Translations under genes and position numbers: made by a program | Virus record (IMG/VR): IMGVR_UViG_3300042875_000419 | DNA length: 64,000 nt | Strand: one strand, 5' to 3' | DNA from: a virus | Taxonomy: Duplodnaviria > Heunggongvirae > Uroviricota > Caudoviricetes | The notes under the pieces: generated by a model | The model's database searches: none | Told to the model about the DNA's origin: nothing | What the model saw: only the letters and a program-made list of their open reading frames with translations | Shown: one piece after another, positions 1 to 64,000 of the stretch | How positions within the stretch are numbered: position 1 is the stretch's first letter | Layout: every line of letters starts with the position of its first letter

Positions 1-3000
1 GACCAGCACCTTGACCAATGAAGGTGTTGTGGGAGCCAGTGGTGTTGTTGCGGCCGGCACAGCGACCAATGAAGGTGTTGTAGCTACCGGTGGTGTTGCT
101 GAAACCAGCACATTGACCAGCAAAGAAGTTGTCTCTGCCAGTGGTGTTGCAGAGACCAGCAGAGTTACCAAAGAAGGTGTTGTAGTTACCGGTGGTGTTG
201 AAGAAACCAGCACAGCGACCAATGAAGTTGTTACTGTCGCCGCCAGTGGTGTTGCAGCGGCCAGCACAGAATCCAGCAAAGAAGTTGTTGGTACCTCCAC
301 CGCCTGTGCCACTTATACAACTTACAATGTTTGTTGTATTACATACGTTGAAACTTGTGGTACCTTGTGCACCTATGGGTCCGATAGGTCCTTGTGGTCC
401 AATAGGTCCGATTGGTCCAATAGGTCCAATAGGTCCGATGGGTCCGATAGGTCCCTGTGGTCCAATATTACCAATAGGTCCAATAGGTCCCTGTGGTCCA
501 GTATTACCAATGGGTCCGATAGGTCCTTGTGGTCCAATAGGTCCAATAGGTCCAATAGGTCCAATAGGTCCTTGTGGTCCAATAGGTCCAATAGGTCCAA
601 TAGGTCCCTGTGGTCCGATAGGCCCGATTGGTCCAATAGGTCCCTGTGGTCCAATAGGTCCGATTGGTCCGATGGGTCCCTGTGGTCCAGTATTACCAAT
701 GGGTCCGATAGGTCCTTGTGGTCCGATAGGCCCGATTGGTCCAATAGGTCCTTGTGGTCCAATAGGTCCGATTGGTCCAATAGGTCCTTGTGGTCCGATG
801 GGTCCGATTGGTCCGATGGGTCCCTGTGGTCCAGTATTACCAATGGGTCCAATAGGTCCTTGTGGTCCGATAGGTCCGATTGGTCCAATAGGTCCTTGTG
901 GTCCAATAGGTCCTTGTGGTCCAATAGGTCCGATTGGTCCAATAGGTCCGATTGGTCCAATAGGTCCGATTGGTCCAATAGGTCCTTGTGGTCCAATGTT
1001 ACCTGCTCTAGTGAATTGCACCATCACTAAATCATTGTCAGTGAATGTGCCCACACCAGAAACGTATGTGAGAACAACTGTTCTGAAGCCTGTTGAATCT
1101 GTTACTGTACCTATAGCAAATACTGCATATTTCGATGTTGGTGAACCAAACACAGAAAGTCTGATGTAACCTTTGATTGCACTGTTTGATTGACCCCATT
1201 CTGTAAGTATGGTAGAAATATCATTACCATATGTGTCAAGGTTATCAAAGTAACCAGCGGTTGCAGAAGAAATTGTAGCATTGTTCAGTCGGAAGAAACC
1301 TGCACCAGGGTCTGCGGCTGTAATTGTTGTTGAATACTGTTGTGCAACACCAAGAACTGCACCGGAGTTAACAACGTTGGAAGAAATTCTTGAATTTACA
1401 TCCAACCTCATCTGATTGATTCTGTTTGCTGTAGCGGCTTGTGTTGTACTTGTGCTTGTATCAGTGTCGTTCAACTGAACAATACCAGCATTGTTTACGT
1501 TAGCTGTATACTTTTCAGTAACGATTGTATTAAATGTGTTAGGGTTAGCACCAGAAATCTCACGTATTTTCCACATGCTATCAGCATTATCAAATCTAAT
1601 ATAAGCATTTGGTGAGAAAGCTGGACCAATTGTACTTGTTCCAAGATTTGTTGTAAGTGTTCCCGCTGAAACATTAACAGTAACAACAAAAGTAAATGAA
1701 GTCGAGTTTACATTTGTTACAGTCCAAGTACCATTCAATTTAGTTTGTTGTGTACCTGTTGCACCTGCAACTGTTATGGATTGTCCAGTGGCTACTGTAA
1801 CTGCACCGGCATGGTTACATGTTACAGTTGTAGTTCCATCACCAACAAAGTTTGTTGGTGTTATACCAGAAGTTGTCGATAACTGTCGTTGTACACCGAA
1901 TTGTGCGGTTTGTGATGCTGTGATTGGTGTTGCACCGTACAAGTCAAACTCTGCGGAGTTATAAACTGTGCCACCATCGATAACAAAGTTACCTTTAACA
2001 GTTAAATCTTTACCAGCAATAATTGAGTTGTTTGCAAAGATGTTATTTACGTTGATATTTGCAGTGTAAATGTCTGTATTAGCAGTCAAGAACTTTACGT
2101 TAATGTTATCAACAACAGAAATATATTGTACGTTTGCAGATTGTAGGTTAGCTATACCATTGGATGTTAATCTGTTCGTATATACATGTGTGACTGCTGA
2201 AATTGAACCAGCGTTCATAGTGTTTGCGTTAGCAATACCAACAATATTAGCCGAAGCGGCATTGATAGCGTTAATAATGTTTGCTGAACCACCAGAGAGT
2301 GTGGTGTTAGCCGTGATTGTACCACCGACTAAGGATGTGTTGGCAATTATCGTAGCAATTCTAGCGGAGCCGGCATCTAATAAACCAACTACGTTAGCTG
2401 AACCAACATTCAATTGGGTATTAGCCGTGATTGTACCACCGACTAAGGATGTGTTGGCAATTATCGTAGCAATTCTAGCGGAGCCGGCATCCAGTAGGCC
2501 AACAATGTTAGCCGAATCGGCATTTAGTTGTGTGTTAGCAGTGATTGTACCACCAATAACTGTTGTCACCGCAGACAATGTGCCAGTGTTCATAGTGTTT
2601 GCGTTAGCAATACCAACAATGTTAGCAGAACCACCAGATAGTATAGTGTTAGCCGTGATTGTACCACCAATTAATCCAGTGTTAGCAACAATATTTCCAC
2701 CTTGAATTCTGGTGGAGAATGATTCTGTTGTTGTTACATATGAATTTGAATTCAATGACATTACATACGCAGTACTGGATGTATATAATGATGCTGTGTT
2801 CACCATTGTGTTGGCGGAAACGGAATCTACATTCAATTGACCAGCCAAAACTGCCGATCCAGCAACGTTCAAAGTTCCAAGTGATGTGATGGAACTATTG
2901 GCGGCCAATGTTGTTGAATCTACGGTATTAGCATAGAGAATGCCAGTGTTAACGTATGAGTTAGCAGTAATACCTTTAATGTTTGCCGTATCCGCATAAA

Positions 3001-4621
3001 CAATTCTAGTGTTAACAAAAATGTTAGCCGATAAACTATCAACGTTAGCCGTCAATGAATATACATTAGATGTGGTAACGTATGAATTCGAATTCAACGA
3101 CATTACATATGCATTGCTAGATGTATAGAGTGAAGCTGTATTGACAAAAGAATTGGCACTCAAGAAATTTGTATTAACACCAGTATTAGCAACCAGAGCA
3201 GCAGTTATAATGGTACTATTAGCCACTAAACCAGCGGTCACAATGGTACTATTAGCCACTAAACCAGCGGTCACAATGGTACTATTAGCCACTAAACCAG
3301 CGGTCACAACGCCCGTGTTGGCAACAACGGCAGTTGTTATAACTCCAGTATTAGCAACAATATTACCAGCCTGTAATCTGGTTGTAAATGTTTCTGTTGT
3401 GGTAACATAACTGTTGGAGTTTAACGACATTGCATATGCATTGCTAGACGTATATAATGTGGCCGTGTTAACAAAAACGTTAGCTGACACACTATTAACG
3501 TTGGCTGTTAATGAATATACATTGGATGTGGTAACATAGCTATTAGAATTCAATGACATTACATACGCATTACTGGATGTATATAATGATGCTGTGTTAA
3601 CAAATGAATTAGCACTTAAGAAGTTTGTGTTGACCGTATTATTGGCAACTAAACCGGCTGTTACCACGGTGTTATTGGCAACTAAACCGGCTGTTACCAC
3701 GGTGTTATTGGCAACTAAACCGGCTGTTACCACGGTGTTATTGGCAACAAGACCAGCAGTTGTAATACCAGTGTTGGCAACCATGTTACCAACTTGAAGC
3801 CTTGTAGTGAATGCCTCCGTTGTTGTAACATAGCTATTAGAATTCAATGACATTACATATGCATTGCTAGACGTATATAACGTGGCGGTGTTAACAAAAA
3901 CGTTAGCCGATAAACTATCAACGTTAGCCGTCAATGAATATACATTAGATGTGGTAACGTATGAATTCGAATTCAACGACATTACATACGCATTACTGGA
4001 TGTATATAATGATGCTGTGTTAACAGATACGTTAGCTGAAATTGTTCTTGCGTTAACTGCACCAGCAACGTTTGCCCAACCAGCATTAATTTCTAAGTTT
4101 GCAGTTAAGTTTTGTGTATAAGCTGTTGATGTATAAAGTGTTGCGGATTGTACCCAAGTATTTGAAATAATGTTGGCAACTCTTGTATTACCACCAACAA
4201 CTAAATTGTTTGCAAGTGTTGTGTTACCATTAAGGATAGTATTATTTGCAACATAAAGGCTAGGACCACCTGCATTATTCAAGCCCGTCCCTAGAACCTG
4301 TAAGTTTGCGATGTTAGCCACACCTGCAACGTTAAGTCCAAGACCTATTGTGTTCGCCGCAAATATTGTGCCCTGAGAAACTGTTAAGTTATTCTGAATT
4401 GTCGCAGAAGAACCGGTGCCAGTAACTTGAAAAGAACCTTGAACAATTGCATCATTTGCAACTTGTAAACCAGTTCCGGCGGAATTGATAATAAAAGTAC
4501 CGGTATTTTTGGTATAATTGTTCGCACCAATATCATTGGTTTCCGCCAACACTTTATTGGTTGTAGTTACCCAATCACCAAACGTGTTGGCATAACTTAG
4601 AGGTGTAATTTGATTAGCCAT
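1..4621 (-). CDS. Giant tail-fibre-like structural protein, partial. ATG is at 4621-4619 and the ORF runs off the window start, so more than 1540 codons are visible. Internal tandem repeats; large collagen-like Gly-X-Y domain toward the C-terminus.
   Basis: Hand translation of the reverse strand from ATG 4621 ([29 protein letters not shown]...) stays open to position 1. Frame re-checked at ~4600, ~2000, ~1000 and 1-370 with no stops. Composition is fibre-like (N/T/S/G/A/V-rich, repeated [25 protein letters not shown] units). Its ATG overlaps the stop of the upstream 75-aa gene (ATGGCTAA). The ORF track misses it because it has no in-window stop. Confidence 0.6.
356..1003 (-). repeat. Collagen-like Gly-X-Y tract, about 216 triplets (GPQ/GPI/GPC), inside the fibre gene.
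   Basis: Minus-strand frame reads [20 protein letters not shown]..., continuous with the fibre ORF. The 9-nt periodicity ggtccaata/ggtccgatt is visible directly in the DNA. Confidence 0.7.
2280..4060 (-). repeat. Nested in-frame tandem repeats within the fibre gene. 33-nt units x3 at ~3211-3309 and ~3639-3737. ~115-nt units at 2303-2490. ~420-450-nt units recurring at ~2745, ~3095, ~3545 and ~3965.
   Basis: Near-identical DNA blocks. Examples: ttattggcaactaaaccggctgttaccacggtg x3; attcaatgacattacatacgcattactggatgtatataatgatgctgtg recurring four times. At protein level they give repeated ~150-aa fibre units. Confidence 0.65.
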
Positions 4622-4841
4622 TGCTGCCTTTGCCTATTAATTGCTTCAGTAGTTCTTTGATATCATTTACGTCAGATTTCACTGACGCAATCTCAGTCTT
4701 TATGTTATTTATTTCTTCTTTTTGCAAGGTCATCATTCTAACTTTAGAATAATATTCATCTCTAGCGGCACTGTCTTTGTTCAACAGCGCCATAGATTTA
4801 GTGTCACGTACAAATTTAGATTCTCTTACGTCAACTAACAT
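4614..4841 (-). CDS. Small coiled-coil protein (75 aa) between two giant fibre/structural genes. Possible fibre assembly chaperone, analogous to T4 gp57A.
   Basis: Heptad-like helical sequence ([27 protein letters not shown]). Start adjoins the upstream stop and its own stop overlaps the fibre ATG. The functional assignment is inference from position and composition only. Confidence 0.35.
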
Positions 4842-4842
4842 A

Positions 4843-7800
4843 TTAAATACCTGATGGTAACGCTAGAACACGTAGGTCATGCACGATTGGAGTCTTTGTT
4901 GTATCTGATGTTGCAAGAACAATCTTAATTGCAAATTGGCCAAATGTTGTAAATGTGGAACCGCTGGTACTTGTATAAGAAATTTGATTATCTGCCTGGC
5001 CACCAGTACCTGGTGCAGCAACATACTCTCTAATGTCTTCTCGACTTAATGAGAATGAATTTGGAGATTCACCAATATTCGTCATTAATTTCCAGTTTTG
5101 GTCATTCAAAGCAACAGTATCGTTATTGTTCAATACTTTATAGTAAACATAAACTTGTGAACCTAGTGGTTTATATGCAGTATAGTATACTCTCAAATCA
5201 CCGGATATGTTATCGAAGGACAATACAACAGGTTTTGTTATATATCTTGCCAATCCGTTACCACCTTTGGCTGACGTTTCACCCGAAACGGTTGCTGTGG
5301 CAGAAATTGTACCGTTTGATGCGATAGTAATTGTTGGTGTTTCAATATAACCGGAGCCTGGAGTTGTAATATTAATCTTATCAACATAGAAACCAGTTGT
5401 TGCTGGGTTATATACCAAGTTTGCGGTAGCAAATGCTTGTGTGCCATCACCTGCTGTTGGTGCGGAGATTGTAACTGCTGGTGGTGTTGAAGAATAGTTT
5501 GCTGTTACACCAATGGTATTACCGGATGTCACATTAATATCTGTATTAGCCAACGACATATTATTAATGGAATACTTGATAACATAAACAGATGTTCCAT
5601 CATCAGCAACAACAGGAGAAACATACTTATCTGTTGTTGTCATTGATGCAGTTAATACAAACGAAGATGCTGAATTACTATCAATAACTCTTGGACCTTT
5701 TCCATCATCCAAATAGATATGATCTTGCATTGTAGTAGCATATCTGCCTGGCTGAACATCTCTTGTTGAATCGGTTGAATAGTCTGAATATAGTCTAGAT
5801 GTGTAAGTATAAGAGAGTGATGTTCCTGTTGGGGTGAAATCAGTAACCGTTACGTTAAAGGCATCAGCACGAACATCTCTACCAAAGTAGTTACCATCCA
5901 AGTTTGTCAAATTATTTCCTGTGTTTGCAAAATATTCCAAATCTGTGTTTATCAATTTTCTCATTGGTACTTGTTTTGGTACGATGTACTGTACTGTTGG
6001 TGCAGACAATGTATTGAACACACAATTATCAATTACAAACATCATTTGTTTTGTTTGATCGGCAGTCCAAGTAATACCATTTTGAGATTCAAATAATGAG
6101 CCAATATATGGTGTTCCACCAATTTTTGTCAGTGATGTTGGTGTTGCATCAGTTGGAAGATTCTTAACTGAAGAAGGAACTGCAATAGCATTTTGTGCAC
6201 CAACCCAAATTTCATAATCCGGAGTTGTTGTTTGTAACACAAATGCATACAAATTGCCTGGTCTGATATAAACGGGAGCATCAAATGTGAATTCCGTATA
6301 TGTTGAAGCATCCAAATATTGAGGTGCGTTTGAAACATTAATTTGCTGTGCAGTCCTAACCACCAATGTTCCATCAAGTGCTTGACCATCAGGATAACCA
6401 TTCACAGTATCAGTAATAAACAATCTCACTGCCGGTGAATTTGTTGCAGTTGGTTTAGATTTGAAGTAAACCTTAATAGAACTGATGAATGCACCATTTG
6501 GATACGTTGCTTTATCAATGATGAATGTCTGTGCAACAGGATCAACAGTGTAAGAAAATTGATTAATTAATACATTATCACGATTCTGTATTGATGTGAA
6601 CACGGTAGACTTGGCGGCCGCCTGCACTGTAGCACCAAAATTTAGTGACTGACTCTTTGTTGCAAGTGAGGATGCAGTAAAAATACCTTGTGCAAATGTT
6701 GTAGCCGAATTAGGATCAAAATCAGTTGATCGATTATCAACCCTCAACAGTCTATCACCCGTCTTGAATGTGTTGGCCGGCACTTGGAAAATGCCTGAAA
6801 AATTACCCTGTTCGTCCGTTGAGAGCATAGGAACTTGTCCTAAACTTCCAGCCTGTGAAATTAAGAATGTTGTTCCAGAAATAGAATAACCAGAATTAAT
6901 TCTACCTCTTACGGAAGGTGCACCAAAGGTTGTTTGGTTTGTGCCAAGAGAAATATTTACTGGTGTTCCAAGTGTGGCAACTTTTGTTGTACCATTGTAT
7001 GCTGTAATTGTGGCAGAATAATATTCATTTTTATTCTCCCATGTTGTGATATCACCGTAAACATCTTCAAGCCACGCTGCACTTTCCCAATCACCCACCC
7101 ATTGTTGTCCAATTACTGCTCTGGTTACAATCGCTCTTTGATTTACGGTGGTGATATTAACTTTCGAACCAACATAAAAATCTGTTACAGAAGATGCTGT
7201 TGGACCAAGTGTAAGTGATGTTACACTGGAGTAATATGTTCCGCCACCAGGTAAAGTTGATGCTGATCCGGTTGATGCTTGAATTTCACCACTCAAAGAA
7301 ATTTGTGTAGCTGTTGCATTCGAATATGTTCCAAAAGCTGTATTAGCTATGTATGTTCCAGTTTGGTCAAATCTCGCATTCTGCATTATCGCATTTGTGC
7401 TGTATGTAGATGATTTTTTATCAGAAGAAATATACAGTCTTACAGAAGTCGAACTCAGTTTCGTTGCAGATAAAACCCGACCTGTTGGTGTAAATGTTCC
7501 TGCTGTGAAGAAACCTACCACATCACCTTCATCGAATGTTCCGTTAACATTTGTTAATGTTATTGCATTTGGCTGAATAAAATAATCATTTACTTTTACA
7601 TTATCAAAAAATACGGAAACAGGGGTATTAATCTTCATACCTTTCGCACGAACAATTAAATTTTGGCCACGAATATATGGCAACAAGGTCACATCGGTCA
7701 AATAAGTTCCATTCAATGATGAAACTTTATCATAGTTTCCAGAAATGGTTTGTTGTGCTTGACTCTGGTATGTACTTACTGTAACTCTATTTCCAACCTG

Positions 7801-10800
7801 AGTTGTTGCGCTATAAGTTGTGCCAGCAATTCCTTGCCAATCCGTAGCCGCCAACTGATTGAGGGTTGTACCTGCCTGATAGATTGACATATTTGGATCA
7901 GTGATAAGAATATCTGGATCTCTCGTTGTAGAAATCCACATATCCAAAGGCGGATTAATATCAAGTAAGCCTTCACCAATAGTAACTGCAAATGGATTCA
8001 AACTGACAGTGCTACTCGCTAATTTTTGTACAGCCAAATTGGCTGTTGTGTACGGTAAAGTGATTAATGATGAAGCGCCACCAGTTGATGTGTGGTATTT
8101 GTATCCTAATGTTGTTTGTGCGGCCGCAGAAAGACTTCCATATGCATTGAAACCATCTTTAGCAAACAAAGGAGCATTCAAAACCCAATCTGTTGCAGTC
8201 ATTAACGAAAGACGTTTATTAATTTTTGCGGAATAGTCTGAATTTCCTGTGTCTGCTGTTGAAAAACTTGTGAAGTTATCAACAAGAATACCGTTCTTGA
8301 AACGATTCAAACCTCTTGCATCAGGCACCTGCAAATCTGCCGCTTGTTTTTCCAACAAACTCAGTGAAGTGTAATATTCAATATTGTTAACACGTGTTTG
8401 TAGGTCCGAAATATCAGACATTGCCCAACGTCTGTGTTGTACCTTTTCAAATGAAAGGTTTGGCATAACACGGTAATTTGAATCACCTGGTAAATATGCG
8501 GTATAAGGATCGAGTGTAATTTTTCCTAGTAGCAAACTTCCATCCGGTGTTGTCGGGAAAGTTGGATTGTTTGCTGGTTTACCATTAACAATTGTAAAAT
8601 TATTATCTTTTGTTAGAACAAGCAGGTCTTTTCTACCAAGATAATATGTGTAATCGGTTATGAAATTTGACAAATCTTGTGGTAGAAGTGTACCACCAGT
8701 TGTTGCAATTGAACCAGAATATCGGAAAGCAAAAGTGGATTGTGCATTCACTTGTGAAAGTCTGAAGTCAATTGCATCCCTCAACGTATATGTTGTACCG
8801 GCTTTACTTGTATAAGAACTAATTTCAGCATAGTTTTCTGGACTGGTTGATACACCACCATCTCCAGCACCAAGGTATGAGTTCACTGAGAAATAACCAT
8901 CACCACCAGAATGTAGATAATAGTCCAACAATACTAATAATGCACCTTTAGGTTGAGGTCCACCAGGTTTCAATCTAAATGATGAATGACCATAGTATGA
9001 ATCTGTTTGACCATTATCAAACAAGAAATTATTGGTAACATCATATGCAGAATTCGTCAACATTGCATTTGTTGGAATAGTAGTTGGTGTTCCAGTATCA
9101 ATAATTTTAACGATTCGCTTAACGTCAGAGATATACAATGATTGTTTTGAACCTGGAGTAACCAAGTTTACATATGGAATGTAAACCTGTGCATTGGTTA
9201 AGTCAACACGAACGCCACCAACGTTTGTGCCAGTTAAGTTGACGCCAGTTGTATTTGCTGTGAAAAGATTTTTAGATTTCAATGCAAGTGATGTTGTTCC
9301 AGCGTTTGTGACTGCAACTTTTGCAATGATTGTAGCAGTAAATGTGGATGATCCTGCTGTGAGTGTAGCAATCTTTTTCGTTGAATCTAGTTCGATCTTA
9401 CGTGTTCCCGAACCTGTTGTGAAGTTGATAACGTTACCTGTACCAAAACCACTAGATTGTCCATCAGTAACAACAACAATCCAGTTAGTCTGTACTTCAG
9501 ACGAAGATTGAATTGCGGATGATGTGCCGTTAAATGTTAAATCGGCAGTGCCTAAGTTGAACTGCGCCACACCAGATGCAAACGAAACTGCTCTTGTTGT
9601 TTTCCAAGAACTGTAAGATGTGTCAGACAAGTTAAAGAGATATGGATAACCTACATTGAACAATAGTTCCGGAGATACACCGTTAAAGAGAGTTGTATTT
9701 CCGTTGCTTACATTGTTTGGCACTTTACCGACAATAGGATCAATACCAGCAGATGCAGACCTATTGAAACCTGTGGAAGTTGGAACAACCATCATGTTAT
9801 AATTTTTAGTATCAAACCTCAATGAGAAGGTTGAACTTGAAGTTGGTGCAACTGTGAAAGGATTTTCAACTGTTGCAGTTTTTGTCGCTTCATTATAGCT
9901 AACAATTCTTCCAGAGTAACCAGCACCTGGTCCAGAATCAATTGTAAGTGTTACGTTGAAGTAGGTATTTGCTACTGTTCCATTAAACTTACCGGTTGTG
10001 TCAGTGAAAACAACGTTACCCGCAGGTGTTGCGGAAGATACGGCGCCGGTCAATACAGAACTTTGGAAATCGGAGACATATGCTTTATACACATATGATT
10101 GTGTGTTTGCGGCATCTGTTGCAGAATAGTGTGACAATCCACGTAGGTATCCTGAACCAACTTTAGTTGAATTATAAGTTGTTGTGTTTGTTGTCACAAG
10201 TGAACTGTTTGCGTTGATACAGTGAAAATCAACAGCAACAATCGCAGAGGTATCAAACACACCATTTGCGTTGTTCACATACAAAAAGTTACCATAATCT
10301 ACAGACAGGAAGTTATTGTTAATCGATGCGGTGGTTCTAGCACGTGTCGTTTCTAGTGTCGTATCGAGTGTATTTTCTACACGATAACCTTTGTTGTATG
10401 CAACACCTTTACCAACTTGCAATTGATATGTTGTATTTGAACTGCCTGCTGTTGTGTTCGCTTTTGGAATAACTTTAAAATCTTGAACAACAAAGTCTCC
10501 GTTTGTATCATATGTTCTTTTTGCAAAGTAATCGTTGATAACACCATAAACTGTACCATCAACAAGGCGCTGTACTGTGCCTTCCGTAATGCGTGTGAGT
10601 TCGATAAATCCAGAATCGGAACCAAGAGTAAGATTTTTGGTGTCCAATGTTAACGTAATTGTGTAACGGTCTGCACCAGGTGCTTGATAGTTTGTGGCAC
10701 CAACAGCAGGATCCAACAAAGCTGGATCTGTCACATAGTCGGAAACAAATTCGGAAATGGATAAACCAATACGTTTCGTTGGTGTATTTCCATATTTTTG

Positions 10801-11406
10801 AACAATGATAGTTTGTGGTTGTAGAGAAACAAAGTTACCAATTGAGTAACGTGAATATGTTCCATCATCATTTTGTACATCAGAGAAAGAATAACCATTT
10901 ATGATGTAGAAAACACCCTCAGAAACGGACGCCGTACAAGATAGTCCCGTAAAATCGGTTGGAACAATTTGTGCCGTTGTTGATGTGGTTGATGAATAGA
11001 TTATATCAGAAGCGGAGAATTGTTTACCTGATAGGTATGTAACAATAAGTGTTGGAGAATCTGTGGATGTTGCTTCTTCTGTAGCTACAACTTTAGCATA
11101 AATTGTACCAGTACCGTCTGTAATGATTTGATTTAAAAAATCTGATGCTGTAATATCATTGTCATTATAAGTGGTATTCAGTCTCAAATAAACGGCATTT
11201 GTGTTTATTGTAACCTGGCCACCGGAAACAGGAGTATTCTGTTTAAAAATGTGATTAGCAAACTTACTAATCTGGTCTTGGAGTATGGTTTGAGATTGTG
11301 TTAATTCTCTAGCCTGCACTGCACGACCTGGACGGAACAGAACTCTATGGTAATGGTTGTTTGGATCGAAATCGTCGTAGTATGGATCGACATTGAAGTT
11401 AAGCAT
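4843..11406 (-). CDS. Giant structural protein (2187 aa), baseplate/fibre-associated. Sits after gp8, i.e. in the gp9-gp12 position.
   Basis: Single uninterrupted ORF. N/T/S/G-rich beta-type composition typical of phage fibre and baseplate proteins. Lies within the baseplate module. Confidence 0.55.
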   Translation of the reverse strand: MLNFNVDPYYDDFDPNNHYHRVLFRPGRAVQARELTQSQTILQDQISKFANHIFKQNTPVSGGQVTINTNAVYLRLNTTYNDNDITASDFLNQIITDGTGTIYAKVVATEEATSTDSPTLIVTYLSGKQFSASDIIYSSTTSTTAQIVPTDFTGLSCTASVSEGVFYIINGYSFSDVQNDDGTYSRYSIGNFVSLQPQTIIVQKYGNTPTKRIGLSISEFVSDYVTDPALLDPAVGATNYQAPGADRYTITLTLDTKNLTLGSDSGFIELTRITEGTVQRLVDGTVYGVINDYFAKRTYDTNGDFVVQDFKVIPKANTTAGSSNTTYQLQVGKGVAYNKGYRVENTLDTTLETTRARTTASINNNFLSVDYGNFLYVNNANGVFDTSAIVAVDFHCINANSSLVTTNTTTYNSTKVGSGYLRGLSHYSATDAANTQSYVYKAYVSDFQSSVLTGAVSSATPAGNVVFTDTTGKFNGTVANTYFNVTLTIDSGPGAGYSGRIVSYNEATKTATVENPFTVAPTSSSTFSLRFDTKNYNMMVVPTSTGFNRSASAGIDPIVGKVPNNVSNGNTTLFNGVSPELLFNVGYPYLFNLSDTSYSSWKTTRAVSFASGVAQFNLGTADLTFNGTSSAIQSSSEVQTNWIVVVTDGQSSGFGTGNVINFTTGSGTRKIELDSTKKIATLTAGSSTFTATIIAKVAVTNAGTTSLALKSKNLFTANTTGVNLTGTNVGGVRVDLTNAQVYIPYVNLVTPGSKQSLYISDVKRIVKIIDTGTPTTIPTNAMLTNSAYDVTNNFLFDNGQTDSYYGHSSFRLKPGGPQPKGALLVLLDYYLHSGGDGYFSVNSYLGAGDGGVSTSPENYAEISSYTSKAGTTYTLRDAIDFRLSQVNAQSTFAFRYSGSIATTGGTLLPQDLSNFITDYTYYLGRKDLLVLTKDNNFTIVNGKPANNPTFPTTPDGSLLLGKITLDPYTAYLPGDSNYRVMPNLSFEKVQHRRWAMSDISDLQTRVNNIEYYTSLSLLEKQAADLQVPDARGLNRFKNGILVDNFTSFSTADTGNSDYSAKINKRLSLMTATDWVLNAPLFAKDGFNAYGSLSAAAQTTLGYKYHTSTGGASSLITLPYTTANLAVQKLASSTVSLNPFAVTIGEGLLDINPPLDMWISTTRDPDILITDPNMSIYQAGTTLNQLAATDWQGIAGTTYSATTQVGNRVTVSTYQSQAQQTISGNYDKVSSLNGTYLTDVTLLPYIRGQNLIVRAKGMKINTPVSVFFDNVKVNDYFIQPNAITLTNVNGTFDEGDVVGFFTAGTFTPTGRVLSATKLSSTSVRLYISSDKKSSTYSTNAIMQNARFDQTGTYIANTAFGTYSNATATQISLSGEIQASTGSASTLPGGGTYYSSVTSLTLGPTASSVTDFYVGSKVNITTVNQRAIVTRAVIGQQWVGDWESAAWLEDVYGDITTWENKNEYYSATITAYNGTTKVATLGTPVNISLGTNQTTFGAPSVRGRINSGYSISGTTFLISQAGSLGQVPMLSTDEQGNFSGIFQVPANTFKTGDRLLRVDNRSTDFDPNSATTFAQGIFTASSLATKSQSLNFGATVQAAAKSTVFTSIQNRDNVLINQFSYTVDPVAQTFIIDKATYPNGAFISSIKVYFKSKPTATNSPAVRLFITDTVNGYPDGQALDGTLVVRTAQQINVSNAPQYLDASTYTEFTFDAPVYIRPGNLYAFVLQTTTPDYEIWVGAQNAIAVPSSVKNLPTDATPTSLTKIGGTPYIGSLFESQNGITWTADQTKQMMFVIDNCVFNTLSAPTVQYIVPKQVPMRKLINTDLEYFANTGNNLTNLDGNYFGRDVRADAFNVTVTDFTPTGTSLSYTYTSRLYSDYSTDSTRDVQPGRYATTMQDHIYLDDGKGPRVIDSNSASSFVLTASMTTTDKYVSPVVADDGTSVYVIKYSINNMSLANTDINVTSGNTIGVTANYSSTPPAVTISAPTAGDGTQAFATANLVYNPATTGFYVDKINITTPGSGYIETPTITIASNGTISATATVSGETSAKGGNGLARYITKPVVLSFDNISGDLRVYYTAYKPLGSQVYVYYKVLNNNDTVALNDQNWKLMTNIGESPNSFSLSREDIREYVAAPGTGGQADNQISYTSTSGSTFTTFGQFAIKIVLATSDTTKTPIVHDLRVLALPSGI

Positions 11407-11415
11407 TTTTGTCCT

Positions 11416-12792
11416 TTAGTATCCTAAAACCAATTTAAATATTTCCGAACCATCTGTGTTTCTTTGTACTGGTTCTCTATTTTCTAAGTAAGTTAAATAA
11501 CCTGAAAACGGTATAAAATCTGGTGTTTGTTGTTGAACAACAACTCTTGCTGTTCCCGTTGATGCGCCATAAATTAACGCACTATTATTGGCAACTCCCT
11601 GTGTATTTATTAGCCTTAAAGTATTGGGTGCAGAATCAAAACTTAAAACTGTTGCAGTAAATGTTGCTGAAGCCAATAAACCATTCGGAGATTGATACAC
11701 TGTTTCATCTGGCGTATATAAACCAAAACCTTGTGACATAACAAAATCGGTGGTCGTTTTGTAAATCTCCGCATTTGCTATACCGGTTGTAGTTCCGAAG
11801 TAAGCATATGGGTTTACAAGAAGCCCAAGTTGTCTGAAGTCAATATCGGTGGGTAATTTACCACCTTCTTCCTTGGTAAATCTTGCAGTCATCATAATAT
11901 GTCTAGTACCTAGTTCAGATATAGGATTATATGCATGTCCACCAATGGGTGATGCTGGCGCAATAGCTATGGCACCTGAACCTAAAGACGATGATATCGT
12001 TACGTTTGCATATGAATAATTTGATCCAGTATTTGCTACAACAATATCTGTTATAGAATTTGAAACTACTGTAGCATTTGCTGTTGCATAAAGCCCATCA
12101 CCAGTAACAGTGACAGTAATAGTAGCATTCGAAGGATCATATCCTGTTCCACCATTTGTTACATTAATTACATCGATACTACCGGAACCAGCAAACGTGG
12201 AAAATGGATTTGGTATGCGAGAGGTTATTGGAACTGGCATCCATGCATCATCCATAAACTTTAGTTTACTACCAGAAGTAATGGTGTACATGTATTTCCA
12301 TTTATAATCATCGGCACCTTGGAAAATCTGGTTTGCATTAAAAGTTCCTGGCTCGAAGTATGGTTCTGTTGTTGTAACTCCACCATTATTATTCCAAAGG
12401 CATTTAAAAACTTGGTCGAAACGATTTCTAACATAGAAACGTTTTAAAATAGTTCCGTTCGTGTCGAGTGCAAACATATCAACATCATCTCTATAATAAT
12501 CATAAACTTCTCCTGAAGTCCAGTCGATTCTTTCAACGACAGGAGACATATCATTAGATGTTATTTTTTTCGCAACAAACATATTTTTAAATGTTTCTTT
12601 TAAATACTTTTGATCCTGTGTAGGCGCAGGCGGTAAAGATTCTGTTGGCCAAGATTTCACACGGGATAGGAAACAATAAAAAGTGCCGAGTGCTTGGCCG
12701 GTTATTGCAACAGATGCAATAGGTGAATAATAAACGGCAGTAGTTTGATATGTGCCGTTTTGATATGTTACAATTCCATTATTTGCTGACAT
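11416..12792 (-). CDS. gp8: Baseplate wedge protein gp8-like (458 aa).
   Basis: Recalled similarity to T4 gp8 N-terminal region: SRVKSWPTESLPPAPTQD ... VVERIDWTSGEVYDYY aligns with FGRSEPWSSNENEVGFAPPYPTDS ... IPRRDWGDTRYPDPY. Position after gp7 matches T4 order. Confidence 0.55.
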   Translation of the reverse strand: MSANNGIVTYQNGTYQTTAVYYSPIASVAITGQALGTFYCFLSRVKSWPTESLPPAPTQDQKYLKETFKNMFVAKKITSNDMSPVVERIDWTSGEVYDYYRDDVDMFALDTNGTILKRFYVRNRFDQVFKCLWNNNGGVTTTEPYFEPGTFNANQIFQGADDYKWKYMYTITSGSKLKFMDDAWMPVPITSRIPNPFSTFAGSGSIDVINVTNGGTGYDPSNATITVTVTGDGLYATANATVVSNSITDIVVANTGSNYSYANVTISSSLGSGAIAIAPASPIGGHAYNPISELGTRHIMMTARFTKEEGGKLPTDIDFRQLGLLVNPYAYFGTTTGIANAEIYKTTTDFVMSQGFGLYTPDETVYQSPNGLLASATFTATVLSFDSAPNTLRLINTQGVANNSALIYGASTGTARVVVQQQTPDFIPFSGYLTYLENREPVQRNTDGSEIFKLVLGY

Positions 12793-12804
12793 TATATAAT
12801 CCTA

Positions 12805-14373
12805 TTAAGCGCCTACAACCTGAACAAGAACGTTCGCAGTATCTGTTCCGAAACACATATACTTTGCAACGATTGTTGATGTTGATGGGTGTACGAACGT
12901 AGTTGAGTTTGTTGTTGAGTTGAGTGCTGAACAACCGTGTGTGAAAGTTCTGTTTGACCCCGAAGTATTTGTCATCCAAAGTTCCACTTGTTTACCTGGA
13001 ACAAAGTTTGAGAAAGACACCGCATAATCGGCTGCAACGTTGGCACGGAGAACAGCATTGTTTGCAAAGTCAATTGTAATTGCAGTTTGTGCGGCTGCAA
13101 AAAGACGGGGTGCATAAATGAAACCTTTTTCTGGGTAAACATAACCGTCAAAGTGTACAGCATCGCCATTGAAAGATGCAATTTCTTGTACAGTGTTCGA
13201 ACCATTCGGAATATTATAGAAAACAATTTTCGAACCACGTGCAGTGTCTGTGTAATTTTCTGTTGCAACGACATCAATACGACCAACACCAAGTGGTGCA
13301 AAACCTGTTGTGCCCCAACCGTTACCAGCCATTCGCATCAACACATCATTGTTCTGTGTTGCTGTTGGTGATGCTACTGTACCACGTGCAGAACGACCAG
13401 CAACTAAGCTATAAGCCGAACCATCTGTACTGAATGAATCATATATGATACGAGCAGGTATATTTGCTCTACCAGTAACATGTATCATTGTTCCCGATTG
13501 AGAAAGCGGTTGCACAGTTGCTGTTGCTTTGATGGTGAGTGCCGCTTCTGTTGCACCGAATGTTGAGTTCGCTAATACAAATGTTCCATTGACAAAGCCA
13601 TCACCTGATATATAAAAATCACCAGCAGTGAGTACACCATTAGTATTTGCGATTGCCGAGTTTGCTTTGTTGAAAGCGGCTTGTGCAAAAGTAGTTTGTG
13701 TTGTGTTATTGGAAGTAATAGAGCCATTGAGTGTTGAAACGTTGGAGGTAATTTCACCACGGAGAGTAGCAACGTTTGCCGACACTCTTGTATTGATTAC
13801 TGAGTTAGCTGATGTGGCATTTGCAGTCACAACTGAGTTGATTGAGTTTGACCAGATACCAGTCGAGTCGATGTAGCCAACAATGTTTTGTGTTTGTAGA
13901 CCGCCAACAACAAAGTTAACTTTACCTGTTGCGTTTGTTGTACCAATCGCTAAGTTACCTTTGTTAGCTCCTGAAGATGAAATATACAGATAACCATCAT
14001 GTTCTTTTGTTGCTGAGAATGTTGGGTCCGAATATGCCGAACCATTCAAACCCATGTCCAAGAAATGGTCTGTGTCATTACCATCGTCAGCAGTAATAAC
14101 AAAGTCTCCCGAACCATTTGGATTCAAGTTCTCATGGTTAACTTGCGTGTACACACTGGAATTTCCTGTGAACTGTGCTATAACATTTGGTAAAACTGTG
14201 TGATTGTTACCAACAACAAGGTTATTATTTGAATAAAGACCGGCAGCCAGTGTTGTGAGTGTAATCTTACCAGTAATATTGGTTGGAATGTCAACACCAA
14301 CCAGCACGGTATTTGCCGTGTTGGAATTGACTGTAGTAATTGCTGGTAAGTCCGTGATTTTTACTGTTGCCAT
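12805..14373 (-). CDS. Structural (baseplate/fibre-like) protein, 522 aa, between gp7 and gp8.
   Basis: N/T/S/G/V-rich repetitive beta-like composition. Sits inside the baseplate operon with a 12-nt intergenic gap. Confidence 0.45.
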   Translation of the reverse strand: MATVKITDLPAITTVNSNTANTVLVGVDIPTNITGKITLTTLAAGLYSNNNLVVGNNHTVLPNVIAQFTGNSSVYTQVNHENLNPNGSGDFVITADDGNDTDHFLDMGLNGSAYSDPTFSATKEHDGYLYISSSGANKGNLAIGTTNATGKVNFVVGGLQTQNIVGYIDSTGIWSNSINSVVTANATSANSVINTRVSANVATLRGEITSNVSTLNGSITSNNTTQTTFAQAAFNKANSAIANTNGVLTAGDFYISGDGFVNGTFVLANSTFGATEAALTIKATATVQPLSQSGTMIHVTGRANIPARIIYDSFSTDGSAYSLVAGRSARGTVASPTATQNNDVLMRMAGNGWGTTGFAPLGVGRIDVVATENYTDTARGSKIVFYNIPNGSNTVQEIASFNGDAVHFDGYVYPEKGFIYAPRLFAAAQTAITIDFANNAVLRANVAADYAVSFSNFVPGKQVELWMTNTSGSNRTFTHGCSALNSTTNSTTFVHPSTSTIVAKYMCFGTDTANVLVQVVGA

Positions 14374-14376
14374 TTT

Positions 14377-17334
14377 TTATCCTAAAATTATTGTTCTTCC
14401 GTCTTGTGTCGTAATCTCTCTATTATCCTGTGTTAACAGTTCTGGATAATAGATTGTACCAAGAGAGTTATAGAATTCTACATTCGATGTTACTAATGTT
14501 CTACCAATTGAAATGTTTGCAGAATTGGATGAGAATGGTATTGTTGTGTTGGCAAAAATAACGTTGTTTGAATATTCAACATACGTTACTGTACCGTGGA
14601 ATGTACTTGCACCATTTACAACTCTAATTCTATCTCCAATAAACACAATATCACGCATCTTGTTTGCCGTGTTACTGTACTCACCGTTGTTGATAACATC
14701 ATACTGATTCGTCACTGACCGTATATTTATTCTATTGTTGGAGGTGAGAACGTTTGCTGTTGCAACGTTTGCAAAAGATAAGTATACATTGTCACGAATC
14801 ACAGCGGTGTTACTTACATGATTCACAGAAATAATTTCCGAGAATACATTTGGTCCGTATCCATATATCAAAGAAACTAATGAGCCTGGTAAAGCGATGT
14901 TTGCAATGTTTGCACCAACCAACGCATCAAATTTAATAATGTTGTTACTTGTATTCTCGAAAGTAGAATACATAGCTGCATTTGAACCTGGATCACCAGT
15001 ATAAAAACCTAATGTATGTGTATTAGATTGGAATGATTCTTTATGAATATCAATTGTTTCTTGAGACTTAAGCGCATTGATTGGAATAACTTTTGTGCCT
15101 GATGGATGCAATAATTTATAAAGAACTTCTTTGTACGCATCAAATGACTTCTGTACAACCAAATTATAGGTGAAATTATTATAGTCTTCATTCTCCAAAA
15201 TTTGATTTGAACTTGGGAAACCATCATCATTCAGATATTGACCTGTACCAATAATCAAACCGTTTAAGAACTTTGCTGTTGCCACAGCCGCACCGTTACC
15301 ATATGTTCTGATACCATTTTGATAGATGAATTCACCAGAGGATACGTTTTGTGTTGTGTAGGTATTCGCTAAATCAAGGAAAAGATTTGCACCCAAAGCA
15401 CGGTCTGTAGACTTTAACTGGAGGTTTGTTTTGGTATTTGAACTGTAGTTATAAACTCTTAGAACATATTTTGAATTTGCCTGAATGGCATCAGATTCTA
15501 ACAATGTAATTGAATCAACATATGCTTTAAATACGGCAGTATTTACGTTTGCACCTTGATAAATTAAATCACCGTTCTTAATGATATTTGTGGGTGAAAC
15601 GTTCGTAACAACCAAGTCACGAACTTTGAGTGAAACTCTAGGTGCTTCAATGTAATCTTCACCAAAATTTTCAATAACAAACGATGTAATCGCACCGATA
15701 CCACGTTCATCAGACACTGGAGTTAATTGAGCACCATCACCAAGAACAGTGTTCACTCTAATAACTGCACCAGAACCACCAGATGATACAACATTCAATG
15801 TCGGTAGGTTTGTCTGTATATATCCCAAACCTCCTTTTGGATATGTCGTTACATTTGTTGTTGTGTTTGAGAAATTATATTCAGTTTTAATAATTGAACC
15901 TGTTGCATTAACAGTGACGTTCGCATTTGCACCTACACCACCAGCAGAGTTGGTGAAGGTGATGATATCACCGTTTGCATAACCTGTTCCAGGTGTAACA
16001 ATTTGAATTGGTCCTAGAATACCAAGACTTGCAAGATAACCTTTTATTTTCAAGTTCTCTGTTGTCTGCGGATCAGTTGTATCGAATAATGAAAATGCTC
16101 TGACTGATGGTAGCGAGGTGTATCCTCCACCACCATTGTTTAATAAAACGGTAGCAATTGGATATGTTGAGAATCCGGTAAATGTAAATGCATTTGCGAG
16201 AGAACACACTGAGTTTGCTGCCACGTTTGCTGGGAAAAATGGATAAGAACTTGCATCAATTCTTGTTGCAGCAAATAGTGAGTTGCTCATGAAGTTTTGT
16301 GGAATAAATGCGACATTTATTTCACCGGCAGGATCAACAGAAGAAACGTTTGCAATAGCACCTGAACCTCCACCGCCAGATATTCTAATGAATGTGTTTG
16401 GATCTTGTCTATACCCATATGAACCATCAACAAGAGTAATATCACGGAGAGAACCTGATGTTGTTTCATAAACAAATGCTGATGCACCAATACCTGTTGG
16501 TGTGTTTAGACCACCATAAAAAACTACTGGGTCTCCAGAATATGTATCGGATCTGCCCTTATAAAGTTGTCCACGTTTTTTAGAATCAATGTTGATGGCA
16601 GAAATAGAACCTAGGATTTTTGCCTGTAGTTTTGTTGCACCAACTGTGTTTTCAGGAACAACTTTAGAATCTTTAAAATATAAAATTTGATTGTTGTTAT
16701 CAACTACAACAACATCTTCACCTGATTGAAAAAGTCTTTCAATGTTTGAAATGTAAATTTCTGTTCTATTTCCAACAGAAACACCCCTCTCAATAGTAGC
16801 AATGGATTTTGAAGTTACACCAAATAATCTATAGTTTTCAATTGAAAGCCATTGTTCATCGTTTGTGGCAAGCCTCAGACTTTTTGATACGTACCATTTA
16901 CCATCAGATGCCTTGAAAATAACATCACGTGTGAGGAAAATATCGGCATCGGAATTGTATAAAGCACGGAACAAAAATTGATAAGATGCTGGTGTACCTT
17001 TACGTGAGTATAGTTCTTTAGCCGCTCTAATCAGTTTGCTTTTGTCCGCAAGACAATCTACGGGAAAATTTGGTAAAAATTGATTGATATAGTAATCAAT
17101 AAACTTATTAAATGTTTCACCAGGTTCTACAAAATTTAAATCTTGATAGTTTAAAAGATTCTGTGTGCCATAGATGACACCTTCTTTACCTAAACCTATG
17201 TTTTGTTGTTCCATCCATTCATAATATGCCTGGATAAATGCAACAAATGTTTGATAGTTATCGTCCGACCTGATAAACTCAGGTAGCTGATAAGGAACCT
17301 TTAACGAGGTTTTTTTGGCGAAATCAGTAGTCAT
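14377..17334 (-). CDS. gp7: Baseplate wedge protein gp7-like (985 aa).
   Basis: Position directly after gp6. Motif FVAFIQAYYEWMEQ...GVIYGTQNLLNYQD resembles the T4 gp7 segment FEAFCEAYIQYLSDGYGTQYNNLRNLI. Size is similar to T4 gp7 (1032 aa). Confidence 0.5.
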   Translation of the reverse strand: MTTDFAKKTSLKVPYQLPEFIRSDDNYQTFVAFIQAYYEWMEQQNIGLGKEGVIYGTQNLLNYQDLNFVEPGETFNKFIDYYINQFLPNFPVDCLADKSKLIRAAKELYSRKGTPASYQFLFRALYNSDADIFLTRDVIFKASDGKWYVSKSLRLATNDEQWLSIENYRLFGVTSKSIATIERGVSVGNRTEIYISNIERLFQSGEDVVVVDNNNQILYFKDSKVVPENTVGATKLQAKILGSISAINIDSKKRGQLYKGRSDTYSGDPVVFYGGLNTPTGIGASAFVYETTSGSLRDITLVDGSYGYRQDPNTFIRISGGGGSGAIANVSSVDPAGEINVAFIPQNFMSNSLFAATRIDASSYPFFPANVAANSVCSLANAFTFTGFSTYPIATVLLNNGGGGYTSLPSVRAFSLFDTTDPQTTENLKIKGYLASLGILGPIQIVTPGTGYANGDIITFTNSAGGVGANANVTVNATGSIIKTEYNFSNTTTNVTTYPKGGLGYIQTNLPTLNVVSSGGSGAVIRVNTVLGDGAQLTPVSDERGIGAITSFVIENFGEDYIEAPRVSLKVRDLVVTNVSPTNIIKNGDLIYQGANVNTAVFKAYVDSITLLESDAIQANSKYVLRVYNYSSNTKTNLQLKSTDRALGANLFLDLANTYTTQNVSSGEFIYQNGIRTYGNGAAVATAKFLNGLIIGTGQYLNDDGFPSSNQILENEDYNNFTYNLVVQKSFDAYKEVLYKLLHPSGTKVIPINALKSQETIDIHKESFQSNTHTLGFYTGDPGSNAAMYSTFENTSNNIIKFDALVGANIANIALPGSLVSLIYGYGPNVFSEIISVNHVSNTAVIRDNVYLSFANVATANVLTSNNRINIRSVTNQYDVINNGEYSNTANKMRDIVFIGDRIRVVNGASTFHGTVTYVEYSNNVIFANTTIPFSSNSANISIGRTLVTSNVEFYNSLGTIYYPELLTQDNREITTQDGRTIILG

Positions 17335-19403
17335 TATTGTATACTAACATTTACTGTGATTGCTTCTGGATCAAAACTATCTGTAGCGATAATTCTATTA
17401 TATGTAGATGAAACAATGGTTGAATCTGGTACCACAGAAATTGTAAAACGACCTAAATCATTATTGACCGTTAGTGGTGAAAAATCTATAAGTGTAACTT
17501 TACCTGTGGAATAATTAATTGTTCCTGCATTAGCATTGGAAATAGTTTTGATATTATTTAAATAATAATATGTTCTTAGTGTACCTTCGACACCCTCCAA
17601 AATTGGTGATGCATATGCCAACCCACCTGAAGTGTCTCCGTCCTGTGGTGTTATTGTTACGAACGCCTCCGTGTAATTGAAGCCGGGATTTGTAACGACA
17701 ATACTGTTCACTCGACCAGATGCTAAGACTGCAAATGCTGTGGCGCCTTCTCCGTCACCTGTTATAGTAACAGTTGGTATTTTTGTGTATCCGAAACCCT
17801 GATTTAAAACATTGATGGTTGCAATACCACCAGTTGTTGTGGGAACCTCTTCAAAATAAATTCCATTTCTTACCCCGGAAACGGCTGTTGGATCAGATTC
17901 AGAAAAATCTGGAGAACTATTTAAACCAGCGTTATAATAATTTCTCTGTAAGGGAACACCAAAATCAAAAATGTATGTTGATCTAGAATTTAATTTTGGA
18001 TAGAATTTTTTCTGTAATCTTATAGAACATTCATTTGTTATAATAGAGGTGTCAGCACTTTGAATATAAGAAATTAATTCAGGAAGTTTAAAAACCGAAT
18101 TGAATGTGTTGAGTGTATCTGATGAAAATTGGTTTATTTGTGTGAGAACCTGACCCTTAATTTGTCCACCAGTCAAAGTAGTTTTCTTTGGATCATATAA
18201 AACTTTTGTGTTTATGTTAACGTAAGTATAATCAGGATCAACAATTGTTGGTGTCACAGTAAGGACTGAAATTGGTCTGATAACTTCAGAAATAAGTCTT
18301 TCTTTTTGTGTTGGTGTCAATGTAAAACCGCCGGCTGGTTTAACTGCACAGAAAATTTGACCATAAACTGGAGGATCATTTTCTTCACCACCCCAAACAG
18401 ATACGGAATCAATTGGTAAATTGGTAGAATTGTTTTGAATTAGATAGATGTAATCTTCTTTTGTCACAGCACGCCCTTGTGCCGCATATGCTTTAGGTGC
18501 AGTATATTTAATTGATTCGATTGTTTCTTTGTCTGAGCCTTGTGTTGCCGATGAAATAGATGTTACTACAGTATTGGAAAATCCACCAACACTAGACATA
18601 GATGTGAAAGAGTTTGCACCAAAGGCTGAGGTGCCAGATGTTGTAATGTATGTGAGATTAACGATGTTTCCGTTTACGAGAGATTGTCCTAATAGCCCGT
18701 CACCAAAATAAAGGTTATATTTTCCATTCATACCTTCTTCTAAGAAATATACAGTGCTTGATGGTGTTAAATTGATGTAGTTTGTTGAAAGATTATATGT
18801 TACTGACGCAGCATTTGAAGAAGATTCTTGCACAGAAACGATTAATGTAGATGTATCAACAGCGGAGTCTGGAATTTCAAATAATTGTTTTGGATTTGTT
18901 GTGCTATTGTATGTAAAACTGTATGATGATGCAATACCCTGTGAAATAATAATGTCGGTAAATGTTGCAGTATTTGAAGTTACGTTTACTGTTGTTGAGT
19001 CTGTTGTAAGGAATGTATAATTTACATCATCGATGGCTTCGGAAATGAAAGATGCGAACTTTGGTAAAGTAAGTGTAGGTGTTGTTACACCGTTTACTGT
19101 GATATGAACTAAAGCCTTTGGTGCAACTGCTGATTGTGGAATGTAATTTAATAGTTTAGCATGTGAAACGACAGAACCACGCTGAATAGCTGAGTCTAAG
19201 AACATTTCGTTTGCTACCATGTTTAAATAGTATGCATTGTACTGTGTATTATATGCCAATAAATCGACAAGAACAGAGAGTGCTGAACCATCAAAATTAT
19301 AGTCTTTGAGTGTGTCTTGTTGAGATAGAAAAGCCTTTAAACTAGCTTTAATACCACCAAAATCAAGATTCGTAATCTGTAGGCCTGAATTAGCTGTTGC
19401 CAT
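17334..19403 (-). CDS. gp6: Baseplate wedge protein gp6 (689 aa).
   Basis: N-terminal LSVLVDLLAYNTQYNAYY matches T4 gp6 LNVLCDLLAYNTLYIQQF. Follows gp25 as in T4-like phages. Start overlaps the gp25 stop (ATGA). Confidence 0.75.
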   Translation of the reverse strand: MATANSGLQITNLDFGGIKASLKAFLSQQDTLKDYNFDGSALSVLVDLLAYNTQYNAYYLNMVANEMFLDSAIQRGSVVSHAKLLNYIPQSAVAPKALVHITVNGVTTPTLTLPKFASFISEAIDDVNYTFLTTDSTTVNVTSNTATFTDIIISQGIASSYSFTYNSTTNPKQLFEIPDSAVDTSTLIVSVQESSSNAASVTYNLSTNYINLTPSSTVYFLEEGMNGKYNLYFGDGLLGQSLVNGNIVNLTYITTSGTSAFGANSFTSMSSVGGFSNTVVTSISSATQGSDKETIESIKYTAPKAYAAQGRAVTKEDYIYLIQNNSTNLPIDSVSVWGGEENDPPVYGQIFCAVKPAGGFTLTPTQKERLISEVIRPISVLTVTPTIVDPDYTYVNINTKVLYDPKKTTLTGGQIKGQVLTQINQFSSDTLNTFNSVFKLPELISYIQSADTSIITNECSIRLQKKFYPKLNSRSTYIFDFGVPLQRNYYNAGLNSSPDFSESDPTAVSGVRNGIYFEEVPTTTGGIATINVLNQGFGYTKIPTVTITGDGEGATAFAVLASGRVNSIVVTNPGFNYTEAFVTITPQDGDTSGGLAYASPILEGVEGTLRTYYYLNNIKTISNANAGTINYSTGKVTLIDFSPLTVNNDLGRFTISVVPDSTIVSSTYNRIIATDSFDPEAITVNVSIQ

Positions 19404-19798
19404 TATCGTGTTCTCTCAAGAATTAAATTGATTGCTGTGGGTTGTACATTATTTCCAATAAAAAACTCTATTCCCACACTGTAAGCATTGTTATCTACCT
19501 GTTCATCGATGGTGACCTGCACCAATCTAACCCTTGGTTCATGGTTATTGATAGTGGTTTCTATCTCAGTTTTTAAATCTCGTGCTGTTAAAAAATCAAT
19601 TGATTCAAATAACAACTGTTCGATTCTACTACCAATGTTTGGTTGAAATGGTCTTTCATAATTTTTGGTCAAAAGTAAATAGCGGACAGAACGAATGACC
19701 GCCATTTCATCATAACTCAAGGCGATATCATTTCTACCAGGAGTCCTAGTGAAATTGAAATCTATATCTGAGTAAAGTTTTTTAAGTGTTTGTACCAT
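19403..19798 (-). CDS. gp25: Baseplate wedge protein gp25 (GPW/gp25 family, 131 aa).
   Basis: Size and sequence are typical of the gp25/GPW family (...GIEFFIGNNVQPTAINL...). Immediately upstream of gp6. Confidence 0.8.
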   Translation of the reverse strand: MVQTLKKLYSDIDFNFTRTPGRNDIALSYDEMAVIRSVRYLLLTKNYERPFQPNIGSRIEQLLFESIDFLTARDLKTEIETTINNHEPRVRLVQVTIDEQVDNNAYSVGIEFFIGNNVQPTAINLILERTR

Positions 19799-19888
19799 TT
19801 TATTATTTATCGTAGGAGTAAAATGACTTTTTCAAAACCAAGAACTTGCGCTAAAAAATTCTAGGGCCGGAACAAGATTTTCGAAATT

Positions 19889-20755
19889 TTATGAAGTATT
19901 AGTGTTCGCAGTATTAGATGAAAGTTTTTGCTTATAACTGTCTGTACCTATGAGGTTGTTAATTAGATACAGTTGTGTATTTCCAACATTTTCCAAATTA
20001 TCAACCTTATTAGAGTCTTCCAGTAATATTAGGCCTTGTTGATAAAAGTTCCAATCATGGAGTCTTCGTGTACTTAACATTCCACTCGCAGTTTGTAAGT
20101 GGGAAATTATCGAATTTGCTTGTGTGGTCGATATGTTTGATGCTAAATTTCCAGTGCCATCCAAATAAATTGAAGAATTCAGCGTTGGATAATCAGCAGT
20201 AATAATTACGTTATTTGAAGCAATCTCATCTCCCATGAATAAACTTGTCATGTTTCCTAGCAACGGAGTTGAATCTTGAATACCATCGGTGTTATTCAAT
20301 AACATCAATAAGTTTTGTCCTACCTGTACAGCGGTATCATAGTCGGGATATTCGACAACAGGGGAACCGTCTTCTGGAACGGTAGATTCAGCTTTTGTCA
20401 CACCAGCGACATTTGATGTATGTTGCTTGAATAAATTAATTTCGGATAAAAGTGTGTTTGCCGATGATTCTAATCCTGCTCCATTAGCCGTATCGTATGT
20501 AACAATCGTCACCATTACGTTGTACAAATTTTGTGTACTAGATTGAAGTTGATTACATACATTCAAAACTGGATTCTTGTAGTAATTTGTTGCAATGATT
20601 GTGCCATTGGCCAAGTCATTTTTTTGCCATGTCTCAAGCGATATGGGTTGTGTGTTTAGAAAGTTTTTCGTATCTTGACTCAAGTAAATTGCATCACCGA
20701 ATTTACCTGTATCAAAACTGAAACTTAATCTGTTAAATACGTTTGCTCCTGCCAT
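19889..20755 (-). CDS. Hypothetical baseplate-module protein (288 aa).
   Basis: ORF in the baseplate operon between the spike-like protein and gp25. No recognisable motif. Confidence 0.4.
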   Translation of the reverse strand: MAGANVFNRLSFSFDTGKFGDAIYLSQDTKNFLNTQPISLETWQKNDLANGTIIATNYYKNPVLNVCNQLQSSTQNLYNVMVTIVTYDTANGAGLESSANTLLSEINLFKQHTSNVAGVTKAESTVPEDGSPVVEYPDYDTAVQVGQNLLMLLNNTDGIQDSTPLLGNMTSLFMGDEIASNNVIITADYPTLNSSIYLDGTGNLASNISTTQANSIISHLQTASGMLSTRRLHDWNFYQQGLILLEDSNKVDNLENVGNTQLYLINNLIGTDSYKQKLSSNTANTNTS

Positions 20756-20766
20756 TCAAATCTCCA

Positions 20767-21543
20767 TTATAACATTTTACGTAAAGGTGTGGAAGTTGGA
20801 CCCTTTGGTGCTTTATGTATATGTGAATTGTATTGCATTCGCATAGTCATCATCGTACCTAAAGTATCTCTCACCATAGCACCCTGTGTGAGTGGTGTCC
20901 AAAGACTTACTGCTCCAAATATTGGTCCAAGAGTATCGATACCAAGATTTGAACTTAATTTCATGCCGGCTGTTACATTTTCAACCGCTGAAACTGATTG
21001 TTTCGAAATGATTGAGCCCGAAACATTTAAATCACTCTGTATATTAACGGCTTCAGCGGCTCTTAATGTGATTACACCCGTTGCGGTACCAGCAAAAAGT
21101 GAAATATCTCCACCTGATGTGATTTCAACCTTATCTGTCGAATTTACTTTTGTTTTACCATTCACTTGTTGATATGAATCACCTTCGACTTTACTGTATG
21201 CGTCACCTAGTACATGTACAACAGAGTCTCCGTTTATCGTAATGTTGCAGATACCCTTAATGAGAACATTATTATCATTTGCTATGATTTCATACTTATC
21301 ACCTAAAATTTTAACGATTTGTTGACCGTTTGCTTGTATCTCAGTGAATGTGCCAGTTCTATGTTGAATACGCACTCTTTCGTATTCTGGTGTATCATCA
21401 AGTTCGATAAAGTGCCCAGACTCCGTACCAATTACTTTATTTAGTGGAGGAGAAGCATTCCAATCTGATGGAGGTTCATTCCATGAATAATCATCCGGTT
21501 TTGTGTCCAGAATTTGTTGGTCTAGTTGTGCTTGTGTTGCCAT
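20767..21543 (-). CDS. Beta-helical spike-like protein (258 aa), possibly the needle part of the central spike.
   Basis: Repetitive short beta-strand segments (VKILGDKYEIIANDNNVLIKGICNITINGDSVVHVLGDAY...) directly downstream of the gp5 OB-domain gene. Assignment is inference. Confidence 0.35.
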   Translation of the reverse strand: MATQAQLDQQILDTKPDDYSWNEPPSDWNASPPLNKVIGTESGHFIELDDTPEYERVRIQHRTGTFTEIQANGQQIVKILGDKYEIIANDNNVLIKGICNITINGDSVVHVLGDAYSKVEGDSYQQVNGKTKVNSTDKVEITSGGDISLFAGTATGVITLRAAEAVNIQSDLNVSGSIISKQSVSAVENVTAGMKLSSNLGIDTLGPIFGAVSLWTPLTQGAMVRDTLGTMMTMRMQYNSHIHKAPKGPTSTPLRKML

Positions 21544-21545
21544 AA

Positions 21546-22580
21546 TTAAATTCTTCCTGAATAAGAGTTCGGATTCAAAGTTGTTTCTGCCGTAGATACT
21601 AAGGTGGAGGCACTGGCGATTGTTGTTGTTGTATTAGCTATAGTTTTTGTAACATCCGAAATTAACACAGTTCCTTCGGTTATAAGTTGCGAGAAGGTAC
21701 TGGTTTCCGAATCTACATCGGAGGTAAACACACCAGCCAAAGCGGCGTACAAACTAGCCAAACAATCACTGAATTGTTGAAGTAATCTAGCAGGCAGGCT
21801 TAAAAACCATGCAATTGTTTGTTGCACTTTTGCTATAAATTCCGCTATTGTTTTTATAACATTATTAATAAAGTCTAGTAATTCGTTAATTGTTTTTAAA
21901 ATTCCACGTAAAACTTTAATAGCCGACAATATTTGTGTTGTTATTGGTGATGATGCCGCAGCACCGGACGTGAGAGCCTCAATTTTATTTCGTATTGCTT
22001 GAAATATTGTGGAATTTTTTAAAGCCTCAACTGCCGCCTGGTATTTTATTACACCTGGAATATCACAAACGTGTGCCCGTGAATTATCCGACTTTTCAAT
22101 TCCTGTACCCTTATATGTATTCGATGGTGCGGAAGCCGTTGACTCACCTACACGTACCGGTTTCATTGCAGGTGTGTCAGTGTAAACAATAGGTGTTACT
22201 GCATCAGATTCATTTAGTGTTGAGTTGGTATATTTGGCTTTGGCGTAAAAACCTTTACCCTCAACAGCATCAACATCTTGCTGTGGTATAGCAGGAAATA
22301 CACCCAGCATTGCTGGTGCTTGTGATGATAGGCCGTCCATAAAGAAGCCAAAAACATAATCACCTTCCATTGGTGCGGAAAATGTTCTAGAATCATTAAC
22401 TGGATATAATGGTGTTGCCCAAGGTAACTCTGCTGTTGGAATTTCTTGTAAGTTATCTGTGTGTGAACCAAAAATTCTAACCTTACAACGACCAACATTT
22501 AATGGATCAACACGGTCTTCAACGACACCAATCCACCAAACGAAATCATCGTGCCCAATTCTATTTTTAAAATCTGACAT
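21546..22580 (-). CDS. gp5: Baseplate hub / central spike protein gp5 (N-terminal OB-fold domain, 344 aa). No lysozyme domain.
   Basis: FVWWIGVVEDRVDPLNVGRCKVRIFGSHTD matches the T4 gp5 N-terminal OB domain (NWFVGVVEDVMDPERLGRVRVRVHGLH). C-terminal part is helical with no lysozyme motifs. Confidence 0.7.
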   Translation of the reverse strand: MSDFKNRIGHDDFVWWIGVVEDRVDPLNVGRCKVRIFGSHTDNLQEIPTAELPWATPLYPVNDSRTFSAPMEGDYVFGFFMDGLSSQAPAMLGVFPAIPQQDVDAVEGKGFYAKAKYTNSTLNESDAVTPIVYTDTPAMKPVRVGESTASAPSNTYKGTGIEKSDNSRAHVCDIPGVIKYQAAVEALKNSTIFQAIRNKIEALTSGAAASSPITTQILSAIKVLRGILKTINELLDFINNVIKTIAEFIAKVQQTIAWFLSLPARLLQQFSDCLASLYAALAGVFTSDVDSETSTFSQLITEGTVLISDVTKTIANTTTTIASASTLVSTAETTLNPNSYSGRI

Positions 22581-24007
22581 TATACATCACCCTTTATTGC
22601 TTTCTCCATGTCACCAGAATTTGTATAAGTGTTCACTGATGCTCCGTAACTATCTTTTACAACTTCTAGTATAGATTCATATTTACCAAGATGGTCTATA
22701 ATATGTCTAACAGCCGTAATCATGTATTTTCCAGAATTTATCGGATCAATTTCTCCAACATAATTTCCAGATCCATCAGCACTTCTTTTGGATGGTAAAA
22801 TTATTTGAATTATCATTCCAACAGTTAAATTTGGATCGCCAGAAACGGATAATCTTATTCTCGAATAATGAGAAAGTGAAAGTTGTGCTGTTCGATTTGG
22901 CACATAATTTTCCACTCTTACATCATTTGCCACATTCCAAGGTTCATCACTGATACCTATTGACTTCTTTTGATTGGCATTTGAAGTCAATACCTTTAAA
23001 ACCGCATCATAATTTTCATTTGCGGTTTTGCCTAACCTATTTTTAAGTTGTGGTATTATTGGACTATTATTTAAATTTTTAGATTTGTTAAAATACTTTA
23101 AGTAATCAAACACCGTATCTCTATAGGTTCTTGTCAACGGATCGATAGTAATTACTCTATTAGCAAATGCACCGGTTACAGTACCATATAAACTATCAAA
23201 CGTATCTAAGAAAACGTATGATTTAATACCAACGATATCTCTGCCGAGTTCTCCTGTGTTTTGTAATTTGCCTAAATTTCTGGGAATATATGAGTACCTT
23301 GTGTATGCATTTTGTGTAAATAAACTTTGCAATGAATAAAAATTAAAACCTTCCGAATTTTCAAAGAATAAAAAATCTGCACCGTCTTTACCGACAGGTT
23401 TTGCATAACTTGCAAGCCAGTTAATAGCTTCAATTGGTTTCTTATATGGTATTACAAAATCATATAGCCCATCAGTCTCCTGCATTCTAATATATTTTTT
23501 ATCAATTTTCAATTTATTATAAAGTATGTCATAAATCATATCTGAGATTTTTTTTCCAGAATATGATTTACTTATTTTAGTTTGTTCTGAAAGTAAAAGT
23601 TCTTCTGAGCAAAAATGTAATGTGTATGTTTCTGTCGAATTATTGTTCAAGATTCTTTCAGACACTCTGTAAATTCTAAAGTATTTTTCAGTCACATATT
23701 GTTCTGATACTTTTGTGGATTTTTTAAATTTAAGTTTTAAATAATCGAATCCTGTCATGGCAAGTCTATCAATTAGACTAATAGAATCTGTGATTAAAAC
23801 ATTACCACTCATTATACCTTTAAAAATATCTTCATAAAAAGATACTTCTATGAACATGTTTTTGAGGCTTGTTTTACCGGATGATGTAATCAAATATATT
23901 TCGTCAAGACTGAACTGGTCGGCTAAAACTAAACCAGCAGTTTGCACAGTTTCCTGTGGCTTAGGAGCAATAATAGACGATCCACCAGCAACTTCAATTT
24001 TATTCAT
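22580..24007 (-). CDS. Baseplate hub-module protein (475 aa). gp27-position candidate.
   Basis: ORF between gp53 and gp5 with overlapping start/stop codons. No confident motif. Confidence 0.35.
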   Translation of the reverse strand: MNKIEVAGGSSIIAPKPQETVQTAGLVLADQFSLDEIYLITSSGKTSLKNMFIEVSFYEDIFKGIMSGNVLITDSISLIDRLAMTGFDYLKLKFKKSTKVSEQYVTEKYFRIYRVSERILNNNSTETYTLHFCSEELLLSEQTKISKSYSGKKISDMIYDILYNKLKIDKKYIRMQETDGLYDFVIPYKKPIEAINWLASYAKPVGKDGADFLFFENSEGFNFYSLQSLFTQNAYTRYSYIPRNLGKLQNTGELGRDIVGIKSYVFLDTFDSLYGTVTGAFANRVITIDPLTRTYRDTVFDYLKYFNKSKNLNNSPIIPQLKNRLGKTANENYDAVLKVLTSNANQKKSIGISDEPWNVANDVRVENYVPNRTAQLSLSHYSRIRLSVSGDPNLTVGMIIQIILPSKRSADGSGNYVGEIDPINSGKYMITAVRHIIDHLGKYESILEVVKDSYGASVNTYTNSGDMEKAIKGDV

Positions 24008-24657
24008 TATTCAACTCTCATCAGAAGTTTAAGTTGTTCTTCCATCTCACCAATGTAGACCTCATTTAACAATTTTATTTGTCTTCTAGATTCATTCAAA
24101 TCTTCTTCATAATCATATAATGTTACAATATTTTTTGTTGTTGATACAATACATTGTGTTCCGTTTGCAACTGGAGGATCCGGTATATCATATGTTACTG
24201 TAGATTCTGAAAGTGCATTATAAACACTTTGCGTTATAGATACTTTTTTTATCGTTGATATATCGGTTGTTTTATCTGTTGTTGTAACTACTTTTTCATA
24301 TTGATAAACTGTTGTGTTTACGTATTCAAATGGTGTTTTATTCTCAGCTTCAGCTTCTGTTATATATTTTGCATCAATGTATTTTAGAAACGATGCATAT
24401 GGCATTGGCCATTCCCAAATTGGATCTAAAATTTGATTTGAGAACAATACGATCCAGTATTTAAATGGATCACCATAATATTTGTCTGCAACGATTTCTG
24501 GTGTATCACCTTCTTGTATTGCATATTGATAAAAAAGCATTGGATTGTTTATCAATTCTTGAACCAGTGCGGCTCTAGTCAAAAGATTGGTCATCAATAT
24601 TGGATAACCATTTTGGTCCGGAGTAACTATTTTAGGTAATGTGTCGAAATAATACAT
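24007..24657 (-). CDS. gp53: Baseplate wedge protein gp53 (216 aa, LysM-like segment).
   Basis: PEIVADKYYGDPFKYWIVLFSNQILDPIWEWPM aligns with T4 gp53 EELANAIYGNPQLYWVLLMCNDNYDPYYGWIT. Confidence 0.65.
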   Translation of the reverse strand: MYYFDTLPKIVTPDQNGYPILMTNLLTRAALVQELINNPMLFYQYAIQEGDTPEIVADKYYGDPFKYWIVLFSNQILDPIWEWPMPYASFLKYIDAKYITEAEAENKTPFEYVNTTVYQYEKVVTTTDKTTDISTIKKVSITQSVYNALSESTVTYDIPDPPVANGTQCIVSTTKNIVTLYDYEEDLNESRRQIKLLNEVYIGEMEEQLKLLMRVE

Positions 24658-25712
24658 TAGAAACCTTCTCCAATTCTATTTTTATCAACAATGACAGTTT
24701 CTGTGAATTGAAGTGACATTCTTATTTGCACAGGTGATCCGTCATTAAATGTTGCCCATCCGTTTGGTCCATAATCTACTGATATATTTTCTAAAACACT
24801 ACGACCTATTTTGTGTACGTATGGGTTTGCTTTTCCTTTGTACAAGAACTCTATTTCAAAAGGATATGGAACATCAACAAATAAAGATTCTGCAAAACCA
24901 AAAGAACCTTTTTTGATTTCAGGTGCGGCCGCAAATTTAAAAGTCTTGATGATTTTATTTACTGTTTCTGTTTCCTCTTTACTGTAGGGTGTAAACAAGA
25001 AATCGAATTGGAAAGACCTGAAATTTACTTGTTGAAATAAAACTTGTAACTGTGGATTAAATGCTTGACCCAATGATCTTAGCGCAAGTGGTTGTAAATC
25101 TCCACGCAAACCGAGTTTTGTACCTAAACGTCTTGCGGCCTCAGCCCTTAAATATGGATCATTAGCAACATTATTTCCAAACTTTTCAACAGAATCCCCT
25201 CTATTCTTAACTAAATCTACCAACGATGTACCCGCTTGTGCGAGAAAAAATGGTCTACCCAACGTTGAGGTAAGCCCAATTTCAGTGCTGTAATTTGTCG
25301 AATATTGTACATTCACTGTGTCTGGAATATACAATGAAATTGTTGCATGTTGTATTCTTTGAACATCAGCCGCAACCAATTCATTAACTGCATCTGCGGC
25401 AACTTTTCCAGCTTGCGACACTTCTCCCCCACCAAGCAATCTGCCCACCTCAACGGCTTTCGTGGCCGATGCTGGCTGAGCATTTGGATCCGGCTTCATG
25501 CTTGTAAATCTAATTACATGGCTTCTTGTCGGATCTGTACCCAAATTTCTTGGATATCTATAAGTTCCAAATTCATACTTATTTCCATACAGCAACTGGA
25601 GAGGACCGTTGATGGTACCTGGTACTGAAATACCTGCTATTGAGGTTGGGATAGATATTGGCATGGTTTTTTTTGTTATTTTAGAAAGGTAATATACATA
25701 TTTATATGGCAT
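24657..25712 (-). CDS. Tail-tube-family baseplate protein (gp48/gp54-like, 351 aa). True start may be the internal Met at ~25664.
   Basis: Position upstream of gp53 as in T4-like gene order (48-53-5). A TATAAATA late-promoter motif lies just inside the first 17 codons. Family assignment is by position and size only. Confidence 0.4.
   Translation of the reverse strand: MPYKYVYYLSKITKKTMPISIPTSIAGISVPGTINGPLQLLYGNKYEFGTYRYPRNLGTDPTRSHVIRFTSMKPDPNAQPASATKAVEVGRLLGGGEVSQAGKVAADAVNELVAADVQRIQHATISLYIPDTVNVQYSTNYSTEIGLTSTLGRPFFLAQAGTSLVDLVKNRGDSVEKFGNNVANDPYLRAEAARRLGTKLGLRGDLQPLALRSLGQAFNPQLQVLFQQVNFRSFQFDFLFTPYSKEETETVNKIIKTFKFAAAPEIKKGSFGFAESLFVDVPYPFEIEFLYKGKANPYVHKIGRSVLENISVDYGPNGWATFNDGSPVQIRMSLQFTETVIVDKNRIGEGF
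25699..25706 (-). promoter_or_regulatory. T4-type late promoter motif TATAAATA (minus strand), about 35 nt upstream of the internal Met of the gp48-like gene.
   Basis: Plus-strand tatttata at 25699-25706. It sits in the divergent region between the minus structural operon and the plus-strand gp4-like gene. Confidence 0.3.
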
Positions 25713-26143
25713 ACAGTGGAAGATTTACACCTCGGAACCCACAAAAGTATCGTGGAGACCCAAAAAATATCATTTATCGTTCGACATGGGAGTGCCGAGT
25801 GATGAACTGGCTCGACTCGAATGATACCATTATCGAATGGGGTTCTGAGGAGTTCTCTATACCATATAAATCTCCGGTAGATAACCGTGTTCACCGTTAT
25901 TTTCCTGATTTTTACGTGAAAGTTAAGCAAAAAGATGATACAATCCGAGTGATGATTATCGAAGTAAAACCAGCAAAACAGACTAAACCACCAGAGAAAA
26001 AGAAGAAAGTCACAAAACAATACATCCAAGAGGTGGTTACTTGGGGAATCAACGAAGCAAAATGGAAATCAGCAACTGAATACTGTCTTGATCGTGGCTG
26101 GACTTTTAAAGTGTTAACAGAATATGATTTAGGATTAAAATGA
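25706..26143 (+). CDS. PD-(D/E)XK nuclease-fold protein (145 aa). gp4-like head completion protein candidate.
   Basis: Motif FPDFYVKV...IIEVKP (PD...E.K). Divergent position next to gp48/gp53 as for T4 gene 4. The gp4 assignment is from memory of annotations and is not verified. Confidence 0.4.
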   Translation: MAYSGRFTPRNPQKYRGDPKNIIYRSTWECRVMNWLDSNDTIIEWGSEEFSIPYKSPVDNRVHRYFPDFYVKVKQKDDTIRVMIIEVKPAKQTKPPEKKKKVTKQYIQEVVTWGINEAKWKSATEYCLDRGWTFKVLTEYDLGLK

Positions 26144-27285
26144 TTAGACTCCATGTATTGTCGGTTCCGCATACGGCATCGACAAAAGAGTATACGGTTT
26201 GTGCGTTTACTCAAAAAGTGATTAACTTCTGTAAAATGTACAAAGACATGGGAATGCATGTCATTCATTATGGTCGTGAAGATTCTGACGTTATCTGTGA
26301 TGAACATGTCACTGTCACAACACGTGCATTGAACGAGAAGGTTTATGGTATATATGACTGGAAGAATCAAGGACTGAAATACAATCAGGAAGATGAAGTT
26401 TTTAAAACATTCAATGAAAACTGTATCAAAGAGATTGGAAAACGTAAACAACCACACGACATTATCCTTTGTTTTTTTGGTATAGCACAGAAACCAGTTT
26501 GTGATGCACATGCAGAATTGCTCTGCGTTGAACCTTCTATCGGTTATCCGTCCTCATTTGCACCATACAAAGTATATGAATCGTATGCAGTGATGCACGG
26601 TCTTCAAGGTCCAGACAAAGTTGCAACCGCTGAATATAAGTTCTATGATGTTGTCATCCCATCTGGTTTTGACCTGAGTGAATTCGAATACACTGAAAAG
26701 AAAGAAGATTATTTTCTGATGTGTGGTCGTATGGTATGGTCAAAAGGTGTTGATATTGCGGCTCAAGTGTGTGAACAACTTGGCGTTAAGTTGGTGCTGG
26801 CTGGAACAAGCTATGGACCGCAAGATTGTAATCTTGGTGATACATGGCCTGCTCACGTTGAATATGTTGGTTATGCTGATGTTGAAACCCGTAAACGTCT
26901 AATGGCTGGAGCTAAAGGATTGTTTTGCCCCACAATCTATAACGAGCCTTTTGGTTATGTAGCAATCGAGGCGATGCTCTCTGGAACACCTGTCATCACG
27001 GTTGATTGGGGTGCATTTACAGAGACTGTACAGCACGGAGTTACTGGTTTCCGTTGCCGCACATTTGAACAATTTGTATGGGCGGCTAAGAATATTGATA
27101 CAATTTCACCACAAGCGTGTCGGGAATGGGCTGAGAAGAACTACAACTTTCGTAAAATTGGCTCAATGTATAAGGAATATTTTGAGTCTATTATTGATGT
27201 TTCCAAAGGTACGGGCTGGTACACAAGGAACGATAGTCGCACAGAGTTGGATTGGCTCACAAAAATACATCCAAGGCTAAACTAA
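26140..27285 (+). CDS. GT-B fold glycosyltransferase (GT4-like, 381 aa).
   Basis: C-terminal EPFGYVAIEAMLSGTPVITVDWGAFTETV is the E-x7-E motif region of retaining GT4 glycosyltransferases. Confidence 0.6.
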   Translation: MIRLHVLSVPHTASTKEYTVCAFTQKVINFCKMYKDMGMHVIHYGREDSDVICDEHVTVTTRALNEKVYGIYDWKNQGLKYNQEDEVFKTFNENCIKEIGKRKQPHDIILCFFGIAQKPVCDAHAELLCVEPSIGYPSSFAPYKVYESYAVMHGLQGPDKVATAEYKFYDVVIPSGFDLSEFEYTEKKEDYFLMCGRMVWSKGVDIAAQVCEQLGVKLVLAGTSYGPQDCNLGDTWPAHVEYVGYADVETRKRLMAGAKGLFCPTIYNEPFGYVAIEAMLSGTPVITVDWGAFTETVQHGVTGFRCRTFEQFVWAAKNIDTISPQACREWAEKNYNFRKIGSMYKEYFESIIDVSKGTGWYTRNDSRTELDWLTKIHPRLN

Positions 27286-27292
27286 ATAGTGG

Positions 27293-27895
27293 ATGGCTTC
27301 AACACTTACACAACTTACTCAACAAAAAACGGCTCTGGAACAAGAATTCTTGTCTAGAAAATCTGTCACGTGGTTACAAAACCAGATGCGTGACCTAAAA
27401 TCTCCAATCAAATTGGCGAGAGAAATAGAAAAAGAAAAAGGTAGGCAAGGTGGCCGATTTCAGATAGGTGGGCTTTATCACTTTTTCTACGATCCATTAA
27501 CTAAGGGTGATTTACCCTACTACGACATATTTCCTTTGGTGATACCACTTAAACGTGATGCTGAAGGATTCATAGGTCTAAACATGCATTATTTACCTCC
27601 AAGGTATCGTGCTGTGTTCATGGACAAACTCATGAATTTTGCTATTACAAATGAAAATGATGAACCTAAACGCCTTCGTATAACCTATGATATTCTAACT
27701 GCATCGAAGAATTTCAAAGAGTTTAGGCCTTGTTTGAAGCGTTACCTGAATAGTCAAATTAAATCTAAAATTCTGACGATTCAACCACCAGAGTGGGAGA
27801 CAGCACTATTTCTTCCCACAGCCGTTTTCAAGGGCGCACCGATTTCTAAAGTATATGCTGAATCGGTAGCCAAAGCACAAAGTAGGGTATACTAA
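27293..27895 (+). CDS. Hypothetical virion-associated protein (200 aa).
   Basis: ORF with overlapping junction to the next gene. No motif recognised. Confidence 0.4.
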   Translation: MASTLTQLTQQKTALEQEFLSRKSVTWLQNQMRDLKSPIKLAREIEKEKGRQGGRFQIGGLYHFFYDPLTKGDLPYYDIFPLVIPLKRDAEGFIGLNMHYLPPRYRAVFMDKLMNFAITNENDEPKRLRITYDILTASKNFKEFRPCLKRYLNSQIKSKILTIQPPEWETALFLPTAVFKGAPISKVYAESVAKAQSRVY

Positions 27896-28563
27896 TGGCA
27901 GGATCAATCGCAGAATTCAAAGCAAGTTTTAATACAGACTTAGCACGACCAAGTAGGTTTGACGTAAACGTTCCAATTCCAATTGGTCTTCTACCATACA
28001 GAGGAATTGGAAGAACACTGAATATGCGTTGTGAAAACGCAGAACTTCCTGGTCGTTCAATCTCAACAACAACGATGAAAATTTACGGTGTTGAAGAAAA
28101 GTTTCCATATCAAACAACATACAATGATACGAGTCTCACATTCATTGTCGGTGATGATATGGCGGAAAAGAAATTCTTTGATGCATGGTTGAACTGGATC
28201 AATCCAACAATCAACTACAACCTAAAGTACAAAGCGGATTATGCTGTTCCACTCACAGTGAATCAATATGATGTTAAGAATCAACTGTCATATTCTATTA
28301 CAATGTTGGACACATTTCCGATTGCAGTAAATCAGATGGATTTAGATTGGTCGTCAGATGGACACCACAAACTTACTGTAACATTCGCATACACAAGTTG
28401 GAGAAATAATTCTCTTGAAGCACTTGGAATGGAATTGCTGGAAACCACTATTGCGAATTCATTGTTTGCTTCACAGATACAAACAGAGTCTTTACTAGGT
28501 AGAGACTTAGTTCAACAGCCGTTTGAAACACGACAACAATTTGAAGATAGACTTACACCTTAA
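27895..28563 (+). CDS. Tail tube family protein (gp19/gp54-like fold, 222 aa).
   Basis: N-terminal FNTDLARPSRFDVNVPI ... resembles the gp19-family start (FESGDFARPNLFQVEISY) shared by T4 tail tube proteins gp19, gp48 and gp54. Confidence 0.5.
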   Translation: MAGSIAEFKASFNTDLARPSRFDVNVPIPIGLLPYRGIGRTLNMRCENAELPGRSISTTTMKIYGVEEKFPYQTTYNDTSLTFIVGDDMAEKKFFDAWLNWINPTINYNLKYKADYAVPLTVNQYDVKNQLSYSITMLDTFPIAVNQMDLDWSSDGHHKLTVTFAYTSWRNNSLEALGMELLETTIANSLFASQIQTESLLGRDLVQQPFETRQQFEDRLTP

Positions 28564-28579
28564 AATGGAGATATAAATT

Positions 28580-29305
28580 ATGGCTTTACCAAAAATCGAC
28601 ACACCGATTTATGACTTGGAGTTACCATTATCAAAAAAGAAGATTCGCTTTCGTCCTTTCCTTGTGAAAGAGCAAAAGAATCTTCTCATGGCAATGGAAT
28701 CTGGAGAAAGGGAATCAATTGAACAAAATGTAAAACAGGTTCTAAATAACTGCACAGTTACAGAGGGTATTGATATCGAGAAACTTCCTGTTATCGATAT
28801 TGAATTTTACTTTTTGCAACTCCGTGCGAGGTCTGTCGGTGAAGTTGTCGAAAACAAATACCGTTGTGATAACACAGTTGATGAAAAAGTTTGCGGTAAC
28901 ATCATGGAAACTTCACTGAACTTACTGGACATTAAAGTCTCAGGTGTAGTGGAGGGTAATGATGTTATACAACTCAATGAAACAATTTCGATTAAACTAA
29001 AATATCCAGAGTTTTCCATATTGAGTAAATTATCCAATTTAACAAGTGTTTCTGATATTGCATTTGAAATGATTGCTGAATCTGTAGAATACATCTATGA
29101 TGGTGAACAGTTTTATTATGCAAAAGAAGTTGAGTCGAAGGAGATTGTTGAATTCATTGAATCTCTCAATCAACAACAATTCTCCAAAATTGAGGACTTC
29201 TTTGCAAATCTTCCAAAGATAGAAAAGAAAATTGAAATGAAGTGTTCACGTTGCGGCTTCGAACACACTCTTGACGTTGAAGGACTGGAAAGTTTTTTCG
29301 GTTAA
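28580..29305 (+). CDS. Zn-ribbon-containing baseplate hub-module protein (241 aa; gp26/gp51-position).
   Basis: Four Cys in a C-x-N ... C ... CSRC arrangement. Located in the plus-strand hub/tail-tube cluster. Confidence 0.3.
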   Translation: MALPKIDTPIYDLELPLSKKKIRFRPFLVKEQKNLLMAMESGERESIEQNVKQVLNNCTVTEGIDIEKLPVIDIEFYFLQLRARSVGEVVENKYRCDNTVDEKVCGNIMETSLNLLDIKVSGVVEGNDVIQLNETISIKLKYPEFSILSKLSNLTSVSDIAFEMIAESVEYIYDGEQFYYAKEVESKEIVEFIESLNQQQFSKIEDFFANLPKIEKKIEMKCSRCGFEHTLDVEGLESFFG

Positions 29306-29495
29306 CATTTGGTCATGATAATTTGAGAAATTATTACAAAACTAATTTCTCTTTGATGCAACACCATAAGTACAGTCTTACGGAACTTGAGAATATGATA
29401 CCGTGGGAACGTGATGTATATGTTGGTATGCTTATACAATATATTGAGGAAGAAAATCAGAAGATTAAACAAAAGATAAACGAGAGCAAAATTAG

Positions 29496-31370
29496 ATGAA
29501 CTACTACGATGCCGCCAGAATAAGAAAAAAAGGCTTCGCTAATTTAATGACAGATAGACTGGCATCAGGCCAGGGTATTGTCTCATCTCTCCGTGGAACT
29601 ATGTCAGATAGGTCAATGGCCAAATCCATGGCCATGAAAGAGAGATTTGATCCGATGAATATCGCCAAGTTCCTCACTGGTGGTAGCAAACTTGCACCAG
29701 CAATCGTTGGTCGCCTCATGGGTAGAAGTAAACAAGACATTCGATACTTCACCGGCAAGAAACAATATGAAACTGGAAGTCATCGCCCAAACTACTATGA
29801 GAAGTTCAATTCAGGTATGGGTGGTGGTCGATCTGGAAAGGCCACCGAAATATTAGAAAAAATTGTGTCCTTTATGCAAGATTCCAGGGAAAAGGACTTA
29901 GAGGAACAAGATACATTCGATTCATATAATGAAATGAATGAATACATGAAAGAAGATAATCACAAAGAAGTGATGAATGTATTCAGGGATGCAATAAAAA
30001 AACAACGTAAAGCCATGAAAGACATGGCTAAAGAAGCCAAGAAACGACAGGTTCAAGAAAAGGCTGAAACAACCCCATCGACTCCTTCCACACCCACACA
30101 AACAGCACCAAAACCACCTGCACAAACATCACCGCCGGCACAAACAGCACCAAAACCAGTCACACAGGCCAAAGATGCGGCCGATGCCGCCAAGAAAGCC
30201 AAAGATGCCAAAGATGCGGCCGATGCCGCCAAGAAAGCCAAAGATGCCAAAGATGCCGCTGATGCCGCCAGTGCGGCCAAGAAGGCTAAGGATGCCGCTG
30301 ATGCCGCCAGTGCGGCCAAGAAGGCTAAGGATGCCGCTGATGCCGCCAGTGCGGCCAAGAAAGCCAAAGATGCGGCTGATGCGGCCAAGAAAGCCAAAGA
30401 TGCGGCTGATGCTAAACGAATTAAGGATGCGGCTGATGCTAAAAAAGCCGCAGATACGGCAAAAAAACAAGAACCCATACCAACCACACAACCATCGGCT
30501 TCAAAAGTAATTACTGGTGCGGCCGCCGTGACAGCCGTTCTCGCTGGAAAAGAAGCCTTGGCTACCAATATTGCCAAATATGAAAGCACCGCTTCTGCTG
30601 GAAAATCTTTTGCTGGTAATGAATATAATGCCTACAATAGAGGTACAAAAGATAATAAAATTCTTGGAGCAATTGCACCTGTTGATTTTAGTAAAATTAC
30701 AATTTCGGAATATCTTAGAAGATCAGAATTACCAATCGATGACCCAGACCGTTTATTTGCAGTGGGCAGGTATCAAATTATACCTAAAACTATGCGAGGT
30801 CTCATAGAACAATTAAAGATAGATCCAAATACCACTTACTTAACACCTACTGTGCAAGATCATTTGTTTTCTAAAGGATTAATTGATATAAATCGTAAAA
30901 AAGTATCAAATTACATAGAAGGTAAAACTAATGGAATAGATGCAAGAAATGAGGCAATTTTACAACTTTCAAAAGAGTTTGCTTCAGTTGGTGTGCCCTT
31001 TGATACATATAGAATAGATAAGATTAAACAAAAAGACGGATCAATAAAAGAGGTGAGGGTTGAATTAAAAAAGGGTTCATCGTATTATTCTGGTATTGGT
31101 GGTAATAAAGCACACAATTCTCCTGAAGAAGTTGGTGTGGCTCTAGATGCCGACCGAGCATCAAAAGCAAAATTACAAACAAATGATACTACTGTTGGAT
31201 CTTCATTAAATGATTCTTCTATGAAAAATGCCAACATGAAAAAAGATATGTCACAAGGTTCAGCAAGTGGTTCTCCAGTGATTATTCAAAACAACACTAC
31301 AAATAAACAAAAAACTATACAATCACCTTCAGCACCATTGGGTGAATTAAATCCGAGAATAGGAAACTAA
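29496..31370 (+). CDS. Tape-measure/hub-like protein (624 aa) with a central Ala/Lys/Asp-rich repeat region. Paralog of the next gene.
   Basis: N-terminal ~130 aa shared with 31372..32844 (DPMNIAKFLTGGSKLAPAIVGRLMGR vs DPMNIAKFMTGGSRLAPAILGRLTGR). Central KDAADAAKKAKDA repeats. Confidence 0.45.
   Translation: MNYYDAARIRKKGFANLMTDRLASGQGIVSSLRGTMSDRSMAKSMAMKERFDPMNIAKFLTGGSKLAPAIVGRLMGRSKQDIRYFTGKKQYETGSHRPNYYEKFNSGMGGGRSGKATEILEKIVSFMQDSREKDLEEQDTFDSYNEMNEYMKEDNHKEVMNVFRDAIKKQRKAMKDMAKEAKKRQVQEKAETTPSTPSTPTQTAPKPPAQTSPPAQTAPKPVTQAKDAADAAKKAKDAKDAADAAKKAKDAKDAADAASAAKKAKDAADAASAAKKAKDAADAASAAKKAKDAADAAKKAKDAADAKRIKDAADAKKAADTAKKQEPIPTTQPSASKVITGAAAVTAVLAGKEALATNIAKYESTASAGKSFAGNEYNAYNRGTKDNKILGAIAPVDFSKITISEYLRRSELPIDDPDRLFAVGRYQIIPKTMRGLIEQLKIDPNTTYLTPTVQDHLFSKGLIDINRKKVSNYIEGKTNGIDARNEAILQLSKEFASVGVPFDTYRIDKIKQKDGSIKEVRVELKKGSSYYSGIGGNKAHNSPEEVGVALDADRASKAKLQTNDTTVGSSLNDSSMKNANMKKDMSQGSASGSPVIIQNNTTNKQKTIQSPSAPLGELNPRIGN
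30166..30450 (+). repeat. Low-complexity in-frame tandem repeats encoding (A)KDAADAA(S)AAKK units.
   Basis: Repeated gccaaagatgccgctgatgccgcc-type units in the DNA. Confidence 0.7.
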
Positions 31371-31371
31371 A

Positions 31372-32844
31372 ATGGATTACAGAGTAGCAAGCAACATTAG
31401 AAGTAAATCTCTTTCATCTATGATGACTGATAATATAACATCAGGTAAAGGCATTGGCTCCTCACTCTCTGGTGCAATATCATCAAAGTTCAAGGCAAGC
31501 GCAACTGGTATCAAAGAGAAATTTGATCCAATGAATATTGCAAAGTTTATGACAGGTGGTAGTAGACTTGCACCTGCAATTCTCGGTAGACTTACAGGAC
31601 GTAAACAGTCTGATATTAATTACTTTGCTGGTGATAAGAACAAGAGGTCTGGTTATACACAAATGCCATCATCAATGTCCACACCGGGTGGAGGGCTAGG
31701 CGGTTCTGCTGTTGAAGTATTGAACAGAATGTTAGCCTTTATGCAGAGTTCCCGTGAAGATGATATGAAAAGAAAAGATACCGCCAAACAATTTACCGAA
31801 GAACAAAAAGTTGAAGAACAACGCAGACACAATGAGTTCTTAAAAGTATTAAAAGAATATACTTCTTTGGGTAGTACAACAACATTGGTTAGCAAAAAAG
31901 AAGAAGAAGATGGTGGAGGTTTATTTGATTTATTTAAAAATTCAAAAAAACTATTATCTCTTGCGAAACTTTTAGTGCCGTTTTTAATTAATCCACTTAC
32001 TCTTACTATAGGTGCAGTTTTAGCCGCAGCATACGGATTACAAAAAATAGCTGATTTTATGCCAAATACTAAGGTACTTACACCAGAAAGGGCTCAGGCA
32101 GCATTGATGGGTTCCGAGTATGACATTAAAGGTATGGGTGGATATGATTTTCTCGCTAAAAGAATAACAGAAGGTCCAGACGAGGCACAAAAAGCATTAG
32201 ATGATTTTGCAGAAGGTAAAATCTCATTCAAAGAATTACAAAATCTTGGCGGAGAAACTACACTTAAAGAAATTGCCTCACAAAAAGGTCTTAAAGTTCC
32301 ACTACGAACAGAAACACAGTTACCTTCTGTTCCACCTAGACCCGACACAACAGGAGGAAAAAATCAAGACAGAGCTAGAAATTGGGATAGAGAGTTCGGT
32401 AAAACTCATAATCCAGATGGTACACCAAAAGTCACAACAACGGCTAAGCCTTTACTCTCTGGTGTAGAAGAATCTACCGCCGAAGCCGGCCGGGGCACTG
32501 CTGCTTTAGATGATTACAGAGCAAGGCAATTAGAACAGGAAACTGGAGGCAAAGCGGCTTTTGGTGTGAAACCTATGGGTATAAAGAGTATACCAATACC
32601 TGAAACTGTAACACCGGTTCCAGCAGCACCTGTTTCAAATAGAATGAATGAAGCGGTAGATGAAAATCAAAATTTGAATTTGCAAAGTTACGATTCTGGT
32701 TCATCTGGCTCTGCTGCACCTGTTATTTCATCATCATCGAGTTCAGTTGATTTACCTGACAGGCCTATTCCTGCTACCGCAACAGTGAGAGATACGACAC
32801 CGATACTTGCACATGTGATGCAGGGTTATATGTCGCCAGTATAA
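31372..32844 (+). CDS. Tape-measure/hub-like protein paralog (490 aa).
   Basis: Shares an N-terminal domain with 29496..31370. The two genes abut directly (TAAAATG). Confidence 0.45.
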   Translation: MDYRVASNIRSKSLSSMMTDNITSGKGIGSSLSGAISSKFKASATGIKEKFDPMNIAKFMTGGSRLAPAILGRLTGRKQSDINYFAGDKNKRSGYTQMPSSMSTPGGGLGGSAVEVLNRMLAFMQSSREDDMKRKDTAKQFTEEQKVEEQRRHNEFLKVLKEYTSLGSTTTLVSKKEEEDGGGLFDLFKNSKKLLSLAKLLVPFLINPLTLTIGAVLAAAYGLQKIADFMPNTKVLTPERAQAALMGSEYDIKGMGGYDFLAKRITEGPDEAQKALDDFAEGKISFKELQNLGGETTLKEIASQKGLKVPLRTETQLPSVPPRPDTTGGKNQDRARNWDREFGKTHNPDGTPKVTTTAKPLLSGVEESTAEAGRGTAALDDYRARQLEQETGGKAAFGVKPMGIKSIPIPETVTPVPAAPVSNRMNEAVDENQNLNLQSYDSGSSGSAAPVISSSSSSVDLPDRPIPATATVRDTTPILAHVMQGYMSPV

Positions 32845-32867
32845 AAAAAGCCCGCACACGGCGGGCT
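32843..32867 (-). terminator. Rho-independent terminator between convergent genes. Hairpin agcccgc-acacg-gcgggct with a T-run on the minus strand (A-run on plus).
   Basis: aaaaaaagcccgcacacggcgggcttc sits between the plus gene ending at 32844 and gp32 ending at 32892. Confidence 0.7.
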
Positions 32868-32891
32868 TCAAACCTATCGAATTCGATAGGT

Positions 32892-33767
32892 TTATTCTTC
32901 GGCTAGCTTAGAGAAATAAGCCAAATCATCATCATCTTCGGCAATACCGGCATCCGCCATCACTGGCTTACGTGGCATTGCTTTAGCTTGTTCAACTGTA
33001 GTCTTAGCAACTACTGGTGAACCATCAAGGCCGAGAACCTTGTCTAGGCGAGCCTTCAACTCATCATAAGACTTAAAGTTTTCTGGCAACAGAAACTCTT
33101 TGAGTGAGTATTCTTTCTTCCAGATAGCTTCTAGCTTTGCATCGTCATTCAACAATGCAGATGGTGACTCAAATTCAGACTTATCATAGTTCTGATAACC
33201 CTCAACTTTACGAATCTTGAGTTTGAAGTTTGCACCTTCCCACATATCAAATGGGTTGAGTGGCTTTTCATCTTCGAAAGCAGGATTCATCGCTTCGTTA
33301 ATCTTATCAAAGATTTTCTTACCAAACTTGTACAGAAACACTTTACCTTGATTCTGAGGATTCTTAGAATCTTCAACAACGTAGATATTTGCAATGTAAG
33401 ACAGACGGCGCTTTTGTTTACGTGCAACTTCCTTGTTTGCTTCGATGCCAGAGTTCCACAACTGAGAGTTGTATTCAGAAACTGGATCTTTTTGATTCAA
33501 GGTTGTAAGAGAGTTTTCAATGTACCAGCCACCAGGACCCTGGAAACCGTGATTGAATACTTTTACCCACGGGAGTGCATCATCACCATCAACCGATGGC
33601 TGAGGCAAGAAACGAATAACTGCATAACCATTGCCGACTTTATCGACTTCTGGTTTCCAGAAATTGTCATCTTTGGTGGGAGTTTCGGCTGAATTGAGTT
33701 TTTCAATAGCCTTGGCGAGTTTGTCTAGGTTACTAGAACTGCTCTTGAGATTTGCGAATGAAGACAT
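32892..33767 (-). CDS. gp32: Single-stranded DNA-binding protein gp32. Start taken at internal Met 33767 with RBS AAGGAAAATACT.
   Basis: GNGYAVIRFLPQ...NHGFQGPGGWYIEN matches T4 gp32 GNGQAVIRFLPSK...NHGFKKNGKWYIET. Acidic C-terminal tail (EDDDDLAYF). Confidence 0.85.
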   Translation of the reverse strand: MSSFANLKSSSSNLDKLAKAIEKLNSAETPTKDDNFWKPEVDKVGNGYAVIRFLPQPSVDGDDALPWVKVFNHGFQGPGGWYIENSLTTLNQKDPVSEYNSQLWNSGIEANKEVARKQKRRLSYIANIYVVEDSKNPQNQGKVFLYKFGKKIFDKINEAMNPAFEDEKPLNPFDMWEGANFKLKIRKVEGYQNYDKSEFESPSALLNDDAKLEAIWKKEYSLKEFLLPENFKSYDELKARLDKVLGLDGSPVVAKTTVEQAKAMPRKPVMADAGIAEDDDDLAYFSKLAEE

Positions 33768-33849
33768 AGTATTTTCCTTGTATGACGTTGTATTAAATGT
33801 ATTTCGAATTATCCACATATTTCATAATGTATGAATTATATAGGCACAC

Positions 33850-34329
33850 TCAAAGATACATCTTGAGGATTGCGATGGTAGATTTGGCATCTGTGTGAAG
33901 AATACCAATACCGCCGGCTTTGTTCCAATCATCAATAACAGATTGAGTGTCATCGATGATTATGGAATTGGGTGTGGCGTACTTGTATTTCAGTGATTTA
34001 CCTGGAACAAGGTTTGCCTTATAGTGAATGTTGTGCTTGAGCAACCACATTTGTTTTTGTGGTGCAATCATTCCGTGATTTTCAGGTCGTGCAGTTGACG
34101 AAAGAATTTCTTTGTGTACATCCAACTCATGCAAAAACTGCAACAGTTCTTCCGCATCTGACATCAAATCAAGTGTGCTGAATTCTGCATCATCAATGAA
34201 CTTTTTAAAGTAACCATTGAATTCTTTATTGCTCCGTGTTTCCTCTGGTGTTACACGGAACTTTTCCTTGTAACGTTTCGAGAAATCGGCAATGACGCCA
34301 TCCATATCAATGTATATTGTATCAATCAT
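33850..34329 (-). CDS. HAD-family 5'(3')-deoxyribonucleotidase (159 aa).
   Basis: N-terminal IYIDMDGVIADF motif, characteristic of the 5'(3')-deoxyribonucleotidase HAD subfamily. Confidence 0.65.
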   Translation of the reverse strand: MIDTIYIDMDGVIADFSKRYKEKFRVTPEETRSNKEFNGYFKKFIDDAEFSTLDLMSDAEELLQFLHELDVHKEILSSTARPENHGMIAPQKQMWLLKHNIHYKANLVPGKSLKYKYATPNSIIIDDTQSVIDDWNKAGGIGILHTDAKSTIAILKMYL

Positions 34330-34934
34330 GTTGTGATCAGATTTAAGTTTTTCTTGAGTGTATCAAGCATTTTAGGCTTATCAAAATTTAGAAATGGTTT
34401 ATACTTCTCACAACTCTTTACGAATTCTGGAAAGATAATGTCATCTTCAATTTTTTTCACCCACATCGGCAAAAAGTTTAACAACTCATTTAAGATAATT
34501 AAAGTCTCTTTAGTGGTGTTTCCTTGCATATAAAGATTATACAACAAGGGGTACTGCCCGTCAACCACTTTCAGTAATTCTTCCGGATTATTTACCGAAT
34601 CAAACAGCCTGTGGAGGTCCTGTTCGAACACATAGGAAAGAGATTGTTGAGTTTTTTGCCACACCTTGTACTCAGATTCGGCATCCTCGGACAGGAGGTC
34701 ACCCACCCATATCTTCGGATTCACTAGCATATTGGAGACAAAGAAACCAAAGAGTTCATCACGCTTGTATTTTCGGGATAGTTTATAGAATTGAAACTTA
34801 TCCTTACGGAGCATGAATTGTTCTTTGGTTACATTTGTCTTACCAGAATACTTCACATAATCATATTTTGAAGTGAAATGTAGTTTCAATGCATGAAACA
34901 ACGCATATGCTTCAAACCCACCGGCTTCATTCAT
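34326..34934 (-). CDS. gp59: DNA helicase loader gp59 (202 aa).
   Basis: LKLHFTSKYDYVKY ... RKDKFQFYKLSRKYKRDEL matches T4 gp59 LMIKQHMNGKYDVIKYN ... RRDKYFFQKLSEKYKLKEL. Adjacent to gp32 as in T4. Confidence 0.75.
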   Translation of the reverse strand: MNEAGGFEAYALFHALKLHFTSKYDYVKYSGKTNVTKEQFMLRKDKFQFYKLSRKYKRDELFGFFVSNMLVNPKIWVGDLLSEDAESEYKVWQKTQQSLSYVFEQDLHRLFDSVNNPEELLKVVDGQYPLLYNLYMQGNTTKETLIILNELLNFLPMWVKKIEDDIIFPEFVKSCEKYKPFLNFDKPKMLDTLKKNLNLITT

Positions 34935-35182
34935 ATGAACAACTTATTCACTTTCTTAATCATATTTGCGGCTTGTGCTTCATCAGAAATTTTAGATTTC
35001 AGCGGTGTAGTAAGGAGTGTTGCCGCAATCTCCACTTCAAATCCGGTCTCCTGACAATGAAGTAGTACCGCATCCATATAGCCAATTCTCTTAATCTTTA
35101 CGATTTCTTCGATGATGGCCGAGAAATTCCGTTGCTCCTCTTTCGTAGCCATTATTTTTTGCCCATTGAATACGCAATACAA
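34931..35182 (-). CDS. Hypothetical small protein (83 aa).
   Basis: ORF with overlapping junctions in the minus operon. Confidence 0.35.
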   Translation of the reverse strand: MYCVFNGQKIMATKEEQRNFSAIIEEIVKIKRIGYMDAVLLHCQETGFEVEIAATLLTTPLKSKISDEAQAANMIKKVNKLFI

Positions 35183-35433
35183 ACTGCATTTGTATTTGTT
35201 TCATATGCACATTTCACTGAAATCGGATCAATTCCTTTTTGAATAGCCGATTCAATGTTCTTTGCCATGTTGTTTCGATCATTGATATTGTAAATTGTAA
35301 AAGCGGCAATAGAAGAACATATCGCTACTGTGATACAAATGATTACTGTGATAACTTCTTTATTCATCTTAGATGATTCCTTTGTTTCTGTCAATTTTGT
35401 CTTTGTTGCTTCTGTAAAAGATGTGTCTTCCAA
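35152..35433 (-). CDS. Small membrane-anchored protein. Likely start is the internal Met at ~35367, giving 72 aa.
   Basis: Hydrophobic segment VITVIICITVAICSSIAAFTIY after MNKE. The longer ORF would overlap the hydrolase gene. Confidence 0.35.
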   Translation of the reverse strand: MEDTSFTEATKTKLTETKESSKMNKEVITVIICITVAICSSIAAFTIYNINDRNNMAKNIESAIQKGIDPISVKCAYETNTNAVCIAYSMGKK

Positions 35434-35923
35434 TTTGCTCTATCCTTTTTAAATTCCATTGAGGATTCACGTAGTCTGCATGGTAATATGTTGCACCATT
35501 TGTAACGTCTTCATAACGTTCAAAATTGACAACCATATTGACAGCTAACTGTTGAATCTCATTATACAATGAAGTGCTTCTAATTGTCAAGCGATTATTG
35601 GTATGTTTGCTTTCACAATACCAAGAGAACTGACAAACACTACCGGTTTTTTGATAAACTACTCCGCAAATATCATCAGCATAGTTGCCAGACATGACTC
35701 TATTGAAGGTGACAAAAGCAACAGCTTTCTTACCTTTGAGAGGTTCATGTGCGGCTTCGAAATAAATATTGTCGGCAAGGCATGTTATTTGTTTTTGTGT
35801 TTCTCTGTCTAGAGAACTAAAACTGGCCTTGAATGGTAAATTGTATAAGTTTATATTTACCATTGACAACGTTATAATGACTGCGGAAAATAGTATGCTT
35901 AAAAGTATTGGTTTACTTTGCAT
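35369..35923 (-). CDS. SleB-like cell-wall hydrolase (Hydrolase_2 family) with N-terminal signal/TM segment. Candidate peptidoglycan-degrading lysis or entry enzyme.
   Basis: Motifs CLADNIYFEA, AVAFVTFNRV, ICGVVYQ...QFSW and ATYYHADYVNPQW are typical of the SleB/CwlJ hydrolase domain. Hydrophobic N-terminus. Confidence 0.6.
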   Translation of the reverse strand: MQSKPILLSILFSAVIITLSMVNINLYNLPFKASFSSLDRETQKQITCLADNIYFEAAHEPLKGKKAVAFVTFNRVMSGNYADDICGVVYQKTGSVCQFSWYCESKHTNNRLTIRSTSLYNEIQQLAVNMVVNFERYEDVTNGATYYHADYVNPQWNLKRIEQIGRHIFYRSNKDKIDRNKGII

Positions 35924-35953
35924 TATTTCCTTTCGTTGTGGTGGTTGGTTATT

Positions 35954-35983
35954 CTGTTACGAGGAAACCAACCGAAACCCTGC
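35954..35983. repeat. Left copy of a ~30-bp imperfect direct repeat (TTCTGTTACGAGGA...AAACCCT) flanking the GIY-YIG gene.
   Basis: Compare with 36430-36461. Confidence 0.55.
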
Positions 35984-36013
35984 AAATGCGTTCTTGAAAG
36001 TTCGCATTTGCTA
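35984..36013. other. Strong hairpin, 9-bp stem gcaaatgcg/cgcatttgc with a 12-nt loop, immediately upstream of the GIY-YIG gene.
   Basis: Inverted repeat seen in the sequence. Followed by GGAGG-ATG of the endonuclease gene. Confidence 0.6.
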
Positions 36014-36039
36014 AATACATTATATCTTGGAGGATTATA

Positions 36040-36429
36040 ATGCAATACTTTTTATACGTCTGGTTCGACAAAAGCCGAAAAATGTTCTATGTTGGTGTGC
36101 ATGAGGGTGACATAGCAGATAGTTATGTGTCTTCATCACGCTGGTTTAACGGAGAACATCAATATAGACCCAACGACTTCAAACGTAAAATAATCAAAAC
36201 CTTTAATGATAGGAAGTCTGCTATAAAAGAGGAAGCTAGATTTCTTCGCATGATTAAAGAATCTGAATTCGGTAAAAAATACTACAATCTAAAAAATGGT
36301 CGTCCTTCCGGTTCATCACCTTGGAATAAGGGCAAAAAGAACATTTACTCAAAAGAAACTTTGCAGAAAATGTCCAAGGCCAAAGTGGGTAAATCATCAA
36401 ACAATCAATATACCAAAAAGACAGTTTAA
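36040..36429 (+). CDS. GIY-YIG homing endonuclease (Seg-like, 129 aa) with a NUMOD3-like C-terminal motif.
   Basis: N-terminal YVWFDKSRKMFYVGVH (GIY-YIG). C-terminal PWNKGKKNIYSKETLQKMSKAKVGK (NUMOD3-like). Opposite strand to its neighbours. Strong GGAGG RBS. Confidence 0.7.
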   Translation: MQYFLYVWFDKSRKMFYVGVHEGDIADSYVSSSRWFNGEHQYRPNDFKRKIIKTFNDRKSAIKEEARFLRMIKESEFGKKYYNLKNGRPSGSSPWNKGKKNIYSKETLQKMSKAKVGKSSNNQYTKKTV

Positions 36430-36461
36430 TTCTGTTACGAGGATAAACTGTCAAAAACCCT
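36430..36461. repeat. Right copy of the direct repeat flanking the GIY-YIG gene.
   Basis: TTCTGTTACGAGGATAAACTGTCAAAAACCCTA versus left copy TTCTGTTACGAGGAAACCAACCGAAACCCTG. Confidence 0.55.
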
Positions 36462-36588
36462 AGATGGCTATCAAGCAGCCATCAAAAAGCGACTTTCGTT
36501 TGCTTTTACTTTGATTTAGTTTTTACACCTACTCTGGTGAGTTGTCCACTTCTGTACTCTTGACCCAATCGATCCTGTGTCAGGCCCA

Positions 36589-36819
36589 TCATAAAGATTT
36601 TATTTTGGAAACGATATCATAAACTTTAGAGTATATTTCGGTTATATCATCTAACTGATTTTCAGTTACTGATTTATTCTGTTCTAGTTGAACTAGATCC
36701 TTGGCCAAGTTTTCTTGTAACTCTTTTAGTTTATCTGTATCATCCACATAAAATCCTTGTGGTGGACCTGGCGGGCACTGCCCCCGCGTCTTGAATCCGT
36801 TTCTAGTTGCTTCATACAA
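36589..36819 (-). CDS. Hypothetical small protein (76 aa).
   Basis: ORF only. Confidence 0.35.
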   Translation of the reverse strand: MYEATRNGFKTRGQCPPGPPQGFYVDDTDKLKELQENLAKDLVQLEQNKSVTENQLDDITEIYSKVYDIVSKIKSL

Positions 36820-36855
36820 CCATAACCTTTATTATAAAGGTTCTTTATTTAGTTG

Positions 36856-37515
36856 TCAAGAGTTTTTATGGTAAAAATCAATATGTTCCACTAATGTTCC
36901 GATGTGGTCATCAGTTTTCTCAATAAAAATGAGTGGACTTTCATTTTCCACAGCCATAACAATCACAATCTGGTCAATGGAGACACCAACATGTTCCTCA
37001 TACATTCCAGAATATGCAGTACATTGTGCAAAATAATCTTGAATGTCTTCCGATTTCTTAATCTTTTTCGATGTTTTAAAGTCAATAACCGATAGAACAC
37101 CATCCCATTCAGCAATCAGGTCAACACGACCAGCCAGACCGATGCGTTCAGACCAGAGTGCTTGTTCTATGTAATGTATATTATTGATTTTTTGTATGTG
37201 TGGAATCAGTGTGCGAAACATCTCCACAGCATCAGGCATTTCACGAACCCAATCAATCTTTTCATTCTTTAGATACCGTTCTGCAAGATCATGCACACGA
37301 TTTCCACGACCGGTGGCAAGTTTTGAAATTCGGTTGGCTTCTACTTCACCAACACGATTCCGCCATTCCATGATGGCTTGCTTTTTCATTGCACCAACAA
37401 CGGTCGTGACCGATGGTAAACGCTTACCGCTCGGAGAGGTGTAATAACGTTTACCGTCAGAGTGTGTTTCCGATTTTAGGTCAGGAAGGACCATTGGTGG
37501 GCAATGTGTAAACAT
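36856..37515 (-). CDS. PD-(D/E)XK family exonuclease (Cas4/RecB-nuclease-like, 219 aa).
   Basis: Motif GRVDLIAEWDGVLSVIDFKTSKK (D...D/E.K) plus C-terminal Cys/Tyr residues. Confidence 0.5.
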   Translation of the reverse strand: MFTHCPPMVLPDLKSETHSDGKRYYTSPSGKRLPSVTTVVGAMKKQAIMEWRNRVGEVEANRISKLATGRGNRVHDLAERYLKNEKIDWVREMPDAVEMFRTLIPHIQKINNIHYIEQALWSERIGLAGRVDLIAEWDGVLSVIDFKTSKKIKKSEDIQDYFAQCTAYSGMYEEHVGVSIDQIVIVMAVENESPLIFIEKTDDHIGTLVEHIDFYHKNS

Positions 37516-37516
37516 A

Positions 37517-37765
37517 TTATTCTAATTCAACCTCAATCTGTTTGAAACGTTTCTCTTGTATCGTTTCTTCTTTCCAAATTTTGCGTGGATTTCCACACAT
37601 GATACAACCAGGTCGACCACAGTCTAATGCATGGTGTTTCGCCAGCTTGTGTGGCTCTTTCACTTCAATACCATGAGACTTTGCAATCTTCACCTGTTTT
37701 TTTATTGCCGTTTCATCAGCATGAATGCGTTTGCTGTGTTTGATTTTATCATGTTCGGTACTCAT
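37517..37765 (-). CDS. Small basic Cys-containing protein (82 aa).
   Basis: ORF with CGRPGCIMCGNP cluster. Start overlaps the PhoH stop. Confidence 0.35.
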   Translation of the reverse strand: MSTEHDKIKHSKRIHADETAIKKQVKIAKSHGIEVKEPHKLAKHHALDCGRPGCIMCGNPRKIWKEETIQEKRFKQIEVELE

Positions 37766-38532
37766 TCTGCATCCTCATATTTAAGTTTGGCAATAATGTA
37801 ATCTTTAACGAGAGAACTACGGACGATATCATCAACAGTAAATTCAATCTTTGTAAATGCTTTCATGTGATATGCAACATCAAAGAATTTGAGAATACCA
37901 GATACATCATTCTTCTTCTTGTTTAAGTCTGTTTGGCGGTAATCACCACACCAAATAATCTTTGAACGGTAACCAACACGTGTCATTACAGTATCAATTT
38001 CCTCGAATGTCATGTTCTGCATTTCATCCACAATAATAATTGCATCATCAAATGACATACCCCGAATGAATGAGGTTGAGATGAATTCTACAAAACCTTG
38101 TTCAGCCAACCTTTGATAACCATCTTTTCTACCAAAAAGTGTATCACAAATTTGAACATATGGTTGTTGATAAATCTCCATTTTCTCCGTTACATCACCT
38201 GGCAAGTGACCGATTTCCCGACCTTGTACGGCAGAACGAACAATGATAACTTTCTTAAATGGATTATTTTTATCGAGAACTTCTTCTAGTGCCTTATACA
38301 ATGCACAGAATGTTTTTCCGGTGCCTGCTACACCATGGAGTGCTAAGAAATAGTCTCCTCTTTTGTATGCATCAAAGAATAACCTTTGATTTTCTGTTAA
38401 TGGCTCAAACGTTTTTAGATGATCTAATTTGATTTTTAGTGTATTGTTTATTGCCGGTTGATGTGTATGTGTATATTCATCCATACTAATAACATCATTT
38501 CTTTTTTGTACCGGAGATTTTCTACTGGCCAT
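37762..38532 (-). CDS. phoH: PhoH-like ATPase (256 aa).
   Basis: Walker A GVAGTGKTFCALYKALEEV and the overall PhoH family pattern. A common T4-like marine phage gene. Confidence 0.85.
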   Translation of the reverse strand: MASRKSPVQKRNDVISMDEYTHTHQPAINNTLKIKLDHLKTFEPLTENQRLFFDAYKRGDYFLALHGVAGTGKTFCALYKALEEVLDKNNPFKKVIIVRSAVQGREIGHLPGDVTEKMEIYQQPYVQICDTLFGRKDGYQRLAEQGFVEFISTSFIRGMSFDDAIIIVDEMQNMTFEEIDTVMTRVGYRSKIIWCGDYRQTDLNKKKNDVSGILKFFDVAYHMKAFTKIEFTVDDIVRSSLVKDYIIAKLKYEDAE

Positions 38533-38555
38533 TAATACCCCTTGTTGTTAGTTGA

Positions 38556-38837
38556 TTACCATTCCCTGCCCATTTTCGTTTTGTGTGATTTTGCTAACGT
38601 GTTTCCTGGGACAGACTCTTTAATACGTTGAATAACCCCTTTCTCGAATGCAGAATCGTAAGACTTGGTTCCTGGAACGCTCATACGAGCCGCATCGGAG
38701 AACCTAGGCAAATCTTCCGAAGCAAAGTAACGCTCCAGATGTGTGTTATCTTCTTTGAATTTATCGTATTCGGATAGTTTAAGAATATGTTCCTCAACTT
38801 CACCTGTGTTTGAGTTTTTGAATGTGTAGGTAGGCAT
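38556..38837 (-). CDS. Hypothetical protein (93 aa).
   Basis: ORF only. Confidence 0.35.
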   Translation of the reverse strand: MPTYTFKNSNTGEVEEHILKLSEYDKFKEDNTHLERYFASEDLPRFSDAARMSVPGTKSYDSAFEKGVIQRIKESVPGNTLAKSHKTKMGREW

Positions 38838-39466
38838 TATAAATTAAATACAATTGAAATACGTGGATCGGTGGATTGATTTGGCATCACTTCATGGTAA
38901 AGCCATGCAGGCCACATCATCAAGAGACCTGGATATGGTTTGTAATCAAAGTGTTTGTATGCGTACCAGTTGGTTGGATCTTTTACATGAAACATGTAAT
39001 CAAAGAAATCTCTGAATGGTTGATTAGGTGAAAACCTAATGTCAGCGGAGCCTGGTGGTGTTTGCAGGTAGAAAATACCTGAGATAGTACATTGTGAGTG
39101 TACATGTTTTGGATGTGCCGAACCTTCTTTGAAATGATTCAAAAAGAAGTATGGATTAAATTTGATTGGACCTGGATCGTAACCTTGTAGTTCCAGAAAG
39201 TTGCGACCCTTACCCATAATGAATTGACAGAATTCGGCATAGTCCGGATGCGTAGGCAAATCTAAGTTCATGTTATGCGTGGTCTTACCATTCGCATAAA
39301 AATCTTGATTCGATGGTTGTGTTTCGAAATAGTTCTTCACTTTAGGTAAAAGAACATCAACCCATTCTGGATGGTCTTCTCGACCAATCGTAGATGGGAA
39401 AAAATTATCAAGTATCATATGGTAAAAATATTTCAAGTTTTTTAAGTTTGGCCTGAATGGCGACAT
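38837..39466 (-). CDS. 2OG-Fe(II) oxygenase family protein (209 aa).
   Basis: HxD...H-type residues (HVHSQ ... later His) and the size and position typical of the cyanophage 2OG-Fe(II) oxygenase gene next to MazG and PhoH. Motif assignment is approximate. Confidence 0.45.
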   Translation of the reverse strand: MSPFRPNLKNLKYFYHMILDNFFPSTIGREDHPEWVDVLLPKVKNYFETQPSNQDFYANGKTTHNMNLDLPTHPDYAEFCQFIMGKGRNFLELQGYDPGPIKFNPYFFLNHFKEGSAHPKHVHSQCTISGIFYLQTPPGSADIRFSPNQPFRDFFDYMFHVKDPTNWYAYKHFDYKPYPGLLMMWPAWLYHEVMPNQSTDPRISIVFNL

Positions 39467-39725
39467 TTAAATCGTTCTCAGTGATATTTATATCGGTTTC
39501 TTCCATCAATACTTTGATAATTGCTAAAACATCACCAATCTCTGTAACAAGTGACTGTCTATTTGTGACGCCTTGCCATTCACCGTGCATACCAAAACGA
39601 TTGATTTTAGATACAGCTTGAATCACTTCTGCACATTCTTCCTGAAGTACGGCCATCACCGTTTGTGTATTTCTCATTGTTGATACCATGTTGGAGTTGG
39701 GCGTGAATTGATTTTGCCTTGCCAT
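39408..39725 (-). CDS. mazG: MazG-like nucleotide pyrophosphohydrolase (105 aa).
   Basis: EECAEVIQAV ... EIGDVLAIIKVL matches the MazG EExxE...E.GD motif pattern. Confidence 0.65.
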   Translation of the reverse strand: MARQNQFTPNSNMVSTMRNTQTVMAVLQEECAEVIQAVSKINRFGMHGEWQGVTNRQSLVTEIGDVLAIIKVLMEETDINITENDLNVAIQAKLKKLEIFLPYDT

Positions 39726-40219
39726 GTTGCAAAGCCACGCTTCGAAATATTGTAGTAGTTGTGATAAGACGCCAAGGAATTACCTGGAATTTTTATATCA
39801 TTTGGCATCGCTGGTGTCGGTTCAGTGAAGTCACCGATTGCAATTTTGGTTGGAGGAAAACGGAGGGCATCTTTGAGCCTTGCACATGCATGAATTTTAC
39901 CGTAACGAAACGTGTATTCTTCTAGCAAGTGTAGCCACATGCGGTAGAGCCACATATAGTTTGCAAGATTTTCACGGCACCAGATAGCAGAAGGATGATT
40001 GATGTGTGAGGCTTTCATCAACTGTTGCTCACGTTCATCATCAAGGCGCCAGCGTTTGATTTTACGGCCAGATGATGCATCGATGTATTCTTCACCGTCA
40101 AGTACACGGTGTGCAGTAGACATAAGTTGTGCATACTCAATAATCATTTTTACAACATGTTTTGAGATATGCATCTCAGCACAAGTTTTTGGATGTGGGT
40201 CAAGATAAAAGATGTTCAT
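39674..40219 (-). CDS. Pyrimidine-dimer DNA glycosylase-like protein (T4 DenV/endonuclease V-like, 181 aa).
   Basis: C-terminal KINSRPTPTWYQQ resembles the T4 DenV C-terminus (KIAQRPTWYKYYG). Otherwise weak. Confidence 0.35.
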   Translation of the reverse strand: MNIFYLDPHPKTCAEMHISKHVVKMIIEYAQLMSTAHRVLDGEEYIDASSGRKIKRWRLDDEREQQLMKASHINHPSAIWCRENLANYMWLYRMWLHLLEEYTFRYGKIHACARLKDALRFPPTKIAIGDFTEPTPAMPNDIKIPGNSLASYHNYYNISKRGFATWQGKINSRPTPTWYQQ

Positions 40220-40223
40220 GTTT

Positions 40224-40406
40224 TCACCAATGGCGGATTACGCCTGCAATAATAAAAAAATTTGTGATGATATACAATAATACAATAAGAGTGCGTATGA
40301 TGGCAACCTTATCGGCTTTGTGGTCATTGGGATGTGCTTTTTCACCTAACGCTTTTGCCCATAGGCTCCACCAATATTTCAGATATTGATTAAGTTTGTA
40401 CTTCAT
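40224..40406 (-). CDS. Small membrane protein (60 aa).
   Basis: C-terminal hydrophobic helix IIRTLIVLLYIITNFFIIAGVI. Confidence 0.35.
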   Translation of the reverse strand: MKYKLNQYLKYWWSLWAKALGEKAHPNDHKADKVAIIRTLIVLLYIITNFFIIAGVIRHW

Positions 40407-40417
40407 CTACATATAAC

Positions 40418-40705
40418 TCACATAATCATTCTTATCAAACCAACTGAATCAATTGTTACAAGTAACATGTAGTTAGCAAGCATCCCAAAAGATTTCCTAG
40501 TATAAGCAGCCCAAGCATACAGAGAACAACCAATAATCCAGATAGGGTATAACGCCAAAAGTGGTGGGTTAGGCACAGTAAGAGCCATGGTGATCGAACA
40601 GCCAATAGAAATAGCCCAAGCAAGCAACTCAATAGCAAACCGAATAGGATGAGTACGATAATCATCTTTGATCCATCCAAATATACCTAAAAATAAATTA
40701 TTCAT
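40418..40705 (-). CDS. Multi-pass membrane protein (95 aa).
   Basis: Three hydrophobic segments. Confidence 0.4.
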   Translation of the reverse strand: MNNLFLGIFGWIKDDYRTHPIRFAIELLAWAISIGCSITMALTVPNPPLLALYPIWIIGCSLYAWAAYTRKSFGMLANYMLLVTIDSVGLIRMIM

Positions 40706-40710
40706 TTATT

Positions 40711-41019
40711 TTATAATTTTGGAATATCAAACTCAACACCCTTGCCTTCCTCTTGTGCTTTGATGTTTGACATATTAGGCTTTGCTTTGGGAAAACGTTT
40801 CGCAATATCATCAGCAGAAACTGTTTGCATTGCAAATTGCATGAATGCTTTATAGTCATCAGATACCGTCATGGTACGTGGACCGCCAGCTTCAATTGCG
40901 GAGAAATAAAGAACACAACCACCAGCAACAAGTGGAGCAATCTCAATGATATTGTCAAGATTGACAATGAGTTTGCAGTTTTTAGGTGCAATCGAATTAA
41001 CTTCAACGAATGTAGACAT
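40711..41019 (-). CDS. Hypothetical protein (102 aa).
   Basis: ORF only. Confidence 0.4.
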   Translation of the reverse strand: MSTFVEVNSIAPKNCKLIVNLDNIIEIAPLVAGGCVLYFSAIEAGGPRTMTVSDDYKAFMQFAMQTVSADDIAKRFPKAKPNMSNIKAQEEGKGVEFDIPKL

Positions 41020-41060
41020 AATAACCTCTCAATAAAAAAAATAAAACCCAACTGACATTA

Positions 41061-41111
41061 TAAAACAAAAAACGCCGAATGTCAAGGCATAAAGCCTCTT
41101 TTTTCGGCGTT
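41061..41111 (-). terminator. Rho-independent terminator. 9-bp stem aacgccgaa/ttcggcgtt with an inner hairpin, followed by a T-run on the minus strand.
   Basis: aaaacaaaaaacgccgaatgtcaaggcataaagcctcttttttcggcgtt. Confidence 0.65.
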
Positions 41112-41197
41112 CTTCGATTTCTTGATATATCTTTACCTGTTCCAGGAATAACTCAAAATTGTCCATAATAAAACCAGAATTGTTTCAGATGATTTAT

Positions 41198-41358
41198 TTA
41201 GGTGTCACGGCATCAATCTGATTCTTTAAAATTTCAACTGTTGCGGATAATTCTTCGTTCACACGAATACCACTAACATTCAATTCTTGAATTCTTTTTT
41301 CCAATGCTTGCATTTCAGCAATCATCTTATCAAATTCTTGTTCAATTTTTTCTTGCAT
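41198..41358 (-). CDS. Small coiled-coil protein (~53 aa), not in the ORF track.
   Basis: Hand translation MQEKIEQEFDKMIAEMQALEKRIQELNVSGIRVNEELSATVEILKNQIDAVTPK. Confidence 0.3.
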
Positions 41359-41462
41359 TTTAGTACATTCCTGTATTCTTTGGATTCTTACGAAATTCAG
41401 TTAGAAAATCGCAAATCATTTCCAATGTTTGTTTAATTAAAGACATGTTTGTCTCCAATTAT

Positions 41463-41681
41463 TTAGACAGCTTTAGCCGCTTTTTGAACAGCATTTGTAG
41501 CTTCGTCTGTTATATGTTTCGAAACTTCAGTAAATGATTTGAAGATTTGTTTTGTGAATGCAGTTTGTGCATCAACAAATGCATTTAATGGCTTGCGAAT
41601 CTTTTCATCAGTAATGAAAGCGGATACAAAATACTTTTTAGAACCTTGGACGGTATCGATGAATGTGTCTGTTGCGAACAT
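41463..41681 (-). CDS. Hypothetical protein (72 aa).
   Basis: ORF only. Confidence 0.35.
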   Translation of the reverse strand: MFATDTFIDTVQGSKKYFVSAFITDEKIRKPLNAFVDAQTAFTKQIFKSFTEVSKHITDEATNAVQKAAKAV

Positions 41682-41798
41682 TTTTTTCTCCTAAATTTAG
41701 CGAGGGTTAATAAAAATAGTAATCTACATTAGCGTTACTACTTAGATTATATAGGAGTTTTTGTTGCAGTGCAACATGGATTCCATAGAATGCCATGT

Positions 41799-42056
41799 CT
41801 AAAGTTTTTCAATGTAGTTGTATTGAAGGTGCCGTTTAGCCTCATGTACCGAATGGGTTTTGTGGCCATTGATATAGATGACCTTCGGTGAATACACCAA
41901 AATCTCACCTTCAATCATTTTCAGGCGATAAAAGGTTTTACCTTTTGAATCAACTTCTTTGGTTCGGATATCACGGAAATTTTCAGCGAGACCGGACCAC
42001 ATGATAGTTTCACGAATCTCATCTGAGATTAACATACGAAAATAATTTGCGTTCAT
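41799..42056 (-). CDS. Hypothetical protein (85 aa).
   Basis: ORF only. Confidence 0.35.
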   Translation of the reverse strand: MNANYFRMLISDEIRETIMWSGLAENFRDIRTKEVDSKGKTFYRLKMIEGEILVYSPKVIYINGHKTHSVHEAKRHLQYNYIEKL

Positions 42057-42160
42057 AATATATTATAACATAAACCAAGTAGAATGGCAAGTGTTATTTC
42101 ACGTTTGTTGCAAAAAAACAACAGAAAAAGACGCACCAGGAACGTCCTGGAGCGCCTAGG

Positions 42161-42361
42161 TCACTTAATGCTAGCCAGAGTGTCGACCAGTCGATTCCAT
42201 TCACCAGGGTTCAGGAAAAACTCAACCTTAGACTGGATGGCATCAGGAAACTTAGCACCTTGATATTTAATCGAAAGTGTTACATGTTTTAGTTCACGAA
42301 TATCTTCAACATCGAGAAAATATTGATATTGTTGATACTGATCAGAAATTTCATATCTCAT
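42161..42361 (-). CDS. Hypothetical protein (66 aa).
   Basis: ORF. Its stop overlaps the downstream AAA+ gene start. Confidence 0.35.
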   Translation of the reverse strand: MRYEISDQYQQYQYFLDVEDIRELKHVTLSIKYQGAKFPDAIQSKVEFFLNPGEWNRLVDTLASIK

Positions 42362-43587
42362 ATAAACCCCATTTTTCTTTCTACAGGCTTTTTCATGTTT
42401 GTGTTTTGTTCAAAAAACACATCGGCAATGGACCATGATATACGTTCACGATTCAATTTAGTTCCAACTTTTGTTGCCAGCTTTTCAGCTTGTGATTGTG
42501 TCAGTTCTTCAAAGTGTATAATGTCATAGCAACGACCTGGACGAATCAGTGCAGGATCGATATCACGAACAGATGGGAGGTTTGTTGAGAAAATGAGTTT
42601 CTTGTTTCGTGTAGTCACAAGACCATCACCAACGTTTAGAAACTTGTGCATCATTGTGTTACCTTCAGCACGTGCTTTCAAGAACATATCAGCATCTTCG
42701 AGAACGAGAACGTTCTTTTCACCTTCAATAAAGTTGGCGAACACATAATCTTTTTCCAACACGTTTGAATCATAAGACACAATAGCGGATGCTTCAGAGT
42801 GTTGTAGTAGACCACGAATGAATGTAGTCTTACCAGTACCTGGTGGTCCAATCAACAACAGAATAGATGCAGATGAATGCATGAAGTTGTCATAGAATTC
42901 AGCGAGTGTTTGATCTTCAAGAAACGGATACATTTCTTCAACTGGCATACGGTCATGGCGGAGTGGAATCTCAATAGAAGAACCATCAGCGGCATAGATC
43001 CATTCGATTTGGTTCGTTACAAACTCAAAATCATTTTCGAATTGTTTTTCATACTTCTCAACAAATTCATCATCACCCACAAGTTCAACAGATACGTGTG
43101 TAGAGTGAATGTTGAAAAACAAATAAGACAAAGAATCATCATTAAAGAAATATCCGGTTCCATTTTCATATTGAAAACGGCGGAGATCCTGAATTGTGTC
43201 GATGTAATCCAACCATTCTTTTTTGGTCGCATACATGCTCAACCTAGTTTGAAAGGTTTCAAGTTGGCGTTCAGAACGCTCTTTTAAAATTTTGCTTATG
43301 AGCAGGTCCGCAATATCATTTGCACCTAAGAAAATTTCACCGTTATTATCATTCATTTGTATACCTTCATTTTTCCACCACAGTAATCTTTTTGGTGGTG
43401 TTTTGTGACCAATTCTTTTTGCTCTAAATTTAGACATATTGTTGATGCCAGCCCATATAACATGTTTTTTTCTAGTTTTCCTGGAACCACTCCGTGATTC
43501 ACCTCTTCCAATTTCAGCAAGCCATCTATCAATTCTTTTGGATACGGCAGACCTGCTTTTGTTGATTTTAAATCTCCTCCGGCGCAT
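42358..43587 (-). CDS. AAA+ family ATPase (BCS1-like core). N-terminal extent uncertain.
   Basis: Walker A LLLIGPPGTGKTTFIRGLL, Walker B VLVLEDADMFL, sensor region. Basic N-terminus. Confidence 0.6.
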   Translation of the reverse strand: MRRRRFKINKSRSAVSKRIDRWLAEIGRGESRSGSRKTRKKHVIWAGINNMSKFRAKRIGHKTPPKRLLWWKNEGIQMNDNNGEIFLGANDIADLLISKILKERSERQLETFQTRLSMYATKKEWLDYIDTIQDLRRFQYENGTGYFFNDDSLSYLFFNIHSTHVSVELVGDDEFVEKYEKQFENDFEFVTNQIEWIYAADGSSIEIPLRHDRMPVEEMYPFLEDQTLAEFYDNFMHSSASILLLIGPPGTGKTTFIRGLLQHSEASAIVSYDSNVLEKDYVFANFIEGEKNVLVLEDADMFLKARAEGNTMMHKFLNVGDGLVTTRNKKLIFSTNLPSVRDIDPALIRPGRCYDIIHFEELTQSQAEKLATKVGTKLNRERISWSIADVFFEQNTNMKKPVERKMGFI

Positions 43588-43697
43588 CTACTTCTACCAC
43601 CCATGTCGCCCAATCTTGGCGCTTAATATTGTTTGTATCAATGTGATTGTCTGTACAAAATTTCCATGCATCAAGATAGAAGTGAAAAAATTCCATT

Positions 43698-43889
43698 TTA
43701 AATTCCTTTTGCTCTGTATTCAAAGTTCCAATAAGGACGACCATCCATAGTGTACTCTATGTTACCACGCCTGTCAACAGTTTCAAGCCATCGACAGTCG
43801 TTGTTTGCCACAGTAACAGGAAACCATGCGAACCAATCGTGCCATTGCATTTTACCGGAATAGTCTTTTGGTCCGCATTTGAGTTTCAT
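43698..43889 (-). CDS. Small Trp-rich protein (63 aa), last gene of the SPFH module.
   Basis: ORF. Its start overlaps the SPFH stop (ATGA). Confidence 0.35.
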   Translation of the reverse strand: MKLKCGPKDYSGKMQWHDWFAWFPVTVANNDCRWLETVDRRGNIEYTMDGRPYWNFEYRAKGI

Positions 43890-44701
43890 TATTTACCTAC
43901 GTTCACGTTAGCGCCAGCACCAATCACCAATGTGTTACCCTTAAAGGCGGCGATACCTTGTGCTTGAATCTTAGCGGCTTCAGCAAGGGTCATACGTGTT
44001 TGAGCATCCATGTATTGAATAGCACCAGCATTTGAATTCAAAGCGGCAATACGTTCAGCTTCTTTCTTTGCAGTTTCAACTTCAACAGTCTTTTGTTTGA
44101 ATTCATTCTTTGAACGAACCAAATCGTTAGCCGATGCAACAACAGAATCAGCAGGTACAACGCTACGAATCATAACTTGGCTGATAGTGATGGGACCATC
44201 CAACTTTTCTTCTGCCAAGTTGCGAACGATTTCGTCCTTGATAAAGTTCTCCATGTCGGATCGGGCATCTGCCATGTCCAATGCTTCATACTTTCGAGCG
44301 GCTTTGTAGATAGCATTACGAGCATTTTGCACAACATAATTATACATCACATATGTATCACCCTTGAATTCAGCGTGGAAACTTTTATTCTTAGTGGAGT
44401 ACAATTCAGCAACAGTTTGTGGATTGATGTTGTAAACAACTACAGCATCAAAGTCTTTCATGGTAGAGTTGTCTTTAGCCACTGGAGTCATATTCTCCAA
44501 GACCACGTTCACATCCTTAACGGGGAATGTAAGTACATTACCAATCAAAGTTTGGTTGAAAGAACCTGGAAGCAATTCACCAGATTGAACTTGTTTATCA
44601 AAGCCAACACGAACACCAACCTCACCCGTTTCAATACGGGTACATGCGGCAGTCATAGCAACAGCGGCGGCGATAACAGAAATTTTCAGAAAGCGAGACA
44701 T
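43889..44701 (-). CDS. SPFH/Band-7 (prohibitin/HflK-like) domain protein with signal or lipoprotein-like N-terminus (270 aa).
   Basis: N-terminal hydrophobic segment ending ...AMTAAC. EVGVRVGFDKQVQSGELLPGSFNQTLIGNVLTFPVKD matches the start of the SPFH domain. C-terminal coiled-coil-like region. Confidence 0.55.
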   Translation of the reverse strand: MSRFLKISVIAAAVAMTAACTRIETGEVGVRVGFDKQVQSGELLPGSFNQTLIGNVLTFPVKDVNVVLENMTPVAKDNSTMKDFDAVVVYNINPQTVAELYSTKNKSFHAEFKGDTYVMYNYVVQNARNAIYKAARKYEALDMADARSDMENFIKDEIVRNLAEEKLDGPITISQVMIRSVVPADSVVASANDLVRSKNEFKQKTVEVETAKKEAERIAALNSNAGAIQYMDAQTRMTLAEAAKIQAQGIAAFKGNTLVIGAGANVNVGK

Positions 44702-44710
44702 AATAATCCT

Positions 44711-44887
44711 TTAAAAGAGAACAACAATAGAAGCAAGGAACACAACAGTGATTATAGCACAGACCATGCTATATGCAAATAGTTTTGTTAGAACCCACTT
44801 TTCTTTACCACTTAGTTGGGTGAACACTTTGATTCCGAAAAAGAAAATCAAAAAGACCACAATGAATGCAAAAATAATACGAATCAT
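44711..44887 (-). CDS. Two-TM small membrane peptide (58 aa), not in the ORF track. ATGA overlap with the upstream gene.
   Basis: Hand translation MIRIIFAFIVVFLIFFFGIKVFTQLSGKEKWVLTKLFAYSMVCAIITVVFLASIVVLF. Immediately upstream of the SPFH gene. Confidence 0.4.
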   Translation of the reverse strand: MIRIIFAFIVVFLIFFFGIKVFTQLSGKEKWVLTKLFAYSMVCAIITVVFLASIVVLF

Positions 44888-45495
44888 TTAGGGAAACTCC
44901 ATCCTTTGGCAGTGTATTTTTCAATACGTTTATGTGAAAGTGCAAATGCATTTTTATGCGGATTCTTAATCAATTGTTTGTTTAGAATTGCATTGTATTG
45001 CTTCTTCGAAATGTAAAGTGTGTGGCTTGAAATTTTATACCACGGCATACAATGCACAAAATCAAATGTGCTTCGTGAATCAGCAGTAGCAAGTGTAATC
45101 ACTTGAAGGCCATTTTTAAATGTGGTGGCATTTGCAGTCACCAATTTACCTTCGACCTGCACTTCAACATATTTTTCATCGGCGTCCTGAATAAAATCTT
45201 TATTCATGTCATTGACATATTGTTTGAAGAACATTATGTCATTTTTGTCCTGTAGATACAAATCATAGTCTTTAGGTGGTTCATCATGCATGAGTGAAGA
45301 AATTGCACCACCCGTGAGAATTGCTTTGTCACGTAGAAAGCCACTCAATTCACTTGGAAGTCCAGAAAACAATAAATTTAATTTTGCAAACAAAACCTTT
45401 TTGATATGATTCATGTGGTCTATATCAATATCTTTATATGTGAAATTGATATCGGTATATGGGTCAATACCCCAATTAGGAGTATTGATTGCCAT
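44884..45495 (-). CDS. Minimal nucleotidyltransferase-fold protein (203 aa).
   Basis: LTGGAISS-x13-DYDLYL fits the G[GS]-x(9-13)-DxD pol-beta-type NTase signature. Confidence 0.4.
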   Translation of the reverse strand: MAINTPNWGIDPYTDINFTYKDIDIDHMNHIKKVLFAKLNLLFSGLPSELSGFLRDKAILTGGAISSLMHDEPPKDYDLYLQDKNDIMFFKQYVNDMNKDFIQDADEKYVEVQVEGKLVTANATTFKNGLQVITLATADSRSTFDFVHCMPWYKISSHTLYISKKQYNAILNKQLIKNPHKNAFALSHKRIEKYTAKGWSFPK

Positions 45496-45875
45496 TACAC
45501 AGTCTCAGCAACTTGTTCGGTTACTTGTACGGCAACTTGTGCGGTTTTAGTTTTACCGATATAACGACCTTCAGGAGAGAATTCGTCAAAGTTTACCAAC
45601 TGATATGCAGTCACTTTTCGACCATCTTTGTAAACACGGACAATTCCACCATCTTTGCGGATGTTGTAGATGTTTGTGGAGAGGCGATAGAGAACACCTT
45701 CTTGGTCACTGCCTTTGAAGCAAGCCTCAATCTCAGCGGGAGAGACAGGCTTGCCAGAGAGCATAACGCAAGCAATTTTTTCGTGACGGTTGATTTTAGT
45801 GGTAGTACGCATAATATATCCTTTGAGAAAAAGTTTACCAGATTCAATTGTAACAGAGTGACAGTCTGGTGGCAA
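45495..45875 (-). CDS. Hypothetical protein (126 aa), translationally coupled (TAATG) to the NTase gene.
   Basis: ORF only. Confidence 0.4.
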   Translation of the reverse strand: MPPDCHSVTIESGKLFLKGYIMRTTTKINRHEKIACVMLSGKPVSPAEIEACFKGSDQEGVLYRLSTNIYNIRKDGGIVRVYKDGRKVTAYQLVNFDEFSPEGRYIGKTKTAQVAVQVTEQVAETV

Positions 45876-45901
45876 CCACTCTGTTGGAAAAATACCACAG
45901 T

Positions 45902-47065
45902 TTAGAATGGCACTTCATCATCAGGTGAGGTCGGCATCACAGGTGCAGTGTTTGCCTCCGCCACTTTGATATCAACTTTCGAGTACAGGTCAAGGAACGA
46001 ATCTTTGGTTTCTTGGTCAAAACGATTCACACAGAGTTGAATTGCCTTCGAACGGTCTTTGAAGATTGAATAAGTCTTTGCAATGTGTACCAAACGGCGA
46101 GTGGAGACAATCTCATCAACACCACCTTCGGCGAATGTTTTACGAATAACGTCAGCCCACTTCACAAGGTTCTCGGCAAACTCATCATCATTCAACAATG
46201 GTTTGAGAATCTTGAGTTCAACCTTGGCTTCAGGATATTCCTGTTCAACGGTGATGTTGAAACGCTCAAGGAACGCATCATCAAGAATCTGTGACAGGTA
46301 ACGACCCTCTTCAGAGCCACGGCCTTTGGTGTTAGCAGTTGCAACAACGTTGAAGCCACGTTTTGGATAGATGTATTCACCAGACTTTTTGTTGAAGTAA
46401 GGTTTGCCTTCAAGAATACCTTGAAGGCACATCAGTTTGTTTGAACCACGGTCAACTTCGTCAATCAAGAGAATTGCACCACGTTTCATGGCAGTCATCA
46501 CAGGACCATCACGGTACACCACGTTACCATCGATAAGTGTTGGACCACCAATCAGGTCAGATTCATCAGTCTCAACGGAGATGTTCACACGGATACATTC
46601 ACGTTTGAGTGTGGCACACACTTGTTCAACCATGAGTGTCTTACCATTACCAGACATACCAGTAATGAACACAGGGAAGAATTCCTGTGAGAGTACAATG
46701 GAGGTCAGGTCTTTGTAGAAACCAAAGGGGACATAGCCTTGGTATTTTTCAGGGATAGAAGTATCTGCATGGTCTTCAAGTTTCTTTTGACGGAGAACAT
46801 GGACAGTGGCAGTTTGTGTCAATTCGACAACGGCAGGTTCTTCAACTGCAACATCACATGACACGGCGTTTGGTGCATTAGGAAGAAGGTATTGGCCACG
46901 ACCAGAACGAAACTCTTGGCGAGTGACAAACCAGAAGGGATAAGGAACAGACCGTTCATCAACGACACGTTGAATTTGGTCACGGCTCAAAATTGCATTC
47001 TCACCGAAAATCTCAGATGCGGCTTGGACGAATGCTTTTGCATTACGATTCATAAAGTTCTCCAT
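45902..47065 (-). CDS. cobS: CobS-like / MoxR-type AAA+ ATPase (387 aa).
   Basis: Walker A ITGMSGNGKTLMVEQVC, Walker B ILLIDEVDRG, and a MoxR/CobS-like arrangement. A common gene of T4-like cyanophages and pelagiphages. Confidence 0.6.
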   Translation of the reverse strand: MENFMNRNAKAFVQAASEIFGENAILSRDQIQRVVDERSVPYPFWFVTRQEFRSGRGQYLLPNAPNAVSCDVAVEEPAVVELTQTATVHVLRQKKLEDHADTSIPEKYQGYVPFGFYKDLTSIVLSQEFFPVFITGMSGNGKTLMVEQVCATLKRECIRVNISVETDESDLIGGPTLIDGNVVYRDGPVMTAMKRGAILLIDEVDRGSNKLMCLQGILEGKPYFNKKSGEYIYPKRGFNVVATANTKGRGSEEGRYLSQILDDAFLERFNITVEQEYPEAKVELKILKPLLNDDEFAENLVKWADVIRKTFAEGGVDEIVSTRRLVHIAKTYSIFKDRSKAIQLCVNRFDQETKDSFLDLYSKVDIKVAEANTAPVMPTSPDDEVPF

Positions 47066-47079
47066 AACAAGGTGTTTCT

Positions 47080-47108
47080 ATTATATCACAGTTTTTGCCA
47101 GATGGCAA
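47080..47108 (-). promoter_or_regulatory. Sigma70-type promoter TTGCCA-N17-TATAAT driving cobS (minus strand).
   Basis: Reverse complement reads TTGCCATCTGGCAAAAACTGTGATATAAT, about 15 nt upstream of RBS GGAGAAC and the ATG at 47065. Confidence 0.55.
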
Positions 47109-47216
47109 CCATTTTTTGGTAGACATGTTGCATGGAGACAACAATCATGTACCAGTTTATATCCATATTAACCTCTTTCCATTCTTGTTTGTTGCATAAG
47201 TAGGTATGTCCATCCT

Positions 47217-47468
47217 TCAAAGAAGGTTCACCTGTATATCCACCTTAGTGGCCACCATCTTTTCATCATAGTAGGTGTATGTGGTACCAAAACCACTAAC
47301 GTTTTCTCTTGCACAGGTTGCCAATGCATTCCATACTGCAACCCTCTGTGTGGTGAACACAAATTTATCTTCAAGGTCTTTCACCTTCATAATGAAGCCA
47401 ACACCATTCACGATAGCACGGAACTTCTGAGTGTTATTCAGACCCCAAATCAGTTGTTTTGTACGCAT
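47217..47468 (-). CDS. Hypothetical protein (83 aa).
   Basis: ORF downstream of the left terminator-promoter cassette. Confidence 0.4.
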   Translation of the reverse strand: MRTKQLIWGLNNTQKFRAIVNGVGFIMKVKDLEDKFVFTTQRVAVWNALATCARENVSGFGTTYTYYDEKMVATKVDIQVNLL

Positions 47469-47493
47469 TACATGCCTTTCACATTGAATAAGA

Positions 47494-47558
47494 CTCTATT
47501 ATACCAGAAACCAAAAAAAAGGCAACCATAAAGATTGCCTTTGTTGTTTTGGTACAAC
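47494..47558 (-). repeat. Terminator-promoter cassette, left copy. A hairpin (aaaggcaa/ttgccttt stem) is flanked by A and T runs. On the minus strand the 3' half of the stem (TTGCCT) serves as the -35, with a 16-nt T-rich spacer and a TATAAT -10.
   Basis: ctctattataccagaaaccaaaaaaaaggcaaccataaagattgcctttgttgttttggtacaaca. About 85% identical to the copy at 48968-49036. Confidence 0.6.
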
Positions 47559-47560
47559 AC

Positions 47561-48946
47561 TTAGACCAGAACTTCTCCGAGTGTCATTTTACTACCTTTT
47601 TTAAGATTGGCAGACTTCGCAACCAATTGGCAGTTATTTGTACCATCGGTACCTTTGGATGGACCACCAAAGGTGTGTGGAACAATGTGGTCTGCCGCCC
47701 ATTTTTCATGGTCGTTAATTTCCTCCTCTGGAATATGTTCACCAGTTATTGGACATACACCAGCTTGGCGTGCCCATGCTTCATACCTTTGTTGTGGTGT
47801 GAAAAGGCGTTCAGAGTCCCGTTGTGCTACGATACCGCTTTCAATAATTTCAAAGTCTTCCATAATGGCTTTATAACGTGCCGTTAATTCTAACTTTGAC
47901 ATTGTATTGCAACATGATGCATATGTACGGAGTTCACCTGATTTTGGAGATTCTACCAGAATCTTTTTACTTCCAAGGCGGCGATTCTCTGTACGCATAA
48001 ACCATTGAAATAGTTTTGCGTCATCGATAATACCAAAATTGTTTTTACGGAGATAATCAATCACCATATAGAAATTCAACATTGTCGAATGGTCTTTAAA
48101 TCCAGTTGTTGCATGTTTCTTGACAATCTTGCACATCGAATCAATACTAGAACTTGCATTCTTAGTTTGTTTTGATACAACAGAATCATCTTCATATGCA
48201 TTATCTTTATCAGATTTTGCAACACCATGTTCAGCACCAAAAGAAGAATAGATGGCAAGACCAACAACAAAATCGTCAATCAATCGGCGCTTCTCTTGTT
48301 TTTCCGTGGTAAATACTTTACGGAATTCATTCTTATGTTTCTTTACAGTGTCACGCACCCAACCAGCAAATGGCACCAAACGTGCATTACGTAATTCTTG
48401 TGCATTCAGTGAAACACCATCATTCACGTTAATGAAAATATTGGACAAATCATTACGTGTGGCAGAAACATACTCAGCAACAGTAATCTCGACACTACTT
48501 TCAATAAAATCTAAAAGAATTTTTGGATGCTTTTTGTATGTGTCATTCTTATCATTGATATCAACGACACCATTGGGCAATGGATATTGACCATGCTTTA
48601 ATTTAACAGAACCATTCAGATATTGGTCGATTGTGATAGTACGGTTATTTCCGTCAATGGAAATCCATTCAAAACCTTTTTGAAGCCAATCATTGTAGTA
48701 TTCATAATCTTTTGATTCTACCATGCATTTGTCCATACACTCTTTGATATTAGCAACAACAATTTTTGATGGTGCCATACCAGTAATAAGTGAGGTCATA
48801 TATGCTGTGGCTTGTTTTTCTTCCCATCGACTTTCAGATTGAAAAGATGTATCAAGAGCAACTCTTTCCCTAAAATACCGCATATTGGTGGAAATAAGTT
48901 TCATTGTACGATTCAACGCTACTGTTACACTATGTTGTTTTGCCAT
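47561..48946 (-). CDS. DUF262 (ParB-like nuclease, DGQQR-type) plus C-terminal HNH/DUF1524 His-Me finger: GmrSD-like nuclease. Start taken at Met 48946.
   Basis: N-terminal ISIDGNNRTITI (DGQQR-like). C-terminal DHIVPHTFGGPSKGTDGTNNCQLVAKSANLKKGSK (H-N-H). The track ORF start at 49000 would overlap the right repeat, so the internal MAKQ start is preferred. Confidence 0.65.
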   Translation of the reverse strand: MAKQHSVTVALNRTMKLISTNMRYFRERVALDTSFQSESRWEEKQATAYMTSLITGMAPSKIVVANIKECMDKCMVESKDYEYYNDWLQKGFEWISIDGNNRTITIDQYLNGSVKLKHGQYPLPNGVVDINDKNDTYKKHPKILLDFIESSVEITVAEYVSATRNDLSNIFINVNDGVSLNAQELRNARLVPFAGWVRDTVKKHKNEFRKVFTTEKQEKRRLIDDFVVGLAIYSSFGAEHGVAKSDKDNAYEDDSVVSKQTKNASSSIDSMCKIVKKHATTGFKDHSTMLNFYMVIDYLRKNNFGIIDDAKLFQWFMRTENRRLGSKKILVESPKSGELRTYASCCNTMSKLELTARYKAIMEDFEIIESGIVAQRDSERLFTPQQRYEAWARQAGVCPITGEHIPEEEINDHEKWAADHIVPHTFGGPSKGTDGTNNCQLVAKSANLKKGSKMTLGEVLV

Positions 48947-48967
48947 TTTAGGTCCAATTATTGAAAA

Positions 48968-49036
48968 CTCTATTATATACCATATATAAAAAAAAGGCAA
49001 CCATAAAGATTGCCTTTTGTTGTTTTTTTACAACAT
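48968..49036 (-). repeat. Terminator-promoter cassette, right copy. Same hairpin; -35 TTGCCT, 17-nt spacer, TATAAT. Drives the DUF262-HNH gene.
   Basis: ctctattatataccatatataaaaaaaaggcaaccataaagattgccttttgttgtttttttacaaca. Confidence 0.6.
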
Positions 49037-49037
49037 T

Positions 49038-49238
49038 TCACCAATGCTCATCGGAACAACCAATCACGTATTGATAAACACTCAGCCGACCTTCCGCACC
49101 AGTTTGGTACACCTCATTAGGTGTTTTACCATCAAATGCCTTGTTTGGTGAATCCCACCATCCATCAACCAGTTCGGAACGGCCTAGCATGGCATGAAGG
49201 TGTCGATTGATATCAGATTTTACGATTGGCTCTTTCAT
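49038..49238 (-). CDS. Hypothetical protein (66 aa).
   Basis: ORF ending just before the right cassette. Confidence 0.4.
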   Translation of the reverse strand: MKEPIVKSDINRHLHAMLGRSELVDGWWDSPNKAFDGKTPNEVYQTGAEGRLSVYQYVIGCSDEHW

Positions 49239-49445
49239 TTAACCACCATAATAATCAATAATAACATCCAGTGCTTCAAGTAATTGTGTATTGTACACAA
49301 CATCCTCTGGATGCAACCATTCACCCTTCCTGTGGCGTTTCAATTCCTTTTTAAGGTATTTTCTGTGGTCTTTGAGTGCCAACAAAGTAATACGGTCAGC
49401 CGTTTCACAATCAATTTCAAGTTTTTCTGTCATTATGTTCTCCAA
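49239..49445 (-). CDS. Hypothetical protein (68 aa).
   Basis: ORF only. Confidence 0.4.
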   Translation of the reverse strand: MENIMTEKLEIDCETADRITLLALKDHRKYLKKELKRHRKGEWLHPEDVVYNTQLLEALDVIIDYYGG

Positions 49446-49906
49446 ATTTCATTAAAGCCTTCTTCCAATGTGGGTTCTTCCCACCTATCAATCATAGATT
49501 GTAGTACCTCCGATGGTATCACTTTTCCAGGTCGGCTGGCAAGCCTTTTCTGGAGTTCTTCCGGCTCTGGGATCCGAAAAACCACAGCAATCGCATAATA
49601 TTCCGGGAGCATTCGGAATTTCTTCGCCCTTGTGGCAATAGTGGTAGAGGTTTGGTCCCAGATAATGTCCTTTCCCACATCACGTGCGGCATTCACGGCA
49701 CCTGCCATCCTTGTAACGGCTACGGGCATGTATTCTTCAAACACTTCGGTATAGGTTTTACCAACACTTTCAGCCCATTCTTCCACATACTTGTCGGTGG
49801 AAATGTACGCACAATCTTTCATCCAAAACTCTTGGTTCTTCACCCAAGTGGACTTTCCAGAACCTGGTACACCGACCAGCATGTATAGTTTAGGTTTTTT
49901 GTTCAT
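49433..49906 (-). CDS. P-loop nucleotide/nucleoside kinase-like protein (AAA_33-like, 157 aa).
   Basis: Walker A MLVGVPGSGKST. Small size and no Walker B DExx motif, which is typical of kinases. Confidence 0.5.
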   Translation of the reverse strand: MNKKPKLYMLVGVPGSGKSTWVKNQEFWMKDCAYISTDKYVEEWAESVGKTYTEVFEEYMPVAVTRMAGAVNAARDVGKDIIWDQTSTTIATRAKKFRMLPEYYAIAVVFRIPEPEELQKRLASRPGKVIPSEVLQSMIDRWEEPTLEEGFNEIWRT

Positions 49907-50244
49907 CTTGATATACTCAGTTCAGCATCAGGATTATCGAAACATGCATTACGATACTTGTATACAAAATTCTGAAGACCATCATATGAACCCCAACCAT
50001 TCTCAGGGTTAAAGGTCTTAAAATGTTCCGGGTCAGATAGCAGAATATTCCATCCTTCATCCAGGAGTTCGGATATATCTTTCGCAAACTTCAAGGAGTG
50101 CTCATCAGGTCGCCACATCACATCATACAGTGACAGGCCATTTGAGAGTTTAACCTCTCCGGCCATTTTACCTAGATTGTGTGTGATATTATTGTAATAA
50201 ATCGACACCGGTTGCACCACCATCAAATTTACATCAAGGCTCAT
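49903..50244 (-). CDS. Hypothetical protein (113 aa).
   Basis: ORF with overlapping junctions. Confidence 0.4.
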   Translation of the reverse strand: MSLDVNLMVVQPVSIYYNNITHNLGKMAGEVKLSNGLSLYDVMWRPDEHSLKFAKDISELLDEGWNILLSDPEHFKTFNPENGWGSYDGLQNFVYKYRNACFDNPDAELSISR

Positions 50245-50678
50245 TTATATTCTCTTTTCATATAAGAATCACGAATCGCTCTTGCATCATGAAGTGCATT
50301 ATGTGGCACCAATGATTCATACTCAATACTAAAGTTGAGTTCAAACTTAATATTCGTTGGCATTACAATTCTCTCACCGGGACCTGTAATCATTGCTTCA
50401 CAGAAATATCGAATATCATCTGGCCAATCTGCAACGATTATGATTTCGTCATATTCAATATTCAGGAGGTACCTTGAGAATGAGAGTTGAAACTCTTGCC
50501 GAGTAACCGGAGGCTGAAAAAGGTGAGGCACCACATTCTCGCGCACCCATGGGTCCAGCTGGTCATTCATCTCCAGTTCCACATAGAATTCGGGTTTAGA
50601 ATCATTCTCTGGCACCAGAGCCATCGACATTAGTTTACCACCAAAGCCATTAAATTCAGTATCAAGAAAAAATCTCAT
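50241..50678 (-). CDS. Hypothetical protein (145 aa).
   Basis: ORF with overlapping junctions. Confidence 0.4.
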   Translation of the reverse strand: MRFFLDTEFNGFGGKLMSMALVPENDSKPEFYVELEMNDQLDPWVRENVVPHLFQPPVTRQEFQLSFSRYLLNIEYDEIIIVADWPDDIRYFCEAMITGPGERIVMPTNIKFELNFSIEYESLVPHNALHDARAIRDSYMKREYK

Positions 50679-50905
50679 TTATAATCCTTACCAAAAATCT
50701 TGTGAATACACATCTTGTTACCAACACCATCCTCACGGTCGGCAATCGTATTCATATCAAACTCCGATGGATAATGACGGAGCAGTGACTTTGCATCCCT
50801 CCGAACGGATAGAGGCACACGTGGTGTTTTCTTTGGATCAAGTAGTGAGATAAGAAACTTTTCAGTTCGAATCACCGCACTAGTACGTTCTACAGGTACA
50901 GTCAT
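50675..50905 (-). CDS. Hypothetical protein (76 aa).
   Basis: ORF with overlapping junctions. Confidence 0.35.
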   Translation of the reverse strand: MTVPVERTSAVIRTEKFLISLLDPKKTPRVPLSVRRDAKSLLRHYPSEFDMNTIADREDGVGNKMCIHKIFGKDYK

Positions 50906-51321
50906 AGTTTTTCCACAATAATTTTATTTCCAAAATCTTCGCCAAATGAGATATTCTCATGGTAAACCTTCACTAACCCTTTACGGGAGAGTCCTTCAAT
51001 AGCAAGGAAACCACAGAATGAATTCATACGGAGTGTAATCCCATCGGAGTCTTGTGATTGTTCGAGGCCTTCACCGGTGGCTAGCATCTCCGAAATCAAT
51101 AGAATTTCCGAAAGGCGTGGGTTTTCCTCATTATCGGCAATTTTTAGAAGTGCATCTACATCCGAATCCGTGAGTGCCTTTAGAAAATCACCTGGTCGAA
51201 TATAACCAGACTCAGAGAGGTCCATTGCCAGTGTACGGGTAATGGGTAGAAAGTCCTTCGCCCTCATCACATTATCATATGAAATGACAATCGGACCATC
51301 TTCAAAATCAAAATCATCCAT
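50902..51321 (-). CDS. Hypothetical protein (139 aa).
   Basis: ORF with overlapping junctions. Confidence 0.4.
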   Translation of the reverse strand: MDDFDFEDGPIVISYDNVMRAKDFLPITRTLAMDLSESGYIRPGDFLKALTDSDVDALLKIADNEENPRLSEILLISEMLATGEGLEQSQDSDGITLRMNSFCGFLAIEGLSRKGLVKVYHENISFGEDFGNKIIVEKL

Positions 51322-51332
51322 AATATACTCCT

Positions 51333-51563
51333 TTAAATAACTTTACCGAGAATGCCGTAAATCAATTGGTCTAGTTCAGATTGATAATCGTTACCAATCC
51401 TACGCTTTTCATAGAGTGACTGGAGAACCTCTTTCATTTTATCACCATCAACAAAATTTAGATTATAGTCCTTACCCCGTTTTTCCAGTTCGGTAATAAG
51501 TTCATCATCAGAGAGTTCATCAAGAATATCCTCAGAATCAACATAGGTGTTTACGTACGGCAT
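51333..51563 (-). CDS. Hypothetical protein (76 aa).
   Basis: ORF only. Confidence 0.35.
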   Translation of the reverse strand: MPYVNTYVDSEDILDELSDDELITELEKRGKDYNLNFVDGDKMKEVLQSLYEKRRIGNDYQSELDQLIYGILGKVI

Positions 51564-51973
51564 TATGCATTCTCCTTTTCAGTGCAAAATTTAGTGAATT
51601 GAACCCATGGACCAGTAAACAGGTGCTCACGTTCCCAACCAAAAACGGTGATACGGTCGGAGTAAATGTGGTATTCATATTCTTGACCACAATCATCGGA
51701 TGAAACTGGGTAGAGATAGAAACCACCAGCACCAACTTTAAAATGTGCTACCAATTGGGCGGCTAAGCAACCCATGCCATTAGCCAGTTTCCGTGTATCA
51801 CCAACAGGAATACCATTGGTGATGGCTTCAAACTGATTCAAGAATGCGGATAGTTCGGAGCCATGACCAGTTGGGTAGCCGTCAAACTGGCGGTACATAT
51901 TGATAATAGGCTCAGGACCAGTGGTAGAGCCATAATGGTCGGTATAAACAAAAGTGAGTGAACGTGTACCCAT
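51563..51973 (-). CDS. Hypothetical protein (136 aa).
   Basis: ORF only. Confidence 0.4.
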   Translation of the reverse strand: MGTRSLTFVYTDHYGSTTGPEPIINMYRQFDGYPTGHGSELSAFLNQFEAITNGIPVGDTRKLANGMGCLAAQLVAHFKVGAGGFYLYPVSSDDCGQEYEYHIYSDRITVFGWEREHLFTGPWVQFTKFCTEKENA

Positions 51974-52211
51974 GAGATTTCCTTTTCAAGTGTTTGTGTG
52001 TCTATTGTACCAGAGTCCTTGGTACTTGGCAAGTCAGCTAGAAGTTCTCATTTATTGAATGATTCAATCCATGCAACCAGAACCTTCCTAGCTTCGGTGC
52101 GAGAAATACCGAATTCAGTTTCCAGATACGGTGCCGCACCCCACATATTGGTGGCACCAGAATCCCGTAGTGCAACGAGATAATCAAAATATTCTTTAGT
52201 TTGTTCGTCCA

Positions 52212-52442
52212 TCATTCAATCCCAAAATGTTTTTTTACGTCTGCAATACACCTACGGACTTCCATGTCCTCACGGTTCAAATCACCCATGAACCGTTTTT
52301 GTAGGACGGAGATAGTTTCTTTGAGAATTAACTCGGCGAACTCTTTATCATAATCGTATCGGCGACCAAAAGAAGAATGTGGATTCCTCTCCATGTGGTT
52401 CATGTATGCAATATTTGAAAGTTCTTTCATTATTTCATTCAT
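52212..52442 (-). CDS. Small protein (76 aa). Paralog of the next gene.
   Basis: Shares MNE... start, (E/K)FAELI(L/V) and a C-terminal KKHFGIE / MKHFGVEE with 52439..52633. Confidence 0.4.
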   Translation of the reverse strand: MNEIMKELSNIAYMNHMERNPHSSFGRRYDYDKEFAELILKETISVLQKRFMGDLNREDMEVRRCIADVKKHFGIE

Positions 52443-52633
52443 TCTTCAACTCCAAAATGTTTCATAAGAGCCTGATATCCAGTTGGACTAGCAGTTGCTT
52501 TACTAACAACATTGACACATTCCCGAACAATCAACTCGGCGAATTTTTTGCAAAATTCATCAGGAATGTTCCAAGGACCAGAGGGCATGTCTTCAACAGC
52601 CTTATCAGCAAGTTCTAGAATTCGTTCGTTCAT
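52439..52633 (-). CDS. Small protein (64 aa from the internal Met; AGGAG RBS). Paralog of 52212..52442.
   Basis: Internal start MNERILELADKAV preceded by taatAGGAGtatataaaATG. The longer track ORF would overlap the upstream gene. Confidence 0.4.
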   Translation of the reverse strand: MNERILELADKAVEDMPSGPWNIPDEFCKKFAELIVRECVNVVSKATASPTGYQALMKHFGVEE

Positions 52634-52647
52634 TTTATATACTCCTA

Positions 52648-52887
52648 TTAATAACGGTAAGCCGAGAATGTTTTTGCATCCTTCATGAGACAATATGATG
52701 CACGGTTCATCCAAGAATCATTCCTCCGATGGGAACGTGGACCACGGTAACGGATTTTGTATTTACCGGGGTAATAGGACCGAAACTCATCCAGGAGATG
52801 AACTGGTATGTTAGTGAACACTGCGGCAGTATCTCTCCGTGACCAGAAACGGAAAACTTCATGCGCCATAATAATTCTCCATTTCAA
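52648..52887 (-). CDS. Hypothetical basic protein (79 aa).
   Basis: ORF only. Confidence 0.3.
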   Translation of the reverse strand: MKWRIIMAHEVFRFWSRRDTAAVFTNIPVHLLDEFRSYYPGKYKIRYRGPRSHRRNDSWMNRASYCLMKDAKTFSAYRY

Positions 52888-53001
52888 ATTTAGTGAAGTT
52901 TACATATTCTTCAGCATCAGAGAGAGTATAGAATGCTTCAAGAAAAGTACCAGAATAGAATACTTCATAGAGAAAACCAAATTTTTCAGATATAACAAAC
53001 A

Positions 53002-53223
53002 TTATTCTTCCTCATTTTCATCAACGGTTGCAAAGAGTTTAGCACCTTCGTCCATAAAGACAGAAAACGCTTCCATAGTCTTTTCAGAATAGACCATACG
53101 ACCATGTTTCTGAATGTCCTGTAAGACTTCAAGAAAACCAATAGAGAGAAAGTTCCGTTCCTTTTCGAGGATAGAAATCGCAGTAGTAATTTTCATATTA
53201 AACCTCATAAACAGTTTGTTCAA
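53002..53223 (-). CDS. Hypothetical protein (73 aa).
   Basis: ORF only. Confidence 0.35.
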   Translation of the reverse strand: MNKLFMRFNMKITTAISILEKERNFLSIGFLEVLQDIQKHGRMVYSEKTMEAFSVFMDEGAKLFATVDENEEE

Positions 53224-53389
53224 GAGCAGGATAAACCGCTTGAAATGTCATTCCGTTAGTATTAGAATAACGGAGTTTCAAGAATGCACGAACCTTGGAA
53301 ACTGATTCAAAATAACCAGTAGCTTCAATGAATGAACCGTCAAAATAAACAGAGTATTGTTTCATAAAAAAGTCCTTGTTGTGTTTCAA
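53198..53389 (-). CDS. Hypothetical protein (63 aa).
   Basis: ORF directly downstream of promoter copy 53398-53425. Confidence 0.35.
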   Translation of the reverse strand: MKHNKDFFMKQYSVYFDGSFIEATGYFESVSKVRAFLKLRYSNTNGMTFQAVYPALEQTVYEV

Positions 53390-53397
53390 TAGAGAGA

Positions 53398-53425
53398 ATT
53401 ATACAGGTTCCGTAGAGAATGGCAA
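53398..53425 (-). promoter_or_regulatory. Sigma70-type promoter module copy (TTGCCA-N16-TATAAT, minus strand).
   Basis: Reverse complement reads TTGCCATTCTCTACGGAACCTGTATAAT. The CCGGTCAAGTATTG element lies nearby at 53451-53464. Confidence 0.5.
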
Positions 53426-53588
53426 CCTACTAGAAAAGTTCTCCATCCGTCCGGTCAAGTATTGAGAAATAAGAATTTGAATAAATGGTAAAATATGGGA
53501 ATTATAAAGATTGTCCACATGAATACAAAAAGAAAAATGAAAACCGCTTTAAGTATATTAAGTATAAAGCCAAAAAAATCAAACATAA

Positions 53589-53849
53589 TTACCGCTTATA
53601 ATGAACAGGGCGCTCATAACGACCATCAGAATCCCGATAGAGAGAAACATAATGACCGTGCTTTGAACCATCATCAAAAGTATATGAGAAAGAAGAATCG
53701 TAAGAGAGCGGAGGGAAGTTAAGTTCCCAAGATTCCAATAATCCTTCTGATTCTAATGCAGAATTCAGAGTGGGAAAATAGTTTTGTTTTGAAACTTTAT
53801 ACATTGAATAAATCTCCATACATTTCTTCATCAAACGAATCAAAATCAT
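53589..53849 (-). CDS. Hypothetical protein (86 aa).
   Basis: ORF. Preferred over the overlapping plus ORF 53495..53722. Confidence 0.35.
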   Translation of the reverse strand: MILIRLMKKCMEIYSMYKVSKQNYFPTLNSALESEGLLESWELNFPPLSYDSSFSYTFDDGSKHGHYVSLYRDSDGRYERPVHYKR

Positions 53850-54039
53850 TCCGAATCCATTCGATGGTGTATCCGTTCAGTGCATAGTTATCAGCCATAG
53901 CCTGGAGACGGCGGAGGGCTTGTTCAGCATTCAGACCCATGCTTGCCATTAGGCTCAGGTTGCTCCAGTGAGCAAAGTTATTGGAGTCCTTATGTGCGGA
54001 GACTTGAATGAATTGTTTGGGTGTGTTTGTTTGTGTCAT
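53797..54039 (-). CDS. Hypothetical protein (80 aa). First gene downstream of the DnaA-box/promoter region.
   Basis: ATG at 54039 lies 7 nt downstream of the TATAAT at 54047-54052. Confidence 0.4.
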   Translation of the reverse strand: MTQTNTPKQFIQVSAHKDSNNFAHWSNLSLMASMGLNAEQALRRLQAMADNYALNGYTIEWIRNDFDSFDEEMYGDLFNV

Positions 54040-54046
54040 GGATGGT

Positions 54047-54074
54047 ATTATAGCGGTACTGGTAGGAATGGCAA
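54047..54074 (-). promoter_or_regulatory. Sigma70-type promoter module copy (TTGCCA-N16-TATAAT, minus strand) with the DnaA-box array 45-90 bp upstream.
   Basis: Reverse complement reads TTGCCATTCCTACCAGTACCGCTATAATACCATCCATG. Confidence 0.55.
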
Positions 54075-54118
54075 TGGAATATTTTGCGGAAAACTTCGTC
54101 TGTTGTATAAAAGAGACT

Positions 54119-54161
54119 GTGGATAAGTGTGTGGATAAGTTGTGGATAAGTTGTGGATATC
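54119..54161. promoter_or_regulatory. Array of four co-oriented DnaA boxes with 11-12 bp phasing. Three are perfect TGTGGATAA (i.e. TTATCCACA); the fourth is TGTGGATAT.
   Basis: ctgTGTGGATAAgtgTGTGGATAAgtTGTGGATAAgtTGTGGATATc, read directly from the sequence. Confidence 0.6.
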
Positions 54162-54485
54162 TTTGAGGACCTTAATAACTGACCAGTCAGTCAGTAGGTC
54201 GCTGGATGTGTCGCGGTGTGTCGGAAGTGTTGGGTTGCTATTTAGTCTTAGTTGCTGGCTGCCAACGCCTGAAAATTTCACAGAGTGTCTCAGAGGTGAC
54301 AGCACGTTTCCGCACGTTCCAATGGGTTCCAGTGGGTTCCAGCACGGTTTGGAATGTTTTGCTCTGTGTGGGTCTCAGAATGTCTCAGAGTGGTGCTGGA
54401 TGCCCATTGGAAAACCATCAGGCAGCCTCTACGTCCACCCCCAGTCTTGCTGTTCGAACCAATGGATCCATTGTACTCTAAAAAA

Positions 54486-54518
54486 GACCACCTGGCAACC
54501 ACCAGGTGTCTCATCTAC
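54486..54518 (-). terminator. Rho-independent terminator (7-bp stem cacctgg/ccaggtg, loop caacca, T-run on the minus strand) ending the minus early operon of the GC-rich island.
   Basis: aaaaaagaccacctggcaaccaccaggtg, 7 nt downstream of the stop at 54525. Confidence 0.6.
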
Positions 54519-54524
54519 GCAACA

Positions 54525-54746
54525 TCACTCCTCTTCGGAGAATCCTTCAATCAGCACTATTTGGTCCTCATAATAGTTCCGTTCCTCCTCCATGCACAGG
54601 TTGCCCTCGACCTCGAACACCAGGTCCGTGGCTGTCTTTTCGTCACATCCAGTGGAGGTCATAACGAATTGAATAATGTCCTCAAACGTATCACCATTGG
54701 TGATGCACGATTCGATATCGATAATCAAGTCTTTAAATTTGCTCAT
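54525..54746 (-). CDS. Small acidic protein (73 aa).
   Basis: ORF in the GC-rich island. Confidence 0.4.
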   Translation of the reverse strand: MSKFKDLIIDIESCITNGDTFEDIIQFVMTSTGCDEKTATDLVFEVEGNLCMEEERNYYEDQIVLIEGFSEEE

Positions 54747-54870
54747 TAGTCGCTTTCATTTTGTGTGTGGTGCGGGCGGTGAATGTAATATCAGGAATTT
54801 TATGCTCTCTCCGAGCCAACCAATTCACCATATACTTCCAACCAAATGCTTGAGTGTTTGTCATAATCAT
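54733..54870 (-). CDS. Small protein (45 aa) with AAAGGA RBS. The track ORF start at 54930 was rejected.
   Basis: ctataAAGGAatgattATG. The longer ORF overlaps the ATPase gene. Confidence 0.3.
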   Translation of the reverse strand: MIMTNTQAFGWKYMVNWLARREHKIPDITFTARTTHKMKATNEQI

Positions 54871-54886
54871 TCCTTTATAGTAAAAA

Positions 54887-55768
54887 TCAACCGCAGATGG
54901 TGTATTCTGCAAGGTCTTTCCACTTGGCACCAGCAGACTTGCGGATTTTAGTGGTCTGGATGAGTGTACGGAGTGACAACTCTTTCACCTCATCTTGGAG
55001 GTTGTCAATCAGGTCCAGTGCATCGGACTTTTCTGTCTTCGAATACTCAGGCATAAACTCTGGGAGGGACACCAGGTGGCGCATACGCTCCACTTTTTGC
55101 TCCGTTGTCATTGTCAGGTCAACAGCCATCGAACGGGTGATGATGGCTTGGTCCATCGAATCAGAGGACAGGTTAGAGATAAACACCACCCGGCCTTTGA
55201 ATTCAAAGGATTGTGGGAGTTCGTCATCCTTCATGTCGGCACGCCATGAGATGACACGGCGGGAGTAGGAGTCCAGAGCACCTTTGAGCAGGTTCAGAGA
55301 CACTGGATCCTTCAGCACCGAGTCGCAGTCGTCAAAAACAACCACGCCGTCCTTGTTTTCATACAGTGTACGGTACAGGCCCTTTGGAGTGGAGTAGCCC
55401 TTGATAACACGGTAGGACTTGGTGGTGTTGATTTTGCCACCGACCTCGAATTCATCCAGGAGGGTGACATCCTTCATGCCGGCATCATTCAGTGCCTTGG
55501 TGACGGTATGGGACTTGCCGAGACCACCGGGACCAGATACAACCACCGAGGACTGGTCACCTTTCACCAACATGGCGACCATGTCGGAGACAAAGCCGAA
55601 CCGCTGGTTGATGGTGAAGCGGGACTCCTTGACATTGACAGGAGCACCACCGGTGGCACCTGTAGCCTTGCGGATCACATAGTCCATGTGTTCCTTTTTG
55701 GCACGCTTGACCACCTTGCCATTGATGTTGGCAACGTATTTACCACCGACAAACTTCACTTCAATCAT
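54887..55768 (-). CDS. P-loop NTPase (AAA+/RecA-like core, 294 aa from Met 55768), possibly replication-associated.
   Basis: Walker A VVVSGPGGLGKSHTV, Walker B VVVFDDCD, sensor-like VVFISNL. The true start is inferred because promoter copy 55838-55866 lies inside the longer track ORF. RBS GAAAGGAAAA. Confidence 0.5.
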   Translation of the reverse strand: MIEVKFVGGKYVANINGKVVKRAKKEHMDYVIRKATGATGGAPVNVKESRFTINQRFGFVSDMVAMLVKGDQSSVVVSGPGGLGKSHTVTKALNDAGMKDVTLLDEFEVGGKINTTKSYRVIKGYSTPKGLYRTLYENKDGVVVFDDCDSVLKDPVSLNLLKGALDSYSRRVISWRADMKDDELPQSFEFKGRVVFISNLSSDSMDQAIITRSMAVDLTMTTEQKVERMRHLVSLPEFMPEYSKTEKSDALDLIDNLQDEVKELSLRTLIQTTKIRKSAGAKWKDLAEYTICG

Positions 55769-55837
55769 AATTTTCCTTTCAATTGCAATACCATGTTGAA
55801 AAACACCACCGGGAGAGGTGCTTTTGAATATGGTATC

Positions 55838-55866
55838 GATTATACCAGAACCAGCAGGTTCTGGCA
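55838..55866 (-). promoter_or_regulatory. Sigma70-type promoter module copy (TTGCCA-N17-TATAAT, minus).
   Basis: Reverse complement reads TTGCCAGAACCTGCTGGTTCTGGTATAAT, adjacent to CCGGTCAAGTATTGG. Confidence 0.55.
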
Positions 55867-55887
55867 ACCAATACTTGACCGGACAGG

Positions 55888-56175
55888 TCAACAATCAGCA
55901 TCAAAATCCGCCCACTCTTGGGCTTCGTCCGGCTGACCGTCATCCTCATCCTCGGTCTCCATCTCATCCTCGGTGAGACCTTCCACGAAAACGTCTTCCT
56001 CGGTCAAGGAATCCACGTAGTCGTTAAAACCGCACCGATAGGCTACCGGGTCGACCTCACGCAGGACCTCGGAAGCGGAATAGGTCATTCCGCACAGTTC
56101 CACCGGACCTTCACAGTCGTCCAGCATCTCATCAAACCATGCATGGGCGGTGCGCTCAGATATTAAACGGGACAT
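55888..56175 (-). CDS. Early protein with a strongly acidic C-terminal tail (95 aa).
   Basis: C-terminus EDEMETEDEDDGQPDEAQEWADFDADC. Promoter copy immediately upstream. Confidence 0.45.
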   Translation of the reverse strand: MSRLISERTAHAWFDEMLDDCEGPVELCGMTYSASEVLREVDPVAYRCGFNDYVDSLTEEDVFVEGLTEDEMETEDEDDGQPDEAQEWADFDADC

Positions 56176-56207
56176 TTTCTTTCCTTTTCTTTCACAATAT
56201 GGATTGG

Positions 56208-56235
56208 ATTATACAGGTTCCGGTAGTATTGTCAA
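56208..56235 (-). promoter_or_regulatory. Sigma70 consensus promoter copy (TTGACA-N16-TATAAT, minus).
   Basis: Reverse complement reads TTGACAATACTACCGGAACCTGTATAAT, preceded by CCGGTCAAGTATTGG. Confidence 0.6.
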
Positions 56236-56255
56236 CCAATACTTGACCGGAATGG

Positions 56256-56468
56256 TCAACTATCAAATTCGCAGGACTGGTCCAGGTACAGGCTCAGTTC
56301 CTCGGCTTGGTTCAGGATTCGAGCCACTTCCATGGCCTCATCCTCACATTGGAACCGTTCTACGGACTCGCCAGTGTGGACACCGTTGGACAATGGGGAC
56401 CAGCGGATCACATGGAAGTCCATGGTTTTGTCGTGGTGTTCTACAGTGTAGGTTTTTGTGTTCATCAT
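56256..56468 (-). CDS. Small protein (71 aa from the MM start).
   Basis: ATG 7 nt downstream of the -10 of promoter copy 56475-56502. Confidence 0.35.
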   Translation of the reverse strand: MMNTKTYTVEHHDKTMDFHVIRWSPLSNGVHTGESVERFQCEDEAMEVARILNQAEELSLYLDQSCEFDS

Positions 56469-56474
56469 GTCTTG

Positions 56475-56502
56475 GATTCTACAGGTTCCAGCAGGTTTGG
56501 CA
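56475..56502 (-). promoter_or_regulatory. Promoter module copy (TTGCCA-N16-TAGAAT, minus).
   Basis: Reverse complement reads TTGCCAAACCTGCTGGAACCTGTAGAAT. Confidence 0.45.
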
Positions 56503-56596
56503 ACCATTTTGGATATACTTGACCGGAGTGCTGGGTTATTATTATGACGCCCAGCCTCCACGTCCACCCCGCCTTCCGCTTCGAATCATGGTACCA

Positions 56597-56624
56597 ATTA
56601 TACCAGAACCAGCAGGGAAGGCAA
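56597..56624 (-). promoter_or_regulatory. Promoter module copy (TTGCCT-N16-TATAAT, minus), tandem with the previous copy.
   Basis: Reverse complement reads TTGCCTTCCCTGCTGGTTCTGGTATAAT. Confidence 0.45.
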
Positions 56625-56630
56625 GAGATA

Positions 56631-56655
56631 ACCCAGCCCGTTGCTGGGTTATTAG
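56631..56655 (-). terminator. Hairpin aacccagc-ccgtt-gctgggtt directly after the stop of the acidic protein gene. Putative terminator.
   Basis: 8-bp inverted repeat seen in the sequence. Weak U-tract. Confidence 0.35.
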
Positions 56656-56656
56656 A

Positions 56657-56893
56657 TTAGAACGAATCGATTATTTCCTGAATATCGTCAAAATTCTCAG
56701 AAATAAGAGAACTTTCGTATTCATCGTCTTCTTCATTGTAATCATAATATATCTCGAAGACCGGGGTTTCTAATACTTCTTCATCAATTGGGTGAACATA
56801 GTGTTCAATATAGTATGCAACCTGAACATTGTCAGAATTGAATACAGAATACTCATTACATTCCACACTTGAATACGTTTGTACTACTTTCAT
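56657..56893 (-). CDS. Highly acidic small protein (78 aa).
   Basis: D/E/Y-rich (EEVLETPVFEIYYDYNEEDDEYESSLISENFDDIQEIIDSF). Confidence 0.45.
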   Translation of the reverse strand: MKVVQTYSSVECNEYSVFNSDNVQVAYYIEHYVHPIDEEVLETPVFEIYYDYNEEDDEYESSLISENFDDIQEIIDSF

Positions 56894-56924
56894 TTTTCAC
56901 TTTCGTTTCGTTTACAATGATGTT

Positions 56925-56952
56925 ATTATATCATAGCAGGCCAGAATGGCAA
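56925..56952 (-). promoter_or_regulatory. Promoter module copy (TTGCCA-N16-TATAAT, minus) for the acidic protein gene.
   Basis: Reverse complement reads TTGCCATTCTGGCCTGCTATGATATAAT. Confidence 0.5.
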
Positions 56953-56992
56953 TATAGCACAATAGTTCTCCATTCTTCCGGTCAACTATTGG

Positions 56993-57020
56993 TTGCCATT
57001 CTCGCTGGTTCTGGTACAAT
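56993..57020 (+). promoter_or_regulatory. Promoter module copy (TTGCCA-N16-TACAAT, plus), first of four plus-strand copies. Divergent from copy 56925-56952.
   Basis: CCGGTCAACTATTGG-TTGCCATTCTCGCTGGTTCTGGTACAAT-CCATTCCATG. Confidence 0.55.
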
Positions 57021-57027
57021 CCATTCC

Positions 57028-57228
57028 ATGATAAAATCAATTCAACCAACCGACCGCAAGGTCCAAGCCCAATACCTGCTGGACGGTGTATTGGTTACCA
57101 TTTGCAAGCCTGCCCGCCCCCGTAGGTCGGAACGGACTTGGTCGGCTGGTGCCAAGTATTCGGTCGCCAACCTTGGAGCCAAGGCTGCCACCCTTCGGAA
57201 TGTTGGTCTCTCCCATGCCAAAGGTTGA
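57028..57228 (+). CDS. Small basic protein (66 aa). Its ATG is 7 nt downstream of the -10, so the mRNA may be leaderless.
   Basis: Internal Met of track ORF 56869..57228. Fits exactly between promoter copies. Confidence 0.35.
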   Translation: MIKSIQPTDRKVQAQYLLDGVLVTICKPARPRRSERTWSAGAKYSVANLGAKAATLRNVGLSHAKG

Positions 57229-57256
57229 CCAATCCGGTCAAGTATCCAAAGGATGG

Positions 57257-57284
57257 TTGCCATTCTCGCTGGTTCTGGTACAAT
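57257..57284 (+). promoter_or_regulatory. Promoter module copy (TTGCCA-N16-TACAAT, plus).
   Basis: CCGGTCAAGTATCC...TTGCCATTCTCGCTGGTTCTGGTACAAT-CCATTCCATA. Confidence 0.55.
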
Positions 57285-57315
57285 CCATTCCATAGTAAAT
57301 TGAAAAGGTTGCAAA

Positions 57316-57558
57316 ATGTACCAGCCCCATATAGTCCTCCGGCACTGCCGCTCCTACCTCCGGAAAGCCCGTGGCGGATTCTACGCCGAGGTGTACCATG
57401 GTCAAGAGGCTATTTTCCAGGTGTATGCCGATGGAACGGTGCTTTGGTTGCATCCTTCCCAAGGCTTGGTCCGACCTGAAAATGTAATGGGTGGGCGGCT
57501 CCTCTCCCATGTACGGTACCAAGGTCGGTCCCTCCTGCGGTATCATGGCGTACAATAA
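57316..57558 (+). CDS. Small basic protein (80 aa).
   Basis: ORF downstream of the promoter copy, with leader containing aaaagg. Confidence 0.35.
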   Translation: MYQPHIVLRHCRSYLRKARGGFYAEVYHGQEAIFQVYADGTVLWLHPSQGLVRPENVMGGRLLSHVRYQGRSLLRYHGVQ

Positions 57559-57590
57559 CCCAGCCAGCCGGTCAACTATTCCACGGATGG

Positions 57591-57618
57591 TTGCCATTTC
57601 CTCTGGTTCTGGTATAAT
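57591..57618 (+). promoter_or_regulatory. Promoter module copy (TTGCCA-N16-TATAAT, plus).
   Basis: CCGGTCAACTATTCC...TTGCCATTTCCTCTGGTTCTGGTATAAT. Confidence 0.55.
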
Positions 57619-57648
57619 CCAACCATCAAATCAAGCAAAGGTCAAAAA

Positions 57649-58398
57649 ATGAATTTACTCTCCACTGGTAACCCTAAGGTCCTCAAAGGCCTGGCTCAGG
57701 GTTACAATACCTACATCCTGCACCTCGCTCCAGCCGACCTGTCCGGTTTTGAGACCTGCGCCAAACGGACCAAAGGTTGCACGGCTGCCTGCCTGAACCT
57801 TGCTGGCCGTGGCGGTATGTTCAAAAAAGGTGAAACCACCAACATTATCCAGCAGGCTCGAATCCGCAAAACCCAAATGTTTTTCGAGGCTCGCACCGGT
57901 TTTATGGAATGGCTGGTCAAGGATATTGAATTGGCTATTAAACAATCGGCTAAAATCAATATGGTTCCAGTGATTCGCCTTAATGGCACTTCGGACCTAG
58001 CCTTTGAAAAGTATGCCGCCATCCGTAATGGCGTGGAATATAAAAACATTTTCATGGCATTCCCTGAAATTCAATTCTACGATTATACCAAGATTCTCGG
58101 ACGTAAAATTGCCGATTATCCCAATTATCACCTGACATTCTCAGCCGCCGATGGTAATGATTCGGACGTTGAAAAGGCTATTGCCCAAGGTTATAATGTA
58201 GCCGTGGTGTTTGGTATTAAAAAGACCCTCCCAATGCCGGCTGATTATCTGAGTATGCCAGTATTTAATGGCGATGAGTCGGACCTCCGTTTTCTGGATC
58301 CAAAAGGCTCCGTTATCGGCTTATATGCCAAAGGCAAAGCCAAAAAAGATACCACTGGTTTTGTAAAGTATCCCGCCATTATGATGGCATCCGTTTAA
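57649..58398 (+). CDS. Three-Cys-motif protein (249 aa). Possibly the phage Gp37/Gp68 (DUF5131) family.
   Basis: N-terminal cluster TCAKRTKGCTAAC (C-x6-C-x3-C). The family assignment is from memory and is not verified. Confidence 0.35.
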   Translation: MNLLSTGNPKVLKGLAQGYNTYILHLAPADLSGFETCAKRTKGCTAACLNLAGRGGMFKKGETTNIIQQARIRKTQMFFEARTGFMEWLVKDIELAIKQSAKINMVPVIRLNGTSDLAFEKYAAIRNGVEYKNIFMAFPEIQFYDYTKILGRKIADYPNYHLTFSAADGNDSDVEKAIAQGYNVAVVFGIKKTLPMPADYLSMPVFNGDESDLRFLDPKGSVIGLYAKGKAKKDTTGFVKYPAIMMASV

Positions 58399-58414
58399 AC
58401 TGAAAGGAAACATT

Positions 58415-58636
58415 ATGTCCAAAATCAAACTCCCATTCGAATGCATGGTTGGAACCGAAAATGAGGTGGTAACCAATCCATTCTCTGGAGAATCAATTAC
58501 ATTATCTCCAGAGGCTGTGGCAGTATATGATACCATTATGGGTTGCCAAATGGTCGGTGATTATAAGAGAATGCAAAAGGGGCTGGATTGGTTTCGCCGT
58601 CATTATGCCCGAGAATATATGGTTCTCCTGGATTGA
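58415..58636 (+). CDS. Hypothetical protein (73 aa).
   Basis: ORF 16 nt after the preceding gene, with AGGAAAC RBS. Confidence 0.4.
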   Translation: MSKIKLPFECMVGTENEVVTNPFSGESITLSPEAVAVYDTIMGCQMVGDYKRMQKGLDWFRRHYAREYMVLLD

Positions 58637-58669
58637 CCCTCCCTCTGGCTGGAGAACTAAGGTACTAGG

Positions 58670-58698
58670 TTGCCATTTTCACGCCCATCCGCCATAAT
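58670..58698 (+). promoter_or_regulatory. Promoter module copy (TTGCCA-N17-CATAAT, plus).
   Basis: TTGCCATTTTCACGCCCATCCGCCATAAT-CCATTCCATG. Confidence 0.45.
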
Positions 58699-58729
58699 CC
58701 ATTCCATGTTGAATTTGAAAGGAAACAAA

Positions 58730-58927
58730 ATGACAAATCAAGACTTGGCCAAGGCACTGGTGGCTGCCATTCAGGACCGCCAATTCGCCCGTGGCGAGGA
58801 ACTCCACGCCGCCAACTCTTACACCGTTGGCTACCTTGAGGGTCTCATTGGTACACTCTGCCACCTCAGCCCCAAGGCTAAAAAAGAGGTTATGAGTACC
58901 TTGGTTTACATTAACGCAAACAAGTAA
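58730..58927 (+). CDS. Small protein (65 aa) with GAAAGGAAAC RBS. An in-frame ATG also sits right after the -10.
   Basis: MTNQDLAKAL... Internal start of track ORF 58670..58927. Confidence 0.4.
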   Translation: MTNQDLAKALVAAIQDRQFARGEELHAANSYTVGYLEGLIGTLCHLSPKAKKEVMSTLVYINANK

Positions 58928-58938
58928 GGAGTAATGAG

Positions 58939-59040
58939 TATGTTTTCAGAAAACAAGTGGGAAGACCTTGCATTCAAGGTGGTGCTGGTGTTGGGTGTGG
59001 TGGTTGTGTTGCTGGACCTGGTGTACTGGAGACCAGGTTA
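58939..59040 (+). CDS. Tiny single-TM peptide (33 aa).
   Basis: Hand translation MFSENKWEDLAFKVVLVLGVVVVLLDLVYWRPG. Immediately precedes the operon terminator. Confidence 0.25.
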
Positions 59041-59065
59041 AAGGTTGGACACCAGTTGGTGGGAA

Positions 59066-59088
59066 GGGCGCTTCGGCGTCCTTTTTTT
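59066..59088 (+). terminator. Rho-independent terminator. gggcgc-UUCG-gcgtcc hairpin followed by TTTTTTT. Ends the plus-strand early operon.
   Basis: aagggcgcttcggcgtcctttttttgg. Confidence 0.75.
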
Positions 59089-59250
59089 GGCTTGGCGCCT
59101 GCTTAAAAATCTGGACCACTGTACCTTAAAGGTAATACTATGTAAGTAATTTTGTGCTATGGCCCAAACTCTTTTTTCCCTAAATTTATTTTCTGGGGCC
59201 GGAAGCACATTTTCAAGTTTTCTTCTCCTCTCGGATTTTCTCCGGACCCC

Positions 59251-59460
59251 CTACACGGTTTTCGAATTTTCCCACGCCCAATGGACTACGCACCAGTCTT
59301 CGATGCACTTCTCTTTTGATATATCGTCACCTTTACCATTCTCAATCATCTTAGTTGACCAGTACGTATAGTAGGACTTCAGTATCTGTTCCTCTGTGAA
59401 TGTCTCTACAACATCTTGCCCAAACTCTCCGGGGAAGGTGATACTCCATCTTTTAGTCAT
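59251..59460 (-). CDS. Hypothetical protein (69 aa).
   Basis: ORF only. Confidence 0.4.
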   Translation of the reverse strand: MTKRWSITFPGEFGQDVVETFTEEQILKSYYTYWSTKMIENGKGDDISKEKCIEDWCVVHWAWENSKTV

Positions 59461-59692
59461 AGCTTTTCAATCTCTTTATGGTGTTTGGCTTTACGAAAAG
59501 AATGGTGCTTCCAGTCTTTGGAAACGGAAGGTCGAGATGCACTGTCACTCTCGGTCCTTCTTCCTTAGAAATTTCTGTGTCGTTCCCCACTGTACCAATA
59601 AAGGGTATACCTTCGCTCCGTCCGGAAACTCGCTCACCCATCTCGAAACTCGCTTTATATCGGTTCTCTTTGAAGTATTCAGCTAGGTTCAT
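59453..59692 (-). CDS. Hypothetical protein (79 aa).
   Basis: ORF only. Confidence 0.4.
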   Translation of the reverse strand: MNLAEYFKENRYKASFEMGERVSGRSEGIPFIGTVGNDTEISKEEGPRVTVHLDLPFPKTGSTILFVKPNTIKRLKSYD

Positions 59693-59939
59693 TCAGTATG
59701 CTTTCAATCTCTTTTTTTATTTGGCTTCTACAGAAGTCCATTATTCCCTTATCGTAGGTCGTATATGTCTTTCCCCTTAGGTCGGCTCTCTCCACAGCAC
59801 TCTCTGCTTTCCTCAGTGTAAGTTCAATTACTTTTTGTGTGTAACCATACTTCATTTGTTCTGGAGTGTAGATCGTATTTTCTTTCGGATAATCACGATT
59901 AGCACTCTCGAATATCTCGATTGTTTTTTTTGAGATCAT
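59679..59939 (-). CDS. Hypothetical protein (86 aa).
   Basis: ORF only. Confidence 0.4.
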   Translation of the reverse strand: MISKKTIEIFESANRDYPKENTIYTPEQMKYGYTQKVIELTLRKAESAVERADLRGKTYTTYDKGIMDFCRSQIKKEIESILNEPS

Positions 59940-60145
59940 TTTTTTGTTTTGATTGTAGAAGCCAGACTACCAAATGTAACCATTAAAAGCCAGACAGTTG
60001 CAAACCATGTTTCGAGTTCATACGCAATCGATAGGGAAAAGATTGTGTTGAGTGACCAGATAGTGATAAGCGGTCCAAAGACAAACACTCCGATACCGAT
60101 GAGTAGCAAGACAAGTAGTGTAAAATTATTCATTAATCTATCCAT
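59936..60145 (-). CDS. Two-TM small membrane protein (69 aa).
   Basis: Hydrophobic segments LLVLLLIGIGVFVFGPLITIW and WFATVWLLMVTFGSLA. Confidence 0.4.
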   Translation of the reverse strand: MDRLMNNFTLLVLLLIGIGVFVFGPLITIWSLNTIFSLSIAYELETWFATVWLLMVTFGSLASTIKTKK

Positions 60146-60528
60146 TCGAGAATTTCAAAGTATTCTTCAGCACGCTCCTTAGCATGTTTAAAGGATGTCG
60201 CAAGAATTTCTAACTGGAGTATATCATCTTTCAGGTGCATTGTAAAGGGGCATTCGTTTGCTTTTTTGGAAGAAATAACATCACCAACGTCAATTCTACC
60301 TTTTAACGTGTAGAACTTGCCGTTTTTAATGCGGTCAATTAAATCATACGTTTCTTCGTGTATAGAGACAACACTCTCGAACCAAAATTCGGCTTCTTCT
60401 TGTGTTTCAAACTTCGGTGAGAGTGGTGCTCCGGAACCCGGATTAATCCAGAACCAGACTGCACTCTCCATCTCAGATTGACGGTACTTGATAAGTGCGG
60501 CTTTGAATTGCTTTTTCTGAACCGTCAT
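60133..60528 (-). CDS. Hypothetical protein (131 aa).
   Basis: ORF only. Confidence 0.4.
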   Translation of the reverse strand: MTVQKKQFKAALIKYRQSEMESAVWFWINPGSGAPLSPKFETQEEAEFWFESVVSIHEETYDLIDRIKNGKFYTLKGRIDVGDVISSKKANECPFTMHLKDDILQLEILATSFKHAKERAEEYFEILEWID

Positions 60529-61079
60529 GGCTTCTTAGAGAAGAAAAGCTGGATAGACAATCTCAGAGGCGCCGTTGTTGAAATCGGTGTCGTAGAGTGC
60601 CATTCTCTTTCTGTTGAGTGAATGGCTGTGTTGTACTGCGGAGAATAGAACTGCCCTTGTTTTGGATTAATACCATAATCATCTCTGCCCTTATTCTCCT
60701 CTGTCCATGCAAACCAACCACCCCAATTAGAGTCCCATTCTTTATTGAGATAAATTGACATAGCATCATAGTCTGCGTAATCTGGATGCCAGTTCACACA
60801 AGAGGTCGGAAAGCCCATGTAGAAAATGGCGGCTGAAGAATATGGAAGATAATCCAATTTACCACGGTTTACTAACTCATAGTAAATTGGATTCTTCCAT
60901 TCGTCCGGAAGCGCCCTCGAAAGTATCGTGCCTCCTGTGGCATACTTCAGGACATCCACCCATTTCGTCTGGTTTGATGCCCAAACATCACCAGCCTTTG
61001 TCTCCTCGTTCCATGCTAGGAGTTGTTGAATGAAGTCCTCAGAGAGAACATCAGTTAAAATACTAATCATATTATGCAA
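60525..61079 (-). CDS. Hypothetical protein (184 aa), possibly a 2OG-Fe(II)/PhyH-like oxygenase.
   Basis: NWHPDYAD (HxD) with a downstream His. Weak. Confidence 0.3.
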   Translation of the reverse strand: MHNMISILTDVLSEDFIQQLLAWNEETKAGDVWASNQTKWVDVLKYATGGTILSRALPDEWKNPIYYELVNRGKLDYLPYSSAAIFYMGFPTSCVNWHPDYADYDAMSIYLNKEWDSNWGGWFAWTEENKGRDDYGINPKQGQFYSPQYNTAIHSTEREWHSTTPISTTAPLRLSIQLFFSKKP

Positions 61080-63270
61080 TCAAGTTAATGAAGCGGTTCA
61101 ACACGATACGATTTGAAACACGGTTGCTTGTGTACTTTGAGAAAGCAGAAACAAGCCCACGGGTTGTTGTTGAAGTAACTTCGAATTCATCATCTTCATC
61201 AGTGTCCAGTTTATCTGAACGAATAAAGTAATATTCATCGTATCCAACGTTATTTAGATACGTAAAGTTGTTCTTACGGAACTCTGCCACACGGTGATCA
61301 ATTTTACTTTCTTCCGACTTCGGTGAATACATTACAAGTGCGTGACGAACATCACGTATTCTCGCAACATAGAAACCAATCACGTTTGCATCTGTACGCT
61401 GTTTCAGTAGTTTCAGAAGTGCAGTAGTTTGAGCCGCGCCACGTGGACCATATCCAGAACACTCAATCACTTCAACTGATGCTTTAGTGGTCGGATCACG
61501 GAAGAAACTTCTCATTTTATAGTTAGTATCAACTGAAGAACATTCGTAACGTTCACCCTCGATAGCATCGATACGGCCATAGATTGTAGAACCTTCACCG
61601 TCAGTCAGAAACACACTATTCACAATTTCAAGTTTGTTTTCTGCCTTGAACTTCGGAATAACTTTGAATGCTGAGATCACTGCCTCATTCAGTGGCGTTC
61701 CACCAAGTTGAAGAATTTCTGGTGGTTCCATGTTTGAACATGTACCACGGCGACCTGTACCATAATCAAGAAGATATGATGCCATCTTAGTGAATTCATT
61801 CGCACTCATTTTGTGTGAAAGAATATTCAGTAGTGAAAATGGATGAACAAGCAAATCACCGACTTTCAGTTTCTGTGTTTTCAACTTTACTTGGCTCAGA
61901 AGTTGAGAAGTTGAGAATGCATATACATCAAAAGGAATATTTACCTTTTTACAAAACATTACAAGGTTCAAGAGTTGTTTCACTGTCGGTGACATATGGT
62001 CACACATAGAACCCGACCAGTCAATGAACATCACAAGACCATGAGACTTGCCGTTAGGCACTTTAGTGAGCCTAGCGAAAATGTCATCAGTGAATTTGTA
62101 TTCGTGAATCTTCGAAAGGTTCAGTTCACCAGTCTTGGAGATTTTTGCACGTGTTTGCTGTTCAGCATTTTTACGCATTTCGAATTCTTTCACAAGGTAA
62201 GAAACAACCTTGTTCGATTCGTTCCGGAACTTACTGAAGTTTGCCCGCATTTTATCTTCGTTGAACCATTCTCTGCGGATTGGATCTGAATTGTGATCCA
62301 CAACTTCTTTAATGAGAGTTTTGTGGTCAACAATCACATTCTCAAGAAGAATCTCTGGAATGTTTGAATACATCACATCCTTACGGTTTTCACCGGAATA
62401 CAATTGTTTTTCCTTTTCACGGAAAGCATTGTCAGTTTCAGATTCAATTTTTACATCATCAGAGCCGGCAGAACCAGTTCCACCAGTTTCCGGTGTTTCA
62501 GGTTTATCTGAAACTTTGTCTTCTTCGGATTCTTCGGTACCATCGGAAGATTGTGTTTCAATAACACCTTCTTTGGCTTCACCTTCTTTGGCTTCACTGA
62601 CACCTTTTTCTTGGTCTTCACCTTCATTGAAATCAAAATCAGTGGGCTTTGTATTACCAATTTCTGGTGACATTTCTTTACCAGGTTCAACCTTTGGTGG
62701 TTTAGATTTTTGTTTTGGCTGTTCTTTCATAAACTTTTGAATTTTCATGGCAATGGCCACGGTTTCTTCAAACGTTTCAGCATCTTCAACTTCACGCACC
62801 AGAGAATATTCTTCGGAAGTAAAATCGATACCTTGAGCCGCACCACCTTTAGTGTAAAGGTTAATACGGTCAATGAAGTTCATTGTATTGAGGTTTTTAC
62901 CATCTGTGCCAAAGAAATCCATTTCCATGAGTTCACGATAACCTTTGACAAAGGAAATGCGAATACCAGGAAATCTACGTTTGATTTTCTTTTCGATACG
63001 TGCATCTTCACAAACGTTAAGAATGGAACGATTCACTTTGAGGTCAACCACGGAGTCGTGCCAGCCTTGTGCTGGTGTTTCTAGTGCATGTCCAACTTCG
63101 TGACCAAGCAGGAGGTCAATAACTTCGTTGGAAAGATTGCCGTTCAGAACAGGAACGGTGAGAACACGGTTTTTGATATCGAAAAATGCTGTCGGAACCT
63201 GACGTTGTTCGACAATCAGGTTTTCCGTAGCCATGAGGCGGGCAAGATTTGATTTTGATTCAACTAGCAT
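61072..63270 (-). CDS. cobT: CobT-like vWA-domain protein with N-terminal HExxH metallopeptidase-like domain (732 aa). Presumed partner of the CobS/MoxR ATPase.
   Basis: GHEVGHALE (HExxH) near the N-terminus. Acidic linker. vWA MIDAS motif VMFIDWSGSM. This architecture is typical of MoxR/CobS partner proteins. Confidence 0.55.
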   Translation of the reverse strand: MLVESKSNLARLMATENLIVEQRQVPTAFFDIKNRVLTVPVLNGNLSNEVIDLLLGHEVGHALETPAQGWHDSVVDLKVNRSILNVCEDARIEKKIKRRFPGIRISFVKGYRELMEMDFFGTDGKNLNTMNFIDRINLYTKGGAAQGIDFTSEEYSLVREVEDAETFEETVAIAMKIQKFMKEQPKQKSKPPKVEPGKEMSPEIGNTKPTDFDFNEGEDQEKGVSEAKEGEAKEGVIETQSSDGTEESEEDKVSDKPETPETGGTGSAGSDDVKIESETDNAFREKEKQLYSGENRKDVMYSNIPEILLENVIVDHKTLIKEVVDHNSDPIRREWFNEDKMRANFSKFRNESNKVVSYLVKEFEMRKNAEQQTRAKISKTGELNLSKIHEYKFTDDIFARLTKVPNGKSHGLVMFIDWSGSMCDHMSPTVKQLLNLVMFCKKVNIPFDVYAFSTSQLLSQVKLKTQKLKVGDLLVHPFSLLNILSHKMSANEFTKMASYLLDYGTGRRGTCSNMEPPEILQLGGTPLNEAVISAFKVIPKFKAENKLEIVNSVFLTDGEGSTIYGRIDAIEGERYECSSVDTNYKMRSFFRDPTTKASVEVIECSGYGPRGAAQTTALLKLLKQRTDANVIGFYVARIRDVRHALVMYSPKSEESKIDHRVAEFRKNNFTYLNNVGYDEYYFIRSDKLDTDEDDEFEVTSTTTRGLVSAFSKYTSNRVSNRIVLNRFINLIA

Positions 63271-63351
63271 GTGTTTCCTTGTGAGTCTGTAGTATGTATT
63301 ATATCATACCGACAGAAAATGTCAAGTCATGTGTTGTTTTTTTGTCACAAA

Positions 63352-63717
63352 TTACTCTTTTTTTGTGATAATTAGTGTTCCGGCTTCGGAAACTTCGAGA
63401 TTTAGTGTGTCTCCTTCTTTCCAGCCAGTCTCCGCAATTAATTCGGGTGGAAAAGTGAGAATTCCGTCTCCGGAACCGTCCGGTGCGTCTTCAATTTGAA
63501 GTGGTCCATAAGTTTTTGGTTTCGGATTGACCCATTGATGTACGACATCAGTCAATTCCTGCCAAGGTTGTCGTTTTTTGACTAATTCTTCATCTAATGC
63601 AAAGTAAATATCATTGGCTAACTCAGGATCACTCTGAATAATTGCTTTTACTAGCCTTTGTGTATCACTGTACATAATCAAACTCGGAAAAAACGATTTT
63701 ATTTTGTTTTTCTGCAA
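63352..63717 (-). CDS. Protein with C-terminal AbrB/MazE/SpoVT-type swapped-hairpin DNA-binding domain (121 aa; may start at the internal Met).
   Basis: C-terminal ILTFPPELIAETGWKEGDTLNLEVSEAGTLIITKK resembles the AbrB/MazE looped-hinge helix fold signature. Confidence 0.4.
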   Translation of the reverse strand: MQKNKIKSFFPSLIMYSDTQRLVKAIIQSDPELANDIYFALDEELVKKRQPWQELTDVVHQWVNPKPKTYGPLQIEDAPDGSGDGILTFPPELIAETGWKEGDTLNLEVSEAGTLIITKKE

Positions 63718-63862
63718 CCAGTAGATTCACATGCATTAAAGTTTCCATAATTTCTTCATAACTCATTTTTTCCAACTTTTCGGTGATTTCTTGCAATTCA
63801 TTTTTAGTAAGCATAATTATCCTTTTGACGGTGCTTAGATTTACGGACGTACTTAGTATCAA
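63665..63862 (-). CDS. Small helical protein (about 50-65 aa).
   Basis: ORF overlapping the next gene's start. Confidence 0.3.
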   Translation of the reverse strand: MILSTSVNLSTVKRIIMLTKNELQEITEKLEKMSYEEIMETLMHVNLLVAEKQNKIVFSEFDYVQ

Positions 63863-64000
63863 TCCTGTGTTTTTGTGCAGGCTTGATGGGTGTGCGACAA
63901 ACTGGTTTTGGTATTTTAATTAAAATCTTCATTTTTATCTCCGCATCTTTGCCATATCTTGTGCTTCTTCCACAGAAAAAACAGGAACAGCATTGGACTT

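Follow-up and report, generated by a model that had tools for sequence, protein, structure and literature searches.

The stretch of DNA analysed here (the window; 64,000 nt, IMG/VR record IMGVR_UViG_3300042875_000419) belongs to a T4-like phage. Five ORFs, all on the minus strand, are present between positions 43,698 and 45,875, as described in the initial annotation, which had also correctly recognised their phage context. These are a 126-aa ORF as first called (45495–45875, with a TTG start at 45875), a 203-aa nucleotidyltransferase (NTase) ORF (44884–45495), tm58, a 58-aa ORF encoding a hairpin peptide with two transmembrane (TM) segments (44711–44887), the gene for its partner, an SPFH/Band 7 lipoprotein of 270 aa (43889–44701), and a 63-aa Trp-rich ORF, W63 (43698–43889). 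The TAATG junction at 45495 and the ATGA overlap of the NTase ORF and tm58 (44884–44887) were confirmed, but the junction at 43889, previously read as ATGA, is TAATG with a 1-nt overlap, and the end of tm58 is separated from the SPFH start by a 9-nt spacer. Overlapping or abutting junctions were observed in 28 out of 75 co-directional gene pairs of the 64-kb window, and gaps of 15 nt or less in 46 out of 75. Since junctions are tight across the whole window, close packing is no evidence of functional linkage. When the region was compared with 50,697 phage records by megablast, one short cobS match and nothing else was returned, thus no close isolate is present among them. PADLOC and NCBIfam scans of all genes gave no match for the five.

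The best candidate promoter is a sigma-70-type site (TTGCCA-N17-TGnTATAAT; 47080..47108, minus strand) upstream of cobS, which matches 11 of the 12 consensus positions and is conserved in 11 related loci. A second promoter-like site (TTGCCA, 17 nt, TG-extended TACAAT; 45847..45875, minus strand) is located between cobS and the next gene of the region. The total number of sigma-70-like sites in the region was not above that in shuffled sequences, and so the best promoter-like sites alone are suggestive. The first terminator-like hairpin downstream (42136..42150, minus strand) follows an AAA+ gene (42358–43587) and a 66-aa ORF, and none was found before position 42150. Given the conserved site at 47108–47080 and the lack of an earlier hairpin, the suggestion that the genes are co-transcribed from a promoter 5' of cobS is plausible, and this site is likely to be the start of the transcription unit that contains the tm58–SPFH cassette. 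The T4 late promoter motif TATAAATA occurs twice in the window, no more than expected by chance, and neither copy is near the region. The pair is predicted to be expressed early in infection.

The 126-aa ORF is probably 105 aa long (45495..45812, minus strand), because ATG 45812 is preceded at 8 nt by an AAGGA ribosome-binding site and the corresponding Met is the start in relatives. The TTG at 45875, in turn, is the −35 element of the second promoter-like site. The 105-aa protein has no family or PDB match, and its gene, which lies outside the unit proposed below, is confined to the closest relatives. For the W63 product, no family match and only spurious PDB matches were obtained; it has a 39%-identical homologue in Rhizobium phage 16-3, and its gene directly abuts the NTase gene in relatives without the cassette. 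Both are unrelated backbone genes.

The 203-aa protein had been read as a pol-beta-type NTase, and the fold assignment, a head domain, was upheld. The motif is GG-x12-DYD (G62 G63 … D76 Y77 D78) rather than GG-x13-DYD and conforms to the class hG[GS]-x9-13-DhD; residues G62, G63, D76, D78 and D145 are invariant, of which D145 would be the third carboxylate. The ORF is an in-frame 273-nt deletion fusion of a 109-aa and a 187-aa gene, which are separate in a 99%-identical contig; the ~23 initial codons of the 109-aa gene, which lies upstream, are joined to the NTase (junction near 45421–45426). In fold, size and GG…DxD motif the NTase resembles phage stand-alone "Poly A polymerase head domain"/tRNA nucleotidyltransferase-like proteins and PDB 2la3. 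Its core of ~180 aa lacks the neck, body and tail domains of CCA-adding and poly(A) polymerases, and the window ORF does not match Pfam PolyA_pol, to which the relative P0001 scores 18.4 bits, below the cut-off of 23. NTase homologues carry the precomputed family PF26128; PDB searches with the NTase profile, as with the tm58 profile, gave spurious matches only. The protein is a stand-alone class II CCA-adding/poly(A)-polymerase-type head domain and probably acts on RNA 3' ends. A CD-NTase/CBASS assignment was considered and rejected, as neither a cGAS/DncV-like fold nor a conserved cyclase–effector gene pair was found.

The SPFH domain proposed for the 270-aa protein was confirmed by a match to Pfam Band_7 (PF01145; residues 22–215; E-value, 3.4 × 10−15; 57.0 bits against a gathering cut-off of 23.6) covering profile positions 2–176 of 176. 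The protein consists of a signal peptide with lipobox (MSRFLKISVIAAAVAMTAAC; 44642..44701, minus strand), the SPFH domain (residues ~22–183), a long helix (185–251) and a hydrophobic C-terminal tail, i.e., an alpha/beta SPFH fold followed by a long coiled-coil helix. The predicted fold resembles those of prohibitin and HflK/C, with a moderate pLDDT of 76.7 and the C-terminal 20 residues unmodelled. The lipoprotein-like N-terminus was also borne out: the lipobox reads AMTAAC, with Cys20 at least 90% conserved in alignment A2 and Thr at position +2. The mature protein is thus predicted to be lipid-modified at Cys20, exported and periplasm-facing. Among 102 full-length family representatives, at least 81 have a lipobox, and about 17% have a TM anchor; Asp at position +2 was found in one of the 81 lipobox members, most of which have Thr, Gly or Ser.

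The SPFH protein falls into PHROG family phrog_200 (E-value, 1.5 × 10−30), and a tblastn search with it gave matches in 177 phage records. It belongs to the same family as the phage SPFH/Band 7 lipoproteins Vi01_108c, CBA120 orf126, 44RR ORF098c, Aeh1 ORF064c and RB43 ORF139c; the window protein is only 27% identical to the Vi01 protein. Homologues from Bdellovibrio and Bacteriovorax are 66–71% identical to the phage protein. No NCBIfam family was found at E ≤ 0.01, and a PDB sequence search produced spurious matches only. Proteins of this kind have been annotated in phages since 2006 (PMC1524935, PMC3220722, PMC10892097), and their function was still called unclear in 2026 (PMC13239085); our literature searches turned up no paper in which a phage SPFH protein had been studied functionally. 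An HflK/C-like protein from a Pasteurella prophage, detected in outer-membrane vesicles (PMC9872710), is a possible family lead at most.

The two-TM ORF upstream, pointed out in the initial annotation, proved to be a genuine conserved gene. Its 52 distinct homologues are each exactly 58 codons long and contain no indels, with K35 and F58, the C-terminal Phe, invariant, and V55 and Y39 conserved in 98% and 96% of them, respectively. The central loop is basic and contains the motif GKE.W.LTK; net charges are +2.4 for the loop, +0.9 for the N-terminus and 0 for the C-terminus. The peptide is predicted to form an inner-membrane hairpin with a cytoplasmic loop and both termini in the periplasm. No match for tm58 was found in Pfam, PHROG, PADLOC or PDB, and the window ORF has no Pfam match at E ≤ 0.1; one relative gave a sub-threshold match to the SPP1 holin family (E-value, 0.058).

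The synteny survey revealed that tm58 and the SPFH lipoprotein form a conserved pair, which is carried by many phages unrelated to one another and by some bacteria. In 66 of 79 viral (IMG/VR) loci, tm58, as defined by BLAST cluster, lies directly 5' of the SPFH gene. Of the remaining 13 loci, the nine that were inspected have either divergent two-TM ORFs of 53–58 aa, or an extended ORF containing tm58, some of these upstream ORFs starting with TTG; the four loci outside this inspection were L014, L022, L023 and L046, and tm58 matches are known at three of them. The genes flanking the pair occur in more than 25 arrangements, with every other neighbour present in 22 loci or fewer, and in about 75 other viral loci the pair is present but the NTase, the 126-aa ORF and the Trp-rich ORF are not. 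A single SPFH gene was found in the window and at all of the loci inspected. The two genes are 9 nt apart or overlap, and each has a separate ribosome-binding site. As a side observation, a 28-aa TM micro-ORF sits between tm58 and the SPFH gene in about half of the loci.

The same arrangement, a small two-TM ORF followed by an SPFH lipoprotein gene, was found in Synechococcus phage BUCT-ZZ01, Acinetobacter phage nACB1, Salmonella phage Vi01, Burkholderia phage BCSR5, Agrobacterium phage OLIVR5, two further Acinetobacter-phage contigs and Erwinia phage phiEa2809, where the 64-aa upstream ORF is unannotated. It thus recurs in Kyanoviridae, Ackermannviridae, Schitoviridae, Pootjesviridae, a jumbo Burkholderia phage and Burkholderiales chromosomes. 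The tm58 HMM matches the BCSR5 peptide (E-value, 1 × 10−4; best shuffle, 11 bits) and the Burkholderiales chromosomal peptides (E-values from 2 × 10−9 to 7 × 10−4). Its scores on the Vi01, phiEa2809, nACB1, OLIVR5 and BUCT-ZZ01 peptides were no better than those on shuffles, and these partners may be analogues rather than tm58 homologues. In cells, the SPFH homologues are found outside prophages: the Burkholderiales pairs are in housekeeping contexts (aspS; hemW/cheB), and Bdellovibrio chromosomes carry single genes. Because homologous pairs are located in such housekeeping regions, the pair appears to have been exchanged between phage and host genomes.

The pair is independent of the NTase gene and of its other neighbours. 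Both of its genes are absent from L085, L087 and L088, in which cobS is 96–97% and W63 95–98% identical to those of the window, and the NTase stop overlaps the W63 start. In L086 (cobS 93% and W63 61% identical), the pair is also absent, and a different 50-aa ORF occupies the slot. In relatives with ~48%-identical cobS, the pair adjoins gp45/gp44-like genes, and neither the NTase nor W63 is present. A search for flanking repeats that could account for cassette mobility found just short, unconvincing TAAAT(A)ATGA-type similarity at the junctions.

The presence of the partner is anti-correlated with a TM anchor in the SPFH protein. In a tally of SPFH homologues, 14 combine a lipobox with the partner, eight have a lipobox alone, seven have a TM anchor alone, and none has both a TM anchor and the partner (Fisher p = 0.006 on examples and about 0.05, borderline, on lineages). 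The clearest case is offered by sister N4-like phages: nACB1 encodes the hairpin and a lipobox SPFH protein; in its sister contigs, with 77–79% identical SPFH proteins and the same upstream intergenic region, the SPFH protein has an uncleaved TM anchor and the hairpin gene is absent. The eight partnerless lipoprotein homologues (from Acinetobacter phage AM24, contig L116, Bdellovibrio, Bacteriovorax and Leptospiraceae) indicate that the hairpin is not obligatory. Divergence of the two proteins is weakly correlated (mirror-tree Mantel r, 0.13; 49 of 2000 permutations), and, the correlation being weak, it was not counted as support for co-evolution. Evolution of tm58 is about three times faster than that of the SPFH protein (mean distance, 0.56 vs. 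0.17).

SPFH proteins such as prohibitin, stomatin, flotillin and HflK/C form membrane cages, the contents and purpose of which are debated. HflK and HflC are a bacterial SPFH pair that cages the FtsH protease, with an N-terminal TM anchor and a periplasmic SPFH domain. The locus described here differs from them in having one SPFH gene instead of a heteromeric paralogous pair, and its product has no match to a curated HflK/HflC model (NCBIfam, E ≤ 0.01). The phage protein is also shorter (270 aa), is accompanied by a 58-aa hairpin peptide, and is predicted to reach the periplasm by means of a cleaved signal peptide and a lipid anchor at Cys20, not a TM helix. QmcA and YqiK face the cytoplasm, whereas the SPFH protein of the window is predicted to be exported. 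In SPFH–NfeD operons (QmcA–YbbJ, YqiK–YqiJ, PH1511–PH1510; PMC2636767; PDB 8z5g), as here, a membrane-protein gene adjoins the SPFH gene; for tm58 this adjacency is conserved. The expectation in the initial annotation that the SPFH gene would be paired with a small membrane partner was right, and the pairing is the strongest result of the analysis, but the partner does not resemble NfeD. With a length of 58 aa, it consists of just two TM helices and a loop with no NfeD OB-fold domain, and has no Pfam match; the Pfam matches listed for 25 tm58 relatives at E ≤ 1 do not include NfeD (PF01957), and the PDB profile search with tm58 does not find YbbJ. The SPFH family is already annotated; the hairpin partner is the new element, of which no report was found, and the papers searched neither discuss the hairpin gene that precedes the SPFH gene nor connect the two.

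On balance, we slightly favour the reading that the functional unit is a two-gene accessory cassette, comprising a periplasm-facing SPFH scaffold and the hairpin, and not a set of five genes. The SPFH protein has the architecture of cage-forming SPFH proteins, in which the domain is followed by a ~67-residue wall helix and a hydrophobic strand at the C-terminus. Judging from this architecture, the lipoprotein would assemble as an oligomeric ring or dome at the periplasmic surface of the membrane, oriented like HflK/C, and the hairpin, presumably in contact with it in the inner membrane, would provide the membrane span for which HflK/C-type proteins have an N-terminal TM helix of their own. The two together may enclose or stabilise an area of the host envelope from an early stage of infection, and the pair may move among phage genomes as a promoterless two-gene block. 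Counting against this model, the enterobacterial +2 rule would send most family members, with Thr, Gly or Ser at this position, to the outer membrane, and the SPFH protein would then be apart from an inner-membrane hairpin. As to the role of the pair, envelope/membrane-protein homeostasis of the infected cell, possibly via FtsH-like clients, is a tentative guess; superinfection exclusion is an unlikely one, and a role in lysis timing is improbable.

The initial annotation had joined the five genes into a translationally coupled module; on this model, a nucleotide signal made by the NTase would act on an SPFH/TM effector for defence, exclusion or anti-defence. The genes are co-directional, tightly packed and probably co-transcribed, and the G-G…DxD…D motif set of the NTase is intact. 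The packing, however, is the genome-wide norm, there are no PADLOC matches, and the NTase, whose ORF in the window is a deletion fusion, is not a cGAS-like signalling enzyme. The initial annotation had named lack of synteny in related phages as refuting the module, and the gene order is indeed shared with the closest relatives alone: the hairpin and SPFH genes are missing from near-identical phages that retain the NTase, and present elsewhere without the other three genes, which makes such a module hardly tenable. It is also quite unlikely that tm58 and the SPFH gene are no more than neighbours inherited together, i.e., independent accessory membrane genes with no physical or functional coupling. 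The weak co-divergence, the lipoprotein homologues that function without a partner, and the abundance of small TM ORFs in phage early regions, including the 28-aa micro-ORF, agree with such independence. Against it stand the adjacency kept across more than 25 flanking contexts, several phage families and bacterial chromosomes, the loss of the partner in precisely those cases in which the SPFH protein acquires a TM anchor of its own, and the tight spacing of two genes that each have a ribosome-binding site.

If the genes do act together, a pair made early could change the envelope and thereby keep later phages from delivering their DNA, a logic comparable with that of T4 Imm and Sp and of the lipoproteins Llp of T5 and Cor. 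This would suit an envelope-located two-protein set that sits among predicted early genes, is widespread in virulent phages of diderm hosts, and is accessory, being present or absent between near-identical phages; moreover, in Vi01 and phiEa2809, genes annotated as "superinfection exclusion" (unverified annotations) are two to three genes away. We consider entry blocking unlikely all the same, as the Burkholderiales pairs in housekeeping contexts and the single genes of Bdellovibrio argue for a general membrane function, and no similarity to known exclusion proteins was found. A holin- or pinholin-like pore former, the triggering of which is regulated by the SPFH lipoprotein so as to time lysis, appears very unlikely. 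The two-TM peptide is of holin-like size, one tm58 relative has the sub-threshold SPP1-holin match mentioned above, and the Vi01 pair comes after a gene annotated as endolysin, but this "endolysin" is 102 aa long and appears from its sequence to be a LysM domain that lacks a catalytic one. Furthermore, no recognisable endolysin or spanin gene adjoins the pair in the window or in the related loci examined, which are mostly unannotated, the pair is dispensable in close relatives, its expression is predicted to be early, and cellular homologues exist outside prophages. Holin identity was rejected for the window peptide, which has no PHROG or Pfam holin match and no conserved adjacency to lysis genes; a spanin reading was likewise considered and rejected, since no recognisable spanin is found beside the pair in the loci examined.

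For T4-like early regions, these results mean that tight gene packing should not be taken to indicate a functional module, and the NTase-signalling module, a misleading lead, is now removed. More speculatively, and against the probabilities, the two-gene cassette could be a "split" SPFH envelope-holding device, with a separate TM fence and a periplasmic cage subunit, shared by phages and periplasmic predators. If so, it would be a system common to virulent phages of at least five families and to the periplasmic predators Bdellovibrio and Bacteriovorax, not a housekeeping scaffold, and it would stabilise or compartmentalise the inner membrane or periplasm of the victim until the invader is ready. 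Phage SPFH lipoproteins have been annotated for 20 years; they are now joined by a length-invariant 58-aa partner dedicated to the phage SPFH protein, in a cassette that crosses phage families and extends into bacterial chromosomes, and this pairing gives a testable minimal two-part model of a periplasmic SPFH system.

The window belongs to a T4-like myovirus; baseplate wedge proteins are present, the mean GC content is about 0.38, and no close isolate was found in the phage collection searched. A collagen-repeat ORF on the plus strand (192–1169; Pfam Collagen, E-value 5 × 10−23) explains the high GC at the window start, and a second GC-rich stretch (0.48) at 54–58 kb (54000–58000) includes a GP88-family ORF (57649–58398). 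The region under study lies on the minus strand, where a cobS-like AAA+ gene (45902–47065; AAA_5, E-value 4 × 10−19; phrog_249) is followed by five ORFs, placed by the ORF listing at 45495–45875 (126 aa), 44884–45495 (203 aa, nucleotidyltransferase, NTase), 44711–44887 (58 aa, two-TM hairpin peptide, tm58), 43889–44701 (270 aa, SPFH lipoprotein) and 43698–43889 (63 aa, Trp-rich, W63). A 110-nt gap separates W63 from the gene of a 409-aa AAA+ ATPase (42358–43587, minus strand; phrog_14322; Pfam AAA, E-value 3 × 10−12), which is kept downstream in all close relatives. W63 has a full-length homologue, 39% identical, in p077 of Rhizobium phage 16-3; the RefSeq name of the latter, 'Sak4-like ssDNA annealing protein', looks mis-transferred, since the protein is so small.

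In the initial annotation, the five ORFs were taken for one translationally coupled module, in which the NTase might signal to an SPFH/TM membrane effector. The junctions are TAATG at 45495, ATGA at 44884–44887 and a 9-nt spacer ahead of the 270-aa SPFH gene; the tight junction proposed at 43889 is also there, but its sequence is TAATG, not ATGA. Such packing is not evidence of a module, because tight junctions are the rule in the window: of the 75 neighbouring ORF pairs that share a direction, 28 have overlapping or abutting ends, and the distance is at most 15 nt in 46.

For comparison of gene order, 80 IMG/VR loci fetched via the SPFH protein and eight fetched via the NTase were searched with all of the window proteins. 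All five genes were found together only in the closest relatives (L004–L006, L016 and L018). In three loci with cobS 96–97% identical to that of the window (L085, L087 and L088), both the tm58 and the SPFH genes are absent, and the NTase stop overlaps the W63 start in the same ATGA-type junction. Both genes are also absent in L086 (cobS 93% identical), where a different 50-aa ORF fills the slot. The position between the NTase stop and the W63 start is a variable slot, empty in three relatives, filled by the 50-aa ORF in another and by tm58 and SPFH (43889–44887) in the window. Relatives whose cobS is about 48% identical have the pair beside sliding-clamp and clamp-loader genes, and neither NTase nor W63 is present. 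Thus, as the pair is missing next to near-identical cobS genes and elsewhere occurs without NTase and W63, the five-gene signalling module was rejected, in line with the synteny criterion set in the initial annotation. The pairing of the SPFH gene with a small membrane partner, also foreseen in the initial annotation, was borne out: in BLAST clustering of all ORFs, the tm58 gene was the immediate upstream neighbour of SPFH in 66 of 79 loci. Nine of the remaining 13 loci were inspected and contain divergent 53–58-aa two-TM ORFs or an extended ORF that includes tm58, several of them with TTG starts. In the same cluster analysis, the other neighbours of the pair each occur in at most 22 loci, and its flanks show more than 25 different arrangements. 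A two-gene unit of tm58 and SPFH emerges strongly from this synteny comparison.

The start of the 126-aa ORF is most probably ATG 45812, which would give a product of 105 aa; an AAGGA ribosome-binding site precedes this codon, and relatives begin at the corresponding Met. A promoter-like site, TTGCCA-N17-TG-TACAAT, has the TTG at 45875 as its −35 element. A TTGCCA-N17-TG-TATAAT site upstream of cobS is kept in 11 relatives, the TACAAT site just described is a second one, ahead of the 105-aa gene, and the first terminator-like hairpin downstream of the gene array is found at 42150–42136. No T4-type late promoter was found near the region. Elsewhere, whichever gene comes before the hairpin gene usually abuts it, so the two-gene cassette appears to be promoterless. 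We infer early co-transcription, from the promoter upstream of cobS.

An exact 30-nt repeat, AAAAAAAAGGCAACCATAAAGATTGCCTTT, occurs in two copies (47513–47542 and 48988–49017) and forms, on the minus strand, a terminator-like hairpin overlapping a promoter-like site, TTGCCT-N16/17-TATAAT. The copies bracket the gene at 47561–49000 and resemble the promoter/stem-loop elements that delimit shuffled cassettes in T4-type phages. The bracketed gene (minus strand) encodes a 479-aa protein with a GmrSD_N/DUF262-like N-terminus and a C-terminal HNH nuclease (PADLOC NsnA, E-value 1 × 10−12; NCBIfam Cas9 HNH-region, E-value 2.5 × 10−8), apparently a phage-encoded homologue of a type IV restriction or defence nuclease.

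Judged by sequence comparison, the 203-aa ORF is a fusion of two genes. In L004, an IMG/VR contig 97–100% identical across the region, separate genes of 109 aa and 187 aa are present, and 273 nt (L004 3009–3281) are missing in frame from the window, with the junction at about 45421–45426. The deletion, which is either natural or an artefact of assembly, takes out most of the 109-aa gene and joins its first ~23 codons to the 187-aa NTase gene; in agreement with the fusion, residues 1–17 of the NTase structure model have pLDDT values below 50. A Pfam search with the window ORF gave no match, and PHROG matches were to families of unknown function only. In an alignment of 32 homologues, G62, G63, S67, D76, D78, D145, H148, C149, R190 and K193 are invariant. 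The proposed NTase fold holds up: in the viral structure library, the matches include many phage proteins of 170–220 aa that bear the name 'Poly A polymerase head domain' or 'tRNA nucleotidyltransferase'. Because of the class of these matches, RNA 3′-end chemistry is indicated rather than cyclic-nucleotide signalling.

All of the 52 distinct tm58 homologues are exactly 58 residues long, without a single indel. K35 and F58 are invariant, followed by V55 (98%), Y39 and I19 (96% each), L33 (92%) and T34 (89%). On these alignments, tm58 is a real, constrained gene. The loop between its hydrophobic segments has a net charge of +2.4, so that the loop is predicted to be cytoplasmic and the termini periplasmic. 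No match to tm58 was found in Pfam, PHROG, PADLOC or PDB, and an NfeD-like identity was rejected by the Pfam and PDB searches. A 28-aa single-TM micro-ORF with the conserved pattern M..D..LRPLYF.LGF..CF.LF..GVI lies between the hairpin and SPFH genes of roughly half the related loci (L008, L020, L035 and about 35 others), where it occupies the 87 nt directly upstream of the SPFH start; it is missing from the window.

The SPFH protein matches the Band_7 profile over its whole length (E-value, 3.4 × 10−15) and phrog_200, 'lipoprotein' (E-value, 1.5 × 10−30). At its N-terminus, MSRFLKISVIAAAVAMTAAC, it has a signal peptide and lipobox. The lipobox Cys is at least 90% conserved in the alignment and occurs in no fewer than 81 of the 102 full-length representatives of the family; the remainder have an uncleaved TM anchor. 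The structure model (pLDDT 76.7) consists of an SPFH domain followed by a single 67-residue helix, with the hydrophobic tail unmodelled. In metagenomes, the family comprises more than 5000 90%-clusters; at 50% identity, a compact set of 710 representatives remains, nearly all of them 258–300 aa long. The family itself is already known by annotation; the presence of the SPFH gene in phages is still called unclear in a 2026 paper (PMC13239085), and no functional study of any phage SPFH protein was found in the literature searched.

Directly ahead of an SPFH lipoprotein gene, a small two-TM ORF is present in Synechococcus phage BUCT-ZZ01 (58 aa), Acinetobacter phage nACB1 (85 aa), Salmonella phage Vi01 (69 aa), Agrobacterium phage OLIVR5 (83 aa) and two further Acinetobacter-phage contigs. 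Such an ORF also stands before this gene in Erwinia phage phiEa2809 (64 aa, unannotated in that genome) and, with a tRNA gene in between, in Burkholderia jumbo phage BCSR5 (65 aa). The partner is missing in two exceptions, Acinetobacter phage AM24 and contig L116. The tm58 HMM matches the BCSR5 peptide (19 bits vs. 11 bits for the best shuffle); those of BUCT-ZZ01, nACB1, Vi01, phiEa2809 and OLIVR5 were not recognised and have the architecture alone in common.

Fifteen bacterial loci were obtained when one genome of each species was scanned. The lipoprotein gene of Burkholderiales (Parvibium, Inhella and several MAGs) follows that of a 60-aa hairpin (tm58 HMM E-values, 2 × 10−9 to 7 × 10−4) and stands in housekeeping contexts, with aspS or with hemW and cheB. 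Bdellovibrio and Bacteriovorax have lipoprotein homologues without a partner; these are located in non-phage contexts, on the chromosomes of Bdellovibrio sp. HCB290 and HCB288 (L099, L100) and in Bacteriovorax MAGs (L098, L101). Their identity to the phage SPFH protein, 66–71%, suggests that phages and predatory bacteria have exchanged the gene recently. Giesbergeria and Simplicispira have TM-anchored SPFH homologues and no partner. In Acinetobacter shaoyimingii (CP049801.1, locus 6001–6834), a lone TM-anchored homologue lies beside a CRISPR array and Csy-type cas genes.

Among the examples inspected, a lipobox occurs with the partner in 14 and alone in eight, whereas a TM anchor occurs alone in seven and with the partner in none (Fisher p = 0.006 on examples, about 0.05 on rough lineages). 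The clearest case is that of N4-like Acinetobacter phages: nACB1 has a hairpin gene and a lipobox SPFH protein, whereas contigs with SPFH proteins 77–79% identical to that of nACB1 share the upstream gene and the conserved intergenic region, lack the hairpin gene, and encode SPFH with an uncleaved TM anchor. Mainly because partner and TM anchor are complementary, the hairpin may supply the membrane-spanning element for a lipid-anchored SPFH assembly. The SPFH ring or cage would face the periplasm, held by its lipid anchors and associated with the inner-membrane hairpin. Against this mechanism, proteins with these +2 residues (Thr, Gly, Ser) would be sorted to the outer membrane in enterobacteria, several SPFH lipoproteins have no partner, and the co-divergence of tm58 and SPFH is weak.

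As to function, the pair would be an accessory made early, which organises or stabilises part of the envelope. A general membrane role is more likely than a dedicated function in superinfection exclusion or in lysis, because the bacterial contexts of the pair are housekeeping. In the literature searched, neither the hairpin partner nor the cassette behaviour nor the complementarity of lipobox and TM anchor appears to have been reported, and the tm58–SPFH pair can be regarded as a variant form of the SPFH-plus-partner theme.

What the first reader, a model, noticed from the sequence alone, without database searches (positions are those of the whole stretch)
47494..49036. GmrSD-like DUF262-HNH nuclease gene bracketed by duplicated ~65-bp terminator-promoter cassettes
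The only gene between two ~85%-identical direct repeats (47494-47558 and 48968-49036) encodes a DUF262 DGQQR-like N-domain with a C-terminal HNH/DUF1524 His-Me finger, i.e. the GmrSD type IV restriction architecture. Each repeat is a compact bifunctional element: an A-run, a hairpin and a T-run that can terminate in both directions. On the minus strand its 3' stem half (TTGCCT) doubles as a -35, followed by a 16-17-nt T-rich spacer and a TATAAT. The gene therefore sits as a self-contained transcription unit inserted between two otherwise adjacent small genes. That is the signature of a mobile or recently acquired cassette, analogous to freestanding homing endonuclease insertions. A phage-borne GmrSD homolog could attack the modified DNA of competing phages, giving superinfection exclusion, or act as a homing-type nuclease.
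Basis: partly seen in the sequence, partly recalled or inferred. Interest (0 to 1): 0.72.

Follow-up and report, generated by a model that had tools for sequence, protein, structure and literature searches.

The report
Nuclease gene between duplicated promoter-terminator cassettes
A T4-like phage carries an optional DNA-cutting enzyme gene sitting between two copies of a short terminator-plus-promoter element, and close relatives lack the gene and have one copy, which is the already described "PeSL" way that T4-type phages swap accessory genes.

Summary
Two direct repeats (47494-47558 and 48968-49036) are 85.5% identical with a 30-nt exact core. They bracket one minus-strand gene, 47561-48946, of 461 aa. 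Each repeat is a hairpin plus U8 terminator whose 3' arm holds the -35 (TTGCCT), followed 16-17 nt later by TATAAT.

At least eight related phage contigs have the neighbours orf66 and orf83 adjacent with one chimeric cassette and no gene. Three contigs are filled like the window. In every flank gene the window is closer to empty genomes than to filled ones.

The same gene family is bracketed by duplicated local cassettes of unrelated sequence in two further lineages, each with empty-site relatives. This matches PeSLs (promoter-early stem-loops), the known modular-shuffling elements of T4-type phages.

Its biochemical target is unknown. Classical homing is disfavoured because there is no flank co-conversion. 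I rate this a new member of known kinds, of moderate interest.

The parts
48947..49037 (-). Upstream cassette (copy B), between the orf66 stop and the DUF262-HNH start. It holds a mini-hairpin TGTTG-N8-CAACA (49035-49018), the main hairpin (core 49014-48996), U8 (48995-48988), the -35 TTGCCT (49000-48995, inside the 3' arm), a 17-nt spacer and the -10 TATAAT (48977-48972).
47561..48946 (-). DUF262-HNH nuclease gene, 461 aa. The DUF262/ParB-Srx-like N-domain covers about residues 14-253 (48907-48188), with FQS..RW at residues 35-41 and invariant DGNNR at 98-102. A helical middle region follows. The Cas9-type HNH covers residues 398-454 (47755-47585), with D419 H420 N438 N447 K450.
47469..47560 (-). 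Downstream cassette (copy A), between the DUF262-HNH stop and the orf83 start. It holds the mini-hairpin (47558-47542), the main hairpin (core 47539-47521), U8 (47520-47513), the -35 TTGCCT (47525-47520), a 16-nt spacer and the -10 TATAAT (47503-47498).
49038..49238 (-). Upstream neighbour orf66 (66 aa, weak DUF2384/Xre_MbcA_ParS_C match). In empty-site relatives it is followed directly by one cassette and then orf83.
47217..47468 (-). Downstream neighbour orf83 (83 aa, no family match), transcribed from the copy A promoter. This gene and its cassette are themselves absent in L018/L019.

Best explanation
This is a PeSL-type (promoter-early stem-loop) gene cassette in the early, hyperplastic region of a T4-like myovirus of the cyanophage type.

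Cassette. Each ~65-90-nt element does two jobs on the gene (minus) strand. A 10-11-bp hairpin plus U8 ends transcription of the upstream gene. A sigma-70-type promoter starts transcription of the next gene; its -35 TTGCCT is built into the 3' arm of that hairpin, and TATAAT lies 16-17 nt downstream. The cargo is therefore a plug-in transcription unit that leaves its neighbours' expression intact. This step is inferred from sequence motifs and has not been measured.

Gain and loss. Presence or absence of the cargo is produced by homologous recombination within the repeated cassettes. This could happen between co-infecting genomes, or through excision and integration of a circle carrying the gene plus one cassette. 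Either route leaves two cassettes around the gene in filled genomes and one chimeric cassette (left half of copy B plus right half of copy A) in empty genomes. The junction structure is shown. The recombination route is inferred from the published PeSL model.

Cargo. The protein is a working DNA endonuclease with an N-terminal DUF262 (ParB/Srx-like, NTP-binding) domain joined to a Cas9-type HNH catalytic domain, so it is built like GmrSD, BrxU and SspE. I think it most likely acts as an NTP-gated nuclease in DNA-level conflict, against the DNA of co-infecting phages or of the host. That function is inferred from architecture only.
For: Anatomy.
- The repeat and hairpin are unique to these two sites in the window.
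- The promoter belongs to a 15-member class, TTGCCW-N16/17-TAYAAT, against 0.14 expected, all within 42-57.6 kb.
- The hairpins fold well on the gene strand.

Empty and filled sites.
- L002, L005, L007, L008, L010, L011, L012 and L013 have orf66, one cassette and orf83. In L011 the single cassette equals the left half of window copy B plus the right half of copy A.
- L107 and L110 from metagenomes are also empty.
- L014, L015 and L016 are filled like the window.

Incongruence with flank relatedness. In every flank gene the window is closer to empty genomes than to filled L015. The identities to the empty L011 (for orf83, L011 and L008) against filled L015 are: AAA33 98.5 vs 85.6%, orf68 100 vs 92.8%, orf66 90 vs 82.6%, orf83 96.4-96.8 vs 92.5%, cobS 95.4 vs 90.7%.

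Synonymous divergence, window against L015. Four-fold-site identity is 86.6% (162/187) in the gene and 76.7% (240/313) in pooled flanks, p=0.007. For orf66, just across copy B, it is 52% (p=0.0003).

Replication in other lineages.
- The hairpin GGCGTCCTAGGCTTGACATTAGGACGCC brackets a 50%-identical homologue in L129 and L131 and is single in about 18 empty contigs.
- L151 is filled and L152 is empty next to cobS.
- L144 has the same hairpin pair around an unrelated 420-aa ORF.

T4-like genome: gp32, gp59, PhoH, CobS and baseplate wedge proteins.

PeSL definition and model: PMC2839356 and PMC4122927.

Protein.
- Pfam on the window protein: GmrSD_N 7.5e-5, HNH_4 9.6e-5.
- Across 34 family members: HNH 32, HNH_4 32, GmrSD_N 16, best 2.6e-8.
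- PADLOC NsnA, a DUF262 protein, 1.2e-12.
- Motif residues are invariant.
- 36 synonymous against 3 non-synonymous codon changes against L015.
- 292 clusters (50% identity) at E<=1e-30.
Against: - The structure cannot say whether the gene was inserted or deleted. An empty site equals the predicted deletion product.
- The synonymous-site argument for lateral transfer is only moderate. orf83 (88%) and orf68 (94%) are as similar as the gene.
- In the window the hairpin has only these two copies, so no third recombination partner was seen here. The rest of the genome is unknown.
- In several relatives (L017, L018) the homologue sits in an operon with overlapping or near-abutting start and stop codons and no flanking repeats. 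The gene therefore also moves or persists without cassettes.
- Promoter and terminator activity, mini-circles and nuclease activity are all untested.
- The Pfam GmrSD_N score of the window protein itself (23.4 bits) is below the gathering cut-off of 33.2.
Confidence: 0.7

Rival explanations
1. Freestanding homing endonuclease. The HNH protein cuts genomes that lack it near the orf66/orf83 junction or in nearby cobS. Double-strand-break repair from a filled genome then copies the gene in.
For: - The gene is an HNH nuclease with its own promoter in an intergenic site and is sporadic among close relatives.
- Homologues lie at different positions around cobS. There is [X]-orf83-cobS in the window, X-AAA33-72-79-cobS in L018, cobS-X in 26 loci and cobS-o126-X in L020 and L023.
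- A GIY-YIG/NUMOD3-like ORF lies just upstream of the orf83 homologue in L006.
- The family is bracketed by direct repeats far more often than neighbouring genes, 7/53 against 3/353, p=4e-5.
Against: - There is no co-conversion. Divergence jumps at copy B, and orf66 next to it is the most diverged gene between filled genomes.
- In every flank gene the window is closer to empty genomes.
- Filled genomes share no diagnostic flank polymorphism: 0 in 446 nt upstream and 1 in 913 nt downstream.
- A 461-aa protein with an NTPase-type domain and a full-length architecture conserved over 292 clusters is unlike known Seg and Mob proteins.
Confidence: 0.15
2. An ordinary vertically inherited gene that is repeatedly lost. 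The cassettes are only this genome's normal intergenic signals, and the empty genomes arose by several independent deletions between them. No gain or lateral movement is involved.
For: - Composite cassettes are common in the early region.
- Recombination between direct repeats always yields the chimeric cassette that is seen.
- In one large clade the gene and cobS have diverged from the window to a similar extent, 44-51% amino-acid identity.
Against: - The filled state does not follow flank relatedness.
- Synonymous divergence of the gene between the two filled lineages is lower than that of the pooled flanks, p=0.007.
- The homologue in L018 is 57% identical while cobS there is 83% identical at the DNA level.
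- The same bracket-versus-single pattern recurs with unrelated cassettes in other lineages.
Confidence: 0.12
3. The repeats are a long target-site duplication made by a transposition-like insertion, possibly started by the nuclease cutting an extruded hairpin or cruciform.
For: - In three lineages the bracket is a duplicate of the local resident cassette, whatever its sequence.
Against: - The non-core halves of the two copies differ from the empty-site cassette by several substitutions and indels, and these differences are conserved between the window and L014.
- No transposase or integrase is present.
- An unrelated cargo is bracketed in the same way in L144.
- Duplications of 36-70 nt are not known for any transposition system (my own knowledge).
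Confidence: 0.03

Closest known systems
PeSLs (promoter-early stem-loops) of T4-type phages RB49/phi1, PST/T4 and nt-1/KVP40 (Arbiol et al. 2010, PMC2839356; Comeau et al. 2014, PMC4122927)
   Same: - It is a short composite stem-loop terminator plus sigma-70-like early promoter.
- It is repeated in hyperplastic regions of a T4-like genome.
- It flanks non-essential genes that are present or absent between close relatives.
- The empty site carries one chimeric element.
   Different: - Here the -35 lies inside the 3' arm of the terminator hairpin (in the loop in L021, L022 and L037). In the published PeSLs the stem-loop lies just upstream of the promoter.
- The -35 consensus is TTGCCA/T.
- The host phage is of the cyanophage type, where PeSL shuffling was considered but judged unlikely for S-PM2 (PMC4503421).
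- Mini-circles were not tested.
- The cargo is a 461-aa nuclease and not a small ORFan.
GmrSD / BrxU / SspE family (DUF262 + DUF1524) of bacterial type IV restriction and phosphorothioate-sensing nucleases
   Same: - The N-terminal DUF262 domain has a ParB/Srx fold and a DGxxR nucleotide-pocket motif.
- A helical middle region follows.
- The C-terminal nuclease is a His-Me finger with a DH(I/V)xP motif.
   Different: - The nuclease domain is Cas9-type HNH_4/HNH, not DUF1524.
- The motif is DGNNR, not DGQQR.
- The gene is encoded in lytic phage contigs. A pattern scan of 185,579 cellular genomes found no relative.
- Substrate and NTP dependence are unknown.
Cyanophage 'HNH endonuclease' genes: S-SSM7 gp035, its S-SSM6a homologue and Sf-FS3 ORF32 (the last noted as Cas9-HNH plus DUF262 in PMC12284385)
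   Same: They show the same two-domain architecture in T4-like cyanomyoviruses, and they are the only cultured-phage relatives found.
   Different: They are only 25% identical, lie in a different genomic neighbourhood, and have no functional data.
Freestanding homing endonucleases of T-even phages (Seg, GIY-YIG; Mob, HNH)
   Same: They are intergenic nuclease genes with their own promoters, sporadic among relatives, and found in the same kind of genome region.
   Different: There is no flank co-conversion or flank polymorphism linked to presence of the gene. The protein is much larger and carries an NTPase-type domain.

Membership tests
PeSL (promoter-early stem-loop) cassettes of T4-type phages | One short intergenic element combines a stem-loop terminator with a sigma-70-like early promoter. 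| tested here: met
   Hairpin plus U8 at -13 to -13.9 kcal/mol, z = -3.8 to -4.5. TTGCCT-16/17-TATAAT follows. Activity was not measured.
PeSL (promoter-early stem-loop) cassettes of T4-type phages | Many related copies are clustered in hyperplastic regions of a T4-like genome. | tested here: met
   15 promoters of one class against 0.14 expected, all within 42-57.6 kb. A second repeat family has 10 or more copies at 53.4-58.7 kb. T4-like genes are present. This particular hairpin sequence has only 2 copies in the window.
PeSL (promoter-early stem-loop) cassettes of T4-type phages | The elements lie at the borders of indels between closely related genomes, and the empty site carries one chimeric element. 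| tested here: met
   Eight IMG/VR contigs are empty and three are filled. The L011 junction equals the left half of copy B plus the right half of copy A. The pattern is replicated with other cassettes.
PeSL (promoter-early stem-loop) cassettes of T4-type phages | Recombination between flanking copies yields excised mini-circles. | not testable with these tools
   This needs inverse PCR or long reads from infected cells or virions.
GmrSD-family type IV restriction enzymes | N-terminal DUF262 domain (ParB/Srx fold) with the DGQQR motif. | tested here: met
GmrSD-family type IV restriction enzymes | C-terminal DUF1524 nuclease domain. | tested here: not met
   There is no DUF1524 match in any of the 34 members. 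They match HNH, HNH_4 and HNH_5 instead. The PDB profile search finds chiefly Cas9 HNH domains, best 1.2e-8, with only weak other HNH matches such as McrA.
GmrSD-family type IV restriction enzymes | Modification-dependent, NTP-stimulated DNA cleavage. | not testable with these tools
   This is a biochemical property.
GmrSD-family type IV restriction enzymes | Encoded in bacterial or archaeal genomes, typically in defence islands. | tested here: not met
   All contexts seen are phage contigs. The pattern scan of genome contigs found no relative; its sensitivity is limited to three motifs.
Freestanding homing endonuclease genes | An intergenic nuclease gene with its own expression signals, sporadic among close relatives. 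| tested here: met
Freestanding homing endonuclease genes | Spread by break repair leaves co-converted flanks, so that genomes carrying the gene share flank ancestry or polymorphisms. | tested here: not met
   In every flank gene the window is closer to empty genomes. There are 0 and 1 diagnostic sites in 446 and 913 nt. Synonymous divergence jumps at copy B.
Freestanding homing endonuclease genes | The enzyme cleaves the allele that lacks the gene. | not testable with these tools
   This needs a cleavage assay on empty-locus DNA.

The most novel reading that the evidence does not exclude
The DUF262-HNH protein may not be passive cargo. It may be a new kind of selfish, NTP-gated, structure- or site-directed nuclease that promotes recombination at terminator-promoter hairpins, or near cobS. 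That would drive its own capture between duplicated local cassettes.

Two results would then be explained. The family is bracketed by direct repeats about 15 times more often than neighbouring genes (7/53 against 3/353). The brackets are built from three unrelated local cassette sequences in separate lineages.
Probability: 0.1. Interest if true: 0.75.

Novelty: new member of a known kind. Interest (0 to 1): 0.42.

Why it matters
- It gives a clean, sequence-resolved example of PeSL-type modular shuffling outside the coliphage and vibriophage pairs where it was defined. Filled and empty alleles are documented, and the pattern is replicated in three lineages of environmental phages of the cyanophage type.
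- It shows that terminator-embedded promoters act as portable cassette borders for sizeable genes.
- It flags a large family with no functional data (292 clusters at 50% identity), found here only in phage contigs, of GmrSD-like DUF262-HNH nucleases. These are candidates for phage-against-phage or phage-against-host DNA conflict.
- Because natural filled and empty alleles exist, the fitness effect and target of the nuclease can be tested directly.

Tried and rejected
1. My first synonymous-site comparison used gene coordinates one base too long, so the '99.1% four-fold identity' was out of frame. One search gives the corrected value, 86.6%. The claim of very recent transfer was downgraded accordingly.
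2. Close-relative peptide scans for the window protein found nothing in viral contigs or metagenome contigs. The family alignment was needed.
3. The family pattern scan of genome contigs found no relative.
5. No DUF1524 match was found.
6. A search for flank polymorphisms diagnostic of filled genomes was negative.
7. I guessed that a tRNA lies downstream of the L131 cassette. ARAGORN found none.
8. I asked whether the 420-aa ORF in L144 is a distant DUF262 relative. hhalign gave probability 0.1 and Pfam gave no match.
9. Megablast of the locus against cultured phages matched only 137 nt of cobS.
10. Many exact matches to the 19-nt hairpin in metagenomes are unrelated terminator-like hairpins and were not counted.

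Full report
**Observation.** All genes in this region are on the minus strand. The two repeats are real. A global alignment of 47494-47558 against 48968-49036 gives 85.5% identity. The exact core is 30 nt, 47513-47542 = 48988-49017. The 19-nt hairpin occurs only at these two places in 64 kb, against 0.00 expected. One gene lies between the repeats, 47561-48946, 461 aa from the ATG. Homologues start at the same point, so the longer TTG-started ORF that runs into the hairpin is not the gene.

**Cassette anatomy on the gene strand.** After the upstream stop codon comes a small hairpin, TGTTG-N8-CAACA. Next is a 10-11-bp hairpin, GGCAAUC-UUUAU-GGUUGCC, extended by A/U pairs and followed by U8. The two hairpins of copy B together fold at -18 kcal/mol, z = -4.7. 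The -35 hexamer TTGCCT is the 3' arm of the main hairpin. TATAAT follows after 16 nt in copy A and 17 nt in copy B.

The plus-strand transcript folds more weakly, at -8.8 to -9.7 against -13 to -13.9 kcal/mol. A G.U pair becomes a C.A mismatch, and the U tract is interrupted.

**The cassette in its genome.** The promoter is a member of a genome-specific class, TTGCCW-N16/17-TAYAAT. There are 15 matches against 0.14 expected, all between 42 and 57.6 kb. Many carry hairpins just upstream of the -35 or enclosing it. A second, larger family of promoter/stem-loop repeats fills 53.4-58.7 kb.

The window encodes gp32, gp59, PhoH, CobS, 2OG-Fe(II) oxygenases and baseplate wedge proteins. Its only DNA matches among cultured phages are cobS of Synechococcus phages. 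It is a T4-like myovirus of the cyanophage type, and this is its early hyperplastic region.

**Empty and filled sites.** An exact search for the hairpin in IMG/VR found 13 contigs. In L002, L005, L007, L008, L010, L011, L012 and L013 the end of orf66 is followed by a single cassette and then orf83, with no DUF262 gene. In L011, the closest relative (about 96% identity), the single cassette is exactly the left half of window copy B joined to the right half of copy A. Metagenome contigs L107 and L110 add two further empty sites. L014, L015 and L016 carry the gene (99% protein identity) between both cassettes, as the window does.

The same hairpin cassette also occurs between other genes, after an RNA ligase gene in L006, L009, L099, L103, L111 and L122.

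**History of the locus.** Structure alone cannot separate gain from loss, so I compared divergence. An early calculation was out of frame and is withdrawn (see 'tried and rejected').

The corrected figures for the window against filled L015 are as follows:
- The gene is 97.1% identical at the DNA level, with 36 synonymous and 3 non-synonymous codon changes.
- Four-fold-site identity in the gene is 86.6% (162/187).
- Four-fold-site identity in pooled flanks is 76.7% (240/313), p=0.007.
- By flank gene it is 52% in orf66 (p=0.0003), 76% in cobS (p=0.01), 88% in orf83 and 94% in orf68. The last two are not significantly different from the gene.

A more robust result is that in every flank gene the window is closer to the empty genomes L011 or L008 than to filled L015. 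Filled genomes also share no diagnostic flank polymorphism. Presence of the gene is therefore uncoupled from the ancestry of its flanks, and the change of history occurs at the cassettes. This fits cassette-bounded exchange. It argues against classical homing, which co-converts flanks.

**Generality.** The family alignment found 72 viral loci. In 7 of 53 loci with enough flanking sequence, the homologue is bracketed by direct repeats, against 3 of 353 other ORFs in the same loci (p=4e-5; the lineages are not fully independent). The repeats are local stem-loop/promoter cassettes of unrelated sequence, often with the -35 in the hairpin loop or arm.

Two of these cases were followed up:
- The hairpin GGCGTCCTAGGCTTGACATTAGGACGCC is double around the gene in L129 and L131. 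It is single, with matching outer flanks, in about 18 contigs.
- L151 is filled and L152 is empty, next to cobS.

In L144 the same hairpin pair brackets an unrelated 420-aa ORF. The cassettes are therefore general borders and are not specific to this cargo.

Homologues also sit at different positions around cobS. In L017 and L018 they lie inside operons without repeats.

**The protein.** Pfam gives GmrSD_N at 7.5e-5 (below the gathering score) and HNH_4 at 9.6e-5 for the window protein. Across 34 relatives, HNH and HNH_4 match 32, HNH_5 matches 25 and GmrSD_N matches 16, and none matches DUF1524. PADLOC's best hit is the DUF262 protein NsnA at 1.2e-12. A PDB profile search finds chiefly Cas9 HNH domains, best 1.2e-8; the few other hits are weak HNH matches, such as a group II intron maturase and McrA.

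Invariant residues include F35, W41, D98-G-N-N-R102, Q183, E184, N187, D419, H420, N438, N447 and K450. These correspond to the FQR..W, DGQQR and DH..P..N..N motifs described for GmrSD (PMC4619093).

The family has 292 clusters (50% identity) at E<=1e-30. A pattern scan of 185,579 cellular genomes found no relative. The only cultured-phage relatives are in S-SSM7, S-SSM6a and Sf-FS3, at 25% identity. The Sf-FS3 protein was noted in 2025 as Cas9-HNH plus DUF262, without a function (PMC12284385).

**Comparison with known systems.** The cassette meets the testable defining features of PeSLs (PMC2839356, PMC4122927). It differs in that the -35 is embedded in the terminator stem and in the type of host phage. 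A study of cyanophage S-PM2 had judged PeSL shuffling unlikely there (PMC4503421).

The protein works like a GmrSD-family enzyme in its architecture. It fails the DUF1524 feature and the cellular-defence-island feature, so I do not file it as a member of that family.

**Verdict.** This is a PeSL-bounded, optional DUF262-HNH nuclease cassette. It is a new member of known kinds and of moderate interest. The enzyme's target, and whether it helps its own spread, remain open.

Noticed in passing
window 53389-58737: A second, larger family of repeated promoter/stem-loop cassettes (hairpin TTGACC..GGTCAA, then TGGTTGCCA-N16-TATAAT/TACAAT). It has 10 or more copies on both strands between small ORFs. 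Divergent promoters lie back to back at 56925-56952 (-) and 56993-57020 (+).
   Followed up: partly
window 42090-42125, 47108-47135, 47542-47558, 49018-49035 (minus strand): A small inverted repeat, TGTTG-N8-CAACA, recurs about 10-25 nt upstream of four early promoters (those ahead of the 85-aa ORF at 41799-42056, cobS, orf83 and the DUF262-HNH gene). It could be part of the terminators or a protein-binding site.
   Followed up: partly
window 49038-49238 (-): orf66 has a near-threshold match to the antitoxin domain Xre_MbcA_ParS_C/DUF2384 (6e-5, 23.4 bits against a cut-off of 24.5). It is the fastest-diverging gene of the neighbourhood: against L015, four-fold identity is 52% and 14 of 30 changed codons are non-synonymous.
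   Followed up: partly
window 49238/49239 junction; L005 2483-3346; L008 3880-4505: Relatives carry two or three extra small genes (67, 141 and 88 aa) between orf68 and orf66, where the window's genes abut. These genes are joined by overlapping or abutting stop and start codons, without cassettes. They show a second kind of indel in the same region.
   Followed up: partly
L018 8285-8470 against window 47060-47240: In L018 and L019 orf83 and its cassette are missing. The orf66 homologue is followed directly by the cobS promoter region. There the DUF262-HNH homologue (57% identity) sits upstream of the AAA_33 kinase-like gene, with overlapping stop and start codons.
   Followed up: partly
L006 5412-5933 (-) and 7921-7973: A 173-aa ORF with GIY-YIG-like sequence and a weak NUMOD3 match (a homing-endonuclease type) lies on the opposite strand just upstream of the orf83 homologue. 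The window's exact hairpin cassette occurs 1.6 kb downstream, after an RNA ligase gene.
   Followed up: partly
L144 277-1685: Two copies of the hairpin cassette GGCGTCCTAGGCTTGACATTAGGACGCC bracket an unrelated 420-aa ORF with no Pfam match.
   Followed up: partly
57 loci including the window (L014, L017, L018, L020-L079): The DUF262-HNH family stays near cobS in 29 of the 57 loci with flanks (the window among them), but at different relative positions: two genes upstream, immediately downstream or two genes downstream. L018 adds a position four genes upstream.
   Followed up: partly
window 41057-41110 (-): A perfect TTGACA-17-TATAAT promoter has its -35 between the arms of a hairpin (AACGCCGAA...TTCGGCGTT) that is followed by a T run. 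This is another terminator-embedded promoter design.
   Followed up: no
L093-L128 (metagenome contigs): The exact 19-nt hairpin also occurs in many unrelated contigs as terminator-like hairpins with different flanks. An exact match to the hairpin alone does not indicate homology.
   Followed up: no

Follow-up and report, generated by a model that had tools for sequence, protein, structure and literature searches.

Sigma70-type promoter cassettes with a putative IscR Type-1-like operator in the variable region of an uncultured T4-like myovirus

In T4-type phages, PeSL cassettes combine a sigma70 promoter with a stem-loop located just upstream, which terminates transcription (PMC2839356, PMC4122927), and these elements have been proposed to serve as recombination linkers (PMC2839356). 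Among bacterial operators, all characterised Type-1 sites of IscR overlap the core promoter and thereby cause repression (PMC8561392). The DNA analysed here, a 64,000-nt stretch of IMG/VR record IMGVR_UViG_3300042875_000419 referred to as the window, comes from an uncultured T4-like myovirus with genes for gp6/gp7/gp5/gp48-type baseplate proteins and a gp32-type protein, together with an NrdC.10 homologue, cobS and a cyanophage-type peptidase. Its variable, ORFan-rich region carries cassettes that behave like PeSL cassettes and are ordered as upstream stop codon, palindrome, promoter and start. The account as a whole, in which sigma70 promoter cassettes act as PeSL-like joints and about one-fifth of them bear an IscR Type-1-like candidate operator, is considered fairly probable.

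A preliminary description of the window had listed 14 promoter coordinates (47080 to 58670), and a consensus scan returned a sigma70-type match at every one of them, as well as at 54470-54498(-), 52004-52032(-), 45847-45875(-), 42062-42090(-) and 63298-63325(-), which were absent from that list. Enrichment over shuffled sequence, the lack of which was named there as a refutation, is evident, with 12 exact copies of TTGCCA-N16/17-TAYAAT against 0.13 expected (100 shuffles). The idea of a shared ~50-bp module holds for about ten copies (53.4-58.7 kb), in which start box and spacer make up the longer similarity (repeat families D1-D4 and I1-I16), but not for those at 47080, 47498 and 48972, where little beyond the hexamers is shared and the upstream element is a different one, a real terminator hairpin. 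Both of the spacer families reported earlier are real, ..GGTTCTGG occurring in five window copies and ..GGAACCTG in three (39 and 30, respectively, of the 177 non-redundant promoters collected from the window and 23 related loci), but much of their signal is the extended -10 TG motif, with TGn present at 89 of the 177. The start box TAYAATCCAWYCCAT recurs (six matches at ≤2 mismatches against 1.6 expected), and 56952(-) and 56993(+) do form a divergent pair, as do 56503(-) and 56624(-) a tandem one. All computational tests run support a host-sigma70 promoter family with an extra operator-like element, in which some members would drive leaderless transcripts. The cassette promoter, TTGCCA-16/17-TAyAAT, is near consensus, usually with a TG extended -10, and would be read by the host sigma70 RNA polymerase. 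Since the T4 late-promoter motif TATAAATA showed no enrichment, a T4-type timing programme is assumed, and the cassettes may be active early.

Transcription is predicted to start at C-A, followed either by AUG at +1, in a leaderless arrangement, or by a leader of 25-70 nt that contains a Shine-Dalgarno sequence (Table 1). The ATG 7 nt after the -10 from which leaderless transcripts had been suggested is present at 54074(-), 56503(-), 56624(-), 56993(+) and 58670(+), and 57257(+) has ATA in its place. Across the 177 promoters, 43 have an ATG 5-9 nt past the -10, and in 29 the offset is exactly 7 (~2.8 expected). About 20 such promoters open long ORFs that lack a Shine-Dalgarno-led start and whose orthologues keep the N-terminus and have in-frame indels. 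This conservation points to leaderless translation of three window genes and of about 20 genes in relatives.

Table 1. Predicted promoters, putative IscR-type boxes and associated genes in the window (promoters as -35 hexamer, spacer length, -10 hexamer; L numbers denote relatives of the window)
Feature	Coordinates	Strand	Remarks
Promoter TTGCCA-17-TATAAT	47080..47108	-	Core hexamers only, without box; precedes cobS/MoxR-like ATPase gene (ATG at 47065)
Terminator-promoter composite	47498..47542	-	Left copy of direct repeat flanking GmrSD/HNH gene; hairpin AAAGGCAA-loop-TTGCCTTT plus T-run, 3' arm forming the -35 (TTGCCT-16-TATAAT)
GmrSD_N/HNH endonuclease-like gene, window-specific cassette	47563..48963	-	Absent from L006, L007 and L009, where the flanking composite occurs once; 66-74 bp overlap
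Second copy of 47498..47542 composite	48972..49018	-	Right flank of GmrSD/HNH insertion
Promoter TTGCCA-16-TATAAT	53398..53425	-	32-nt leader with AAGGA, then ATG at 53365
IscR-type box	53438..53462	-	12 nt upstream of -35 at 53425; distal half ATACTTGACC perfect, proximal half GATGGAGAAC degenerate; TGA of upstream ORF (53455-53457) inside TTGACC
80-aa ORF, leaderless candidate	53797..54039	-	Start at predicted transcription start; N-terminus MTQTNTPKQFIQVSAHKDSNNF kept in L006, L007, L010 and L011; in-frame one-codon indel; gene-called in L030 and L033
Promoter TTGCCA-16-TATAAT	54047..54074	-	Without IscR-type box; ATG 7 nt past -10
Promoter TTGCCA-17-TACAAT	54470..54498	-	Overlapped by intrinsic terminator (54489-54508, CACCTGG-loop-CCAGGTG plus T-run); precedes conserved non-coding element, not an ORF
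Promoter TTGCCA-17-TATAAT, extended -10 TGn	55839..55867	-	70-nt leader before NrdC.10-like ATPase gene (ATG at 55768)
Full IscR-type box ATTGTTGACCTGTCCGGTCAAGTAT	55871..55895	-	3 nt upstream of -35; TGA of 95-aa ORF (55888-55890) inside TTGACC
Promoter TTGACA-16-TATAAT	56208..56235	-	12/12 consensus positions; 32-nt leader, then 95-aa ORF (ATG at 56175)
Best IscR-type box ATAGTTGACCATTCCGGTCAAGTAT	56239..56263	-	3 nt upstream of -35; TGA of 70-aa ORF (56256-56258) inside TTGACC
70-aa ORF, leaderless candidate	56256..56468	-	Start at predicted transcription start; kept in L006, L009 and L010 with in-frame indel
Promoter TTGCCA-16-TAGAAT	56476..56503	-	ATGATG 7 nt past -10
Hybrid box ATAACCCAGCACTCCGGTCAAGTAT	56515..56539	-	11 nt upstream of -35; proximal half perfect, distal half deviates
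Promoter TTGCCT-16-TATAAT	56597..56624	-	Precedes ~75-nt non-coding stretch with conserved TTCGAA..GGGGTGGACG..GGCTG element
78-aa ORFan cassette, window-specific	56626..56924	-	Missing in L006 and L010; promoters 56624(-) and 56952(-) at its borders; 29-bp overlap
Promoter TTGCCA-16-TATAAT	56925..56952	-	Divergent partner of 56993(+); 31-nt leader, then 78-aa ORF (ATG at 56893)
Box common to both divergent promoters	56965..56989	.	3 nt from -35 of 56993(+), 12 nt from -35 of 56952(-); good half GGTCAACTAT on 56993(+) side
Promoter TTGCCA-16-TACAAT, extended -10	56993..57020	+	ATG 7 nt past -10
66-aa ORF, leaderless candidate	57028..57228	+	Start at predicted transcription start; region conserved in L006 and L002; not called from the +1 ATG by gene callers
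Full IscR-type box AAGGTTGACCAATCCGGTCAAGTAT	57221..57245	+	11 nt upstream of -35; TGA of 66-aa ORF (57226-57228) inside TTGACC
Promoter TTGCCA-16-TACAAT	57257..57284	+	31-nt leader, then 80-aa ORF (ATG at 57316)
80-aa ORFan cassette, window-specific	57291..57567	+	Absent from L006; bounded by promoters 57257(+) and 57591(+); 57-bp overlap
Hybrid box ATAACCCAGCCAGCCGGTCAACTAT	57555..57579	+	11 nt upstream of -35
Promoter TTGCCA-16-TATAAT	57591..57618	+	30-nt leader, then GP88-family gene (57649-58398)
Promoter TTGCCA-17-CATAAT	58670..58698	+	ATG at +1, in frame with Shine-Dalgarno-led ATG at 58730, 8 codons downstream

The 15-mer noted upstream of many copies is indeed enriched (eight matches at ≤3 mismatches against 1.16 expected, seven of them within 53.4-57.6 kb). 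It abuts the -35 at 55867(-), 56235(-) and 56993(+), lies 8 nt further upstream at 56503(-), 57257(+) and 57591(+), and is inverted once (53451), while 56952(-) has the 56978 copy in common with the divergent 56993(+) promoter. It corresponds to the promoter-proximal half, plus a 3-nt linker TGG, of a 25-bp palindromic box, ATAsyyGACC-N5-GGTCrrsTAT. The two orientations described before are thus both seen, but as the halves of one box in fixed register rather than as a unit of their own. At ≤3 mismatches the box is found at 34 of the 177 promoters, with a gap to the -35 of 3, 11 or 12 nt only, compared with 26 of 5000 random 70-mers used as control, and of the 40 matches to the 15-mer in 380 kb, 38 are linked to a promoter, at quantised distances. 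Both halves are good in only three of the seven window boxes, and the register relative to the -35 is kept even where the proximal half is so degenerate that no hairpin can form. Exact boxes occur on 33 further viral contigs, ~22 of which are relatives of the window and ~20 of which have a promoter 10-12 nt from the box.

In sequence, the box conforms to the published consensus for IscR Type-1 operators and is regarded as a putative operator. Against this consensus (taken from PMC6599224), the window contains one match at 3 mismatches (0.00 expected), the box at 56239..56263(-), the mismatches being counted against the E. coli consensus. In the window and its relatives together, strand-hits at ≤3, 4 and 5 mismatches number 8, 18 and 52 (0.07, 0.8 and 6.7 expected). 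A scan of 185,579 bacterial genomes with the box pattern, whose degenerate positions are borrowed from the IscR consensus itself, yielded 120 loci, 47 of them with an IscR homologue (46 starting within 400 nt) and 74 without iscR nearby; four of five sampled genes are IscR equivalogs above the curated NCBIfam cut-off. At the level of sequence, the box is identical to natural iscR-proximal operators, and the element earlier called operator-like can be named as half of a palindrome that fits the Type-1 consensus and whose pattern marks bacterial iscR promoters. The 3-nt gap of the phage agrees in geometry with the arrangement in Vibrio, where 1-4 nt separate the box from a -35-like TTGACT. The window box centres (ATTCC, TGTCC, AATCC) are less A+T-rich than the consensus WWW, and unlike the characterised core-overlapping Type-1 sites (PMC8561392), the phage box is located upstream of the -35, centred at ~-51 or ~-60, a position resembling that of 'site A', a weak site at iscR in P. 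aeruginosa (PMC6599224).

Such a palindrome could instead function only as RNA, as the stem-loop of a PeSL, a weak terminator or a 3'-end stabiliser, in which case the likeness to IscR sites would be coincidental. A terminating stem-loop upstream of a sigma70 promoter is what defines a PeSL (PMC2839356, PMC4122927), the boxes begin at the upstream stop codon, and clear terminators overlap the -35 at three other promoters. Some boxes fold into a 6-10-bp hairpin that scores as a weak terminator, those at 56243-56259 and 55875-55891 being terminator-like, with six pairs, a GTATTGGTTG tail and folding energies of -11.3 and -7.7 kcal/mol, and symmetric variants, e.g., CCGACC/GGTCGG, preserve pairing. 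However, TTGACC/GGTCAA fold in only three of eight window copies (z-scores from -2.8 to +1.9), folding is poorer than in shuffled sequences where one half is degenerate, and the distal arm varies (TAACC, ACCCAGC) without compensating change in the constant promoter-proximal half. A U-tract is absent, the divergent pair has a box although no terminator is needed there, and the exact 20-position pattern falls at iscR promoters in 46-47 of the 120 bacterial loci. A purely RNA-level role is considered unlikely.

Even less probable is recognition of the box, as an operator, by a regulator that the phage itself encodes, e.g., an early or virion-borne winged-helix protein, which would put this subset of promoters under the phage's own control. 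The box is firmly tied to promoters and is conserved across a wide phage clade, the window covers 64 kb of a ~152-kb contig, and the majority of nearby ORFs cannot be assigned to a family, which leaves room for a DNA-binding protein that has escaped recognition. Yet tblastn found no Rrf2/IscR homologue in the window or related loci (best E 0.44), and in IMG/VR no IscR relative is present on contigs of the window's phage family, the only four viral contigs that encode one all having other contig identifiers. Given the identity of the box to the iscR operator, its simplest reader is a host protein.

For seven distinct indels relative to L006, L007, L009 and L010, both borders fall within promoter footprints, which make up 10% of the region, with overlaps of 12-74 bp; the genes flanked by these cassettes are ORFans, and a further ~16 indels are located at plain gene junctions without a promoter. 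At the NrdC.10 promoter, one crossover falls within box and -35, the window being as L006 in the upstream part and as L010 and L008 in the downstream part. A role of the cassettes in recombination goes beyond the preliminary description. That the flanks have no regulatory role at all, and are linker homology made uniform by recombination or gene conversion and kept for cassette mobility, would agree with these borders and crossover, with the linker role proposed for PeSLs (PMC2839356) and with three discrete architectures (gaps of 3, 11 and 12) that look like families by descent, but is very improbable, as homogenisation alone leaves the natural IscR operator sequence unexplained, the box persists in phages with only 66-75% protein identity in the flanking gene product, and the spacer and first 15 transcribed nt are ~45% identical between box-bearing copies versus ~95% for box and hexamers, a contrast partly due to the choice of set.

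Because the cassettes are repeated, homologous recombination between copies would insert, delete and swap small genes. With regard to the box, the most likely mechanism, provided that the host encodes IscR, is that host [2Fe-2S]-IscR would bind it in about one-fifth of the cassettes. Such binding would couple promoter activity to the iron-sulfur status of the host, most probably by damping them; alternatively, the many replicating box copies may titrate IscR.

The recurrent promoter copies of this phage are best filed as promoter-early stem-loop (PeSL) cassettes, in a variant carried by a distant uncultured T4-like clade. PeSL elements are known from the T4-type phages RB49/phi1, T4/PST and KVP40/nt-1, where a sigma70-like early promoter with a stem-loop just 5' of it fills the span from stop codon to ATG, recurs in ORFan clusters and coincides with indel borders (Arbiol et al. 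2010, PMC2839356; Comeau et al. 2014, PMC4122927). To these descriptions (PMC2839356, PMC4122927), the copies studied here would add a predicted IscR-type operator palindrome held at a fixed register and an optional, putatively leaderless start.

Judged by gene content, the source phage is a distant T4-like myovirus, uncultured and assembled from metagenomes. Its T4-type genes include those for baseplate wedge, hub and tail-tube-cap proteins and a gp32-type single-strand DNA-binding protein, together with an NrdC.10-family ATPase; the window also encodes a cobS/MoxR-like ATPase and a 732-aa 'peptidase', with nearest relatives in cyanomyoviruses (~37% identity). Megablast of the 53-59 kb region against 50,697 phage records gave no match, identical proteins were found in metagenomic contigs only (up to ~152 kb), and a search for tRNA genes found none. 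An exact search with the conserved upstream 15-mer fused to the -35 recovered five IMG/VR contigs, and a protein-guided search with the NrdC.10 homologue yielded 23 loci in which that protein is 66-100% identical to the window's, some of them aligning to the window at ~70-90% nucleotide identity. These related loci are rich in the same promoter type, mostly with an inverted repeat of TGTTGY-N7-RCAACA or TTGACC/GGTCAA type just 5' of the -35. Ten small ORFs flanking the cassettes gave no Pfam match above threshold and are classed as ORFans. The densest cassettes and ORFans coincide with a G+C-rich island (48% versus ~38% elsewhere in the window), which suggests exchange with phages of other base composition.

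All 14 promoter positions proposed in the preliminary description proved to be sigma70-like, agreeing with the consensus at 10-12 of 12 positions, and exact TTGCCA-N16/17-TAYAAT occurs 12 times where shuffled sequence predicts 0.13. The copies carry hexamers near TTGACA and TATAAT, within the 16-18 bp spacing that defines sigma70-type promoters, and five further copies had been overlooked. The initiation box is likewise enriched (6 matches with at most 2 mismatches, 1.6 expected), and both spacer families are real, with ..TCTGG ending 39 and ..ACCTG 29 of the spacers in 177 non-redundant promoters from the window and its relatives. Because 89 of these 177 promoters have a TGn extended -10 and 49 others a TG directly touching the -10, spacer conservation is largely that of the extended -10. 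The ~50-bp module first described holds for about ten copies at 53.4-58.7 kb, which are alike in spacer and first transcribed bases, and fails at 47080, 47498 and 48972, where only the hexamers are shared. Every copy points to a same-strand ORF start 7-70 nt past the -10 or to a conserved non-coding element. The promoters are predicted to be of sigma70 type and early in the PeSL sense, both in polymerase use and in timing. The T4 late-promoter motif TATAAATA was found twice against 4 expected, and without enrichment it is unusable as a sign of a T4-type timing programme. Two near-identical 75-nt stretches on the minus strand, 114 nt apart, both contain TTGCCAACACATCCTTAGTCGGTGGTACAAT and hence matched the promoter scan; they look like a tandem repeat within a coding region, not promoters.

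The 15-mer upstream of many copies had been described as an extra element occurring in either orientation. Its enrichment stands (8 matches with at most 3 mismatches, 1.16 expected), and across 380 kb of window and relatives 38 of the 40 matches adjoin a promoter, at quantised distances of 0 nt (20) or 8-9 nt (6) from the -35 in the same orientation and 24-26 nt (12) in the opposite one. Its independence does not: each orientation corresponds to one half of a single 25-bp box, ATAsyyGACC-N5-GGTCrrsTAT, in fixed register, the 15-mer being the promoter-proximal half plus linker and the 'inverted' copies being boxes with a good distal half. Several copies contain the palindrome TTGACC-N5-GGTCAA, whose right arm is the beginning of the 15-mer. 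Read as 25 bp, the box merges all the 15-mer classes and ends 3 nt (16 cases), 11 nt (11) or 12 nt (7) 5' of the -35; it is present in 34 of the 177 promoters, compared with 26 of 5000 random 70-mers from the same DNA. A single box, at 56965-56989, is common to the divergent promoters 56952- and 56993+ (named by -35 end and strand). The upstream ORF's TGA falls within TTGACC at 53455-57, 55888-90, 56256-58, 57226-28 and 58634-36.

In form, this box is a putative operator of IscR Type-1 type, as used near bacterial iscR. The E. coli Type-1 consensus is ATASYYGACTRWWWYAGTCRRSTAT (PMC6599224), Type-1 operators lie at bacterial iscR (isc operon) promoters (PMC6599224, PMC8561392), and characterised P. 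aeruginosa IscR sites show only 68-76% identity to the consensus (PMC6599224). The box at 56239-56263 has 3 mismatches to ATASYYGACTRWWWYAGTCRRSTAT, for which 0.00 matches are expected, while those at 57221-57245 and 55871-55895 have 5 and 6; over the window and relatives, strand-matches at up to 3, 4 and 5 mismatches number 8, 18 and 52 against 0.07, 0.8 and 6.7 expected. The distal half-site of 56239-56263, ATAGTTGACC, also forms the opening 10 nt of the footprinted P. aeruginosa site B, and in relatives the half-site occurs in its CCGAC variant, a typical form in Type-1 sites (PMC8561392). A scan of bacteria for the phage box form (GACC/GGTC with a free centre), using one genome for each of 185,579 species, returned at least 120 loci. 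Among the 120 loci listed, an IscR homologue aligned from residue one was found at 47, with its start within 400 nt of the box in 46 (tblastn, HMM); all five sampled genes are named IscR by NCBIfam, and four of the five exceed the curated cut-off (equivalogs). Boxes adjacent to iscR occur in Vibrio, Photobacterium, Pseudoalteromonas, Glaciecola, Pusillimonas, Burkholderiaceae and others, the V. cholerae site being ATACTTGACCATTTTGGTCAAGTAT and that of a symbiont MAG, with a phage-like centre, ATACCTGACCATTCCGGTCAAGTAT. In Vibrio, a second site with a -35-like TTGACT follows 1-4 nt past the box, the same geometry as the 3-nt gap in the phage. Exact boxes were also found on 33 more viral contigs, of which ~22 are relatives of this phage; ~20 have TTGACA-17-TATAAT at 10-12 nt from the box.

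Like IscR Type-1 sites, the phage site is 25 bp long and partly palindromic, with ATA/TAT ends and TTGAC or CCGAC half-sites, and like iscR site A it adjoins a -35-like hexamer. Unlike them, it lies in a lytic-type genome before ORFans rather than Fe-S genes, and the box centres in the window are more G+C-rich. The phage box also stands alone 5' of the -35, with no pair over the core promoter as at iscR; core-promoter overlap, a feature of all known Type-1 promoters, is absent, the box stopping 3, 11 or 12 nt 5' of the -35. Searches for an IscR/Rrf2 homologue in the window, the related loci and the contigs of this phage family found none, and none of the literature searched describes IscR sites in promoters of lytic phages. 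As a side observation, a perfect palindrome, ATAACCCAGCAACGGGCTGGGTTAT (ATAACCCAGC-AACGG-GCTGGGTTAT), at 56628-56652 ends 3 nt 5' of the 56624- -35, in the register of the IscR-type boxes. The half ATAACCC of this palindrome is seen again as the distal half in the hybrid boxes 56515-56539 and 57555-57579; by eye it bears a loose likeness to the AWARCCC half of IscR Type-2 sites.

Alternative readings of the palindrome survive to different degrees. A weak terminator role at the RNA level is compatible with the IscR reading and could be played by the foldable copies alongside it: TTGACC/GGTCAA hairpins form in 3 copies, with none at 53425-, 56503-, 57591+ or 58670+, and the terminator role is a predicted one. 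The palindrome as a hairpin and nothing else breaks down, since only 3 of 8 window copies fold as TTGACC/GGTCAA, two are worse than shuffles, and the distal arm varies while the promoter-proximal arm stays constant, with no compensating change. The 15-mer is not A+T-rich, as an UP element would be, nor does it have a suitably spaced -10 on the other strand, as the -35 of an opposing promoter would.

As PeSL-type units, the window's cassettes combine a strong sigma70-like promoter with an inverted repeat directly upstream, bridge the gap between the stop codon of a small ORF and the start of the following one, cluster amid ORFans in a variable region of T4-type gene content, and flank insertions, deletions and swaps among close relatives. 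Some of them are, by prediction, true terminator-promoter composites, with clear terminator hairpins at three positions (z about -3.4 to -3.7). They depart from PeSL in their TTGCCA -35, in stems of TTGACC/GGTCAA or TGTTGY/RCAACA type, in the lack of a foldable stem in many copies, in a stop codon that sits within the repeat, in the leaderless AUG that would end some cassettes in place of a Shine-Dalgarno sequence and ATG, and in one sub-family whose 'stem-loop' reads as a host transcription-factor operator sequence in fixed register.

The indel borders are explicit in the comparison with four related loci (L006, L007, L009 and L010), which together with the window form an indel mosaic in which seven distinct events have both borders in promoter footprints, although these footprints make up only 10% of the region; the shared overlaps at the seven indels are 12-74 bp. 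A genome without a given cassette retains one hybrid copy of the repeat, which is the signature of recombination between copies. For PeSL cassettes, excised mini-circles are a further expected product of such recombination. The largest overlap surrounds a gene with weak GmrSD_N and HNH matches, which is missing in L006, L007 and L009; these three have a single copy of the composite that flanks the gene twice in the window, and the gene has the look of a cassette, mobile or defence-related, that entered by the same repeat-mediated route. The NrdC.10 promoter matches L006 in its upstream part and L010 and L008 in its spacer and leader, a split kinship indicating a crossover inside the box and -35. 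About 16 further indels lie at promoter-less gene junctions, mostly in the packed operon at 49-53 kb and at 58.9-60.1 kb, so the cassettes are one shuffling route among others. In tightly packed operons, additional genes of 200-1100 bp stand in relatives precisely at stop/start junctions, the sequence shared around the ATG amounting to a few bases only; this makes up a second route of gene gain and loss, one that does not depend on promoters.

Positions of cassettes, indels and neighbouring features in the window
Feature	Position	Strand	Detail
25-bp box	53438-53462		
25-bp box	55871-55895		
25-bp box	56239-56263		
25-bp box	56515-56539		
25-bp box	56965-56989		
25-bp box	57221-57245		
25-bp box	57555-57579		
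Additional promoter copy	42062-42090	-	
Additional promoter copy	45847-45875	-	
Additional promoter copy	52004-52032	-	
Additional promoter copy	54470-54498	-	
Additional promoter copy	63298-63325	-	
Terminator hairpin	47518-47542		
Terminator hairpin	48992-49018		
Terminator hairpin	54489-54508		
GmrSD/HNH endonuclease-like gene	47561-48946	-	
Indel, GmrSD/HNH endonuclease-like gene	47562/48964		terminator-promoter composite direct repeat on both sides, 66-74 bp overlap
Indel, 78-aa ORFan	56625/56925		29-bp overlap
Indel, 80-aa ORFan	57290/57568		57-bp overlap
Indel	57029/57578		both borders in promoter footprints
Indel	56625/57553		both borders in promoter footprints
Two ~300-bp extra cassettes in L009 and L010	exactly at 55839-55892 and 56238-56249		within box and -35
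Junction insertion points	49239, 49894-49906, 50244, 50675-50688, 51324, 58925-58935, 59266		
Leaderless candidate	53797-54039	-	80 aa
Leaderless candidate	56256-56468	-	70 aa
Leaderless candidate	57028-57228	+	66 aa
NrdC.10-family ATPase	54887-55771	-	homology
TGTTGY/RCAACA repeat	42107-42122		
TGTTGY/RCAACA repeat	47127-47142		
TGTTGY/RCAACA repeat	47543-47558		
TGTTGY/RCAACA repeat	49019-49034		
Tandem DnaA-box matches	54118-54160	-	four
Non-coding stretch	54080-54470		~400 bp
~45-nt non-coding element	54423-54462	-	
~45-nt non-coding element	56552-56590	-	
G+C-rich island	54000-58000		
Tandem 75-nt stretches	2346 and 2460	-	

Leaderless mRNAs are familiar from lambda cI transcribed from PRM and are common in Actinobacteria and Deinococcus. 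In the present promoters, an ATG lies 5-9 nt past the -10 in 43 of 177, and at an offset of exactly 7 in 29, where ~2.8 are expected. Some 20 promoter ATGs open long ORFs that have no Shine-Dalgarno-led alternative, frequently with the beginning ATGATGAA. Orthologues of the 80-aa and 70-aa leaderless candidates keep their N-terminal residues and differ by in-frame one-codon indels, features that argue for translation from that ATG. The earlier suggestion of leaderless transcripts is supported by sequence criteria (ATG at offset 7, no Shine-Dalgarno sequence, conserved N-termini) for part of the copies and not for 57257+, which has ATA at the ATG position, or 56624-, where the frame after the ATG runs for just 15 codons and lacks conservation. 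At 58670+, a Shine-Dalgarno-led ATG follows 8 codons on in the same frame, so the +1 ATG may be incidental, and the GP88 homologue is Shine-Dalgarno-led in the window and leaderless in a related locus (L013). All leaderless starts are presented as candidates, with predicted 5' ends. They resemble known leaderless mRNAs in having an AUG at the predicted start, 7 nt past the -10, with no Shine-Dalgarno sequence, and differ in forming a recurring option within one T4-like phage cassette family, often with ATGATGAA; the literature searched contained no relevant report of T4-like phages with leaderless early genes. Among near-identical strains (L029-L033, at the equivalent of 53.5-57.3 kb), automatic gene calls diverge exactly at the leaderless candidates: one ORF is given lengths of 70, 83 or 101 aa, and the 66-aa ORF at 57028 is never begun at its own ATG. 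Standard callers appear to mis-annotate these candidates.

Several other conserved elements accompany the cassettes. Two promoter copies, 54498- and 56624-, drive not a gene but a ~45-nt non-coding element, (A/G)TTCGAA..GCA..GGGG(T/A)TGGACG..G.GGCTG, which begins within 10 nt of their predicted starts and occurs in 11 related loci, with two paralogous copies per genome. As a structured RNA it was rejected, RNAalifold giving no consensus structure or covariation and Rfam no match; as a peptide it was rejected because reading frames differ among relatives. An Rfam scan of 40-64 kb with E up to 1 gave merely two sub-threshold matches, both on a terminator. The non-coding stretch upstream of the leaderless promoter 54074- has no credible ORF and contains four DnaA-box matches in tandem, spaced 11-12 bp apart (three are perfect TTATCCACA, the other is ATATCCACA) and lying 44-86 nt 5' of that promoter, as well as repeats of TCTGAGACA and TGGAACCCA. 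Only 4 perfect DnaA boxes exist in the whole 64 kb, and TTATCCACA is also found near the equivalent promoter in L008 and L004; the stretch may be a replication origin or a second cluster of host-factor sites. A second inverted repeat, TGTTGY-N6-7-RCAACA, occurs at four places in the window and at most box-less promoters of relatives, from a few to ~20 nt 5' of the -35 and right after the stop codon. Its stem is constant and its A/T-rich loop variable, and the constancy of the stem would be more in keeping with a further sequence-specific site than with a simple hairpin.

In the mechanism proposed here, host [2Fe-2S]-IscR would bind the box. At iscR, site A spans -67 to -43 and has low impact, whereas site B is the main repressing site (PMC6599224); the phage box, centred at about -51 or -60 like the low-impact site A (PMC6599224), may accordingly confer mild repression or activation, or titrate IscR through its many replicating copies. 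Tentatively, and with the balance of probability somewhat against it, a subset of early ORFan promoters in this virulent T4-like clade, some of them leaderless, may be wired to host IscR by genuine fixed-register operators in mobile cassettes, either with holo-IscR gating them by host Fe-S/oxygen status or with the replicating phage DNA acting as an IscR sponge that derepresses the host isc operon, such control being inherited by any gene between two cassettes. As an account of the family the preliminary interpretation is largely right, and the finding is real. Host regulator sites in lytic phage promoters have precedents in the NtcA and PhoB boxes of cyanomyoviruses. There too, the site of a host sensor stands beside a virulent T4-like phage's own promoters and expression could track host physiology; the sensor here would be one of iron-sulfur rather than nitrogen or phosphate, and the box lies within a repeated, recombining cassette at many promoters, not at one or two metabolic genes.

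PeSL-type cassettes have been described from a few cultured coliphages and vibriophages (PMC2839356, PMC4122927), and the same design in a distant uncultured T4-like clade makes it look general. The leaderless starts bear on annotation, as gene callers disagreed at precisely these genes in near-identical contigs. The upstream palindrome, thought to be a terminator or linker, is an apparent host transcription-factor operator and thus has a possible second role, and the box would restrict the candidate hosts to bacteria that have IscR-type regulation. IscR binding, if it occurs, would make this a new example of a lytic phage tapping a physiological sensor of its host, here of iron-sulfur, iron or oxygen stress. 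If this is true, the reading device would be portable and spread with each cassette, since the operator lies within the recombining unit and any gene placed between two cassettes would gain host-state control.
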